Origin: Chiloscyllium plagiosum
Lineage: Eukaryota
DNA: 64,000 nucleotides
Reading direction: 5' to 3'
Assembly: GCF_004010195.1 (NCBI RefSeq)
Contig: NC_057760.1
Location: 2,208,343-2,272,342 of the forward strand
The position numbers and the translations under genes were made by a program. Positions within the stretch are counted from its first letter, which is position 1. Every line of letters begins with the position of its first letter. The notes below the pieces were generated by a model that searched no databases, was not told where the DNA came from, and saw only the letters and a list, made by a program, of their open reading frames with translations. Shown here in pieces: positions 1 to 64,000 of this stretch.

Positions 1-290
1 CCCAAGAGCGCAGCCTCAGAGCCAAGGGACGGCCTTTTAGAACTCAGATGAGGAGGAATTTCTTTAGCCAGAGGGTGGGGACTGTGTGGAACCCCAATGC
101 AGCAGAGGGCAAGTTGTTGAGTGTCTTTAACACCCAGGTAGATAGGTTCTTGATTAGTCAGGGAAACAAGGATAACAGGGAGAAGACAGGAAACTGGAGT
201 TTAAAAAACACATATCAGCCATGAATGAATGGTGGAGTAGATTTGATGGGCCAAATGGCCTAATCCCACTCCTAGATCTTAGGCTCCTTG
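1..290 (+). mobile_element. CR1 LINE 3' end fragment
   Basis: cagccatgaatgaatggtggagtagatttgatgggccaaatggcctaatcccactcct tail. Confidence 0.65.
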
Positions 291-726
291 TCACTTAAAA
301 ATGACCATTTATAAATCCCACTTTTCTTTCCTTCCCTGTACATTGTCCCTTCTGTTCAGGGATCCTCAATGCATGTTTGGGGGGGGGGGGGGGGGTTGGA
401 GGGGGGCAGAACCTGAGTATATCCAACCCCTCCCATTCCAGCATTGCCATTCAACCCCACCCCGCTCCACTAAACCCAGAGCTCCCCACTTCACCATCAC
501 TGGCTGGCTCCAGCTGAGAGGGGGCAGCACTGGGTTTAGTCCCGACGTGCCCCAGACCGGCCCGAGGCTCAGGTTGCGAGCGTGGATGCCAAGGGTGGAA
601 GGAACCGCAGAGCCCACACTCTACCCATCAGCCTGGTGAGAGTTCAAAATGCAGGAAAACCGTCAAGAGATGCAAGAATAGTCAGAGGTACAGAGGGCTC
701 AGAGCTCTTGGCAGCAGGTCACCTAC

Positions 727-905
727 TTGTATCCGATCTTGCGGGCATAATGACAGCAGACGTCTTTGACGTGGGTCTGGATGTGTGCAGCACGACAGAC
801 CCCTCCACATTCAGGGCAGATGTACGGTGACTTGCTCTTGTGTAGACGGTAGTGAGCAAAGAAGCTGCACTTTGTGGGGAGTAACATCTGACAGAGCTGA
901 CACAC
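727..905 (-). CDS. ZNF687: ZNF687 next coding exon (C2H2 fingers)
   Basis: ctag|GTG TGT CAG encodes [35 protein letters not shown]...HYARKIGY and ends AA|gtaggt. Phase 0 matches the upstream exon. The gene continues past the window start. Confidence 0.88.
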
Positions 906-1094
906 CTAGGCAAGGAGGAAGGATAGATATAAGGATTTAGCAGCTACACTCCAGTTTAACTCCGATCTACATCAAAACCAGCCCCACACCCAACTCTCTC
1001 ACACAGGGTTTCCAGTACACACAGCACTAACACCAAGAGCGCCGGGTCTTCTAACCCACAGGACACTTTTGGGAGAACAGTATTGCCTAGCATA

Positions 1095-1410
1095 ACAGGG
1101 CAACAGTGTGAGGGAGCTGGATTAACATCAGTAAAGATACAGTCAGGAACACAGGGCGCTGGGTAGGGTAGAGGGGTTACTGAGTGACAGTGTGAGGGAG
1201 CTGGATTAACATCAGTAAGGATACAGTCAGTAACACGGGGCACTGGGGGGTGGGGGGGTTACTGAATGGTAGTGCGAGGGAGCTGGATTATTGAGTGACA
1301 GTGTGAGGGAGCTAGATTAACATCAGTAGGGATACAGTCAGGAACACAGGGCGCTGGGGAGGGGTAGAGTGGGTACTGAGTGACAGCGTGAGGGAGCTGG
1401 ATTAACACTG
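1095..1410. repeat. Degenerate ~85-bp tandem repeat
   Basis: Repeated cagtgtgagggagctggattaacatcagtaaggatacagtcag. Confidence 0.8.
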
Positions 1411-1716
1411 GGAGAATGTGCAAACACCACACAGACAGTCACCCGAGGCGGAGATCGAATCTGAGACGCTGGCGTTGTCAGGCAGCAGTGCTAACCACTG
1501 AGCCACCGTGCGCTCGTGTCTGTGTGGGTTCCCTCCGGGTGCTCTGGTTTCCTCCCATAGTCACAAAGATGTGCAGGTTGAGGTGGATTGGCCATGCTGA
1601 ATTGCCCAGAGAGTTAGGTTCATTAGTCAGAGGGAGATGGGTCTGGGTGAGAGTCGGTGTGGACTGGTTGGGCCGAAGGGCCTGTTTCCACACTGTAGGG
1701 AATCTAATCTAATCTG
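1411..1716. mobile_element. Two HE1/V-SINE fragments in opposite orientation
   Basis: Minus-strand head to ~1511, then a plus-strand body ending in (aatct)n. Confidence 0.7.
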
Positions 1717-1924
1717 ATAACATCAGTAGAGATACAGGTCAGTAACAGGATGTTGGATTACTACTGTACCAAATTGGTTTGAAGAGTTTTTTTCTGTGAA
1801 ATCCTGATGATGTCATTCTGATTCACACATCAAGAATTTCCCATCTGAATGACGGGGTGGAAAATTTCCAAAATCCGTCTCCACTGAGTACCTCACTGAC
1901 CGGAGGAGAAAGTACCTCATCATT

Positions 1925-2246
1925 GTAGGATCCCTACAGTGTGGAAACAGGCCATTCAGCCCAACGAGACCACAGTGACCAGCTGAGGAGTAACCCACCC
2001 AGACCCATTCCCCCACCCTATTACTCTGCATTTACCCCTGACTAATGTACCTAATCTATACATCCCTGAACACTATGGGCAATTTAGCATGGCCAACCCA
2101 CCGTAACCTGCACATCTTTGGACTGTGGGAGGAAACCCACGCAGACACAGGGAGAATGTCCAAACTCCACACATCCTGAGGCTGGACTCGAATCCGGACC
2201 CCTAGTGCTGTGAGGAGGGCAGTGCTAACCACTGAGCCACCGTGCC
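1925..2246 (-). mobile_element. HE1/V-SINE (tRNA-derived)
   Basis: Reverse complement of GGCACGGTGGCTCAGTGGTTAGCACTGC with a B-box-like motif. Confidence 0.8.
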
Positions 2247-3205
2247 ATCTGTACACGATTGTCAGGACAAGACAGCATCGGCCTCTAACTGTGACCCCTT
2301 CCTGTCAACTCGCGTTCTGACCCAGGAGGCCAGACGTGCTCAGAAATGTGCCCATGGTCAGGGAGGCTAAGGAACGGGAGAGTGGGGCGGGTCACTACCT
2401 TCCCCCACCCCACTGAATGGGGGGGGCAGGACAGCTGGGCTCTGGACGGCTGACCAGGAGACCTCATCAAGGTCTTCACAGCTTTGAAAGGGCTTGTTAA
2501 GTAGAAGAGTGCATGTGCCACACGTTGGGTAAAGGGGGGTGTGGGGGGGAAGCATTGGGGGCGGTCAGTTCTAGGCTGCTATCAATGTCAGACAGTCTCT
2601 AATAAATCCCAATCGGAAATTCTGAGGAATACCTTCCCCCAGGGATTGCGGGAATGAGGACTCACTCCTATGGGGAGTTGGGGGGCAGCAGGTGCATGAT
2701 GGAGAATGGGGTACTCACTCCCTGGTGAGCAGTGGAACCGAGTTGGGGATTTGCTCTGGTTGGGATGGGGGGAGCAGGTTGAATGGGGTCTTCCCTCCCT
2801 TGGGGAGTGGTCACGGTGAATAGCACAGGAGGTGGGCGTTGCTGGATAAACTCACGAGACAGAAAGGAATGTCCGGATATGGGGAGAGGGGTGGGGGGTG
2901 AAGGGGGGGGGGGTGGGGGGTGAAGGTGGGAACAGAGAGGAGGCTTGCATGAGTGTGGAAGGCGGAGCAGATATCGAAGGGGTCAGAGTGGATGTGGGGG
3001 TTCGAGTGAATTCAAAGGGAGTGGGGTCCAGTTGTTCAACGTGTACACACGTGTCTCAGAAAGCTGCATACCCGGTGGCAGCATACAGTGCCTCAACTGG
3101 GAAGACAGGTGCGGGAGGCGAGGGGGTGGCAGGGGAGTTAGGAATGATACCAAAACCTCACCCTTCCCCATGCACCACCCCCCCCCCCCCCCCGCCCGCA
3201 CTCAC

Positions 3206-5338
3206 CTGGGCAGCAGCAGTGTTGTTGGTGGCACTGTCGGAGCTGGGGGAGCCGACCTGGAAGTGCAGTGCCAGCTCCAGCTGGTTGGCGAAGGGCTGGT
3301 CACACTCGGCGCAGTTGAAGTTGCTGCAGTTGATGAGGGCGGGGTCGGGGAACAGGGGCATCACCGGGGAGGAGCTGGCCTGGGAGCCGGCGTCCACAGC
3401 GGCGTTCCTGGGCCGGCTGGGTGCCAGTGCGGCAGACACGTCCGGCTGGCCGATCATCTGCTCCAGGCTGATGGTCTTCATGACCAGGTTGGAGCACTGC
3501 ATGACCAGCCCCTTGTCCTTGTGCTCGCGGGCGTGCTGCATTAGGCTGCAGCGGTTAAAGAAGACGATTCTCTTGGCGCAGTGGTTGCACGTCACGTCGA
3601 TCCTCATGCTGCGCCGGTCGTAATGCCGCGCCAGGCTCTTCTCCAGGGCGAAGGAGTCACCGCACTCCAGGCACCGGTAACCCAAGGGCGGCAGTGCCAG
3701 GCAGCTCTCCGCTGGTGGGTTGAGGTTGGGTTTGTAGGTGGGCAGCGGGTTCCTCCCATTCAGCAGCTTGTGAAAAGCCTCCACCAGGGGAGCGGCCGGG
3801 CTCCGAGAGGGACCCTGCCCTGGTTTCTGTGCCACCGCGCTACCCGGCGATTTGGTGGCCAGTTGGAGGGTGGTGGTGGTGGCAGACTTGGGCGCCAGGG
3901 ACAAGGGCCTGGCAGGGGTGGTCGCAGGGAGGGTCTGGGGCACCAGGTTCAGACTGGCCAAGTGGACGCTCTTGGAGACCGGCTTGGCAGCTGTGGCCGG
4001 GGACTTGGGCGGTGCCAGCGTGGCTTTCTGGGCGATGCTGGCGGCCATGAGCATGGCGGTGCTGGCGTTCTGGAAGGTGGACTTGGGCAGCACCGTCCCT
4101 TTGACCACAGTGCCGTTGCCCAGTTGCAGACTGACCACCTCGGGACCGTCACCGGGATCGGGAGCTGGGGGGGGCACCTCCGGGTCGGGAGGGAGCTGCT
4201 CTCCGCCTCTCTCGGCCTCTTCCTCTCCCTCGTGCCCTTCCTCCATGGGCTCCATCTCGCCCTCGGGCACCAGGCCATCTGTCTGGTCAGCCCGCGGCTC
4301 CGAATCGGACGAGACCCGGGTCACGGTTCGCATGATACCCCCCGTGGACGTCTTGATGGTCTTGATGCGCACCTTGAGGGGGCGGGAGGAGCTGGTGGAG
4401 GAGGACTCCTTGCTGCTGCTGCTGTCGTCGCTGGTCACACTCCGGGGGCTGCCGGCCTGCTGCTGTTGCTTCTTCCCCTGCTTGGGGCCAAGGCTCGGGG
4501 GGGAAGGCAGGCCGCACGGATTCCCTTTAGCCATCGCCGGGGACTCAGGGGGGCTTGGAGGCTGTGCCTCTGCCTCCCCTTCGGGGGACTTCACAGCGGC
4601 ACCCCCCGCCGCCCCCGAATCAGCGACGGGATCCGGCCAGAGAGCGGTGGGGCACTCAGGGGCAGCGAAGGTGATGCCATCACCCCTTGGCGCGTCGGGG
4701 AAGCTGCCCTCCTGGTCGCTGCTCTGCTCCATCTCCTCCGACTCCACCTCGGATTGCCTCTCCTCCTCCTCCTCCTCCTCCTCTTCCTCCTCCGCCAACT
4801 CCAGCTCGTCGTCCGAGGACGAAGACCCGACGGCTCCGTTTTCCTTCTCCTGCTCCTCGGCTTGGAGCTCGGAGGCCGCGGGGACAGGGAAGAGCGGTGA
4901 GCGAGGGGGGAAGGGAGGGGTCTGGTGCTCCCCCTCCTCGCTCCTCGCGGGCGGCTCAAAGGGAGGCAGGCCCTCCATTGCCTCAGGCCGGGCTGCTTTC
5001 AGCCAGCCCTGGCAGGCGGAGGCCTGGGACTCCGGTTCGGGGGAGTCGGGATTCGGTGCGGACTCGTAGCCGTTGTGCAGCACGCTGCTGTCGAAGTGGT
5101 GCGGCTCCTTCTGGTGGCCGGGCGAGCGTTTGGGGCTGACGCTGTGCTTGACGATCACGCTGACCACCGGTTCGTCCGGCAGGCTGGGGGCCAGCTCCAC
5201 CGACAGCGCCTTGCTGCTGGCCGTCTGCTTCAAGGGGGCTTCCTCTTGGCCCGACTCAATGCTGCCCTGGGGGTCCAAATCGGGGATATCGAAGGCTGCC
5301 AACAGGTCATCGAAATCAGGCGTCGTCATTTCGCCCAT
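3206..5338 (-). CDS. ZNF687: ZNF687 (ZNF532/592/687 family) large first coding exon
   Basis: Starts [20 protein letters not shown] (family N-terminal motif) and contains GYRCLECGDSFALEKSLARHYDRRSMRIDVTCNHC. Acceptor ctgcag| precedes exon start 5358; donor CAG|gtgagt follows 3206, phase 0. The paralog choice rests on linkage with SHE (both at human 1q21.3). Confidence 0.88.
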
Positions 5339-7003
5339 TATAGGGAGGCTAGTCAAACCTGCAGGGGACAGGGAGTGAGAGAACAGTAATTTCACATACT
5401 ACTGCGCTGGAACGTTCTACACTCCACTCTGAAACACTCCACCCTCCCCCCCCCCCCCCCTCGCTGTCGACTCTGTCTGGGCAGGTCATTACTGCCAGCT
5501 CTTCGACTGCTGAAGCCTCGCGAGCAGTCCCAACTGCTTTCTCGAACACCAGAAGGTTGCGGGAGAAACTCAGTGGGTCTGGCAGCTGCTGCGGAGAGAG
5601 AAAAACGCAGCTGAAGTTGTGAGCCTGGCCCCCAAAAAAAGGCACCTGGGCGGCTACACGAACAGGAAGGGTTTAGGGGGATATGGGCCAAGTGCTGGCA
5701 AATAGATTCATTTAGGATATCATTTTGGAGGCGGACCAAAGGGCCTGTTTCTGTGCTCGGCGACTCGATCTCTCTCTCTCCCCACAGATGCTGCCAGGAC
5801 CTGCTGAGTTTCTCCAGCAATTTCTGGTGTTGTTTGGGATTTACAGCAGCTTCATGCACCTGCCTTCTCCACATGGAAAAGGCTCTCTCCCCTCTGCACC
5901 CAGGGTCCCTCAGTCACCCAGCTGTCTCCTAAGCCTCGCAGGCTGAGTGTTTGAATACGAAGGTGTCTTCCACTCAAGGCAAAGGAGGCTTTCTTCCTCC
6001 CTCCCAGAGGGGTGGAGAGACAACGTCTAGGGGAACTCTCTTCCCCAGAGAATGATGGAGGTTGACTCATTGAATTCATTTTCAGGAAAAGACCTTGTGT
6101 TAGTCCAGAATCCGAGGTACCGCATGGAGGGGGGTGGTGGGGGTGTAACTGAAGTTGCGCTCACAACCAGATCTTGCTGAACAGGTTCGAGGGGCTAAAC
6201 AGCCTTACTCCCGTTGTTAATTCGAATGTAACTCAAGGGACAGTGATGGTAATCGTCCCTGGTTTGAATGGGTTTCTCGCACAGGCCGAACGCGACGTTC
6301 ACTAGTTGAGCAGGCACAGCAAGTGACTAATTAAAAAAAAAAAGGGGGTTAGAACCAGCGGTTCACTTCCCCGCTGGTTGACGCTCACTCCAGGGAAGCT
6401 GATGCTGTAACCCGATCTGAAGCCGGGCTCGGGCAGGCAAAACAAAGGCAGCTGCTTACCCTCGCATGTTGTCAAGGCACCTGGAGGCTGCGCTCTGTAT
6501 TGCTTTCACCCCTCGCTGGCTCACTGGGAAACCTCTGCCAAGCGATTCCGGCAATGGTGGGGGTGGAAGAGGGGAGGTCCCTGGGGGAACAGTCTAGTGG
6601 CAAGTTCTCACACCTTCTCCCCCCCCCCCCCCCGTTGAAACCAATCGTTGGGGTTTGCCTCTCACCACAGCCAGCAAAACCGAAACCTGGGGACGCAGGC
6701 CCATTGTTCAAAAACAGAACAATCAGAAGGGGAATATAAATCATCAGTCAACCTGGGGGGAGGGAGTTGGGATAGCTCCCCTGAGGACAACGGGCTGAAT
6801 GGCCTCTCTCTCTGCGCTGTGCAGCATTGATGGACTGATTTACAACTGTCTCAATGCTGGATATTGTGCACACGTTTGCATGTGCCTGTCAGGGGCTGTG
6901 GGATCCATGGGGCATTTGCAACGGATAAACCATCTGCTTGGCTGGCTGCGCGAGAGGACGCAGGGATGAGAGGCAGCCTCGCGTGAGGTTGCCATTGGGG
7001 ATG

Positions 7004-7037
<34 letters not shown>

Positions 7038-7159
7038 CCCATCCTTACCAAGTGCTACAAAATGAGTGGTCAGCCCCAGACCAGACTCCATCTCCCTCCA
7101 AACCCGGTGGTGAGTCGGATCGAGTTGCCTGGGGCCACAGTGACTGGGAAAGCATAGGC

Positions 7160-7355
7160 GGTCAGGCAGCATCCGAAAAGCAGGAGAGTCGACGTTTCAA
7201 GTACAAGCCGTTTGTCAGGAATGCCATTTATATCCTTTATTCCTGAAGAAGGGCTCATGCTCGACACTGCGACTCTCCTGCTCCTCGGATGCTGACTGAC
7301 CTGCTGCGCTTTTCCAGCACCACACTCTTCGACCCTGATCTGCAGTCCTCACTGT
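7160..7355. mobile_element. Inverted pair of PLE tails with degenerate hammerheads
   Basis: ggtcaggcagcatccgaaaagcaggagagtcgacgtttc is mirrored by gactctcctgctcctcggatgctgactgacc. Confidence 0.6.
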
Positions 7356-7744
7356 TAACCCGGAGACCTGGCGAGAGAGTACACACGGGATCCCATGACA
7401 AGCCACCGCCCACAACAGATAACACTTGTTGAATCACAGAACAGGGGGCCATTCGGCCTGCCGCGTCTGGTCAGGTCCCACCACACTCTCAGGCATTCCA
7501 GACCCTAACCCCTCACTGTGGGCAAAACAGTGGACAATCATGTTAAAATCCAGGTCTCTCTGCACATCCCTGAACCTCCCCCCGACACACACAGCAAACA
7601 TTTCAAGGCCACCACTCAGTGTGGTGCACTGTACAGGGACCTGCCTCTCAGCTAGGACTGAATCGGTTTACTTTCAGAACACCCCAGCAGGACAGGGCTT
7701 TGCTATCTAGCCCGTCGATGCCCCTCAGAGTCTTACACAACTAT

Positions 7745-8765
7745 ACCCCCTCTCGGTCAGCACCTCCAGCCCAGACAGCATCCTGGTAACCCTCCCTCAG
7801 CACCCTCTCTAGGTCACACCCTCTAGTACAGACAGCATCCTGGTATACCTCAATCAGCACCCTCTCTAGGTCACACCCCTCCAGCCCAGACAGCATCCTG
7901 GTATACCTCCCTCAGCACCCTCTCTAGGTCACACCCTCCAGTACAGACAGTATCCTGGTATACCTCCCTCAGCACCCTCTCTAGGTCACACCCTCCAGTA
8001 CAGACAGCATCCTAGTAACCCTCCATCAGCACCATCTCTAGGTCACACCCCTCCAGTACAGACAGTATCCTGGTATACCTCCCTCAGCACCCTCTCTAGG
8101 TCACACCCTCCAGTACAGACAGTATCCTGGTATACCTCCCTCAGCACCCTCTCGAGGTCACACCCTCCAGTACAGACAGCATCCTGGTATACCTCAATCA
8201 GCACCCTCTCTAGGTCACACCCTCCAGTACAGACAGCATCCTGGTATACCTCCCTCAGCACCCTCTCTGGGTCACACCCTCCAGTACAGACAGCATCCTG
8301 GTATACCTCCCTCAGCACCCTCTCTAGGTCACACCCTCCAGTACAGACAGCATCCTGGTATACCTCCCTCAGCACCCTCTCTAGGTCACACCCCTCCAGC
8401 CCAGACAGCATCCTGGTATACCTCCCTCAGCACCCTCTCTAGGTCACACCCTCCAGTACAGACAGTATCCTGGTATACCTCCCTCAGCACCCTCTCTAGG
8501 TCACACCCTCCAGTACAGACAGCATCCTAGTAACCCTCCCTCAGCACCCTCTCTAGGTCAGACCCTCCAGCCCAGACAGCATCCTGGTATACCTCAATCA
8601 GCACCCTCTCTAGGTCAGACCCCTCCAGCCCAGACAGCATCCTGGTATACCTCAATCAGCACCCTCTCTAGGTCAGACCCTCCAGCCCAGACAGCATCCT
8701 GGTAACCCTCTCTCAGTCACACCCTCCAGTACAGATAGTATCCTGGTAATCCTCCCTCAGCACCC
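7745..8765. repeat. ~57-bp minisatellite, ~17 copies
   Basis: Unit ccctccagtacagacagcatcctggtatacctccctcagcaccctctctaggtcaca; gives a 19-aa period in ORF 8043-8411. Confidence 0.9.
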
Positions 8766-10797
8766 TGTGTAGCGCGATCCAAATGTCTGTGTATGCACAG
8801 ACCCGCCAAGGTTGCGGGGCAGGGTGGTAAAGTGGTTATGGAGCAGTGGATGTGTTGAGGAGAAGTTACATTTGTCGAGTTTGAGGTGGTAACCAGCTGT
8901 GTCGAATGCTCTGTCTAAGCTGCTCGCCTGTATTGTGGGTCTGTGCTCATCGATCGGTGTGCAGACAATGGTGAGTTTGATCCCAGAAAATGCAACTACG
9001 TATGGACCTCCATTAGGCAGCAGGGAAAACTACAGGAACATCGCTTCTGACCCTCAGGATTCCAACCATTTCCCCACCACCGAGGTCAGACAGACCAGCA
9101 GGCCACAACATCACGCCCTCCTGCTCCTGAGGTTACTGCCCTCTCCAGACAATTGATGTGACAAGGAGGTAGGGTCCGGGGGGTGGGGGTGGGGGTTAAG
9201 GTGGGTCGCTTCCATCTTTGCATCAGTGTGGAAGCTCACTGAGGCGAGGTGACCTCCTGCCAACCACCATTGTAGTTAGGTTCACCTGCATCTGTCCAAG
9301 TTCCTTCCACAGCACAGCACTGGCCTTTTAAAACAATTAAGCAGGTCAGTAACTCAGCAGTCTGAATGGAAAAGGAGAAAAACACCCCAAGGTGCGAGGG
9401 GAGTCCCTGTGGTACGTGGCTCAGGGTCAAACCCCAGAGGTCTACCCTACCATCTGCAAACCGCTTGATTAAAACATTTCAAGCCATTCCGAGATGTTTG
9501 GTCCTGGCCAGAGGTACCAATCAGAGGCAGCAGATTTGGCCTTCGTCACCGTGACCATGTTCTCCAGTTTCTCTCCAGATTGTATCAAGCTTTCTGCTTC
9601 CCCTGAAGATTTCAGTGATCGCAGAACAAGTGTGACGGAACGTCATCGCCCCGTCACCAGTCCCTGGATTCTCACCCCACCACCACGGTTAAGCCATTTG
9701 AACCGACTGTGCCACAGTGTCTCTGACTGCAGCTGTTTCTCACTGCCCACTTTCCAGGCTCTGGTTCAGTCAGGCGACTCGCTCCATGCCTTCCATCTTT
9801 TTTTATTTCTAATGACCTGGAACACCACGTAACCAATAAATTAAACAGCTTGGCCAATTCGTTCGTTCTCGCCTTAACCCCCGTCACCAGTCCCTGGATT
9901 CTCACCCCACCACCACGGTTAAGCCATTTGAACCGACTGTGCCACAGTGTCTCTGACTGCAGCTGTTTCTCACTGTCCACTTTCCAGGCTATGGTTCAGT
10001 CAGGCGACTCGCTCCATGCCTTCCATCTTTTTTTATTTCTAATGACCTGGAACACCACGTAACCAATAAATTAAACAGCTTGGCCAATTCGTTTGTTCTC
10101 GCCTTAACCCTTCCAGCGTTCGCCTTTAACTGCCAACCTCTTCTACCCGAGTGTGATCAGATTCCAGGCCAGCCTTCCCACTTCCCTGACACCACCAGCA
10201 CCAACTTCACACCTCCCAGAATGTGTCACTTCCAGCACAGTGCTGGCTCGGGGCATGTCAATGGGTCCCTAGCTGCCAGGGAGATGCCGCGTTGGTCTAC
10301 AGTGTCAACATTGGAGTCAGAACTATTGGTTTCATTGCGGTGAGGAGCTTTGAGATCCGAACCACTTCCAGCCTTGCTGTGACTCTTGAACAATATGCCA
10401 ACCATCTCTCTTATAAAGAGCAGAGGTGCCCCCACTCCTGCATTTCAGTGACGCCTGGGCCCTGCCTGCTTTGCACAAACAATAACCCAACTACTTGGCT
10501 GAAGAGTTGGCAACAAGGCTCTCTTGCTAACCCAGCAGAACAGTTCTCTCGCAGACAGCCCAGAATTGTGAAACAAAGGAACAGAAGGTTTGCCGAACAG
10601 GTTTCCAGCACCATCAGTACAATCTCTCAGCACTTTGCCAACAGCAGACTCAGTTAAAACCAGGACTGGAAGAGCTACTCCAGACAGTGGAGAACAATTC
10701 CTGCTGCATCAAGTTAAAGAACATTTCAACACCGACAAAGCCTCAGACTCAAGCAACTCACCTCCCAAACGTACATTCAGAACGTGCCAATTCTTTC

Positions 10798-11190
10798 CAA
10801 CCCTGTGCTGTCCCTGCCCCGGGAGGGTTTGACTGGGGGGGGGGGGGGGGGGGGAACAGTGTAGGGGGNNNNNNCCCCATGCTGTCCCTGTCCCTGGGAG
10901 TGTTTTGATGGGGGACAGTGTAGAGGGAGCTTTACTCTGTATCTAACCCCGTGCTGTCCCTGTCCCCGGGAGTGTGTGATGGGGGAACAGTGTAGAGAGA
11001 GCTTTACTCTGTATCTAACCCCGTGCTGCCCCTGTCCTGGGAGTGTTTTAATGGGGGATGGTGTAGCGAGAGCTTTACTCTCAATCCAACCCCGTGCTGT
11101 CCCCGTCTTGGGAGTGTTTGGTGGGGGAGGGACACTTAGAGAGAGCTTTACCCGGTATTTAACCCTGTGCTGTCCCCGTCCTGGGGGTGT
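10798..11190 (+). repeat. ~65-bp minisatellite family
   Basis: Unit gtgctgtccctgtcctgggagtgtttgatggggacagtgtagagggagctttactctgtatctaaccc. Confidence 0.8.
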
Positions 11191-13454
11191 TTCAGAGTGG
11201 AGTAACAGCATAAAATGAAAGGCATGTTGAGAAGGATCCAAAAAGATGCGAGTTGTCGTGAACCAGGTTCTACAGTGATGGGGTTTGCAAAGATTCGGAT
11301 GCGAATCACAAGGTGAAGCATTTGGCTGGTTTCCCACTCGATCGGTGGTGTTTCTGACGGGACGAGACCGACACGCCACTACAACTCTCAGCTTCTGCAC
11401 CAATTCTACAGCTTAAAGTTTCTTGCCAAGGATTCGCAGCTCTAAAAGATCGCAGTAAATGGAAGAGCGAGGAAATCGCAAGGAACAGTGGGACACGTGC
11501 AGATTTTAACCGCGACGAGAATGGAGGTAACAGAGGGGCCACAGCTGCTCTTTCCCACACATTTCCTTTTGAGGAGTCAGGACATCCCACTACCGTTAGC
11601 TCCTCACCCAACAGACGGGAAGGGAGACAGTGCACAATTGGACACTGGACTGAGCAAACTGATGGGGTGCCAACTCCCCCAAAACCCGCAGCATCCGCCC
11701 GCCCACTCACTGTCAGAATCTACTCACTCTTTATAATCTCCATCCCTGGATTTGTAACAACGCTGGAGGATCAGCTTGGGAGAGGTTATTCCTCGTCATT
11801 CAGGCAAGACACTGCCTTACACAGCACTTCCTCTTGGCTGTCTGGCAGATCCCCCCCACCCCTGACACACACATATACACACACATACACATACCACCCC
11901 CCACCTCTTCCAGAAAGGAGCTCATGTAGCCCGTGACATCACCCATCCTGGCAGCAGCCCTCCTGGTTAAATCTCTCTCCCCTTCCCACCCCCCTCACGC
12001 TCATAGGCAAGATATTCAAAACAAGAGAGAGGCGTGTTACTGACAGAGCTGGGGGACAGGAGTTCGGAGCTGCACAGGGAGGAGATGTTTGCACAGAGGA
12101 AGCTACCTCTAGGCTTCCTAACCCTTAATTGCAATGATACAAACAAGAGTCAACCAGCCAGGGTGTTTTTCATATTTGCTGGTTTTTTTGAAACAAAGAA
12201 AGAAAGGGGTTGAGCATCGAGTGTTTGGGTGGTGTTAACGGAGAGAGAGCGAGAGAGCGAGAGAGCGAGAGACACACAGAGACACACACACAAAGAGAGA
12301 GAGAGAGATACACAGACACAGAGAGAGAGAGAGAGAAAGGCACACACACAACAAACAGAGAGACAGAGCCAAAATTGATCAGTGAGAATTCCCACTCCCC
12401 AAAGACACTGGCTGGAAGGTGGGTCAGCCACCTCTGACCACTCGGTCACCAGATCATAGACGCTCCAGGGTCACCCTGTCCGAATAAACTCCCCATGGGA
12501 ATTTCCTTCTCGCTGACGTACACCCCAGTGGGACACAAAAAAAACAGTAGTTCACAAACACCACCATATCCTGGGGAATGAGTCATCACTTACGTGGAGG
12601 AGGTTGCGAGGTGGGGGTGGGAAGATGCTTGATAATGGCTATGGAGGGAGTGTGCAAGTGAGGAGAGCGAAGAGTAAGATGTGAGCTGTAGCTGGGGGGT
12701 TGGGGGTGTGGGGTGTGTGGAGGAGAGAGCATGCGTGTGTGCACAGGGTTGCAATTCCAGCCAATGACTCACAGCAGGCTGTTCCACATCCATGCCAACC
12801 TGTCAAATGCAACAAGCAGCAGCAGGTAAACAGCACCCAGGCCCAGAGGGAGAATGGTCCTGACGCCCAGGGTCCCACTCTCTGGAATTCCCTCCCTAAA
12901 CCTGGAAACCTGCTGGAGCCAGGCACGTTGGAGGCTATCGGATGGTCTTTTGGGACAAAATAACGTGCAAGGGGATTGGAACACTGGAGAAAGCTGACAC
13001 TGGTCGGGATGTTTGTTTAACACATCAGTGCAGGCACGGTGGGCCAAATGGCCTCTCTCTGCAATTCTGTAAACCCATTCATTCTCACCCTTCCTCTCTC
13101 TCTCTGACCCAGCAGCTCCATGTGTGGCTGGCAGTGAGATCTGATCCTATAGCATTCCTGGGACACAATGTTAAAAGGCACTGCATCATAGAAGTTGTTG
13201 TTGTTTTGAAACAGATACAATGGGGGAAGGGGAGGGGTCTGGGATCCAATCCCAAAGTATTTACAGAAGTGGGGAACAGCAAGGAGGTCAGGCATCAGGG
13301 GAGAACAAGGACTTTTCAATCTGATCAATGGCACAAGACGGATCTAGGAGATGGCAAAGCAGATATAGGTTAGTGTCAGGGTGCAGGTTATTACCCAGAG
13401 TATGCCGGGAGAAGGCTCTGCCACAGAGAGAGGGAGAAGGGGACCCACTGACAG

Positions 13455-13945
13455 CAGAAACATAGTGCAATACAGGCCCTTCGGCCCTCAATGTTGCACC
13501 GACCTGTGAAACCAATCTGAAGCCCATCTAACCTACACTATTCCATTCTCGTCCATATGCCTATCCAATGACCATTTAAATGCCCTTAAAATTGCCAAAT
13601 ACTACTCTGAGTAAAGAAACTCCCTCTGCCATCTGTCCTATATCTATCACCCCTCAATTTGAAGCTATGTCCCAACCGAGGGAAAAGGCTCTCACTGTCC
13701 ACCCTATCTAACCCTCTTATATGTCTTATGATTATCTTATATGTCTCGATTAAGTCACCTCGCAACCTTCTCATATCTAATGAAAACAGCCTCAAGTCCC
13801 TCAGCCTTTCCTCGTAAGACCTTCTCTCCATACCAGGCAACATCCTGGTAAATCTCCTCTGAACCCTTTCCAAAGCTTCCCCATCCCTCCTATAATGCGG
13901 CGACCACAATACTCCAAGTGCATCCGCACCAGAGCTGCAGCATGA
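13455..13945 (-). mobile_element. CR1 LINE 3' fragment
   Basis: WSPHYRRDGEALERVQRRFTRMLPGM...RLRGDLIETYKI. Confidence 0.85.
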
Positions 13946-14649
13946 AGGGGCAGAGTGGGGGGTGGGAGTGGAGAAGAAGCAGAACTGGGACTGTGAGGGA
14001 AAAGCTGTCAGCGTAAGCTGTGGTGTTTGTTGACCGCCTCCCTCGGTGTTGGAGAATGTGAACTTATCGGTGGCTTTCCCCTCTGCCGTGCCTCAGCTTG
14101 GAACCACTGAGCAGGAGGCCATTCTGGCCTTCACATCCCTGCCATCTCTTTCAAGGAAGATTACAATTAGCCGCAGCCTCCCCTTGATCTGCCCCGAGGG
14201 CTCTGCAGCTTTGGTTTATGAATTATATGCTTTTTCATTGGTGTTCACATGTACCATCTACATGATGCACTGCAGCAACTCCGTCCTCAGACAACACCTT
14301 CCAAACCCATCGCCACTTCCATCTGGAAGGACAAGGGGCAGCAGATACACGGGAACACTACCCCTTGCAAATTCCCCTCTGAGCCACACTCAATCCCAAC
14401 CTGGAAATATATCGCCGTTCCTGCCTGGGACTCAATCCATTCCGACATTATGGATCCACATCACGTGGATCCAATGGCTCAGAACGTTACCTCACCACCA
14501 CCTCAAGAGCAACGAGGGAAAGGCAATAAATGTTGGTCCACACAGCCGCACCCACATTGCATGAATGAGTAGAAAATGTTCCTGACTACCTACATTCCAC
14601 TGCAATCATAGCAAAACATTCACTTATAATTCAAACACTGCTCCACTCT

Positions 14650-15125
14650 CTCCCGGGTTATCCCACACCCTCCATCCCAACTCTCAGATTATCCTAACTC
14701 CCTCCATCCCATCCCCGGAATATCCCACAACCTCCATCCAATCTCCTGGATTATCTTGCATTCCTCCATCCGATCTAGATCATCTGACACCCCCCTCTAT
14801 CCCATCTCCTCTTTGCCTTCTCCGAGATTATCCAGCATCCGTCCCCACCCTCTCCCAGATTATCCCACACCCTCCATCCCAACTCCCAGATTATCCTGCA
14901 TCCCTCCATCCCATCCCCAGAATATCCCACAACCTCCATCCAATCTCCTGGATTAGCCTGCATTTCTCTTCCCCCTCTCCTAGATTATCCAGCATCTCTC
15001 TGCCCCCTCCCAGATTATCCCGCACGCACCACGGAACCCTCCCAGATTATCCAGCACCCCTCCATCCCTTCTCCTGAATTACCCGACACTCCTCCATCCC
15101 TTCTCCCGAATTATCCGTCCTCATC
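14650..15125. repeat. Degenerate ~30-bp pyrimidine-rich minisatellite
   Basis: Repeated cagattatcc...ccctccatccc. Confidence 0.75.
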
Positions 15126-15238
15126 AACCAAAACCTTTCTTTGGCCATTTCTAAGTTGACCTTTTCTGTTACCTGACTGCTTATCTTCAGACTCTCTCTG
15201 AACCTTTCCAATCGTTTCTCTAGGATAAACATCTCTGC

Positions 15239-15278
15239 GGATTCCTGAAGAAGGGCTTATGTCTGAAACGTCGATTCT
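15239..15278 (+). ncRNA. Minimal hammerhead ribozyme motif in a PLE tail (15240-15340)
   Basis: GGATTC-CTGAAGA-A-GGGC(TTAT)GTCT-GAAA-CG-TC^GATTCT. Confidence 0.6.
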
Positions 15279-15869
15279 CCTGTTCCTTGGGTGCTGCCTG
15301 ACCTGCTGCGCTTTTCCAGCAACACATTTTCAGCTCTAAACATCTCTTTGGTCCACTCTGACAACTGGGGATGCGATGCTCGTTTCTTGGAAGCCCCATT
15401 TTACATTCAAAGGAATCCCTCGCTGAAGCGGCACAACTGTTTCTTGAGGGAGAAGTCTATTCTAGACTCCAACAATCTCCCATTTCCTCGAATGCCTACA
15501 GTATTGATCACTTGGCTGGGATTGTAGGATTTGCAATCAGTTTATACAGCAGAACAAATCAGGCTATTCAGCCTCTCTGCTCCGTGCTAGCGTTTTTGCT
15601 CCACTGGACTGTCCTCTCACTCCATTCCACACCAGCCCATCCGCGATTCCCTTCTCCCACATGATAATGCAACTCATCGCTGCTATTTGCCCCAACTGCA
15701 CCCCATGGGAGTAAGTTCCACCTACATTCCTAATGGATTTATTCATGACTCTCTTAATCGAAAATAGACAGAGAAGCAAACCAATCAGTCCACTGATCTT
15801 GCTCTCTGGGTGAAAACATTTCTCCCACCGTTCTGATCGGGTTTATTAGCAACGGCTTAATAAGGATAA

Positions 15870-16095
15870 GGGTGGCATGGCGGCTCAGTGGTTAGCACCG
15901 CTGTCTCACAGCTCCAGGGACCCAGATTTGACTCCAGCCTCGGGCAACTGTCTGTCTGGGGTTTGCACACCCTCCCAGTGTCTGTGTGGGTTTCCTCCGG
16001 GTGCTCCAGTTTCCTTCCACAGTTCAAAGATGTGCAGATCAGGGTGGATTGGCCGTGGGAAATTGTCCCACAGTGCCCAAGGATGTGCAGGCAAA
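15870..16095 (+). mobile_element. HE1/V-SINE
   Basis: ggcggctcagtggttagcaccgctgtctcacagc head. Confidence 0.8.
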
Positions 16096-16704
16096 TACCT
16101 TTAACTTTAAGCATAGCCTTTCCTGTACAAACCTAATTAAAGTTATGATCGCTATTGCTTGGATGTCTCACTTGCCGCTCAATTCAGCTGGGCTCAGTGT
16201 AAAGCCCCCCTTTGCCTCAGAGTCAGAAAACTTTGGGGTTCTTGCCCGACTTGAACACAATTTTCGCTGATGACACAACGTGGGGTGCTGCACTGTCAGA
16301 GGTGCCAGCATACAGCTGAGTCCTTCAACTGAAACCCTGAATGCCCAGTCAAGTGCAGTAATTATTTCCATGGGCAGGGCAGCTTTCGAGAGGATATTTA
16401 CCCACCTCACCCCCCAAATCAACATCAGTGGGAGCTTGCTGTGCTCAAGTGACTCACTGGCTAAAATACACTTTGAAATAACCAGAGGTCATGAATAGGC
16501 GCTAGGGAAATGCAAGTGTTGCTTTCACTTCCTAGATATAGACATGGTACGCCCCCACAGCAGAGTTCCATATTCCACAATTCACAGTGCAGAAGGATTG
16601 CTGCAAGGTATTTAATTGCTTACGTGGACCACAACACGTTTGCGTAGGTGACAACGGAACGGCTAGAAATTCAGCAGGAAACCAACAGACTCTTGGACCT
16701 TTCA

Positions 16705-16910
16705 GGAAACAGCGAAGTCTGCAGATGCTAGAAATCAGAGTTGAGAGTGTGTTGCCGGGAAAGCACAGCAGGTCAGGCAGCATCCAAGGAGCAGAAAATT
16801 GACGTTTCGGACCGTAGCCTTTCATCAGGAATGGATGATGAAGGGCTCCGGCCTGAAACATCGATTTTGCTGTTCCTCAGATACTGTGCTTTTCCAGCAA
16901 CACACTCTAG
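16705..16910. mobile_element. Inverted pair of PLE tails
   Basis: Minus strand has CTGATGA-A-AGGC(TACG)GTCC-GAAA-CG-TC at ~16797-16832; a degenerate plus-strand copy follows. Confidence 0.6.
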
Positions 16911-18413
16911 GAGCTTTCATTCTGTTTCTCAACATGACCCGACGCGCTTGTGAAAGAGGGCCACAGCGACTCCTCACTCATAAACCAAGAACCTGCCCTA
17001 TCTGCATTAAAGAGTAATCTCAGTTATTGCTGTGACCAATAATCTGAGGGCATGGATGCCCGTCTGTCTCTCTCTTTTTGTATACATAAAGAGGTGGAGG
17101 TCGACAGACTCAGGATTTTGAACAACACTTGGTCACCACCACCCCACCCTACAGTCTCGGAAGTGGCCACGTGGACACTGGTTCAGGATAAGGCTTCGAT
17201 TACCTCAGTATTTCTGACGAGGAGAGTTGTTCTGATCAGAGAAGCTCTGCCTAAAAAGGGCAGTGGAAATAGATTGGACAGTGACCTTCCAAACAGGGAG
17301 CCGGAGGACTACCTGAAGGGGGTACGAGGAGAGCAGCAACAGGAAGGCGGTTAACCAGAGAGATCTCCCAGAAGTCAGCAGGAACATTGTACCGCTCAGT
17401 GTGGTGGATTCTTGTATGTTTCTTTGTAAACGCCTTGATACTGCAAGCATGACCTACGCAGAGTGCACACCCCATCTACCCACACACTAGCAGCTCACCT
17501 CAGCAATGGACACATCACCCAAGTATTTACAGCTAACCCAGACTCTGGAAAGGCCTGACTTGGGAACTCCACTGTCACCCCTTACAGGAACTGAACGCCT
17601 GCTTTCCAACACAACCAAATAAATGAGAAAGATTGCCCTCCCCAGAGTCTGACCTAGAACCTGTCTAACCTTAACCCTATTCCCCATTTCAAAATAAAGG
17701 AGGAGGAAAAGACAGTCTCGGAGGTGCCATCGCACCCCCTCCCCCCCGGGAAGGAGATCGAGCAACACCTGACACAACAAGCAAACAAGAACAAAGGACG
17801 TTGGAAATCTGAAACACAAACAGAAAAGCTGGAGAAACTCGGCAGGTCTGGCAGCATCCGCGGACAGAATGCAGAGTGAATGTTTCGGGTCCTGCCTCAC
17901 ATCGAAACCACAGTAAGTCGAGGCCCTGGGGATGGGTCTACGGGTTACACAACCCAGCAGCTCAAGGGAGCAGCAGCTGGGAGAGGAGAGGGGGCCCGGT
18001 ACCGAGGGGAAAAGCTAGGATGGTGGGATCCCAGTGGTCAGCTCAGTTGGACGGAGGGGGTTTCAGCAAAGAAAATTCCCAGGAGCTACCATGCTATGAG
18101 AACACAGCACTTACACCATCGTTGATGTTTCTCTCCCCCACATAATGCAGTCCGATTAATAAATAGTGTAGAGAAACACAGGAAACGCAAGCTCAATTCG
18201 TGCAGGTTGCACATGACTGCAGGCCAGCTGTGCGGGAGAGGTGTATTTTGAGATGGGCAGATTTCACACTGTTTTGCATCTTGCATTGAGACCAGGTTTC
18301 TTCTACAGGACACCGTTTCCATCTCCTTATTTAAAGGAGGGGTGTAAATACGTCGGATGTGATTCAGAGGAGGTTGACGAGAGTGACATCTGGGATAAGC
18401 AGGTCGTTTTTGG

Positions 18414-18718
18414 ATTAGATTAGATTACTTACAGTGTGGAAACAGGCCCTTCGGCCCAACAAGTTCCACAGTGACCCGCCGAAGCGCAACCCACTCAGAC
18501 CCATTCCCCTACATTTACCCCTTCGGGCAATTTAGCATGGCCAATTCACCTGACCTGCACATTTTTGGACTGTGGGAGGAAACCGGAGCACCCGGAGGAA
18601 ACCCACGCAGACACGGGGAGAATGAGCAAACTCCACACAGACAGTCGCCTGAGGCGGGAATTGAACCTGGGTCTCTAGCGCTGTGAGGCAGCAGTGCTAA
18701 CCACTTTGTCACCGTGCC
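18414..18718 (-). mobile_element. HE1/V-SINE with (tagat)n tail
   Basis: Full head-to-tail match to the other copies in the window. Confidence 0.8.
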
Positions 18719-18809
18719 GTTGTGAGGAAAGATCAGACAGACTGGGTTAGGAGTGTGAAGGAGGATGACGTGTCTAAGATCCTAAATGGTATTGAAATGG
18801 TAGATGCCT

Positions 18810-19920
18810 TCATAGAGATGTACTGCATGGAAACAGACCCTTCAGCCCAACTCATCCATGCCGAACAGATATTCTAAACTGCTCTACTCCCATCTGCCAG
18901 CATTTCGCACATATCCCTCTAAACCCTCCCTATTCACATACCCATCCAGACGCCTTTTAAATGCTGTAATCATATCCTTCTCCAGCAGCTCATTCCATAC
19001 ACGTACCACTCTCTGCGTGATAAAGTTGCCCCTCAGGTCCCTTTTATATCTTTCCCCTCTCACCCTAAACCTATGCCCTCTAATTCTGGACTCCCCCACC
19101 CCAGGGAAAAGACCTTGTCTATTTATCCTATCCATGCCCCTCATAATTTTATAAACCTCTATAAAGTCACCCATCAGCCTCTGACGCTCAGGGAAAACAG
19201 CCCGAACCTGTTCAGCCTCTCCCTATAGCTCAAACCATCCAACCCTGGAAGTATCCTTGTAAATCTTTCCTGAACCCTTTCAAGTTTCACAACATCCTTC
19301 CTATAGCAGAGAGACGAGAATTGCACGCAATATTCCAAAAGTGGCCTAACCAATGTCCTGTACAGCTGCAACATGACCTCCCAACCCCTATACTCAATGC
19401 ACTGACCAATAAAGGCAAGCATACCAAATGCCTTCTTCACTATCCTGTCTACCTGCGACTCCACCTTCAAGGAGCTATGAACCTGCACTCCAAGGTCTCC
19501 TTGTTCAGCAACACTCAGCGGGATCCTACCATTAAGTACACGAGTCCTATTCTGGCTTGCCTTTCCAAAATGCAACACCTCACATTTATCTAAAATAAAC
19601 TCCATCTGCCATTCCTCGGCCCATTGGCTCATCTGATCAAACTCCTGTTGTACTCGGAGGTAACCTTTTTTGCTGTCCACTACGCCTCCAATTTTGATGT
19701 CACCTGCAAACTTATTAACTATACATCCTAATATTCACATCCAAATCATTTTATATAAATGACAAAAAGCAGGGGAGCCAGCACCGATTATTGTGGCGCA
19801 CCACTGGTCACAGGCCTCCAGTCCAAAAAGCAACCACTACCCTCGGTCTTCTTGCTTCAAGCCAATGTTGGAACTAGGTCTCCCTGGACCCCCATAATGT
19901 AACCTTGCTGACCGGTCTAA
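18810..19920 (-). mobile_element. CR1 LINE ORF2 3' portion
   Basis: WAEEWQMEF..KCEVLHFG...LYRTLVRPLLEYCVQF and GDFIEVYKIMRG. Confidence 0.9.
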
Positions 19921-20914
19921 CATGCAGAACCTTGTGGGAAGGACGTTTCCTGTCATGGGTCAGTTCACAGCCAGGGGGCAATGTTTTAAAATGAGAGGTC
20001 ACCCTTTGAGGATGCAGATGAGGGGAACTGTATTTCTCGGAGGTTTGCACAACTTTGGAACTCTGCTTTGGACAGTGCTGGAGGTGGGGGTGACTCCATG
20101 TTTTTAAGATAAAAGTAGATTTATTCCTCTGCTTGACAAGAGTCTAAGGCTGTTGAAGGCAGGGGGAGGGGGGTGCGGCGCAAAGGAAATGTCGAATCCG
20201 AAACACAAACGGGTTAGCGACTGAATACCAGAGCAGGCTCAAGGGGCTGAATGGCCTCCTCATTCTTTGGATGTGCTTGTTTGTGTGGTTTTAAACCTTG
20301 CTGAGCTTCCCTTACTGGAATACCCCATCCGCCCTGCATCCTACAGTCGATTACACGCTTGGCATTATCCCTTCAGAGTGCAAGACCCTCACCCCGACTG
20401 CTTCAAGAACTCCCAACGGAATCGGAGGCTCAAGACCCGACTGGCCTGCAACAGGCTGGACAGCTCCATCACCCAAAGATTAGGCAAAGGGTGCCTAATC
20501 TTTCAACCATCTCCCCTTCCCACCTCGACCCAGCACAGGGCTTCTGCACATCACGATGGCTGGCAGAAGGACGCCACCATGTTGTGCACTCCGTGCCCAG
20601 CCTTCCACAAACTCCGGCCAGCGTCACGTGCTGTGGGGCTCAGGGAAGTCGGTACAATCAAGGCTAAATCACTCCCCCCCCGCTGCTCCTTAGACTTGGA
20701 GGAGATGGCCTAGTGGTATTATTGCTAGGCTACTAATCCCGAAACTTAGTTAACGTTATTGGGACCTGGGTTCAAATCCTGTCACGGCAGATGGTGGAAT
20801 GTGAATTAAAACATAGGACTGGACAACCCATAATGCTGTACTGAACATAGTGCCAAATTAAACTACACCCTTCTGTCTGCCCTTGGTCCATACCCCTCCA
20901 TTCCTTTCATATCC

Positions 20915-21118
20915 ATGTCATAGAGTCAGAGATGTACAGCATGGAAACAGACCCTTCGGTCTAACCCCGTCCATGCCAACCAGATATCCCAACCTAATCT
21001 AGTCCCACCTGCCAGCACCCGGCCCATATCCCTCCAAACCCTTCCTATTCATATACCCATCCAAATGCCTCTTAAATGTTGCAATTGTACCAGCCTCCAC
21101 CACTTCCTCTGGCAGCTC
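20915..21118 (-). mobile_element. CR1 3' end abutting the 12-bp array
   Basis: ELPEEVVEAGTIATFKRHLDGYM. Confidence 0.8.
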
Positions 21119-24100
21119 AGCGCGAGGGAGAGCGCGAGGGAGAGCGCGAGGGAGAGCGCGAGGGAGAGCGCGAGGGAGAGCGCGAGGGAGAGCGCGAGGG
21201 AGAGCGCGAGGGAGAGCGCGAGGGAGAGCGCGAGGGAGAGCGCGAGGGAGAGCGCGAGGGAGAGCGCGAGGGAGAGCGCGAGGGAGAGCGCGAGGGAGAG
21301 CGCGAGGGAGAGCGCGAGGGAGAGCGCGAGGGAGAGCGCGAGGGAGAGCGCGAGGGAGAGCGCGAGGGAGAGCGCGAGGGAGAGCGCGAGGGAGAGCGCG
21401 AGGGAGAGCGCGAGGGAGAGCGCGAGGGAGAGCGCGAGGGAGAGCGCGAGGGAGAGCGCGAGGGAGAGCGCGAGGGAGAGCGCGAGGGAGAGCGCGAGGG
21501 AGAGCGCGAGGGAGAGCGCGAGGGAGAGCGCGAGGGAGAGCGCGAGGGAGAGCGCGAGGGAGAGCGCGAGGGAGAGCGCGAGGGAGAGCGCGAGGGAGAG
21601 CGCGAGGGAGAGCGCGAGGGAGAGCGCGAGGGAGAGCGCGAGGGAGAGCGCGAGGGAGAGCGCGAGGGAGAGCGCGAGGGAGAGCGCGAGGGAGAGCGCG
21701 AGGGAGAGCGCGAGGGAGAGCGCGAGGGAGAGCGCGAGGGAGAGCGCGAGGGAGAGCGCGAGGGAGAGCGCGAGGGAGAGCGCGAGGGAGAGCGCGAGGG
21801 AGAGCGCGAGGGAGAGCGCGAGGGAGAGCGCGAGGGAGAGCGCGAGGGAGAGCGCGAGGGAGAGCGCGAGGGAGAGCGCGAGGGAGAGCGCGAGGGAGAG
21901 CGCGAGGGAGAGCGCGAGGGAGAGCGCGAGGGAGAGCGCGAGGGAGAGCGCGAGGGAGAGCGCGAGGGAGAGCGCGAGGGAGAGCGCGAGGGAGAGCGCG
22001 AGGGAGAGCGCGAGGGAGAGCGCGAGGGAGAGCGCGAGGGAGAGCGCGAGGGAGAGCGCGAGGGAGAGCGCGAGGGAGAGCGCGAGGGAGAGCGCGAGGG
22101 AGAGCGCGAGGGAGAGCGCGAGGGAGAGCGCGAGGGAGAGCGCGAGGGAGAGCGCGAGGGAGAGCGCGAGGGAGAGCGCGAGGGAGAGCGCGAGGGAGAG
22201 CGCGAGGGAGAGCGCGAGGGAGAGCGCGAGGGAGAGCGCGAGGGAGAGCGCGAGGGAGAGCGCGAGGGAGAGCGCGAGGGAGAGCGCGAGGGAGAGCGCG
22301 AGGGAGAGCGCGAGGGAGAGCGCGAGGGAGAGCGCGAGGGAGAGCGCGAGGGAGAGCGCGAGGGAGAGCGCGAGGGAGAGCGCGAGGGAGAGCGCGAGGG
22401 AGAGCGCGAGGGAGAGCGCGAGGGAGAGCGCGAGGGAGAGCGCGAGGGAGAGCGCGAGGGAGAGCGCGAGGGAGAGCGCGAGGGAGAGCGCGAGGGAGAG
22501 CGCGAGGGAGAGCGCGAGGGAGAGCGCGAGGGAGAGCGCGAGGGAGAGCGCGAGGGAGAGCGCGAGGGAGAGCGCGAGGGAGAGCGCGAGGGAGAGCGCG
22601 AGGGAGAGCGCGAGGGAGAGCGCGAGGGAGAGCGCGAGGGAGAGCGCGAGGGAGAGCGCGAGGGAGAGCGCGAGGGAGAGCGCGAGGGAGAGCGCGAGGG
22701 AGAGCGCGAGGGAGAGCGCGAGGGAGAGCGCGAGGGAGAGCGCGAGGGAGAGCGCGAGGGAGAGCGCGAGGGAGAGCGCGAGGGAGAGCGCGAGGGAGAG
22801 CGCGAGGGAGAGCGCGAGGGAGAGCGCGAGGGAGAGCGCGAGGGAGAGCGCGAGGGAGAGCGCGAGGGAGAGCGCGAGGGAGAGCGCGAGGGAGAGCGCG
22901 AGGGAGAGCGCGAGGGAGAGCGCGAGGGAGAGCGCGAGGGAGAGCGCGAGGGAGAGCGCGAGGGAGAGCGCGAGGGAGAGCGCGAGGGAGAGCGCGAGGG
23001 AGAGCGCGAGGGAGAGCGCGAGGGAGAGCGCGAGGGAGAGCGCGAGGGAGAGCGCGAGGGAGAGCGCGAGGGAGAGCGCGAGGGAGAGCGCGAGGGAGAG
23101 CGCGAGGGAGAGCGCGAGGGAGAGCGCGAGGGAGAGCGCGAGGGAGAGCGCGAGGGAGAGCGCGAGGGAGAGCGCGAGGGAGAGCGCGAGGGAGAGCGCG
23201 AGGGAGAGCGCGAGGGAGAGCGCGAGGGAGAGCGCGAGGGAGAGCGCGAGGGAGAGCGCGAGGGAGAGCGCGAGGGAGAGCGCGAGGGAGAGCGCGAGGG
23301 AGAGCGCGAGGGAGAGCGCGAGGGAGAGCGCGAGGGAGAGCGCGAGGGAGAGCGCGAGGGAGAGCGCGAGGGAGAGCGCGAGGGAGAGCGCGAGGGAGAG
23401 CGCGAGGGAGAGCGCGAGGGAGAGCGCGAGGGAGAGCGCGAGGGAGAGCGCGAGGGAGAGCGCGAGGGAGAGCGCGAGGGAGAGCGCGAGGGAGAGCGCG
23501 AGGGAGAGCGCGAGGGAGAGCGCGAGGGAGAGCGCGAGGGAGAGCGCGAGGGAGAGCGCGAGGGAGAGCGCGAGGGAGAGCGCGAGGGAGAGCGCGAGGG
23601 AGAGCGCGAGGGAGAGCGCGAGGGAGAGCGCGAGGGAGAGCGCGAGGGAGAGCGCGAGGGAGAGCGCGAGGGAGAGCGCGAGGGAGAGCGCGAGGGAGAG
23701 CGCGAGGGAGAGCGCGAGGGAGAGCGCGAGGGAGAGCGCGAGGGAGAGCGCGAGGGAGAGCGCGAGGGAGAGCGCGAGGGAGAGCGCGAGGGAGAGCGCG
23801 AGGGAGAGCGCGAGGGAGAGCGCGAGGGAGAGCGCGAGGGAGAGCGCGAGGGAGAGCGCGAGGGAGAGCGCGAGGGAGAGCGCGAGGGAGAGCGCGAGGG
23901 AGAGCGCGAGGGAGAGCGCGAGGGAGAGCGCGAGGGAGAGCGCGAGGGAGAGCGCGAGGGAGAGCGCGAGGGAGAGCGCGAGGGAGAGCGCGAGGGAGAG
24001 CGCGAGGGAGAGCGCGAGGGAGAGCGCGAGGGAGAGCGCGAGGGAGAGCGCGAGGGAGAGCGCGAGGGAGAGCGCGAGGGAGAGCGCGAGGGAGAGCGCG

Positions 24101-27100
24101 AGGGAGAGCGCGAGGGAGAGCGCGAGGGAGAGCGCGAGGGAGAGCGCGAGGGAGAGCGCGAGGGAGAGCGCGAGGGAGAGCGCGAGGGAGAGCGCGAGGG
24201 AGAGCGCGAGGGAGAGCGCGAGGGAGAGCGCGAGGGAGAGCGCGAGGGAGAGCGCGAGGGAGAGCGCGAGGGAGAGCGCGAGGGAGAGCGCGAGGGAGAG
24301 CGCGAGGGAGAGCGCGAGGGAGAGCGCGAGGGAGAGCGCGAGGGAGAGCGCGAGGGAGAGCGCGAGGGAGAGCGCGAGGGAGAGCGCGAGGGAGAGCGCG
24401 AGGGAGAGCGCGAGGGAGAGCGCGAGGGAGAGCGCGAGGGAGAGCGCGAGGGAGAGCGCGAGGGAGAGCGCGAGGGAGAGCGCGAGGGAGAGCGCGAGGG
24501 AGAGCGCGAGGGAGAGCGCGAGGGAGAGCGCGAGGGAGAGCGCGAGGGAGAGCGCGAGGGAGAGCGCGAGGGAGAGCGCGAGGGAGAGCGCGAGGGAGAG
24601 CGCGAGGGAGAGCGCGAGGGAGAGCGCGAGGGAGAGCGCGAGGGAGAGCGCGAGGGAGAGCGCGAGGGAGAGCGCGAGGGAGAGCGCGAGGGAGAGCGCG
24701 AGGGAGAGCGCGAGGGAGAGCGCGAGGGAGAGCGCGAGGGAGAGCGCGAGGGAGAGCGCGAGGGAGAGCGCGAGGGAGAGCGCGAGGGAGAGCGCGAGGG
24801 AGAGCGCGAGGGAGAGCGCGAGGGAGAGCGCGAGGGAGAGCGCGAGGGAGAGCGCGAGGGAGAGCGCGAGGGAGAGCGCGAGGGAGAGCGCGAGGGAGAG
24901 CGCGAGGGAGAGCGCGAGGGAGAGCGCGAGGGAGAGCGCGAGGGAGAGCGCGAGGGAGAGCGCGAGGGAGAGCGCGAGGGAGAGCGCGAGGGAGAGCGCG
25001 AGGGAGAGCGCGAGGGAGAGCGCGAGGGAGAGCGCGAGGGAGAGCGCGAGGGAGAGCGCGAGGGAGAGCGCGAGGGAGAGCGCGAGGGAGAGCGCGAGGG
25101 AGAGCGCGAGGGAGAGCGCGAGGGAGAGCGCGAGGGAGAGCGCGAGGGAGAGCGCGAGGGAGAGCGCGAGGGAGAGCGCGAGGGAGAGCGCGAGGGAGAG
25201 CGCGAGGGAGAGCGCGAGGGAGAGCGCGAGGGAGAGCGCGAGGGAGAGCGCGAGGGAGAGCGCGAGGGAGAGCGCGAGGGAGAGCGCGAGGGAGAGCGCG
25301 AGGGAGAGCGCGAGGGAGAGCGCGAGGGAGAGCGCGAGGGAGAGCGCGAGGGAGAGCGCGAGGGAGAGCGCGAGGGAGAGCGCGAGGGAGAGCGCGAGGG
25401 AGAGCGCGAGGGAGAGCGCGAGGGAGAGCGCGAGGGAGAGCGCGAGGGAGAGCGCGAGGGAGAGCGCGAGGGAGAGCGCGAGGGAGAGCGCGAGGGAGAG
25501 CGCGAGGGAGAGCGCGAGGGAGAGCGCGAGGGAGAGCGCGAGGGAGAGCGCGAGGGAGAGCGCGAGGGAGAGCGCGAGGGAGAGCGCGAGGGAGAGCGCG
25601 AGGGAGAGCGCGAGGGAGAGCGCGAGGGAGAGCGCGAGGGAGAGCGCGAGGGAGAGCGCGAGGGAGAGCGCGAGGGAGAGCGCGAGGGAGAGCGCGAGGG
25701 AGAGCGCGAGGGAGAGCGCGAGGGAGAGCGCGAGGGAGAGCGCGAGGGAGAGCGCGAGGGAGAGCGCGAGGGAGAGCGCGAGGGAGAGCGCGAGGGAGAG
25801 CGCGAGGGAGAGCGCGAGGGAGAGCGCGAGGGAGAGCGCGAGGGAGAGCGCGAGGGAGAGCGCGAGGGAGAGCGCGAGGGAGAGCGCGAGGGAGAGCGCG
25901 AGGGAGAGCGCGAGGGAGAGCGCGAGGGAGAGCGCGAGGGAGAGCGCGAGGGAGAGCGCGAGGGAGAGCGCGAGGGAGAGCGCGAGGGAGAGCGCGAGGG
26001 AGAGCGCGAGGGAGAGCGCGAGGGAGAGCGCGAGGGAGAGCGCGAGGGAGAGCGCGAGGGAGAGCGCGAGGGAGAGCGCGAGGGAGAGCGCGAGGGAGAG
26101 CGCGAGGGAGAGCGCGAGGGAGAGCGCGAGGGAGAGCGCGAGGGAGAGCGCGAGGGAGAGCGCGAGGGAGAGCGCGAGGGAGAGCGCGAGGGAGAGCGCG
26201 AGGGAGAGCGCGAGGGAGAGCGCGAGGGAGAGCGCGAGGGAGAGCGCGAGGGAGAGCGCGAGGGAGAGCGCGAGGGAGAGCGCGAGGGAGAGCGCGAGGG
26301 AGAGCGCGAGGGAGAGCGCGAGGGAGAGCGCGAGGGAGAGCGCGAGGGAGAGCGCGAGGGAGAGCGCGAGGGAGAGCGCGAGGGAGAGCGCGAGGGAGAG
26401 CGCGAGGGAGAGCGCGAGGGAGAGCGCGAGGGAGAGCGCGAGGGAGAGCGCGAGGGAGAGCGCGAGGGAGAGCGCGAGGGAGAGCGCGAGGGAGAGCGCG
26501 AGGGAGAGCGCGAGGGAGAGCGCGAGGGAGAGCGCGAGGGAGAGCGCGAGGGAGAGCGCGAGGGAGAGCGCGAGGGAGAGCGCGAGGGAGAGCGCGAGGG
26601 AGAGCGCGAGGGAGAGCGCGAGGGAGAGCGCGAGGGAGAGCGCGAGGGAGAGCGCGAGGGAGAGCGCGAGGGAGAGCGCGAGGGAGAGCGCGAGGGAGAG
26701 CGCGAGGGAGAGCGCGAGGGAGAGCGCGAGGGAGAGCGCGAGGGAGAGCGCGAGGGAGAGCGCGAGGGAGAGCGCGAGGGAGAGCGCGAGGGAGAGCGCG
26801 AGGGAGAGCGCGAGGGAGAGCGCGAGGGAGAGCGCGAGGGAGAGCGCGAGGGAGAGCGCGAGGGAGAGCGCGAGGGAGAGCGCGAGGGAGAGCGCGAGGG
26901 AGAGCGCGAGGGAGAGCGCGAGGGAGAGCGCGAGGGAGAGCGCGAGGGAGAGCGCGAGGGAGAGCGCGAGGGAGAGCGCGAGGGAGAGCGCGAGGGAGAG
27001 CGCGAGGGAGAGCGCGAGGGAGAGCGCGAGGGAGAGCGCGAGGGAGAGCGCGAGGGAGAGCGCGAGGGAGAGCGCGAGGGAGAGCGCGAGGGAGAGCGCG

Positions 27101-29394
27101 AGGGAGAGCGCGAGGGAGAGCGCGAGGGAGAGCGCGAGGGAGAGCGCGAGGGAGAGCGCGAGGGAGAGCGCGAGGGAGAGCGCGAGGGAGAGCGCGAGGG
27201 AGAGCGCGAGGGAGAGCGCGAGGGAGAGCGCGAGGGAGAGCGCGAGGGAGAGCGCGAGGGAGAGCGCGAGGGAGAGCGCGAGGGAGAGCGCGAGGGAGAG
27301 CGCGAGGGAGAGCGCGAGGGAGAGCGCGAGGGAGAGCGCGAGGGAGAGCGCGAGGGAGAGCGCGAGGGAGAGCGCGAGGGAGAGCGCGAGGGAGAGCGCG
27401 AGGGAGAGCGCGAGGGAGAGCGCGAGGGAGAGCGCGAGGGAGAGCGCGAGGGAGAGCGCGAGGGAGAGCGCGAGGGAGAGCGCGAGGGAGAGCGCGAGGG
27501 AGAGCGCGAGGGAGAGCGCGAGGGAGAGCGCGAGGGAGAGCGCGAGGGAGAGCGCGAGGGAGAGCGCGAGGGAGAGCGCGAGGGAGAGCGCGAGGGAGAG
27601 CGCGAGGGAGAGCGCGAGGGAGAGCGCGAGGGAGAGCGCGAGGGAGAGCGCGAGGGAGAGCGCGAGGGAGAGCGCGAGGGAGAGCGCGAGGGAGAGCGCG
27701 AGGGAGAGCGCGAGGGAGAGCGCGAGGGAGAGCGCGAGGGAGAGCGCGAGGGAGAGCGCGAGGGAGAGCGCGAGGGAGAGCGCGAGGGAGAGCGCGAGGG
27801 AGAGCGCGAGGGAGAGCGCGAGGGAGAGCGCGAGGGAGAGCGCGAGGGAGAGCGCGAGGGAGAGCGCGAGGGAGAGCGCGAGGGAGAGCGCGAGGGAGAG
27901 CGCGAGGGAGAGCGCGAGGGAGAGCGCGAGGGAGAGCGCGAGGGAGAGCGCGAGGGAGAGCGCGAGGGAGAGCGCGAGGGAGAGCGCGAGGGAGAGCGCG
28001 AGGGAGAGCGCGAGGGAGAGCGCGAGGGAGAGCGCGAGGGAGAGCGCGAGGGAGAGCGCGAGGGAGAGCGCGAGGGAGAGCGCGAGGGAGAGCGCGAGGG
28101 AGAGCGCGAGGGAGAGCGCGAGGGAGAGCGCGAGGGAGAGCGCGAGGGAGAGCGCGAGGGAGAGCGCGAGGGAGAGCGCGAGGGAGAGCGCGAGGGAGAG
28201 CGCGAGGGAGAGCGCGAGGGAGAGCGCGAGGGAGAGCGCGAGGGAGAGCGCGAGGGAGAGCGCGAGGGAGAGCGCGAGGGAGAGCGCGAGGGAGAGCGCG
28301 AGGGAGAGCGCGAGGGAGAGCGCGAGGGAGAGCGCGAGGGAGAGCGCGAGGGAGAGCGCGAGGGAGAGCGCGAGGGAGAGCGCGAGGGAGAGCGCGAGGG
28401 AGAGCGCGAGGGAGAGCGCGAGGGAGAGCGCGAGGGAGAGCGCGAGGGAGAGCGCGAGGGAGAGCGCGAGGGAGAGCGCGAGGGAGAGCGCGAGGGAGAG
28501 CGCGAGGGAGAGCGCGAGGGAGAGCGCGAGGGAGAGCGCGAGGGAGAGCGCGAGGGAGAGCGCGAGGGAGAGCGCGAGGGAGAGCGCGAGGGAGAGCGCG
28601 AGGGAGAGCGCGAGGGAGAGCGCGAGGGAGAGCGCGAGGGAGAGCGCGAGGGAGAGCGCGAGGGAGAGCGCGAGGGAGAGCGCGAGGGAGAGCGCGAGGG
28701 AGAGCGCGAGGGAGAGCGCGAGGGAGAGCGCGAGGGAGAGCGCGAGGGAGAGCGCGAGGGAGAGCGCGAGGGAGAGCGCGAGGGAGAGCGCGAGGGAGAG
28801 CGCGAGGGAGAGCGCGAGGGAGAGCGCGAGGGAGAGCGCGAGGGAGAGCGCGAGGGAGAGCGCGAGGGAGAGCGCGAGGGAGAGCGCGAGGGAGAGCGCG
28901 AGGGAGAGCGCGAGGGAGAGCGCGAGGGAGAGCGCGAGGGAGAGCGCGAGGGAGAGCGCGAGGGAGAGCGCGAGGGAGAGCGCGAGGGAGAGCGCGAGGG
29001 AGAGCGCGAGGGAGAGCGCGAGGGAGAGCGCGAGGGAGAGCGCGAGGGAGAGCGCGAGGGAGAGCGCGAGGGAGAGCGCGAGGGAGAGCGCGAGGGAGAG
29101 CGCGAGGGAGAGCGCGAGGGAGAGCGCGAGGGAGAGCGCGAGGGAGAGCGCGAGGGAGAGCGCGAGGGAGAGCGCGAGGGAGAGCGCGAGGGAGAGCGCG
29201 AGGGAGAGCGCGAGGGAGAGCGCGAGGGAGAGCGCGAGGGAGAGCGCGAGGGAGAGCGCGAGGGAGAGCGCGAGGGAGAGCGCGAGGGAGAGCGCGAGGG
29301 AGAGCGCGAGGGAGAGCGCGAGGGAGAGCGCGAGGGAGAGCGCGAGGGAGAGCGCGAGGGAGAGCGCGAGGGAGAGCGCGAGGGAGAGCGCGAG
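21119..29394. repeat. Perfect 12-bp tandem array (AGCGCGAGGGAG)n, ~690 copies
   Basis: Directly visible with no variant unit seen. Followed by (GAGT)n/(GAGAGT)n to ~29462. Confidence 0.95.
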
Positions 29395-29423
29395 TGAGTG
29401 TGAGTGAGTGAGTGAGTGAGTGA

Positions 29424-29458
<35 letters not shown>

Positions 29459-30324
29459 AGAGCCTACCTCTGCACCAGAAGACCCAGGTTTCTCCCCCCC
29501 CCCCCAGGTTATTGACATCCTTTGGTACTTTTTCCAGTTTAGTAACATCCTATCTGTAGCAGGGTGACCAGTGCTGTACACAGTACCCTGAATGTGGTCT
29601 CACAAACATTTTGTACAGTCAGAAGGGAAAAGTCCCCATGTTGTTGGGCTAAAAGGGCAGCTCCTCATTAAAAAGTGTCCCTTAGTTCAGAGGACAGAAA
29701 TGAGAACAGAAAATATTGACTACACTCTGAAATGACTACACTGACTCCAGTGAGCTCTGAACTGCACTGCCTGGGAGGGTCGTTGAGGTGGGAAACCTCT
29801 CACCCTGTGAAAGGCACTTGGATGAGCATTTGAAGTGACATAACATGCAAAATGGTGGTGGAAAAGTGGGACTAGAGTTGCTTTAGAGCTTTGATAGGGA
29901 GCCACAATGGGACGTAGGGTCTCTTCTGCAATGTAGGAGTCTATGATTCTGTGGAGAGCTACTCCGAGAATCCCAAATGCAGCCCGACAAGATTGGGATC
30001 GGATGGTTAGGGGGTTGCTTTTTGGTCAGTGCTGATGCGATGGTGTAGGTTTGCTGCAGATCTTGGTGACTGTCAGAAAGGGCTGGCCCTAGGCCAGGGC
30101 CAGTTTGCAGACAGTCTGGTTTATAGTTACAGCACAGGCACTTCATGAACCTGGCAAACTTACTTCCCCAGAGCTAGTCTCAGAGGTTAAGACTGGTATC
30201 AACATTGGGACTCCAGTCAGCTTGCTTTCATTAACCTCTTGTTCCAATACTGGCTCATTACAGACACAGTTTATAATGCAGAAAATGATTACTTTCTGCC
30301 TGCTTTCACCAAGGAAAATGCAAG

Positions 30325-30473
30325 TACCAAGGAACCTCGATTATCTGAACGCCTCAGGCAGGGAGTATTTTGTTCGGACAACATAGTTTAGCCAAGCATC
30401 AGGACCTTGCGATCTTGCCCGGATAATCCAAAATTCGGATAATTGCATGCCGGATAATCGTGGCTCCTGTGTA
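30325..30473. mobile_element. Tc1/mariner (Tigger-like) MITE
   Basis: Inverted ends ta-ccaaggaacctcgattatc / gataatcgtggctcctgtg-ta with internal cggataat repeats. Confidence 0.5.
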
Positions 30474-30989
30474 ATCTTCCAGAACTGGAGACCCAAATAG
30501 TTAGGGAAGATAAAGTCACCGTATTCGTACCAGACCATAGGGCTCCTCTCTCTCTGGGGAGAGAGGGGGAGGGAGGGAGACAGAGAGCGGCAGACAGAGA
30601 GCGGCAGACAGAGAGCGACAGACAGAGAGCGACAGACAGACAGGTGTTGGTTTAAACCGACTCCTCAGCTCGGTAGGCCGGATGGCTGGGACACAGTGCA
30701 GAGTGGATTCAATTCCCACACCAGCTGAAGTTACCATGGAGAGCTGTTGCCAATCTCTCCCCTCAGCTGAACTATGGTGTCCCTCAGGTTAAATCAACAC
30801 AAGTTATCTCTCTCGCTTGGTCTCTCTCTCGAATGAGAGGGGAGCCCTAGGGCCTGGTAAAACGATGGTAGCTAGGGAGGATCAGGTGGTTAAAGGAAAT
30901 TAGTGCAAGAAAGAAGACCATATTGAAGAAATTAATCAAGCTGATAATTGATAAAATCTTTAGACCCGATGGCATGAAACAGATTACAG

Positions 30990-31548
30990 TTGGGAGGTGG
31001 AAGACCTGGTAAAACAGCGCACTGAGAACAACCTAGCTCTCAATGCTGGCAAAACCAAGGAACTCATTATTAACTTTTGGCAGGATGTTACTCATGCCCC
31101 CTACACATTAACAGCACAGAGGTGGAATGAGTGGAGAGTGTCAAGCTCCTGAGAGTGGGCATCCACAACAGGCTTTCTTGGATTCTTCATGTAAACGCAC
31201 TGGTTACAAAGACCCAACAACGTCTCTTCTTCCTCAGGCAGCTGAGGAAATTTGGCATGATGGTGAATACCCTCGCCAACTTTTATAGGTGCACCATCGA
31301 GCGCTTTCTGTCTGGATGTATCACTATCTGTACCATTCAAGATCGGAGTCTGTTGCAGAGAGTGGTGAACTCAGCCCATCATACTGAATGGACTCACAAA
31401 CTGTTAACATTCGCCTGTACCTGTGTTTTTGTTTTTGCCACTGTTTACCCATCACTTACTATCTATGCTACTTAACTCGTGATCTGCCTGTATTGCTTGC
31501 AAGACTGTGCCTCGGTACACATGACAATAAATTCAATTCAATTCAAAT
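30990..31548 (+). mobile_element. Rex1/Babar-type LINE 3' fragment
   Basis: LSWILHVNALVTKTQQRLFFLRQLRKFG...FYRCTIE with a (ttcaa)n tail. Confidence 0.7.
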
Positions 31549-32399
31549 TGCTGAAAGCGATGGCCATAGAGATAGTTGATGCATTGATAATTATCTTCCA
31601 AAAGTGATTGGATTCTCAAAATGATTCCTGTGGATTGGGTGGTAACTAACGTAATGCCACTCGGTCAGAGGCTGCGAAATCTGTTCTGAGTAACTGACCT
31701 CCTGACTCCCCAAAGCCTGTCTCACCATTGACTAGGCACAAGTCAGGATTGGGATGCACTCCACCAGACTTGACTGGATGGGTGTGACTCCAACAATAGA
31801 GTTGTACAGCATGGAACAGACCCTTCAGTCCAACTCATCCACGCCGATCAGATACCCTAAATAAATTTAGTCCCACTTGCCAGCATTTGGCCCATATCCC
31901 TCTAAACCCCTTCATATTCATGTAACCATCCAGATGCCTTTTAAATGTTGTAACTGCACAATACTGCAGAAGCGTGACACCATCCAGGACAAAGCAGCCT
32001 GTATCACTGGCACCACATTCACAAGCATCTACTCCCTCCACCACTGACGCTCAGTCGCAGCAGCGTGTACTATCTACAAGATGCAGTGCAGAAATTTACT
32101 GAGGTTCCTTAGACAGCACCTTCCAAACCACTGCATCCAGAAGGACAAGGGCAGCAGATACAGCGGAACACCACCACCTGCAAGGTCCCCTCCATTCCCG
32201 ACTTGGAAATATATCACTCTTCTTTCAGTGTCACTGGGTCAAAACCCCACAACCCCCTTCTTTAACAGCATCATGGGTGTCTCTATAGCACATGGATTTC
32301 AGTGATTCGAGAGGATTGCTCGCCACAATCTTCTAGAGGGCAACCAGGGATGGGCCATGATCACCTCCCTTATGTAAATAAAAACAACTAATTTACAAG

Positions 32400-33300
32400 G
32401 GAACTGGAGAGAAAACAGGGAGCTGCAGACCCTTCAACCTTACATTAGCACAAGGGACATGCTGGAATGTATCATCAAGGATTTGATAAATAGACATTCT
32501 GATAATAACAATCTTTTTGGACTCAATCAGCATGGATTTTGTGAATGTTTGATGATCTTGAAATTATGGATGTGCCTAACAAAAATGATAAGGAGGAGCC
32601 AATGGACGTGATATGCTTAGATTTTCAGAAGGCTTTTGATATACCCCTTCATGAGACTAGTCAGAAAAATTAAAGCACGTAGGAGATAGGAGGTATGTAC
32701 TGGCATTGATTAACTCAGAGAAACACGGGGTCGGGTCATGGTCGTGTTGGGGGATCACAAGGATCAGTACCTGGTCCACAGCTGTTCACAATAAATATCA
32801 GTGACTTAGAGGTAGGACCAAAATGCAATATTTCTAAATTTTCAGATGCTACAAAGCTGAGTGGGAATGCGTGTTGTGAGGAAGGCAGCTTCAGGAGGAT
32901 TTGGACAGGCTTTGTGAATGGAGAGGCATGAGACAGACGCTATATAATGTGGAAAATGTGAGGTGATCCTCTTCGGTGACAAACAGATGTGTGGAGTACT
33001 TTTTAAATGGGAAGTGTAAACGCACAGTGAGACCAAGGGGTCCTTGTTGAAAAGTCACTGAAGGCCAATGTTCAGGTGAAGCAAGTTATCAGGAAGCCTG
33101 GTGGAATGCTAGCCTTTATTGTGAGAGAGTTTGAGTACAGGAGTCGTGAGGTCTTGATTCAATTGTCCAGGAGCTTGGTTAGATCACACCTGGAATACAG
33201 CGTGTGCAGTTCTGCTCTCCTTATCTCAGGGAGGACATTATTGCGAGAGAGGAAGTGCATCAAGAGTTTAACAGACTTGTTCCCAGGATACTAGGACCGT
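32400..33300 (+). mobile_element. Degraded CR1 ORF2
   Basis: LDFQKAFD, FSDATKL and SLVRSHLEYS motifs. Confidence 0.75.
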
Positions 33301-35329
33301 CCTGTGAAAAGTGATCAGCAACATTGGGCCTGGTAGTGGAGGGGGCATTGCGCTGGGTGCCAGGAACATTTGGGAGAAATCTAACCTTTGTGTTCTTTAT
33401 GTACAATCTCTCAGTGCCTCCCACACATACTATCACAAGCACTCAGTACAACACGCTGTCTATTACACAAACTGCCCATAGTCTTACTACAGACAAACAA
33501 CCTTCAGCAAGAGATTTCAAACTGAGGGAACCAAGCCAAAACATATCTAGCACTGGAGGGACCATCTTAAAGTTTGACCAAAGAGCTGAAATCGAAGGCC
33601 ATGATGAAAGGGAAGTAGAGAGTTGACAGAAGAAATACTGCACGTATCTCTCTCACACATTTGAGAGAATGACTCATACAAACAATAAAAACCACTAGTG
33701 GTTTCCCCAACATACACACATCAGGACATAGTGAGCCACACAATACAAAAAAAAGGTGAATGTGAAAATGACAAGGGGGGGGCGAGTGCAAAAATGCAGA
33801 GCTCATCCCCTCATTCCTTCCTCTCTCGGTTCAGGACAGGGAATGCAGGAAATCGGACTTCAATGTTCAAACATAGCTCTGGTGCTGAAAAACCATATAC
33901 ACACACATCCGCCCCACCACACAGCGCGCCTCTCTACTTCAGAGACCAGCTTTGACCTGGCGGGTTATTACTGGCTGATTGAGGAGCGTGACGCACCAGA
34001 CTGCAAGTGGTGTGCGTGACTTCCAAGTCAGCAGGCAGAGACTGGACACGAAGCTGAGGCCAATCCTCCACACTGACAGTGCCAGTACTGAGTGGGGGCC
34101 TAACCAGAGACCGAAATAGAGGAACAAATTGCAGGAATGCTAAAAGGCTGCCTCTATTTCTCTCCCTTCTCCACAGATGCTGCCAGACCGGCTGAGTTTC
34201 TCCAGCAGTTTTTGTTTTGGTTTCAGGATCAGCAGCATTCCACTGTTTGCGTTACAGTTCTTCCCTGGGGCCAATGTTCACCTCTCTGATCGAAGTCACT
34301 AAAAGGAGAGAGTCTGGGTAATTACTCCACGGGGGATCTTACTGAGCACAAACTGCTCATCACAATTCCACAGTAACTGCAGTCTCCCTACACGCGAGGC
34401 ACCTGGGACCACCCAGAGCCCACGCTCTCTGGTTGAGCTCTCCAACCTTAAACATGTCCTTCCGTAACACTTTCACAAACGAAGTTAATCAACCTGTTGC
34501 AACAAGGGGAACACGAGGGGACCGTTTCAGACAGGGGAGTCACAGATAAGCTGGAAGCTCAACAGTACACGGGTAGGACAGGCTGGTACCTGAAGGAAAA
34601 CGTGGAGTGAGAGTGGGTGAAACAGGGAGCCGGACAGGAGTGAAGCAGTCTCAGGTCCATGAAGCACACGGCTGGTTTGCAATCCCTCTGTCCACCAGGT
34701 CGTCGCACACCAGCACCTGAACGGAACAGAGAGTAGGTCAGGTCAGGTCAGGTCAGCATGTTTCTGCCAGGCTGAGCAAATTACCTGGTCAAGTAGCTAC
34801 TGGCCTCATGCCCATCTTCAAAATAACTTCAACCAGCGCCGGGGGGGGGGGGGGGGGGGAGAAACAAGAGAATAGAGAGAAGGGGAGGAAGAGGGGTAAT
34901 GAGAGAGAGAGAGAGAGAGCGCGAGAGTGTGTGTGTGTGTGTGTCGGGGAGGGGGGCGAGGAGAGAGAGAGAGAGCGTGCACGCGCGCGGGGGAGGGGGC
35001 ATTCCTGATTGTTGATCTAAGACAGTAACTCGTAAGTACATTCTCCTTGCTGTGACTTGCAGCCCACAAGAGGAAACATCTCCACATCTACCCCATCAAA
35101 TCCCTTTCCTTACTTTGAGGATAGGTCACCTCACAGCTTTGAGGCCAATTTCAGACGTTCTGGATTGTTCTAACCACTTGCGGGTCTGATACCATCACCC
35201 CCACATCATCCACATGCAAAAGATCAAATCACACAAAACTTTCTCTGCTTTTAATCCGGCTCAGGACCACGCAGCCAGAGCATGTATGGAATATTTCTTT
35301 CCCTCGTCCAGAGGCCTCTTCTGGGTTAC

Positions 35330-35880
35330 CATGTCCAGTTCTAGTCACCCTGTTATAGGAAGGATATTATTAAACTGGAGAGGGTTCAGAACAGATTTAC
35401 CAAGATGTTGCCAGGACTGGAGGGTTTGGGTTAGAAGGGAAGGCTGGATAAGCTGGGATTTTTCCCACCAGATAGATGGAGGCTGAGGGGTGACCTTATC
35501 GAGGTTTATAAAATCATGAGGGTAAATAGCAAGGGTCTTTTTTCCCTAGGGTAAAGGGAGTACAAAACTACAGGGCATTTTGTTTTGTTCAGGTAAGAGG
35601 AAGAAGATTTAAAAAGGACACGAGGAGCAACTTTCTTTTTACACAGAGTGTGGTTCGTGTGCGGAATGAACTTTCAGAGGACGTGGGTATGATTATAACG
35701 TTTAAAAGACATTTGGATAGGTACATGAAGAGGAAAGGTTTGGAGGGATATGGACCAGGAGAAGGCAAACAGGACTAATCTTTGCGAGAACCTTAACGGG
35801 ACTAGTTTAGGTTGGGAACATGGTCGGCGTGGATAAGTTGGACCGAAGGGTCTGTTTCCATCCTGTACAACTCTATGATG
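35330..35880 (+). mobile_element. CR1 3' fragment
   Basis: aggctgaggggtgaccttatcgaggtttataaaatcatgagg plus 3' tail. Confidence 0.8.
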
Positions 35881-36087
35881 TATTCTTGTACATATTGCAA
35901 TCGTAAAAAAAGTCTGTCTAAACGGCCTGTTGTGAGTGTCAATCCAAGCTGAGGGTAAGGCTGTATCTCATCTGTGAGATGGCACAAAAGCCTGACATGC
36001 TTTTGTGGCAGTAAGGAGGGGGAGTTTTGGAAGGACATTGGCTAGGCCACTGTGGGAATATTGCGTGCAATTCTGGTCTCCTTCCTG

Positions 36088-36587
36088 NNNNNNNNNNNNN
36101 NNNNNNNNNNNNNNNNNNNNNNNNNNNNNNNNNNNNNNNNNNNNNNNNNNNNNNNNNNNNNNNNNNNNNNNNNNNNNNNNNNNNNNNNNNNNNNNNNNNN
36201 NNNNNNNNNNNNNNNNNNNNNNNNNNNNNNNNNNNNNNNNNNNNNNNNNNNNNNNNNNNNNNNNNNNNNNNNNNNNNNNNNNNNNNNNNNNNNNNNNNNN
36301 NNNNNNNNNNNNNNNNNNNNNNNNNNNNNNNNNNNNNNNNNNNNNNNNNNNNNNNNNNNNNNNNNNNNNNNNNNNNNNNNNNNNNNNNNNNNNNNNNNNN
36401 NNNNNNNNNNNNNNNNNNNNNNNNNNNNNNNNNNNNNNNNNNNNNNNNNNNNNNNNNNNNNNNNNNNNNNNNNNNNNNNNNNNNNNNNNNNNNNNNNNNN
36501 NNNNNNNNNNNNNNNNNNNNNNNNNNNNNNNNNNNNNNNNNNNNNNNNNNNNNNNNNNNNNNNNNNNNNNNNNNNNNNNNNNNNNNN
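36088..36587. other. Assembly gap (500 N)
   Basis: N run. Confidence 1.
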
Positions 36588-36699
36588 CATAATTCGCACA
36601 ACCTGGGGTCTATCTACCATTGCGCTGGGAAACCCATTGAACAGTCTTTCACTGTTTACTTGATTTTTTTTCCCGTTCTTCCCGCCCTTCCTCCAGTTC

Positions 36700-37210
36700 G
36701 GGAGTTTATTTTCTGGTCGCCGAGCACCGCGTCTCCTCCCTTTCCCACCCCCGTGGCATTGTTGATCCTACCTGTCCATCAGGGCCCAACCCCGCCCCCT
36801 CGCATGGACCCTGCGCCCCATTGGCTACACGGCCCGCCGATCACGTGGTAGCCCCGCCCCCTTCAGATGGGAGCCCGCACTCTATTGGCAGTATCATGCA
36901 TTAGTCCCACCTTCCACGCCGCGGCTCTGAGACACCATTGTTCGGCAGGCCCGTCCGTCGAGTCGTAGTCCCGCCTTACCGCGGGCAGCTCCTAATCCCT
37001 ATTGGCTGCCTGTCAAGCATTTACCCCGCCCCCGAATGGAGGGCGCCAAGCCAATGGATTACGTTCCGACCATTAGCGTAGCGACCCACACCCGTCACTA
37101 TCTGATTGGCCCTTCCCGCCGTCAACCATCACCCTGAACCAATCGCAGTGGAGGGGCGTGTCGATTGCTCCGTTTCCCCTCCCAATTTGACATTTCAATG
37201 GCGGAGCTGA
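36700..37210. promoter_or_regulatory. CpG-rich promoter, probably of ZNF687
   Basis: CpG-dense. CCAAT/ATTGG at 36820, 36884, 37001, 37051, 37105 and 37139; GC boxes CCCCGCCCC at ~36790, 36852 and 37024; E-box CACGTG at 36842; YY1-like AATGGCGG at 37197. Confidence 0.7.
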
Positions 37211-37334
37211 TGGATCTGGTTTCAGCTCAATTACAGTTTTTTAACAACATTGTCTTTACAAATAGGCAATAGACTGCCTTTGAAAGTTTGTGAGAGTTGC
37301 CCTGGTCACTCTGCTCAGCTTCTGGTGGGGAGTC

Positions 37335-38605
37335 ATAGAATCCCTGTAGCAGCAAGCCGTTCAGCCCATCGAATCCATGCTGACCCCTGGAGAGCATTCT
37401 CCCCAGACTCATTCCTGTAACCCTGCATTTCCCAGGGCTAATCCACCCAACCTGCACATCCCTGGACACTAAAGGCTAATTCAGCATAGCCAATCCACCC
37501 TAAACTGCCCATCTTTGGACTAGGAGCGTCACAGTGACTCAGTGGTTAGCAGTGCTGCCTTACAGCACCAGGGACCCGGGTTCAATTCCAGCCTTGGATG
37601 ACTGTGTGGAGCTTGCACGTTCTCCCCGTGTCTGCGTGGGTTTGCTCCGGTTTCCTCCCACAGTCACAAAGGTGAATTGGCCATGCTAAATTGCCCGTAG
37701 TGTTAGGGGAATAGGTCTGGGTGGGTTGTTCTTCGGAGGGTCAGTGTGGACTTGTTGCGCCGAAGGACCTGTTTCCACACTGTAGGGAATCTACCTGGAG
37801 GAAACCCACGCAGAGACGGGGAGAATGTCATTAGCTAATTTGCTGATGATACAAAGCTGGGTGGCAGGGTGAAATGTGATGAGGATGTTGGGAGATTACA
37901 GGGTGACCTGGACAAGTTAGGTGAGTGGCCAGATGCATGGCAGATGCAGTTTAATGTGGATAAATGTATGGTTATCCACTTTGGTGGCAAGAACAGGAAG
38001 GCAGATTACTACCTAAATTGAATCAATTTAGGTAAAGGGGCAGTACAGAGAGATCTGGGTGTTCTTGTACACCAGTCAATGAAGGTAAGCATGCAGGTAC
38101 AGCAGGTAGTGAAGAAGGATAATAGCATGCTGGCCTTCATAACAAGAGGAATTGAGTATAGAACCAAAGGGGTTCTTCTGCAGCTGTACAGGGCCCTGGT
38201 GAGACCACACCTGGAGTACTGTCAACAGTTTTGGTCTCCTGACTGTCTCCAATACCAGTTTCTTCAGATAAGGTTAGTTAGGCTGAGCCCAGGAATGGAG
38301 AGACTGTCTTATGAGGAGACGTGGTACAGGTTGGAATATAGAAAGAGAGGCAACCTTATCATTTAAGAAAGAGTTGGATAGAGCTCTCAAGGATAGTGGA
38401 ATCAAGGGTTATGGAGAGAAGGCAGGAACAGGATACTGATTAGGAATGATCAGCCATGATCATATTGAATGGTGGTGCAGGCTCGAAGGGCTGAATGACC
38501 TACTCCTGCACCTATTGTCTATTGTCTATTGTCTAATGTGCAACCTCCACACAAACAAGTGCCCATGGTCCCTGGCGCTGTGAGGCACTGAGCCACCGTG
38601 CTGTC
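37335..38605. mobile_element. Nested cluster: SINE containing a SINE and a CR1 3' fragment
   Basis: Outer minus-strand SINE is split by a plus-strand SINE (~37525-37793) and a plus-strand CR1 (37829-38534) ending in (ctattgt)n. Confidence 0.7.
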
Positions 38606-39484
38606 CATCGTAATTAAGGGCGTAGGAGCAGAAGTGGTGTATTCACGTCATCGACTCTGTTCTGCCACTCAATGAGCACTTACCAATTTTGAAAATAGTC
38701 AAAAATGAAGCAAAGAACCACAGAAATCTGGACAAAAACCAAAACTGCTGGGGAAATTCAGCAGGTGTGACAGCAGCCGTGGAGAGAAATCAGTGAAAAC
38801 ATTTTGGGGTACAGCGAATCTTCTACAGAGCAGTTCTACTGGTTGGAGTTTTGAGAATTAGGCAGCATAGTCTGACAATTATGGTCAGACTGTTCAGGAG
38901 AGATATTAGGAAGCACTTCTCCATAGAAAGGGTCAGTGGAATTTTGGAACTTCCACAAATAGAAGTTGACACTAGATCTGTTAGTTTCAATCTGACATTT
39001 TATACATTATTTTAATCCTGTAAAATTTTATGTGTTTCTGTGAATGACATTTTTAACAGAAAGATCTGTCCCTTTTGACCCTGATTGTGTCTACACCACC
39101 AGATTTGTAAAGACCTCTTAATAAAGTTAGGTCACGTGAGTTTGGGGGAGAGCTTTCCAATTAAAATAGCAATTGACTTAACAGCAGAAGACAGAGAGTG
39201 GTTGTGGAGGATTGCTTTTTGGACTGGAGGCCTATCCCCCAGCGCTGTGCCACATGGATTGGTTCTGGGTACTCCACTGGTCACAGGCCTCCAGTCTGAA
39301 AAACAACCCTCCACCACCACCCTCTGTCTTCTACCTTTGAGCCAGTTCTGTATCCAAATGGCTCCTTCTCCCTGTATTCCATGAGACCTAAACAGGATGT
39401 TGTTGGGTACGGAAGGTTTGAGTAATAAAAAAAGGCTGGATAGGCTGGGACGTTTTTTTCACTGGAGTGTAGGAGGTTGAGGGA

Positions 39485-39797
39485 CTAGACTAGACTACAT
39501 TACAGTGTGGAAACAGGCCCTTCGGCCCAACAAGTCCACACCGACCCGCCGAAGCGCAACCCACCCATACCCCTACATTTACCCCTTACCTAACACTACG
39601 GGCAATTTAGCATGGCCAATTCACCTGACCTGCACATGTTTGGACTGTGGGAGGAAACCGGAGCACCCAGAGGAAACCCACGCAGACACGGGGAGAACGT
39701 GCAAACTCCACACAGTCAGTCGCCTGAGGCGGGAATTGAACCCGGGTCTCTGGCACTGTGAGGCAGCAGTGCTAACCACTGTGCCACCGTGCCGCCC
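39485..39797 (-). mobile_element. HE1/V-SINE, well preserved, inside a CR1 fragment
   Basis: Full-length copy splitting the CR1 3' region (39390-40150). Confidence 0.8.
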
Positions 39798-40451
39798 GCA
39801 ACCCGATAGAAGTTTATAAAGGAATGAGAGGAATAGATAGCGTTAATAATAATTGTCTTTTTCTCTAGGGTGTAGGATTTGAAGAGCTGGGGCACATGTT
39901 TTAAGGTGAGAGAAGTGAGAGTTAAAAAAAGACATGAGAGGCAATTGTTTTACACAGAGAGTGGTGCAGGTTGGAATGAACTTCCCGAGGAAGTAATGGA
40001 TGAGAGTACAATTACAACATTTGAAAGACATTTGGATAGGTCAATGAAGAGGAAAGGGTTTGGAGGGATATGGGACAGGAGCAGGTAGGTGGGACTGGTT
40101 TAGTTTGGGATTGTGTTCAGCATGGACTGGTTGGACCGAAGGGCCTGTTTCGGTGCTGTATGACTCAATGATTTTGGACTGTACTAAAAATGGATGAAGA
40201 TACTGCTTTAAACCAAGGCTACACCCTTATGTGTGGACAACACAGCAGAAACATACAGCTGGGAAGAGGAAGCATCTCTCTCTGTTTCTCTCCCTATGTA
40301 TAAAATGTCAAGCTTTCGGAGTACAGCCTTTTCATCAGGTGAAATGAAAGGGAATTTATGTAAATTCTGTGTCTGTGTGCTTCCCTCTCACTTCATCTGA
40401 CTAAAGGGCTATGCTCCGAAAGCTTGTGATTTCAAATAAACCTGTTGGACG

Positions 40452-41164
40452 TGTTGTGGGGAGAATCACCCGCCCCGGAGTCACAGTCGGGGTTCAACAA
40501 CAGGGTTTATTGTACCAGGAAATACCGGAGCTCTGGGGAGAGAAAGATACCGACAGCACAATGGTCAGCTGCAAGTCTTCTCTCAACCCAGAGCACATGT
40601 CAAGATACTTTTATACATTTTGTAATAATAGGTCAGTGATGAGGTTATTGTCTTTGTAACATGGTTTATTTATTGTGAACATTGTAGAATTGTTAATAAT
40701 TTTGATGCAGTCATTGTCAGTTCCAGCGCAGCACGGTTGTTGTCAGTTTCAGCACAGACATTGTCAGTTTCAGTGTCTGCGTGGACGTCCATTGCTATAG
40801 TAATGGGTGCTAATCGCTTTTCCTGAGAAGGATGATTCCTGCAGCCCTGGCTGTTAGCACTGTGTATTAAGTCCGTATCAAACAGTTAGCATTTCTATCA
40901 AAGGTGTTGGCTGGACCCAGAGACTTTGGCGGGCAGTGTATGCTACTCGTGTATTCTCTCCCACACCCGCCTTAACTAGTCAACTGGGTTGTGAGTGCAT
41001 TGTGCTGGCATTCTGGTGGGCCCAGGCAGTATCTGTATTTGCTCTGCTGTCTCTCTCCATATTGCAGTCCGGCGGCCATCTTGTGTGTCAAGTTGGCCAA
41101 CCGATGGCTCAGCGGCCATCTTGTGTGTCCATATGCCTAGTGTAACCCTGCCCCGTGCCATCTC
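40452..41164 (-). repeat. ERV 3' LTR (first ~10 nt of U3 missing)
   Basis: Homologous to the 5' LTR. Minus-strand TATAAAA at ~40609-40615 and AATAAA at 40506-40511; ends CA at 40452. Confidence 0.85.
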
Positions 41165-44100
41165 GGTTGTGTTGTCGGTTTTCCCTCCGGGATGACCATC
41201 TTGTCCGCCGTTCCTGTCCGTGCCTGGGGAATGGTCAATGACATGAGTTTGGTCACAGGGGTCTCTAAACAGTTTTAGTTGGGTCCAGTTCTTCCATATG
41301 CCTTTTCCTTTAATGTCTGGGCAGGCCCAGGTGTCCCACTTATTACACCATCGTATGGCCCATTCTATTTCGGGGCAAAGCCTGGGTTTGTCGGGCAGTG
41401 CTCACACCGGCTTCCTGCAGTTGGGACCTCGGGCAAGATTCTGAATTCCCCTGCCCTGTCCTTTTTTTGGCCTGTTTGTCAATTACAGATTTCCGCATCC
41501 CTTTCAATTGGGCGCTTAATTCTATCACATATCACCGAATTTAGTGGGCCCACATCAGTGCCACCTGTGATTATTGACTCTGGCCTTTCTCGGTCGGTCA
41601 TTAATTCATATGGTGTTAGCCCGGTTCCCTGATGGCTCTTAATCTCATTAGTACGGCTGGCAGCTCTTCAGCCCATGTTCTGCCTGAGGCTTGCATAGCC
41701 TTAGCTAAAGCATTTTTGAGTGTCCTATTCATTCCCTCTGGGGGTGATAGGGGATGTGAAATTTTTGTCTAATGCCGAGTAATTGGCAGACAGTCTTCAT
41801 GACCTTGTCTGTAAAATGCGTCCCTTGGTCGGAGTCGATCTGGAGGGGTAACCCCCCCCCCCCAAAACCTCGGGATTAACTCCTCCCTGAATATTCTGGC
41901 TACAGTGGTTACAGTGTAGCTTTTGCTCAGGAATACTTCTACCCACTGGGTGAATTGGTCTATGATGACCAGGCAGTACCTTTTCCCACGGGAGCATGGT
42001 ATTGGCCCTATAAAATCTATCTGAAGGTGTTCCCAGGGTCCCCTAGGTCTGGGCTGGTGTCCCATCCTAACTTTTACGGGTCTCCCTGGGTTATGTTGTG
42101 CCCAAACCATGCATCTGCGGCAGTACGTGGCCAGATCTCTCCCCATTCCCTCCCACCGCCACTCTCTCCCTAGGCTTGCTATCATGGCCTCTCTACCTGT
42201 ATGGGAGAGCGTGTGGTGCAGTTCTGTGTACATGTTGGTGCTACCACCTTGCCTGCTTGCCTCCAGACACCATCCTCCCCTTTGATTGCTCCCTACAGTC
42301 TCCATTGCTCTCTCTCATCCTGCAGGGTGTCCTCCTGGAGCTGCTGAATTTGGATAGCGTCTTTTGCTAATTCAATAGTGGCTATTGCAGCCTCGTCAAT
42401 GGTTTCCTGTTCCAGGGCTTTCTGAGCTGCTCGGTCTGCTGCCTGGTTTCCTTTGAATTTTAGCCAACCTGGACTCTGCTGGTTCCTTTTAATGGGCTTT
42501 TATTTTTATTACTACAGCCTCTTTTGGCCGTTCACTGGTACGCAATAGTGCCTGCATTTTTAATTGGTGTATGATAGGGGTTCCCCCCACTGCTCCCCCC
42601 TCCTTTTACCCCATACCACCATGTCGTCATGGACTACACTGAAAGCATATTGACTGTCTACATATATATTCACGGTTTCTCCTTTTCCTAGCTCCATTAT
42701 TTTGGTAAGTGCTACCAGTTCTGCTCCCTGTGCAGACTGACTTCCATCAATCCTTCCAGACATAACTGTTTCTAACTTATCATTTACCACAGCCCATCCA
42801 ATCGGGGCGACCCTGCTACGTATTTCTGTGACCCGTTCATGAAGAGGGTCTCCTCGGCTTTGTCGGGGCAGGGGGGGGAATATCTTTTACTCGTCCCCCT
42901 ATCTTCATCCCCATCTATATCCACACAGTTGTGCGGTTCCCCCGTGTCCAGAATTCCCTCAGCTGGGTTTTCTCCCGTATCCCTAACTATTACCACAGAC
43001 CGACTTGGGAGTAAAAGGACTGCTTCCCACTTTGCCTTTCTCATATTGGAGACAGCCCTCAATTTCCCTGTGTTTAGCATCTCTACTTGGGTGTGTTTAG
43101 TGTGTAGGGTAACATTCCCTGTCATTACTAAGGGCTCGCTGACTCTAACGGCCCAAGCAGCACAGTCTAAGGCTGCTATGCACCTGGGCAACCCGGTGAC
43201 AACTGGCCCTTCTGTATTTGAGAAGTATCCCACCGTGACCACCGTGGAGTAAAACCCTCCCTCATTATTACAGTGCATGTGAATATCCTTGCTGGGATCT
43301 GGCAGCCCTAGCCCGGGGGCCGATATGAGTTGGGTTTTAAGCTGTGCTGCCCTCTGGTAAATCTAATCTCTTCAGAATGTTGCTCATCACCCTGTGAAAA
43401 ATAGTGGGCTTTGGCAGGCGAGTCCAAGTGTACTGCCTGTCCCTTACTGTAAAGTGAATTTGTTCTGGGACTCAGGGTGTAACGGGATAGACCAGAAACT
43501 GTTGACTCTGTCTAAAATTGTAAATATCTTGTGCTCACCATTTAAAATAGTGGCGGGCTGTGCTACAATGGGTGCAATTTGGGGGTGAGCTTATTTAGTC
43601 CTGTATAATCAATGGTGAGCCTGAAGCTCCCATCAGGCTTTAGTACTGGCCACATCGGGGAATTAGTTGTACTTGTGGTTTCTTTCAGGATTCCCTGTCT
43701 CACTAGTCCTTGCACTATCTCCACAACTGCTTTTTCTGCTTTGGGTTCTATTGGGTATTGCCAGTGGGGCTTATGCTCCAGTCTGGGAACCCTTATTGGG
43801 TCTGTGTTAATTAGACCTGTATTTAACTTTGTTTCTGCCCAGGCTCTGGGTACGGAGGCGTAGATGGCTCCGAATCCCCCCTTTTCAAGGTTCGAGTCCC
43901 TACTGGTGGCCGTAGCCACTTTGTTTCAAGGTGACTTGTAAGTTTCCCAATCTCGGTCTTTCAACTGACCTGTCTGGGCCAAATCAGCTTCCCTTTTGCA
44001 CAATTGATTAGAACTTTATATTCTTTCAAGAGATCATTGCCCATTACGGTGCCATCATTATTTTAGCATACATAGAATTTCATGGGGATAGATATTGTTT

Positions 44101-44309
44101 ATTTCTACGAGGGTAGTTTCGTTTAGGTAAGCTGGCGTTTTATCCCCACCTACCCCAGTTAAGTGAATCATTTTATTTGTGTGGGGTAAGGGTAAGATTG
44201 TGATGGATACAGCTGCTCCTGTGTCTACCAGCATCTCAAATTTCCTCCCTCCTATTCCTGCGTAAATTTTCCCCTCCCCCTTACCCTCATGAATGGGGAC
44301 AGCTGGTTG
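41165..44309 (-). pseudogene. pol: ERV pro-pol (disrupted)
   Basis: Protease MLVDTGAAVS; RT NSPMWPVLKPDGSFRLTIDY and QYTWTRLP; tether VGYFS...GLPRC; RNase H SAQGAELVAL..VNIYVDSQYA; integrase HHCC-like region plus PWEHLQIDF, and a C-terminal GPY motif. Confidence 0.9.
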
Positions 44310-45878
44310 TCAGGTTCCGTGGTGTTCCACGTGGTGTTTGAGGGTGCCCCATGCTTTTCCCAGCACACTGCTTCTATGTGTCCTGTTCTTTTGCAGTGGC
44401 TGCATTATTTTACATTGCTATCTCCTGCTCGTGGGGCCCTACACTCTCTGGCAAAGTGTCCCTATTGGCCACAGTTGTGGCAGAATCGGTTTATTCTACT
44501 CTCACCTCCATTCCGGTCGGCTGCTTTGTCAGGTCTTGCCTTTGTTGCAGGAGCTTCTGCCTTCTGCACTCCCCAACCTACTCAACTAGGTCTTCTTAAT
44601 CCTGGGACATTATTACTCCCATTTTCAGGATGGCTTGGTAGGTGTTAGAGAGCCCATCTTTAAAAGCATGGCTGAATGCCTGGTTCCCCTCCAATCTGGG
44701 ATCGCTTGCCCTGAGCATTCCTGATAGACCCTAAATAATCATTTCCCATATTCAGAGGCTCCTTCCCCTTTAAGTTGCTTAGTGGTCGTGATCTTGCTCC
44801 AGTTCATGGGAGCATTTCCTAGCACCCTCCGGATTTGCTCTTTAAAGTTGGCGAAGGCGTTTGCTGGGCATCTATCTCAGCTGTAAGGGTGACGGCATGT
44901 GTCCACCATCCTCTTCCATAGTCTCGGGCTGCTGTGGCTTCGGGTCCGTCTGCTACCTGTCTCCATTTGTCCACTGGGCAGGCTGCCCGGACCAGCTGGT
45001 CTATGTCCCTCAGGTGTAGTTGGTGCCCTACCCATACACTATCCAGCTCTTTCCAGAACCTGGTGTTTGCACTCCAGGGCTGTAATTTGCCCAGGGAGGC
45101 CATAATTTGCTGCCTCTCCTCTGGGGTGAAGGGTTTATAATTCGCTTTGGGCTGTGAGTCTGTTCCTCCTCTGGTAACGGGCGCTAAGTTATACACTTGC
45201 ACGGTTCGTCCAATAGAGGGAGCTGGATGGTTTTGTAGGAGGGGAGAGAGTCAATCTCCTTTTCCTCTTTTACTTTTTCTAATCTTTGCTCTAGCTCCTT
45301 TATCCTGTCCTCCAGCTCCTCAATTTGTTCTTGTCCTTTTCTCCACCTGCTCCATCTCCACCTACTTGTTCAATTAGGCCTGCTAACTGGTGCACTAACA
45401 TTACCCTTACCTTTTTAGTTTTATTTCATTTCTGTTTATCTACCCACTGTTGTGCTAATGTCTTGGATAGATCCCAACCACTCTTCTACATTTGCTTGGT
45501 CAACCCTTGTCTGTCTGCCTTGTATTTCTCAATAAGAGAACCTGCAATATCCCCCTCAAATGGGGTGGCACGGTGGCTCAGTGTTAGCACTGCTGCCTCA
45601 CAGCACCAGGGACCCAAGGTTCCAGCCTTGGACGACAGTGTGGAGTTTGCACATTCTCCCCGTGTCCGGGTGCTCCGGTTTCCTTGCACAGTCCAAAGAT
45701 GTGCAGGTCAGGTGAATTGGCCATACTAAATTGCCTATAGTGTTAGGCGCATTCGTCACAGGGAAATGGGCCTGGGTGGGTTACTCTTTGGAGGGTCGGT
45801 GTGGACTGGTTGGGCCGAAGGGCCTATTTCCACACGGTAGGGAATCTAATAATGTAAAAAAAAACTTCGATCTGCCAT
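44252..45878 (-). pseudogene. gag: ERV gag (disrupted)
   Basis: Likely ATG at 45878, split from the rest by a SINE. Coiled-coil EQIEELEDRIKELEQRLEK, capsid MHR-like NWSKITTTKQ, and CCHC knuckles at 44441-44482 and 44363-44404. Confidence 0.8.
45561..45864 (+). mobile_element. HE1/V-SINE inserted in the ERV gag 5' end
   Basis: ggtggcacggtggctcagtgttagcactgctgcc head with an A-rich tail. Confidence 0.8.
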
Positions 45879-46799
45879 TTAGCAGAATGTGTACTCCTGG
45901 ATATTACCAACAGTAAAATGTACCCAATCCAGTGGGAACTTCTCTACCCCCTGGCCACTAATACTGTCCCAGCACCATCCATCCGGCTGTAGCAGCCTCC
46001 TAGCAAGGTGTGCTCTCTACCAGTGGGACGTCTCTACCCTCCCGGCCACCAATGCTAGTTGGTACCTACCGGTCGGCTGGGAATGCTGGCTCAATAGGGT
46101 GTGCTCTCTACCGGGACTCCTCTACCCTCTCGGCCACCTCTACTGACCCAACACCTCCCGATAGGCCCAGAAACCTACCTCTAGCCTGGTGTGCTCTCTA
46201 CCGGTGGGACTCTTTACCCTCCTGGCCACCGCCACTATTCAAGCTCTGTTGTTCTACGATGGACTGACAGGGTATCACGGTTACTCACAGTGTCCACGCT
46301 CCCTACCTCGGTAACCTGCGCTCCACTAGTCAGAGTGGTTTTTGGTCAAAGCGATCAGCTCCTCTTCTTCACCACATTGGAAATTACAACCACAGACAAC
46401 ACCCAACTTTTAACTTAAAGCGTTGTTCGCCCGACTTTGCCACTTGTGCTTCATAGCTCCGAGTGCCCTTGGCACCTCAATTTCCATCACGTTTGGGGGG
46501 GTGGCTACCCCTCTTAACAACCGGTTTAGGGCAGAGTCTTTAAGACACGCACAACCTTGTCCTCTGGCTGTTACAGCACAAGCAGCAGGTTCTTACAACA
46601 GTTAGCACAGTCAAACACTTATTCTCCACAGACATGCACTTAAAATTTTTAACTCAGTACTGGTGCAAATTAGATATTACAATCAGTATACCATTTAAAC
46701 TGTGTCCTTGGCCCAGTCTGACTCTTCCCGATTGCAGATACAAAATGGTTCTTACCCCAGTTCCCCAATCAAGGCCTTCGACCAGGGCGCCAGTAATAA

Positions 46800-46819
46800 G
46801 AACCCTGCTCGCAGCGCCA
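46800..46819 (-). other. Primer binding site complementary to tRNA-Ser(TGA)
   Basis: Plus strand gaaccctgctcgcagcgcca matches the recalled vertebrate tRNA-Ser(TGA) 3' end GAACCCTGCTCGCTGCGCCA with 1 mismatch. It lies 2 nt inside the 5' LTR end. Confidence 0.8.
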
Positions 46820-46821
46820 GT

Positions 46822-47504
46822 TGCTATGGGGAGAATGACCAGCCTCAGAGTCAGAGTCGGGGTTCAATGACAAGAGTTTATTGTACCAGGAAATACCGGA
46901 ACTCCGGGGAGAGAAAGACACCAACAGCACAGTGATCAGCTGCCAGTCTTCTCTCAACCTGGAGCACATGGTTTTGTAATAATAGGTCAGTGATGAGGTT
47001 ATTGTAACATGGTTTGTTTATGGTGAACATTGCAGAATCGTTAATAGTTTCGGTGGAGTCATTGTCAGTTCCAGAGTTTCAGTGCAGATATTGTCAGTTT
47101 CAGTGTCTGCGTGGAAGTCCATTGCTGTGGTATTGGTCACTAATCGCTTTTCCTGAGAAGGACGATTACTGCAGCCCTGGCTATTAGCACTCTGTATTGA
47201 GTCCATATCAAACTGTTAGCATTTCTATCAAAGGTGTTGGCTGGACCCAGACACTTTGGCAGGCAGTGTACGCTACTCATGTGTACTCTCTCCCCCACCC
47301 GTCTTAAACTAATCAACTGGGTTGCGAGTGCATTGTGCTGACATTCTGGTGGTCCCAGGCAGTATCTGTGTTTGCTTTGTTGTCTCTCTCCATATTGTGG
47401 TCCAGCGGCCATCTTGTGTGTCAAGTGGCCAACTGATGGCTCAACAGCCATCTTGTGTGTCCGTGTGTCTAGTGTCACCCTGCCCCATGCCACCTCCCAC
47501 TTCA
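46822..47504 (-). repeat. ERV 5' LTR (683 bp)
   Basis: Minus strand reads TGAAGTGGGAGG...CCCCATAGCA, with AATAAA at 46877-46882. Homologous to 40452-41164. Confidence 0.85.
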
Positions 47505-48300
47505 AACTATAACCTGATATCGTGTGATTTCTGACTTTGTCTACCCCAGTCCAACACTAGCAACTCCAAGTTATGTGTAAACTGCAATTACCTAACAGCT
47601 ACTCCTCTCCCTTTCTCTTTAAGTTATTCACACTGCAAATTTCTGATGAAAGGAAAAGGGCAAAACCATTTTCAGAAGCATGGAAAGCCATAGCCCAGGG
47701 GTAACTGTGGCCTTATGATCAACAGAGTTAGCATAATTTCCCATCATGCATGTCAGACTAACTTTATATAAACACCAGATCGACTTACTGTAAAAGGAAG
47801 AAGTAAAATCAGACTGTTGACCAGTCAAGTGGCTGAGGCTAAAGGTTATTCAACCTCTGCGGTTGCAAAAAGGGATAAAATAGGACTGATAAGAGGAACC
47901 ATGGAAACAAATGTCTCCTGTTCACACGAGTCTCAGAAAGATGAGCTCAGAACTATGAGGATCTTGTGCAAGGGTGGCATGACATTGACCAGTCTTGAAG
48001 ACGGGGAGAAACATTTAAAAGGATCAGAGACATCTTTTATGAGACAGAGCATTGTGAAGAGGAGACCTGAGTTCAGAACATAGAGACAAATACAACTTGT
48101 TGGAGTGAACCAGCCAGTTCATCACGCATGGGTAGTATCTAGACTCGTCTAATAAATAGCATGTAGGTTGTGTGCTTACTAAGAATTAAAGAGTTACTAA
48201 TAAACAGGAAGTTGTATTAAATTCTAATTTGGTTGTCCTTATCTGTCATGAAATTTGAGAACCCACTTCTATTCCTAGTTCTTATGAAAGGTTCTTTGCA

Positions 48301-48605
48301 GAGGCACAGTGGCTCAGTGGTTAGCACTGCTGCCTCACAGTGCTAGGGACCCGGGTCCAATTCCAGCCTTGAACGTCTGTCTGTGCAGAGTTTGCATATT
48401 CTGCCCGTGTCAGTGTGGGTTTCCTCCGGGTGCTCCGGTTTCCTCCCACAGTCCAAAGATATGCAGGTTAAGGGTGGATTGGCCGTGCTAAATTGCCTAT
48501 CGTGTTAGTCAGAGGGAAATGGGTCTGGGTGGGTTACTCTTTGGAGTGTCGGTGTGGACTTGCTTGACCAAAGGGCCTGTTTCCACACGGTAGGGAATCT
48601 ACTTT
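48301..48605 (+). mobile_element. HE1/V-SINE
   Basis: Typical head and body. Confidence 0.8.
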
Positions 48606-50219
48606 AAAAAATGAATCCTCAATTGATGAGTGAAAGACTGAGAAACAGTGTATTTGCACCATTAGTAAGGAGTTGAAAGATAACAACTCATTGAGATCTG
48701 TGACCCAGACTGGTCCCAGAACTTTATTTCTGTTTTCTTTCTTTCCCCACCCATGTTATTCATGTCTTGTCTCTTTATGTTTGTTTGTAGGTGTTAGGGA
48801 ATTTTGACAAAGAGGCAGAATTTAAGTTATTGTATTAGAAATGAGCAATTTAATTGTTTTGTTAACATTTTTAAAAATTTGATTAATAATGGGGTTTTTT
48901 TTTTGTTTATGGAGAAGACCTTGTGTGCACATCTCTTTAACCTGAATCAAACAGATAAAAATCTGACAATTCAGTTGTTTCATCAAATTTTCCATTGCAG
49001 ACAATTCTGGAATTAGTGGGATTTGATTGCAAATGAATTACTTCAGCAAGCTGTGACAGACTGCTTACTTAATGTCAGTCATGGATAAAGTTTAACTTCC
49101 TCCAGCTCAACAGTGGGAAGACTGAAGCTATTATCTTTGATCCTTACCACGATTTTCAATTCCTTACCAATACTTTTAAACTCCCTCCTCATCTTCAATC
49201 GGGCTCATGGTACCGTTCAATCCTGAGGTGAGCTCCTTATTCCAAATCCTCTCCATTACAAAGACTTCCACGTCTGCATAATCTGCCTCTCTACCGTGCC
49301 TTGGACTCTCTACAGCTCAGGCATCTCCAGATTTACTAACAGTAGTGTTGCATTAACTACAGATTGAAAGGTGAGGTCAGAGATTTCATAACTTAAAAAA
49401 CAGTTAGAATGTTGTGGAACTGTCTGCCAACATCTGTTGATAAAGTACACATTTACAGGACCTTCCAGAAAAGACTTGCTTGAAAAACAATGCATTGTAA
49501 AGTGAGTAGGGAACTCAGCCGAAGAGTTAATGAGACAACATGGCTTATGTGGGGTAAACACTTGATAAGTTATACCTTCTGTTTCTGTGCCAAAAAAGGT
49601 TTATGGTTCAAATTGTATGGAACGTAAGAGAGATTTGCAACGACTGAGCCAAGTGTTGTTACAGCGAGTCTGGACACAGTAGACAGGTGAAGACAGTTCA
49701 AAGGTCCAAAACTAGAGGGGCATCACTATTAGGTGTTTGAGAAAAGAAGCAATGGTTATGTGATAGTTAACCTTTATATACAGTGAGTACTTTAGATTCA
49801 GAATGCCCTGCCTGATAGTTTGTTGGAAGGTTCAAAGAAGCCTACAGAAGGAAATTTGTGATAACTGTGAGAGAGAAAAAAAATTGCAGCAGGTGAGTGG
49901 AATTACAAACATATGAATTATGAGTTGCTTGGCTACTTGAACCTGCTCTAACCTGCTCTGTAAATAAGCTCATGACTGATCTGTCTGTGTTTCAAGTTCC
50001 ACCTTCCCACCTATTCCTGAAAGCCTTTGATTCCTTTGTCTAACAAGAATATATCTACCTATATCTTAAAACTACTTGATTACTTCACACCTGCCAACTT
50101 CTGAAGCAGAGAGCTCCAAAGTCATAGAACCTGCTGAGGGAAAACAAATTATCTTTGTCTCTATCCTAAAAGGCAGCTCCTAATATTTTTAAGTAATGCC
50201 CCAAGTTCTAGATTCACCA

Positions 50220-51965
50220 ACAATAGAGTCATAGATGGAAACAAACCCTTTGGACCATGCCGACCAGATAGCCAAAACTGAACTAGTCCCATTTGCCTGT
50301 GTTTGGCCTATTACCCTCTAAACCATTCCTATCCATGTACTTGTCCAAATGTCTTTTAAATGTTTTAATTGTACCAGCCTCCACCACCTCCTCTGGTAGC
50401 TCATTCCATACACGCACCACACTCTGTGTGAAATAGTTACAATAGAGTCATAGACGGAAACAAACCGTTTGGACCAAGCCGACCAGATAGCCAAAACTGA
50501 ACTAGTCCCATTTGCCTGTGTTTGGCCCATTACCCTCTAAACCATTCCTATCCATGTACTTGTCCAAATGTCTTTTAAATGTTCTAATTGTACCAGCCTC
50601 CACCACCTCCTCTGGTAGCTCATTCCATACACGCACCACACTCTGTGTGAAATAGTTGCCCCTTAGGTCCCTTTTAAATCTTCCCCTCTCAACTTAAACT
50701 TATGCTCTATAAGATTGGACTCTCCTACACTGGGGGAAGGACCTTGGATTATTCACTTCATCCATGCCCTTCATCATTTTATAAACTTCTGTAAATTTAC
50801 CCCTCAACCTCCTATGCTCCGGGGAAAAAAGTCCCAGCCTATCCAGCCTCTCCTTCAAACTCAAACCCTCCAGTCTTGGTAACATCCTTTTTTGCACTCT
50901 TCCAGTTTAATAGCATTCTTCCTATGGCAGGGCGACCAGATATGTACAACTGTAACATTTTTAAAATTTTGATTTAAATTATTATTGTCAGATGTACCTA
51001 GGTACAGTGAAAAGTTTTGTTGTGTGTTGCGATAACATGACTCTTGCACTCAATGCTCTGACCCATGAAGGCAAGTATATCAAATGCCTTCTTCACCACC
51101 CTGTCTAACAACGATGACATTTTTGAGGAACTATATACCTGCACCGCTAGGTCTCTCTGTTTGAACAACAGGGTCGAGACTGTGGTGCTGGAAAAGCACA
51201 GCAGGTCAGGCAGCATCCAAGGAGCAGGAGAATCGGCAAAAGCTCTTGGGCCCTCCCATTAAGTGAATAAGCCCTGACCTGGTTTGTCATAGCAAAATGC
51301 AACAGCTCGCCTTTATCTAAATTAAATTACATCTGCCATTCCTCAGGCCACTGGCCCAGTTGATTAAGTTCCTGTTGTATCCTCAGATAATTTCCTTCAC
51401 AGTCCATTGTACCACCAATTTTGGTGTCATCCACCAACTTACTGACCATGCTTTCTATACCCTCATATATAAATGATGAACAACAGCACCGATCCTTGAG
51501 GCACACTGCTGGTGATGGGCCTCCATTCTGAACAACCCTCTACCATCACCTTCTGTCTCCTACTGTTAAGCCAATTTTGTATCCAATTGTCTAGCTCTCC
51601 CTGGATCCCACGTGATCAAACCGTACTAAAGGCCCTGCTAACGTCCATGTAGACAACATCTACCACTCTCCTTCATCTACCTTCTTGGTCATCTTTTCAA
51701 AAACTCAGGTGACAGTGAGGACTGCAGATGCTGGAGATCAGAGTCAAGATTAGAGTGGTGCTGGAAAAGCACAGCAGGTCAGGCACCATCCAAGGAGCAG
51801 GAATATTGATGTTTCGGGCAAAGGCCCTTCACCAGGAATGAAGGGCTTTTGCCCGAAAAGTCGATTTTCCTGCTTCTCGGACGCTGCCTGACCTGCTGTG
51901 CTTTCCAGCACCAGTCTAATCTTTTCAAAAACTCAATCAAGTTTGCGAGAAGTGATTTCCCACAA
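50220..51965 (-). mobile_element. CR1 fragment with nested insertions
   Basis: LDRLGLFSPEHRRLRGKFTEVYKMMKG and related motifs. Confidence 0.8.
51710..51921. mobile_element. Inverted pair of PLE tails inserted in CR1
   Basis: Palindromic arms gtgctggaaaagcacagcaggtcaggc / gcctgacctgctgtgctttccagcac. The sequence tcttttcaaaaactca occurs on both sides (TSD-like). Confidence 0.6.
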
Positions 51966-53639
51966 GAGGAAGCTTACATCCATCTTGTTAATTGTCTATG
52001 CTTCATTCAATCACACCTCGCTCTTCTAAGCTTCACTGGAAACAAGCCCAGTTCATCCAACCTATCCATCATAAGACAACTTTCTCATTTCATGAATCAA
52101 CCTGGTATACCTCCTCTGAACTTCCTCCATCCTTCCTTAAATAGAGAGACCAAATCTGCATGCAATATCCGAGATGTGTTCTCACCAGTACCCGGTACAA
52201 ATGAAGCATAACTTCCTTATTTTAACATTCAAGTAACAAAGGATAGCATTCCATTTGCCTTCTTAATTACTTGCTGTACTTGCACGCGAACTCATATACC
52301 CATCCAAATTCCTCTCAAATGTTGCTGGTACAATTGCAACATTTAAGAGGCATTTGGATGGGTATGTGAATAGGAAGGGTTTGGAGGGATATGGGCCAGG
52401 TGCTGGCAGGTGGGACTAGATTGGGTTGAGATATCTGGTTGGCCTGGACAGGTTGGACTGAAGGGTCTGTTTCCATGTTGTACATCTCTATGACTCTATA
52501 ACTCTTTGGTTTTCACCTTATCCCTCTGCACCTTGCAATACTGCAGTTATTCTCCATTTAAGTCATACTTTGCTTTATTACTCTTCCTCCCAAAATGAAA
52601 TTCACATTGTCCTATATTTTGCTCCATCTGCCAGAATTTTGCCCATTCAACTCAACCTATTTATCCTTCTGATCTTTTTGTAACATATTTTTCCATCCTA
52701 TTGTGTCATCAGCACGCATAGCTACCATGCTTTTGCTCCTCTCATCTAAATCACTGATATAAATTGTAAAAACAAACTGAGTTTGATTAGATGATTTGGA
52801 GATGCCGGTGTTGTACAAAGTTAAAAAGGAACAGCGCTCCGAAAGCTAGTGCTTCCGATTAAACCTGTTGGACTATAACATGGTGTTGTGTGATTTTTAA
52901 CTGATTAGATGAGTTGACCTTACAAAGAGCCAACATGAATCAGAGGGTTTGAATCCTTCTGTTGCAATCATTTTATGATATGGTAGTCTGAATGGGACAA
53001 AGATTCCACGTTCAACTCCTGCTCTTTTCTGCATTATTTAATTTCAGACTGTACACCAGGTTGTTAAAATTGGCCTCAGCATTGCAGAAGGTAGAGGAAA
53101 ACTTACTGGCCTACCAATTAAAAATTGAGTTCACATCCCTTTCTGGAAGAATTAAATTTTTTGTAAGAATATTAAAACACTCTCCATTTATTAAATGCTT
53201 TAATTCAATCTATATGTTTTAAACAAGATATAATATTCAATCATGGCAATTTCTTTCTATGTCACTGCCTTTAATATTGTATTTTTTTAATTAAGAAAAA
53301 CACATTTTGGAATGTCAAAGATTGTTTTTTAACCTTCCAGTGAAATGTCCTGGGACAATGTATTATGTTAAATGCACCGTATAAATAGAAATTCTTGCTG
53401 TTCTAAGTGAGTGACAGACTGCAGCAACAAGAGGGTAATGCCTGTATTAATTTCACCACTTACCTTGTTAAATATACCACAGAATCCTGAATCAACATGG
53501 TATACCTCCTCCAGTGAAAACGAGCAACTGTTGTCAAGTAGGAAGTTAGCTTGTTTATTTATACATTTTTTTTGCTGATTATATTGAGAGTTGCTGTTGC
53601 TGGGAAACAAAATTCCTTCCCAGTAAAATCATCATGCAC

Positions 53640-54860
53640 TCCTAGAGTAAAGCTCTCTCTACACTGTCCTGGTCAAACACTGCCAGGACAGGTACAGCAC
53701 TGGGTTACATATAAAGTTCCACCCTGCCCGCCCCCCAATCAAACTCCCAGGATAGGGACAGCACTGGGTTACATAGAGTGTAAGAGATTCATCCACACTG
53801 GTCCTCCCCACCCCCCCAAATCAAACACTGCCAGGACAGGTAAAGTAAAAAAAACCCCAGGAAAACCCACTGAGATTGGGTTGAATCATCATCTTCATTG
53901 TCCCCAGTGGTTGTGGAGATTCCACCATCGAGAATGTTGAAGACTGAATTCGACAGATTTCTATAAAAGATGAAATGTACAGGAGATTGTGCACAAATAT
54001 TGCTGAAATTTAGGTTAAAAAAAAAATGGGTGGCCCGGTGGCTCAGTGGTTAGCACTGCAGCCTCACAGCACCAGGATCCCAGGATCGATTCCAGCCTCG
54101 GGCGACTGTCTGTGTGGAGATTGCACATTCTTCCAGGTGCTCCGGTTTCCTCCCACAGTCTAAAGATGTGCGGGTCAGGTGAATTGGCCATGCTAAATTG
54201 CCTATAGTGTTAGGTGCATTAGTCAGAGGGAAATGGGTCTGGGTAGGTTACTCTTCGGAGGGTCGGTGTGCACTGGTTGGGCCGAAGGGCCTGTTTCCAC
54301 ACTGTAGAGAATCTAATCAAATCACAGTGTTCCTTCTCCCAATATAGGGACAGCACTGGGTTACATATAGAATAAAGATCTGTCCACACTGGTCCCCGCG
54401 CCCCTCCCCCCTCAAATCAAACGTGCCAGGACAGGTACAGCACAGCATTACATATAAAGTTAAGCTCCAACCACAGTGTTCCCTCTCCCTCCTCCATCAA
54501 ATACTCCAAGGTAGGGACAGCACTGGGTTACATGTAGAGTCAAGATCCGTCCACACTGTTTCCCCCCCCCCCACCAACCTCAAATCAAACACTCCCAGGA
54601 CAGGTACAGCACTGGGTTACATACAGAATAAAGCTCTGCCTACACTTTTAAACTAAAAATAATGTTCCCTCATCAGACACTCAAAATACAGCTACAGCAC
54701 TGGGTTAGATTGAAACTCCCTCTACACTGTCCCTGTCAAACACTCCCTTCACATTGTTCCATTTAACACTCCCAGGATCGGTGCAGCAGTACTTGATATT
54801 GAGTAAGAACTTTCTATACTGTCTCCATCAAACAATCCCAGGCCAGTACAGTACAAGTTA
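53640..54860 (-). repeat. Same ~65-bp minisatellite family, reverse orientation, interrupted by a SINE
   Basis: Repeated caaacactcccaggacaggtacagcactgggttacata. Confidence 0.7.
54027..54322 (+). mobile_element. HE1/V-SINE
   Basis: Typical head and body. Confidence 0.8.
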
Positions 54861-55489
54861 AAACATTAAGATCCCTTCACTCATTTCACACAACGTGTCT
54901 GAACCGATTGTCAAAATGCACCTTTTCCCCACTTTCCACTTTGCCTCTTGGATAAATTTAGTGAAAACAAAGGACTTCGGTCCAGGGTCCTGTAGATTCA
55001 TTCCACACTCAGTCAACACAAGAAGAGTTTTGTCCTAGCATTCTGGGTCGAATTTGAAACCAAGTCCTAGGAATGAATTGCGAGTATGTACCAACCATGC
55101 CCCCCCCACCTCATTTCTAATTTGATTCCAACATCTTTGTCCCATTACGTCAGCACTGGTTCTCTCTGGGTTCCAGCTAGTTTTGTGATTCTATTATTTC
55201 TTCTTCCATTATTTTATCAAAAGATCAGATCCCTGGAGTCCTCCCTCTGCACACCTCTGCTGGTTTGAAGGCCCAAGGTATAGTGTGCAACCTGTGGCTA
55301 CACTGTCTCTTCTCGTACCTGTAGGTTGGTTTGAAAGCTGTCTTTCATGCATATGACAAGTGCTTTGTGCAATATCTGGCTTCAACCTATCCTCCCAAAT
55401 CTTCCTCTATCTCTCTGTCCTCTTTGTTTGTCAATCGGTGTTGATTGGGAGGCCACGTACACTGTTGTACAGATTGGCAGTTGCACAAA

Positions 55490-55768
<279 letters not shown>

Positions 55769-56428
55769 TCAAACCATTCAATAAAATCACGGCCGATCTG
55801 ATTATGACCATAACTCGACTTTCCTGCCTGTCCCCCTCTTGCAGATCAAAAACCGGTTTAACTCAGATTTGAATATAATTTCATTGCTTTCTGTGGAATT
55901 GTAAAATAAAACCATCAAAGAGGCATTTATATCTCAACTCTGGCTTAAATGGGAGACCCCTTATTTTTAAGCTGTGCCCCCCCCCCCCAGGTTTAGATTC
56001 CACCATGAGTGGAAGTATCTTCTCAGCATTTAGGTTGTCAAGCAGCCCTCAGAAGATAGTGGTGAGCTGCCTTCTTGAACTGCTGCAGTCCACACAGTGT
56101 AGTGACACTCACAAGGCATTTTGAAAGGGAGTTCTAGAGTTCCGACCCAGCAACACTGCAAGACTGGTGAGATAGTTCCAAGGTGTGTGGCTTTAAGGTG
56201 GACTTGCGGGTAGTGGTGTTCTCATGTCTCTGTTGGTCTTGTCCTTCTAGCTGAAAGAGATTGGAGATTTGGAAGGCGCTGTCCAATGAGTCTTGGTGAG
56301 TTGTTGCAATGCATCACATGGTACACATTGTTGCCACTGTATGTCATCGAGCCATAGAGATGTACAACATGGAAACAGACCCTTCGGTCCAACCCGTCCA
56401 TGCCGACCAGATATCCCAACCCAATCTA

Positions 56429-56665
56429 NNNNNNNNNNNNNNNNNNNNNNNNNNNNNNNNNNNNNNNNNNNNNNNNNNNNNNNNNNNNNNNNNNNNNNNN
56501 NNNNNNNNNNNNNNNNNNNNNNNNNNNNNNNNNNNNNNNNNNNNNNNNNNNNNNNNNNNNNNNNNNNNNNNNNNNNNNNNNNNNNNNNNNNNNNNNNNNN
56601 NNNNNNNNNNNNNNNNNNNNNNNNNNNNNNNNNNNNNNNNNNNNNNNNNNNNNNNNNNNNNNNNN
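56429..56665. other. Assembly gap (237 N)
   Basis: N run. Confidence 1.
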
Positions 56666-57245
56666 ATGAAGTGATTGCTGGGCCTCTTGCTGAGATATTT
56701 GTATCATCGATAGTCACAGGTGAAGTGCCGGAAAACTGGAGGTTGGCTAACGTAATGCCAGTGTTTAAGAATGGTGGTAAGGACAAGCCATTGAACTATA
56801 GACCAGTGAGCCTGACGTCGGTGGTGGGCAAGTTGTTGGAGGGAATCCTGAAGGACAGGATGTACGTGTATTGGGAAAGGCAAGGACGGATTAGGGATAG
56901 TCAGCATGGCTTTGTGTGTGGGAAATCATGTCTCACAAACTTGATTGAGTTTTTTGAAGAAATAACAAAGAGGATTGATGAGGGCAGAGTGGTAGATGTG
57001 ATCTATATGAACTTTAGTAAGGCATTCGACAAGGTTCCCCATGGGAGACTGGTTAGCAAGGTTAGATCTCATGGAATACAGGGAGAGCTAAGCCATTTGA
57101 ATACAGAACTGGCTCAAAGGTAGAAGACAGAGGGTGGTGGTGGAGGGTTGTTTTTTTAGACATTAGGCCTGTGACCAGTCGAGTGCCACAAGGATCGGTG
57201 CTGGGTCCTCTACGTTTTGTCATTTACATAAATGATTTGGATGTA
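56666..57245 (+). mobile_element. CR1 ORF2 RT fragment
   Basis: NWRLANVMPVFKNG...NYRPVSLTSVVGKLLE...QHGF...FSKAFDKVPH. Confidence 0.9.
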
Positions 57246-59079
57246 TGTCCACTTTGGTGGAAATTAATTTATCAAGGTGGTGGATGTTCTGTCAATCAAG
57301 CAGGCTGTTTATCCTCCATTGTATAGTATCAAGCTTCTTGAGTGCTGATGGAGTATTCCATAAGACCATAAGACATAGGAGTGGAAGTAAGGCCATTCGG
57401 CCCATCGAGTCCACTCTGCCAATCAATCATGGCTGATGGGCATTTCAACTCCACTTACCCGCATTCTCCCCATATTCCATTACATTCCCGACTTGTGCTT
57501 CACCAATCATTGACAGGCTTTGGTTGGTCAGGTGGTGAATTACTCACTTTTGGATTTCTAGTCTTTGACATGGTTTTGTAGCCACAGCATTGATGTAATC
57601 CAGTTCAGTTTCTGGACAATGGTAACCCCCAAGGGATCAAGCTATTGGTAATCGCATTGAATGTCAAAAGGTGAGGGTGAGATTGTTTCTTTTTGGAGAT
57701 TGTCATTGCCTGGAATTCATGTGGCATCAATTTTCCTACTTCTAGGCCAAAGCTGCCATTGTAACACCCAAACGTTGAGATCAGCTGTAAGTCTCTGAGA
57801 CCTTTGATGGACACACTTAGTACCGTATTGGGTAGTGCTCTAAAGTACTGACTAAAGGTTGGACTATTCATTTACAACCATGATGAACACCATTAATTTG
57901 TTGGCACTGAACAAGTTCTGTCTGAGTGAGATGGATGTCTGGGATTTTTGTTGCCAAAATAGGATCACTTCTAGTGATTCTGATCGTCTTTGCATTAAAA
58001 CAAAATAATCTTGTTCAAATCTCAGATTCTTTATTGGTGGGAGACCCTAATCACAGGCCAAGCATTTTCTAATACTTGAGATGACTTGTGACGGCTTCAT
58101 ATGGCATGTATATAGTCATTTAAAAAGGCAATGGATTCCTTTGTTACAGCCAGACACATGAAATGGAAAAGTGAAGAGGTAATGTTAACATCATACAGGA
58201 CCTCACATTCCTAAGGAACTTGTATTCTGTACATTTCGTCATATCGAGTTCATGGAAACAATGAAAAATTAGTAACATCGATTCAATGGGATGTTACAAG
58301 TGAAAGGGTGCATTCAGTCACAAAGTAAGTTTACAAGGTTTAGTCATTTAGTAGGTAACATAATAGACTAGCATCAAGTGGTCCTCACTAATAACTTAGG
58401 GAAAATGTAGAAATAGGAGTCTGAGTCCATTAAGTGCCAAGGAAGTGATTGGATTGTCACGAAGCACTGATTCGCTCATCCTTCAGAGAAGAAGACCTGC
58501 TATCTCTGCCTATAATGTGGCTCTAGTCCCCACCCCAGTATGGTCAATTCTTAGCTGCTCCCTGAAATGTTCTAGTGAAGCATGCAGTTCGACCAAACCT
58601 CTCACCTTGACCATATAGACTGAAATAATTCAAAAAGGTCCAGCAGAAAAATAGAGGCCGGCATTAATTGCCAGGCTCACCAGTAGCACTCCTGTTCTGA
58701 GAATTAATTTGAAGAAAAAAATTAAGATATTAGGCAGTTCACGTGAGCAAAATTGCACTGGAAAGGCTAAATGGGAGTCAGTTCTGAAAGGTAGCAAAAC
58801 TGCAGGACTGATCAGATTTTCTGCAACATCTACCCTGACTTACACGTTGGTCAGTGAGGAAGCTTTCACCCTATCCCTTGATTTTACAACCATATCCCTT
58901 CGTAACTAAATAAAACAAAGAACGGCAGATGCTGGAGTACTGAAACAAACAAAAGCAGGTTTGAACAATGGTCACTGGACTCGAAATACTGTTTTCTCTT
59001 CACAGATGCTGCCCGACCTACCAAGTTTCCCCAGTAATTTATGTTTTTGTTTTCCTCAGTAACTACCCCTGGATCAACA

Positions 59080-61170
59080 CCATAAGACCATAGACAATAA
59101 GATATAGGAGCAGATCGAGTCAGTTCCACCATTCAAGCATGGCTGAAATGTTTCTTAACACCATGCTCCTGCCTTCTCCTCATTGACTCTGTCCAGGCTT
59201 CTCAGTATTCCAGAAATTTCCATGAAGTTTCCCCTCATCCTTCTAAACTCCATACAGTATAGACCTAGAGTCCTCAACCGCTCCTCATGTGACAAGACCT
59301 TCATCCACAGAATCATTCCTGTAAACCTCCTCTGGACCCTCTCAAAGGCCAGCACATCCTTCCTTAGATATGGGGCCCAAACCTGCTCACAGTATTCCAA
59401 ATGAGGCCTGACCAGAGCCTTATACAGCCTCAGCCATGTATCTCTGCTCTTGTATTCTAGCCCTCTTGAAATCAATGCTAACACTGCATTCACCTTAATA
59501 ACATGCCTAATGAACTCACATCTCAAAGAATCTCAAATTCAGACTCCTAAGTCCTTTTGTGCTTCAGATTTCCAAAACCTTTTCCCGTTTAGAAAATAGT
59601 CTTCACCTCTATTCTTCCTTACCAAAGTGCATAACCTCACACTTTCTCATATTGTATTCCATCTGCTGCATCTTTGCCCACTCTCCCAGCCCGTCCAAAT
59701 CCTTCTGCAACTTCTGTGCTTCCTCAACACTACCTGCTCCTCCATCTATCTTTGTGTCATCTGCAAACTTAGCCAGTTTCTTAGTTCAGATCATTAATGT
59801 ATAACACACAAAGTTGAGGTCCCAACACTTATCCAGGCAGAACTCCACAAGTCACAGACTACTATCCTGAAAGAGAACCCTTTATCCCTACTCACTGCCT
59901 TCTGCTAGTCAGCCAATCCTCCATATATGCCATTACATTGCCCCTAATACCATGGATTCATCTTATTTAGCAGCGCCCTGTGCAGTACCTTGTCAAAGGC
60001 TTTCTGGAATCCAAATAGATCATGTCCACTGGTTTGCCTTTGTTTAATTTGCTCATTACTTCCTCAAAGAATTCTAACAGATTGTCAGGCATGACCTCCC
60101 CTCAATGAACCATGCTGACTCAGCCCTATATTACCATGCACTTACAAGTACTCCGCAATCTCGTATTTAATAATGGACACTAAAATCTTATCAACAACTG
60201 AGGACATGCTAACTGGCCTGTATGTAGTTTCTTGGTTTCTGCTTCCCTCCCTTCTTAAACAGGGGTCAGCCATTTTCCAGCCACTAGGGGCCCTTTCTGA
60301 CTTTAAATGATTCCTGGAAGATCACCACCAATGCCTCCACAACCTCCTCAGCTATCTCTGGGGTGTAGTCCATCTGGTCAGGGTGCTTTATCCAGACCTT
60401 TCAGCTTCCCCAGCACTTCCTCTTTAGTGACGACCACTACACTTACCTCTGCCCCTAACTTTCTTGAAGTTCTGGTATGCTGCTGGTGGTCGTGCACTGT
60501 GAAAACTGATGCAAAGTACCTGTACAGTTCCTCTGCTATTTCTTTGTTCCCCAATACCACTTCTCTAGCTTCATTTTTCAGCATTCCAATGTTTGCTTTT
60601 CCCTCTCTCTTATATATCTAAAAATCTTCTTTTATTTTGTTTGCTAGCTTATCCTCATATTTCATCTTCTCCCACCTTAGTACGTTTTTTGGTTATCCTC
60701 TGCTAGTTTTCAAAGACTTCCCAATCCTCTGGTTTCCCACTAATCTTCACCACATTGTATGTATTTTCTTTTGTTTTTGTGCTGTCCCTGACATCCCTTG
60801 TCAGCCACGGTTGCCTCATCCTCCCCTTAGTACATTTTTTCTTCCTTCGGATGATTGTCTGCTGTGTCCTCCAAACTACTCCCAGTAACCCCTGCCATTG
60901 CTGCTCAACCATCTTCCCTGCTAGACTCCCCCTCCAATTAACTCTGGCCAGCTCCTCCCTCATGTCGTTGTAGTTACCTTTACTCAGTTGTAACATGGTT
61001 ACATTTGATTCCAGCTTCTCCCTCTTAAACTGCAGGGTGAATTGTTTCATATTAAAGTCACTGCCTCCAGCGGTTCCTTCACCTTGAGCTGCCTAATCAA
61101 GTCTGACTCATTACACACTATCAAATCCAGAATTGCCTGTTCCCTAGTGGGCTCTACCACAAAGTGCTCT
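59080..61170 (-). mobile_element. CR1 ORF2, ~2 kb degraded fragment
   Basis: PTREQAILDLIVCNE, YFASVFT and LYKALVRPHLEYCEQVWAPYLRKD motifs. Confidence 0.9.
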
Positions 61171-61888
61171 ACAAATGTCCTTCCACTAGCACTGACTTCA
61201 ACATTCCTCTGACCCTGGTGTGCCATCAATCTCCGACCCTAATCGCACCATCTTTATTGGTGTCCTAATCTTTCATCAAAACCACCCTGCCCCTAACCAC
61301 GCATCATTTCATTGTTTCTGATTCTCTGCCCCTCACATCTAACCCTGTTCCATGCATGCCACTTGTCTGATTTGGGACTTGGACAATGATGTGAACACCT
61401 GTCTGCTTAATGGCTTGCTCAGAATCCCAGAGTGTCCTACTTCACCATTGATCCTGGGAACGCGAAAGAAATGCCTCCAAATCGCCCTGACATTTAACGT
61501 TAAAGAGCAGGAAGAGTTTCCTACCAATCATTCAGAATAGAAACAATATATTCATTAAGTTGCATCACAATACTTTAATGATGAGTTGGCATGGCAACAG
61601 AGATGAAACAAATGCAGCATTCTGAATCTCACTTCCTCATTGAATATCCTGCCCCATGTACCCAAACATCTGTGGATCAAGGATTAGCTCTGTTCAGTCA
61701 CCTGAAAAGCTATGGTAGAAACTTGTAACCCTGCATAGACATCATCCACAAATCGAAGAGCAGCCAGTCACAAGCACACGTGTCCAGCCTCAGGAATGAG
61801 CAAACTCTGTTTAACTGCTGTTGGAACAAATTTCAAGTTACAAACTGATGCCCTGCACAGTTTTCTGAAGCCCCCCCCTGAACACTTA

Positions 61889-62038
<150 letters not shown>

Positions 62039-62299
62039 CTATGTGAAGTCTCAAGGCTCATAGCAGTGGAGAAAATACATAGTATATCAAGAAGTGATGA
62101 CTAGTTTACACTACTCTGGGGCCTTAAAGCTATGTTAATTGGAGGCAGAACCAAGGAAAGGAAAGGGATTGCACAGTTTGAAGTCAGAAAAGGAATGAGT
62201 TACAGTTGGGTATGGCACAACAATTTTATATTTCAGCACAGCGAGGATGAAGGAAAAAGGAAGAAAAATGTGTAGAATGAGTGCAGTTGTGGTCACTTA

Positions 62300-62518
<219 letters not shown>

Positions 62519-62621
62519 TTATTTCCATATCTGCTTTAGTATACAAATGTGTCTTTGCAGAACAGTAGACCACATCCTTTTAGTTTTAGTTCATTTTTCA
62601 TATGCTGATATCCTGATCTGA

Positions 62622-62838
62622 GAGGTGAAAGTGAGTACTGCAGATGCTGGAGATTAGAGCGGTGCAGGAAAAGCACAGCAGGTCAGGCAGCATCCAAGGA
62701 GCAGGAAAATCGACGTTTCAGGCAAACACCCTTCATCATGAATAAGGGCTGATGATGGGCTTATGCTTGAAATGTCGAATTTCCTGCTCCTTGGATGCTG
62801 CCTGACCTGCTGTGCTTTTCCAGCACCGCTCTAATCTT
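62622..62838. mobile_element. Inverted pair of PLE tails in an SHE intron
   Basis: Long palindrome with two degenerate hammerhead cores. The sequence tcctgatctgaga occurs on both sides (TSD-like). Confidence 0.6.
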
Positions 62839-63189
62839 GGGTCCTGATCTGAGAGCCCTCTCGTGCTTCACCTGATTCTTTCAAATGTGAATTTTTACAG
62901 GTTACTTGACCTAGAGTCATGTTGCTAGATTTGATGCTCCCCTGCCAATTGAAGACAGGTTTGAAGGCAGGAGGCATATATCAAACCTAATAGATAATCT
63001 CCTTCCTGTCACCTATCCCGATCTGTCTGAAATTATGCAGCAGGTGGGAGAGATGGTGGGTAGCCCTTGGGTCTACTGAGTCCCTTAAGTGGACACTTGT
63101 ACCCACGGCTAGAGAAACCCATTCCCTGAAGGAAGTACAACAGTTTGAGCTGTTTCGACTGGTGCCAGGCAATACTGGCGGAAGACTAA

Positions 63190-63650
63190 ATATAAACAGA
63201 AAGAACTGTGGATGCTGTAAATCAGAAACAAACCAGAAATTGCTGGAAAGGCTCAGCAGGCCTGGCAGTATCTATAAAGAGAAATCAGAGTTAACATTTC
63301 AGGTCCAGTGACCCTTCCTCAGAACTGATGGTAGCTAGGAAAATGTCAGTCTGTATGCAGAAGATAGGATAGGTGGGGATAGAGCCCAAAGAGAGAGAAA
63401 ATCAGTTGGATAATGATCTGGCTGGGGGAGTGAATAGCTATTAATGGAGATATTAATGGCTAACAATAGGCAGTGTGTACTGGCAGACTGTGTGATAACA
63501 AGGCCTGGTGTGTGGGGTTGGGGGCTAGGACATGGGAGAATTCAGGCCCTAAAATTATTGAACTCGATATTGAGTCCAGAGGGTTGCAGGCTGCCCAAGC
63601 GGAGAATGAGATGTTGTTCTTCCAGCCTTCGCTGAGCTTTGCTGGAACGT
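63190..63650 (-). mobile_element. Penelope-like element 3' end
   Basis: Minus-strand translation KAQRRLEEQHLILRLGSLQPSGLNIEFNNFRA-stop (63542) resembles the PLE GIY-YIG C-terminus. Followed by a tail with a hammerhead motif. Confidence 0.75.
63289..63326 (-). ncRNA. Minimal type I hammerhead ribozyme motif (PLE-associated)
   Basis: AGTT-CTGAGGA-A-GGGTC(ACTG)GACCT-GAAA-TG-TT^AACT. Stems I and II pair; the core is CUGANGA/GAAA/UH. Confidence 0.65.
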
Positions 63651-64000
63651 TGTGTTGGAAACACATTTACTTTCCACAAGTGCCCATTCAATTATTGATT
63701 TTCACAATCCCTGTAAAGTGGAAATGTCCAAGTCACTATCATTTCCTGCATAAAAAACATTCTTGCTCACAATCCTCCAGCAGCTTGTCTAAAACTTAAA
63801 CCCATGGTGCCCAGTGCTTGTATGAACAGCAAATGGAAATAGATGTTCCTGGTTACCTTATGAAACCTGTCATTGTCCTGTAGACCTCCATCAAGTCAAA
63901 TCTCTTCTCAATCTCTTTTGGTCTGAACAGAACAATCTCACTTTCTCTATTCCCACCTTGTTCTGTTTGGACTTGATAGGCCAAATAGCCTTCTTTTGTG

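What the first reader, a model, noticed from the sequence alone, without database searches (positions are those of the whole stretch)
40452..47504. Shark endogenous retrovirus with an unusual feature set
Seen: two LTRs, a tRNA-Ser(TGA)-type PBS, gag with a coiled coil and two CCHC knuckles, and a tether domain followed by a separate RNase H. Known: tether plus RNase H is retrovirus-type pol architecture, not typical Ty3/Gypsy; gamma/epsilon-type Gag usually has one knuckle and foamy Gag has none. Inference: the RT N-terminus (WPVLKPDGSFRLTIDY, FWSIPL, QYTWTRLP) looks, from memory, closer to snakehead-retrovirus-like or spuma-related lineages (lokiretrovirus is an alternative). It may be an undescribed chondrichthyan lineage.
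Basis: partly seen in the sequence, partly recalled or inferred. Interest (0 to 1): 0.72.

Follow-up and report, generated by a model that had tools for sequence, protein, structure and literature searches.

The report
Dead shark retrovirus, envelope deleted
This is a broken copy of an abundant, likely shark-borne endogenous retrovirus that has lost its envelope gene, while its sister copies keep an envelope resembling that of filoviruses; it likely belongs to an already described fish-and-reptile lineage, so it is a new family member and not a new kind of virus.

Summary
The provirus is real: minus strand, 40452-47504, two LTRs 89.8% alike, a tRNA-Ser primer site, gag with a coiled coil and two CCHC knuckles, protease, RT, tether, RNase H and integrase. 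A SINE splits gag, about 0.4 kb of RT (with YxDD) is gone, and about 1.6 kb of env plus the purine tract is gone. Thirteen of 20 sister copies keep an env with a gamma-type transmembrane part closest to filovirus GP2 among solved structures. Trees reject lokiretrovirus (AU p 0.004) and, on whole Pol, foamy (p 0.0006). By eye the closest published element is whale-shark Rh_ty_ERV4, listed in the snakehead-related clade 'Huo' (Xu 2018). Close relatives occur in smooth-hound and horn shark. Each 'unusual' feature has precedent. One lead remains: my Pol trees put the lineage on the stem of gamma/epsilon retroviruses and reject a single Huo clade (p 0.004 and 0.035, 26 taxa). Whether the family is already catalogued in Chen 2021 or Repbase could not be checked. 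The scan had no earlier finding like this sequence. Verdict: new member of a known kind, interest 0.3.

The parts
46822..47504 (-). 5' LTR, 683 bases, TG...CA ends, AATAAA at 46882
   Evidence: 1303 candidates for it in the genome, 40 scored, 79-85% identical over long matches
46800..46819 (-). primer-binding site for tRNA-Ser (TGA or CGA isoacceptor)
   Evidence: exact match to the 3' ends of host tRNA-Ser genes in L033 and L035
45879..46799 (-). leader with three repeats about 90 bases apart (46000-46210)
   Evidence: repeat family D15; homologous in sister copies
44313..45878 (-). gag, broken: heptad run 45330-45262, capsid-like middle, two CCHC knuckles 44482-44441 and 44404-44363
   Evidence: matches the Gag of a horn-shark relative, E 9e-16. 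The start codon is inferred from sister copies
45561..45860 (+). SINE-type insert, antisense to the provirus, inside the first codons of gag
   Evidence: 0 of 20 sister copies span this junction; repeated at 37525 and 48300; depth over 1 million in DNA runs. The SINE label is from its tRNA-like head and is recalled, not tested
44310..44312 (-). TGA at the gag/pro junction, followed by CAA; readthrough inferred
   Evidence: TGA in 12 of 14 rows where the junction was found (21 examined); same frame as the protease motif in 7 of 9
41340..44309 (-). pro-pol, broken: protease (DTG near 44225), RT with an internal deletion at 43345/43344, tether 43344-42830, RNase H from 42846, integrase from 42218
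41165..41339 (-). end of pol and a short remnant of the region before env; about 1.6 kb of env and the purine tract are missing at 41165/41164
   Evidence: 7 sister copies hold 1467-1652 homologous bases here; 13 of 20 carry the env TM, the window none
40452..41164 (-). 3' LTR, lacking its first 8 bases
40448..40451 (.). left copy of a 4-base target-site duplication, one substitution
   Evidence: differs by one base from the 4-mer in uninterrupted copies of the host repeat
47505..47508 (.). right copy of the 4-base target-site duplication, one substitution
   Evidence: as above; the family makes 4-base duplications

Best explanation
The stretch is one dead provirus of a multi-copy endogenous retrovirus family, likely of a shark, that likely lost its envelope gene by deletion after it had inserted. 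The ancestor would have worked as a simple retrovirus. Transcription ran from the 5' LTR. Reverse transcription was primed by tRNA-Ser (match shown) and by a purine tract (shown in sister copies). Gag-Pol was made by reading through an in-frame TGA (frame shown, readthrough inferred). Integration made a 4-base duplication (shown). Env has a cysteine-flanked internal fusion peptide, a glycan-type heptad stutter and a two-cysteine loop without the third cysteine (shown in sister copies). A non-covalent or otherwise atypical SU-TM link is inferred. This copy landed in a host repeat and then took a SINE and two large deletions. The env deletion must postdate insertion, because it also removed the purine tract and the U3 end from which an intact 5' LTR is copied (inference from the standard mechanism). 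The family belongs with whale-shark Rh_ty_ERV4 and cyprinid and eel ERVs, filed by Xu 2018 in the snakehead-related clade Huo.
For: Architecture. Family size: 274 RT candidates (40 scored, 84-87% identical), 1303 LTR candidates, 152 env-TM matches from 150 scored of 2079 candidates. Private damage: 0 of 20 copies span any of the three junctions. Env in 13 of 20 copies, Pfam TLV_coat and Ebola-like HR1-HR2 below cut-off, E 4e-5 to 1e-4, PDB best hits filovirus GP2, syncytin-2 and a reptarenavirus-type GP2. Closest database relatives: a Mustelus asterias protein, 180 of 245 RT residues, and a Heterodontus francisci protein. Trees: inside retroviruses, outside loki, 100/99; with cyprinid ERVs 99/96 on Pol with and without integrase. 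Rh_ty_ERV4: 24 of 33 residues shared with the window's RT stretch, counted by eye; listed beside the cyprinid and eel ERVs under the Huo label (labels only).
Against: Rh_ty_ERV4 could not be put in my trees, and I saw the published tree's labels, not its branches. My trees do not recover Huo as one clade, so the label is the literature's and not mine. RT alone is weakly resolved: foamy fell inside the same open fork. The window's two flanks match each other at only 2 of 4 bases; the duplication is read through the interrupted repeat. No tool named the host. The window's own RT piece was placed only in a quick tree with 23% of columns filled.
Confidence: 0.85

Rival explanations
1. The copy represents an env-less sub-lineage that multiplied inside the genome as a retrotransposon.
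For: The window copy has two LTRs and no env. Some sister copies also lack parts of env (L026, L030, L032). Env loss with proliferation is known (cited in Chen 2021).
Against: The deletion also removes the purine tract and the start of the 3' LTR while the 5' LTR start is whole. 0 of 20 copies share the junction. The other env deletions differ in size and place.
Confidence: 0.04
2. It is a foamy-like (clade Tu) element.
For: The window's RT N-terminus scores best on foamy RT structures (E 1.8e-13). RT alone does not reject the pairing (p 0.083).
Against: Whole Pol rejects it (p 0.0006). Two CCHC knuckles, gag and pol in one frame, and a gamma-type env; foamy Gag and Env gave no hit in the window or 20 copies. 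A longer RT stretch scores MLV 129 bits against foamy 122.
Confidence: 0.03
3. It is a lokiretrovirus.
For: Tether plus RNase H and a coiled-coil Gag are shared.
Against: RT pairing rejected (p 0.004). Env is TLV/Ebola-HR type, not paramyxovirus-F type. The tether matches MLV, not Ty3. The loki paper screened five chondrichthyan genomes that I looked up in its table and lists no cartilaginous fish among hosts.
Confidence: 0.01
4. It is an ordinary epsilon-like class I ERV.
For: Two knuckles, TGA junction as in SSSV and ZFERV, an integrase that groups with class I (80/99), and a tether closest to MLV.
Against: Class I forms its own clade without the family: 100/97 on RT, 100/100 on Pol. An exclusive pairing is weakly rejected on RT (p 0.041).
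Confidence: 0.07

Closest known systems
Rh_ty_ERV4, whale shark, clade Huo (Xu et al. 2018, PMC6001957; text parts 1-2 of 5, S2 Fig labels and S2 Data passages seen)
   Same: RT signature (24 of 33 residues with the window's stretch, by eye), two CCHC knuckles, in-frame TGA before the protease, similar protease start.
   Different: A distinct family: exact family motifs were absent from that file. Its env and LTR were not visible to me.
Snakehead retrovirus (SnRV) and CmiERV lineage I of elephant shark (PMC4422223, part 1 of 2 read)
   Same: RT motif style, coiled-coil Gag, stop-codon junction; the horn-shark relative's Gag hits SnRV Gag best (E 1.5e-10).
   Different: SnRV has one knuckle, a TAG junction and an unrelated 1134-residue env frame; 94 of 245 RT residues shared; its integrase groups with ERV-L and foamy.
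XtERV-S of Xenopus (PMC8278194, parts 1-2 of 8 and passages)
   Same: tRNA-Ser primer, LTR of about 700 bases, TGA between gag and pol, short env with a stutter glycan, non-class-I pol with a class-I-type TM.
   Different: ERV-L-like RT (YIDD), dUTPase, no knuckle, and a full CX6CC motif.
Filovirus-sister ERV ectodomains of sharks and skates (Nino Barreat and Katzourakis 2024, PMC11521997; section 11, passages and table rows seen)
   Same: Chondrichthyan ERV env whose best viral match is filovirus GP2; the top Ebola-like_HR1-HR2 hit in this genome is this family.
   Different: Whether their loci belong to this family was not tested. My TM tree neither shows nor rejects the filovirus sister link (p 0.13). 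The passages I saw do not place the pol of those elements.
ERVs with gamma-type env in cartilaginous fish (Chen et al., bioRxiv 10.1101/2021.11.23.469661; parts 1-3 of 6 and passages)
   Same: Gamma-type env in 6 cartilaginous fish, over 500 copies in 3, two-cysteine CXnC variants, and SnRV-related pol groups.

Membership tests
Retroviridae-type ERV (against Ty3/Gypsy) | RT nests among retroviruses | tested here: met
   100/99 apart from loki and gypsy rows; PDB scores MLV 129, foamy 122, Ty3 67 bits
Retroviridae-type ERV (against Ty3/Gypsy) | tether plus separate RNase H | tested here: met
Retroviridae-type ERV (against Ty3/Gypsy) | env between pol and 3' LTR | tested here: met
   met for the family (13 of 20 copies); deleted in the window copy
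Clade Huo (Xu 2018), SnRV-related | RT groups with SnRV and ERV-L in one clade | tested here: inconclusive
   not recovered and not rejected on RT (p 0.104); rejected on whole Pol with my proxy sets (p 0.004 and 0.035)
Clade Huo (Xu 2018), SnRV-related | nearest relatives are elements that the paper files in Huo | tested here: met
   eel protein P0005 matches An_ja_ERV1 by eye; Rh_ty_ERV4 by eye; label order in S2 Fig
Lokiretrovirus | RT sister to all other retroviruses | tested here: not met
   AU p 0.004; loki rows identified by motifs against the paper's alignment
Lokiretrovirus | env like paramyxovirus F (PF00523) | tested here: not met
   TLV_coat and Ebola-like HR1-HR2 instead
Foamy viruses and fish foamy-like ERVs | Pol groups with foamy viruses | tested here: not met
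   p 0.0006 on Pol; p 0.083 on RT alone
Foamy viruses and fish foamy-like ERVs | no zinc knuckle, pol expressed apart from gag, foamy-type env | tested here: not met
   two knuckles, in-frame TGA junction, no hit by foamy Gag or Env
Class I (gamma/epsilon) | Pol nests inside the gamma+epsilon clade | tested here: not met
   outside at 100/97 and 100/100
Gamma-type env | ISD-like segment followed by CX6CC | tested here: not met
   ISD-like segment present, but 14 of 14 distinct loops found have I where the third cysteine would be; fits the published CXnC variant
Gamma-type env | CXXC motif in SU | not tested
   SU is frameshifted in the copies read; no whole relative found
A described Repbase/Dfam or Chen 2021 family | high nucleotide identity to a catalogued consensus | not testable with these tools
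   no such library here; preprint supplements closed; journal version not held

The most novel reading that the evidence does not exclude
This shark lineage, with its cyprinid sisters, is an early branch on the stem of all gamma- and epsilonretroviruses, so the snakehead-related 'Huo' group is a ladder and not a clade. It also carries the chondrichthyan envelope from whose kin filoviruses took their fusion subunit. One family would then tie the origin of class I retroviruses to the origin of filovirus GP2.
Probability: 0.3. Interest if true: 0.6.

Novelty: new member of a known kind. Interest (0 to 1): 0.3.

Why it matters
The copy itself is inert and ordinary. The family matters modestly as a data point for deep retroviral history. 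It joins a pol that my trees place between snakehead-type and gamma/epsilon retroviruses to an env of the kind published as sister to filovirus GP2. With hundreds of datable copies and relatives in other shark orders, it could test whether clade Huo is a true clade and which retroviral lineage carried the filovirus-like envelope.

Tried and rejected
Single-sequence fold of the window's Gag piece: pLDDT 38, not used, no fold search run. Search for a whole env relative among longer proteins: 1079 candidates, none at E 1e-5, weak evidence. First scan of viral contigs with one RT: no locus. Pfam on the RT and Gag pieces: nothing. Rfam on 39000-49000: four microRNA hits far below gathering score. 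Sequencing runs: no RNA holder listed; one RNA run laid 0 reads, which is no test; no contig bridged the env junction, so the deletions were not confirmed in other individuals. TM tree: shark+filovirus (p 0.13) and shark+reptarenavirus (p 0.125) neither shown nor rejected; alpharetroviral, lizard and tarsier envs were absent. Integrase tree dropped the window's own piece for short coverage. The careful RT tree left out 26 of 69 rows (long branches, fragments, near-duplicates). A co-opted env was looked for only in passing: 21 of the 150 listed TM matches have no stop inside, none in a frame over 199 residues (my count). One alignment was mis-framed and not used. Literature: 8 searches found no paper naming this family; one search returned nothing; PMC9040795 had none of my terms; PMC10435555 and PMC10699275 passages added nothing decisive. 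Earlier scan findings by sequence: none.
Full report
What is there. The element lies on the minus strand from 47504 to 40452. The LTRs align with 598 matches and 68 mismatches, 52 of them transitions, K2P 0.11. Eleven LTR pairs in sister copies give 0.09-0.16, several over partial lengths. With the shark rate assumed in PMC4422223 (2.2e-10, which that paper calls unsure) this would be about 250 million years; a mammalian rate gives about 25. So the age is old but not pinned down. The primer site matches host tRNA-Ser genes with TGA and with CGA anticodons equally. Gag, protease, RT, tether, RNase H and integrase are present in pieces over all three frames.

The target site. The two flanks match each other at only 2 of 4 bases. 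DNA runs showed joints that skip the whole provirus, because it sits inside an abundant host repeat. An uninterrupted copy of that repeat is at window 52861 and in two other loci. Each flank differs from its 4-mer by one base. The family makes 4-base duplications: of 20 LTR loci, 12 had both ends parsed and 10 looked solo; 5 had a perfect 4-mer, 3 had 3 of 4, 2 had 1 of 4, and none had a 5-mer.

The copy is damaged. I compared it with 20 of the 40 best RT matches. The window has a 0.3-kb SINE-type insert in the first codons of gag. It lacks about 0.4 kb of RT that holds YxDD in sister copies. It lacks about 1.6 kb before the 3' LTR, together with the purine tract and the first 8 LTR bases. None of the 20 copies spans any of these junctions. 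Since U3 of both LTRs is copied from the 3' end of the RNA (established mechanism), an intact 5' LTR start means that the env deletion came after insertion.

The family has an envelope. The missing segment is env; 13 of 20 copies carry its TM part. It scores on TLV_coat and Ebola-like HR1-HR2 below the curated cut-offs. Its best solved relatives are filovirus GP2, syncytin-2 and a reptarenavirus-type GP2. After a dibasic site come a cysteine, a hydrophobic stretch, a second cysteine and an N-glycan site in the first heptad. That glycan 'stutter' is described for non-mammalian gamma-type envs, filoviruses and snake arenaviruses (PMC9967133 passages). The chain-reversal loop lacks the third cysteine in 14 of 14 distinct loops found, a variant already reported as CXnC. 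The genome holds at least three related env families. A 107-column TM tree groups the shark envs with filovirus, reptarenavirus and a fish env against gamma and delta (100/99) but does not resolve the order within. PMC11521997 reports chondrichthyan ERV ectodomains as sister to filovirus ones with posterior 0.83.

Expression strategy. A TGA followed by CAA stands between the second knuckle and the protease in 12 of the 14 rows where the junction was found (21 examined). It is in the protease frame in 7 of 9. Readthrough is inferred. TGA junctions are known in SSSV, ZFERV, a toad ERV and XtERV-S; SnRV uses TAG.

Placement. References were natural genomes and proteins returned by the tools. L071 was identified as SnRV by a motif from the loki paper's alignment. 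P0033 is named WEHV-1. Foamy, gamma, delta, loki, ERV-L and gypsy labels rest on motifs and genome layout and are partly recalled. On RT (43 rows, 280 columns) the copies sit with a Mustelus protein (100/96), then with a Heterodontus protein and P0002, inside retroviruses and outside class I. AU tests on RT: with loki p 0.004, Huo as one clade 0.104, with foamy 0.083, with SnRV 0.027, with class I 0.041. For whole Pol (26 rows, 884 columns) the database protein P0161, from the same 90% cluster as the Mustelus protein, stood in for the family. The family joins cyprinid ERVs (99/96), and this group joins eel ERV, characin-type ERVs and class I (98/99) without SnRV, ERV-L or foamy. The same shape holds without integrase (95/98). 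AU tests on Pol: Huo p 0.004 and, without the characin pair, 0.035; with foamy 0.0006; with SnRV 0.16. Caveats: few taxa, long branches, proxy sets for Huo chosen after seeing a first tree, several tests without correction, and known domain swaps in RNase H and integrase.

What is known. Xu 2018 lists whale-shark Rh_ty_ERV4 next to cyprinid, eel and turtle ERVs under clade Huo (labels only). Its sequence shows the same RT signature, two knuckles and an in-frame TGA (by eye). Jern 2005 already calls SnRV intermediate between epsilon and spuma-like viruses and gives epsilon two zinc fingers. The host is inferred to be a shark from its nearest named relatives; no tool named it.

Verdict. This is a new member of a known kind, interest 0.3. 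The stem-class-I position together with the filovirus-like env is the one lead worth a denser tree (probability 0.3, interest 0.6 if true).

Noticed in passing
window 21119-29398: An 8.3-kb array of a 12-base purine-rich unit, 690 copies at 99% match; so uniform that it may be an assembly artefact or a very young satellite.
   Followed up: no
window 40297-40451 and 47505-47580: The provirus interrupts an abundant host repeat with a 52-base inverted repeat (I12); an earlier scan note calls a hairpin insert elsewhere in this window Penelope-like, which I did not test for this one.
   Followed up: partly
L103, L104, L105 near 1500-1670: Three other env families in this genome share the filovirus-like TM start and the two-cysteine loop; their pol genes were not examined.
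   Followed up: partly
P0159, P0161, P0001: A close sister family (73-80% identical in RT) has long open pro-pol frames, one annotated in Mustelus asterias, so the lineage was likely active more recently in other sharks.
   Followed up: partly
L029, before its 5' LTR: A purine tract precedes the 5' LTR, which suggests tandem proviruses sharing an LTR.
   Followed up: no
L025:6723-7456: An unrelated ERV env on the opposite strand, 46% identical to the env of fish retrovirus contig L038.
   Followed up: no
window 7745-8716, 9649-10110, 10875-11192, 50220-50657: Tandem arrays with units of 57, 230, 72 and 219 bases.
   Followed up: no
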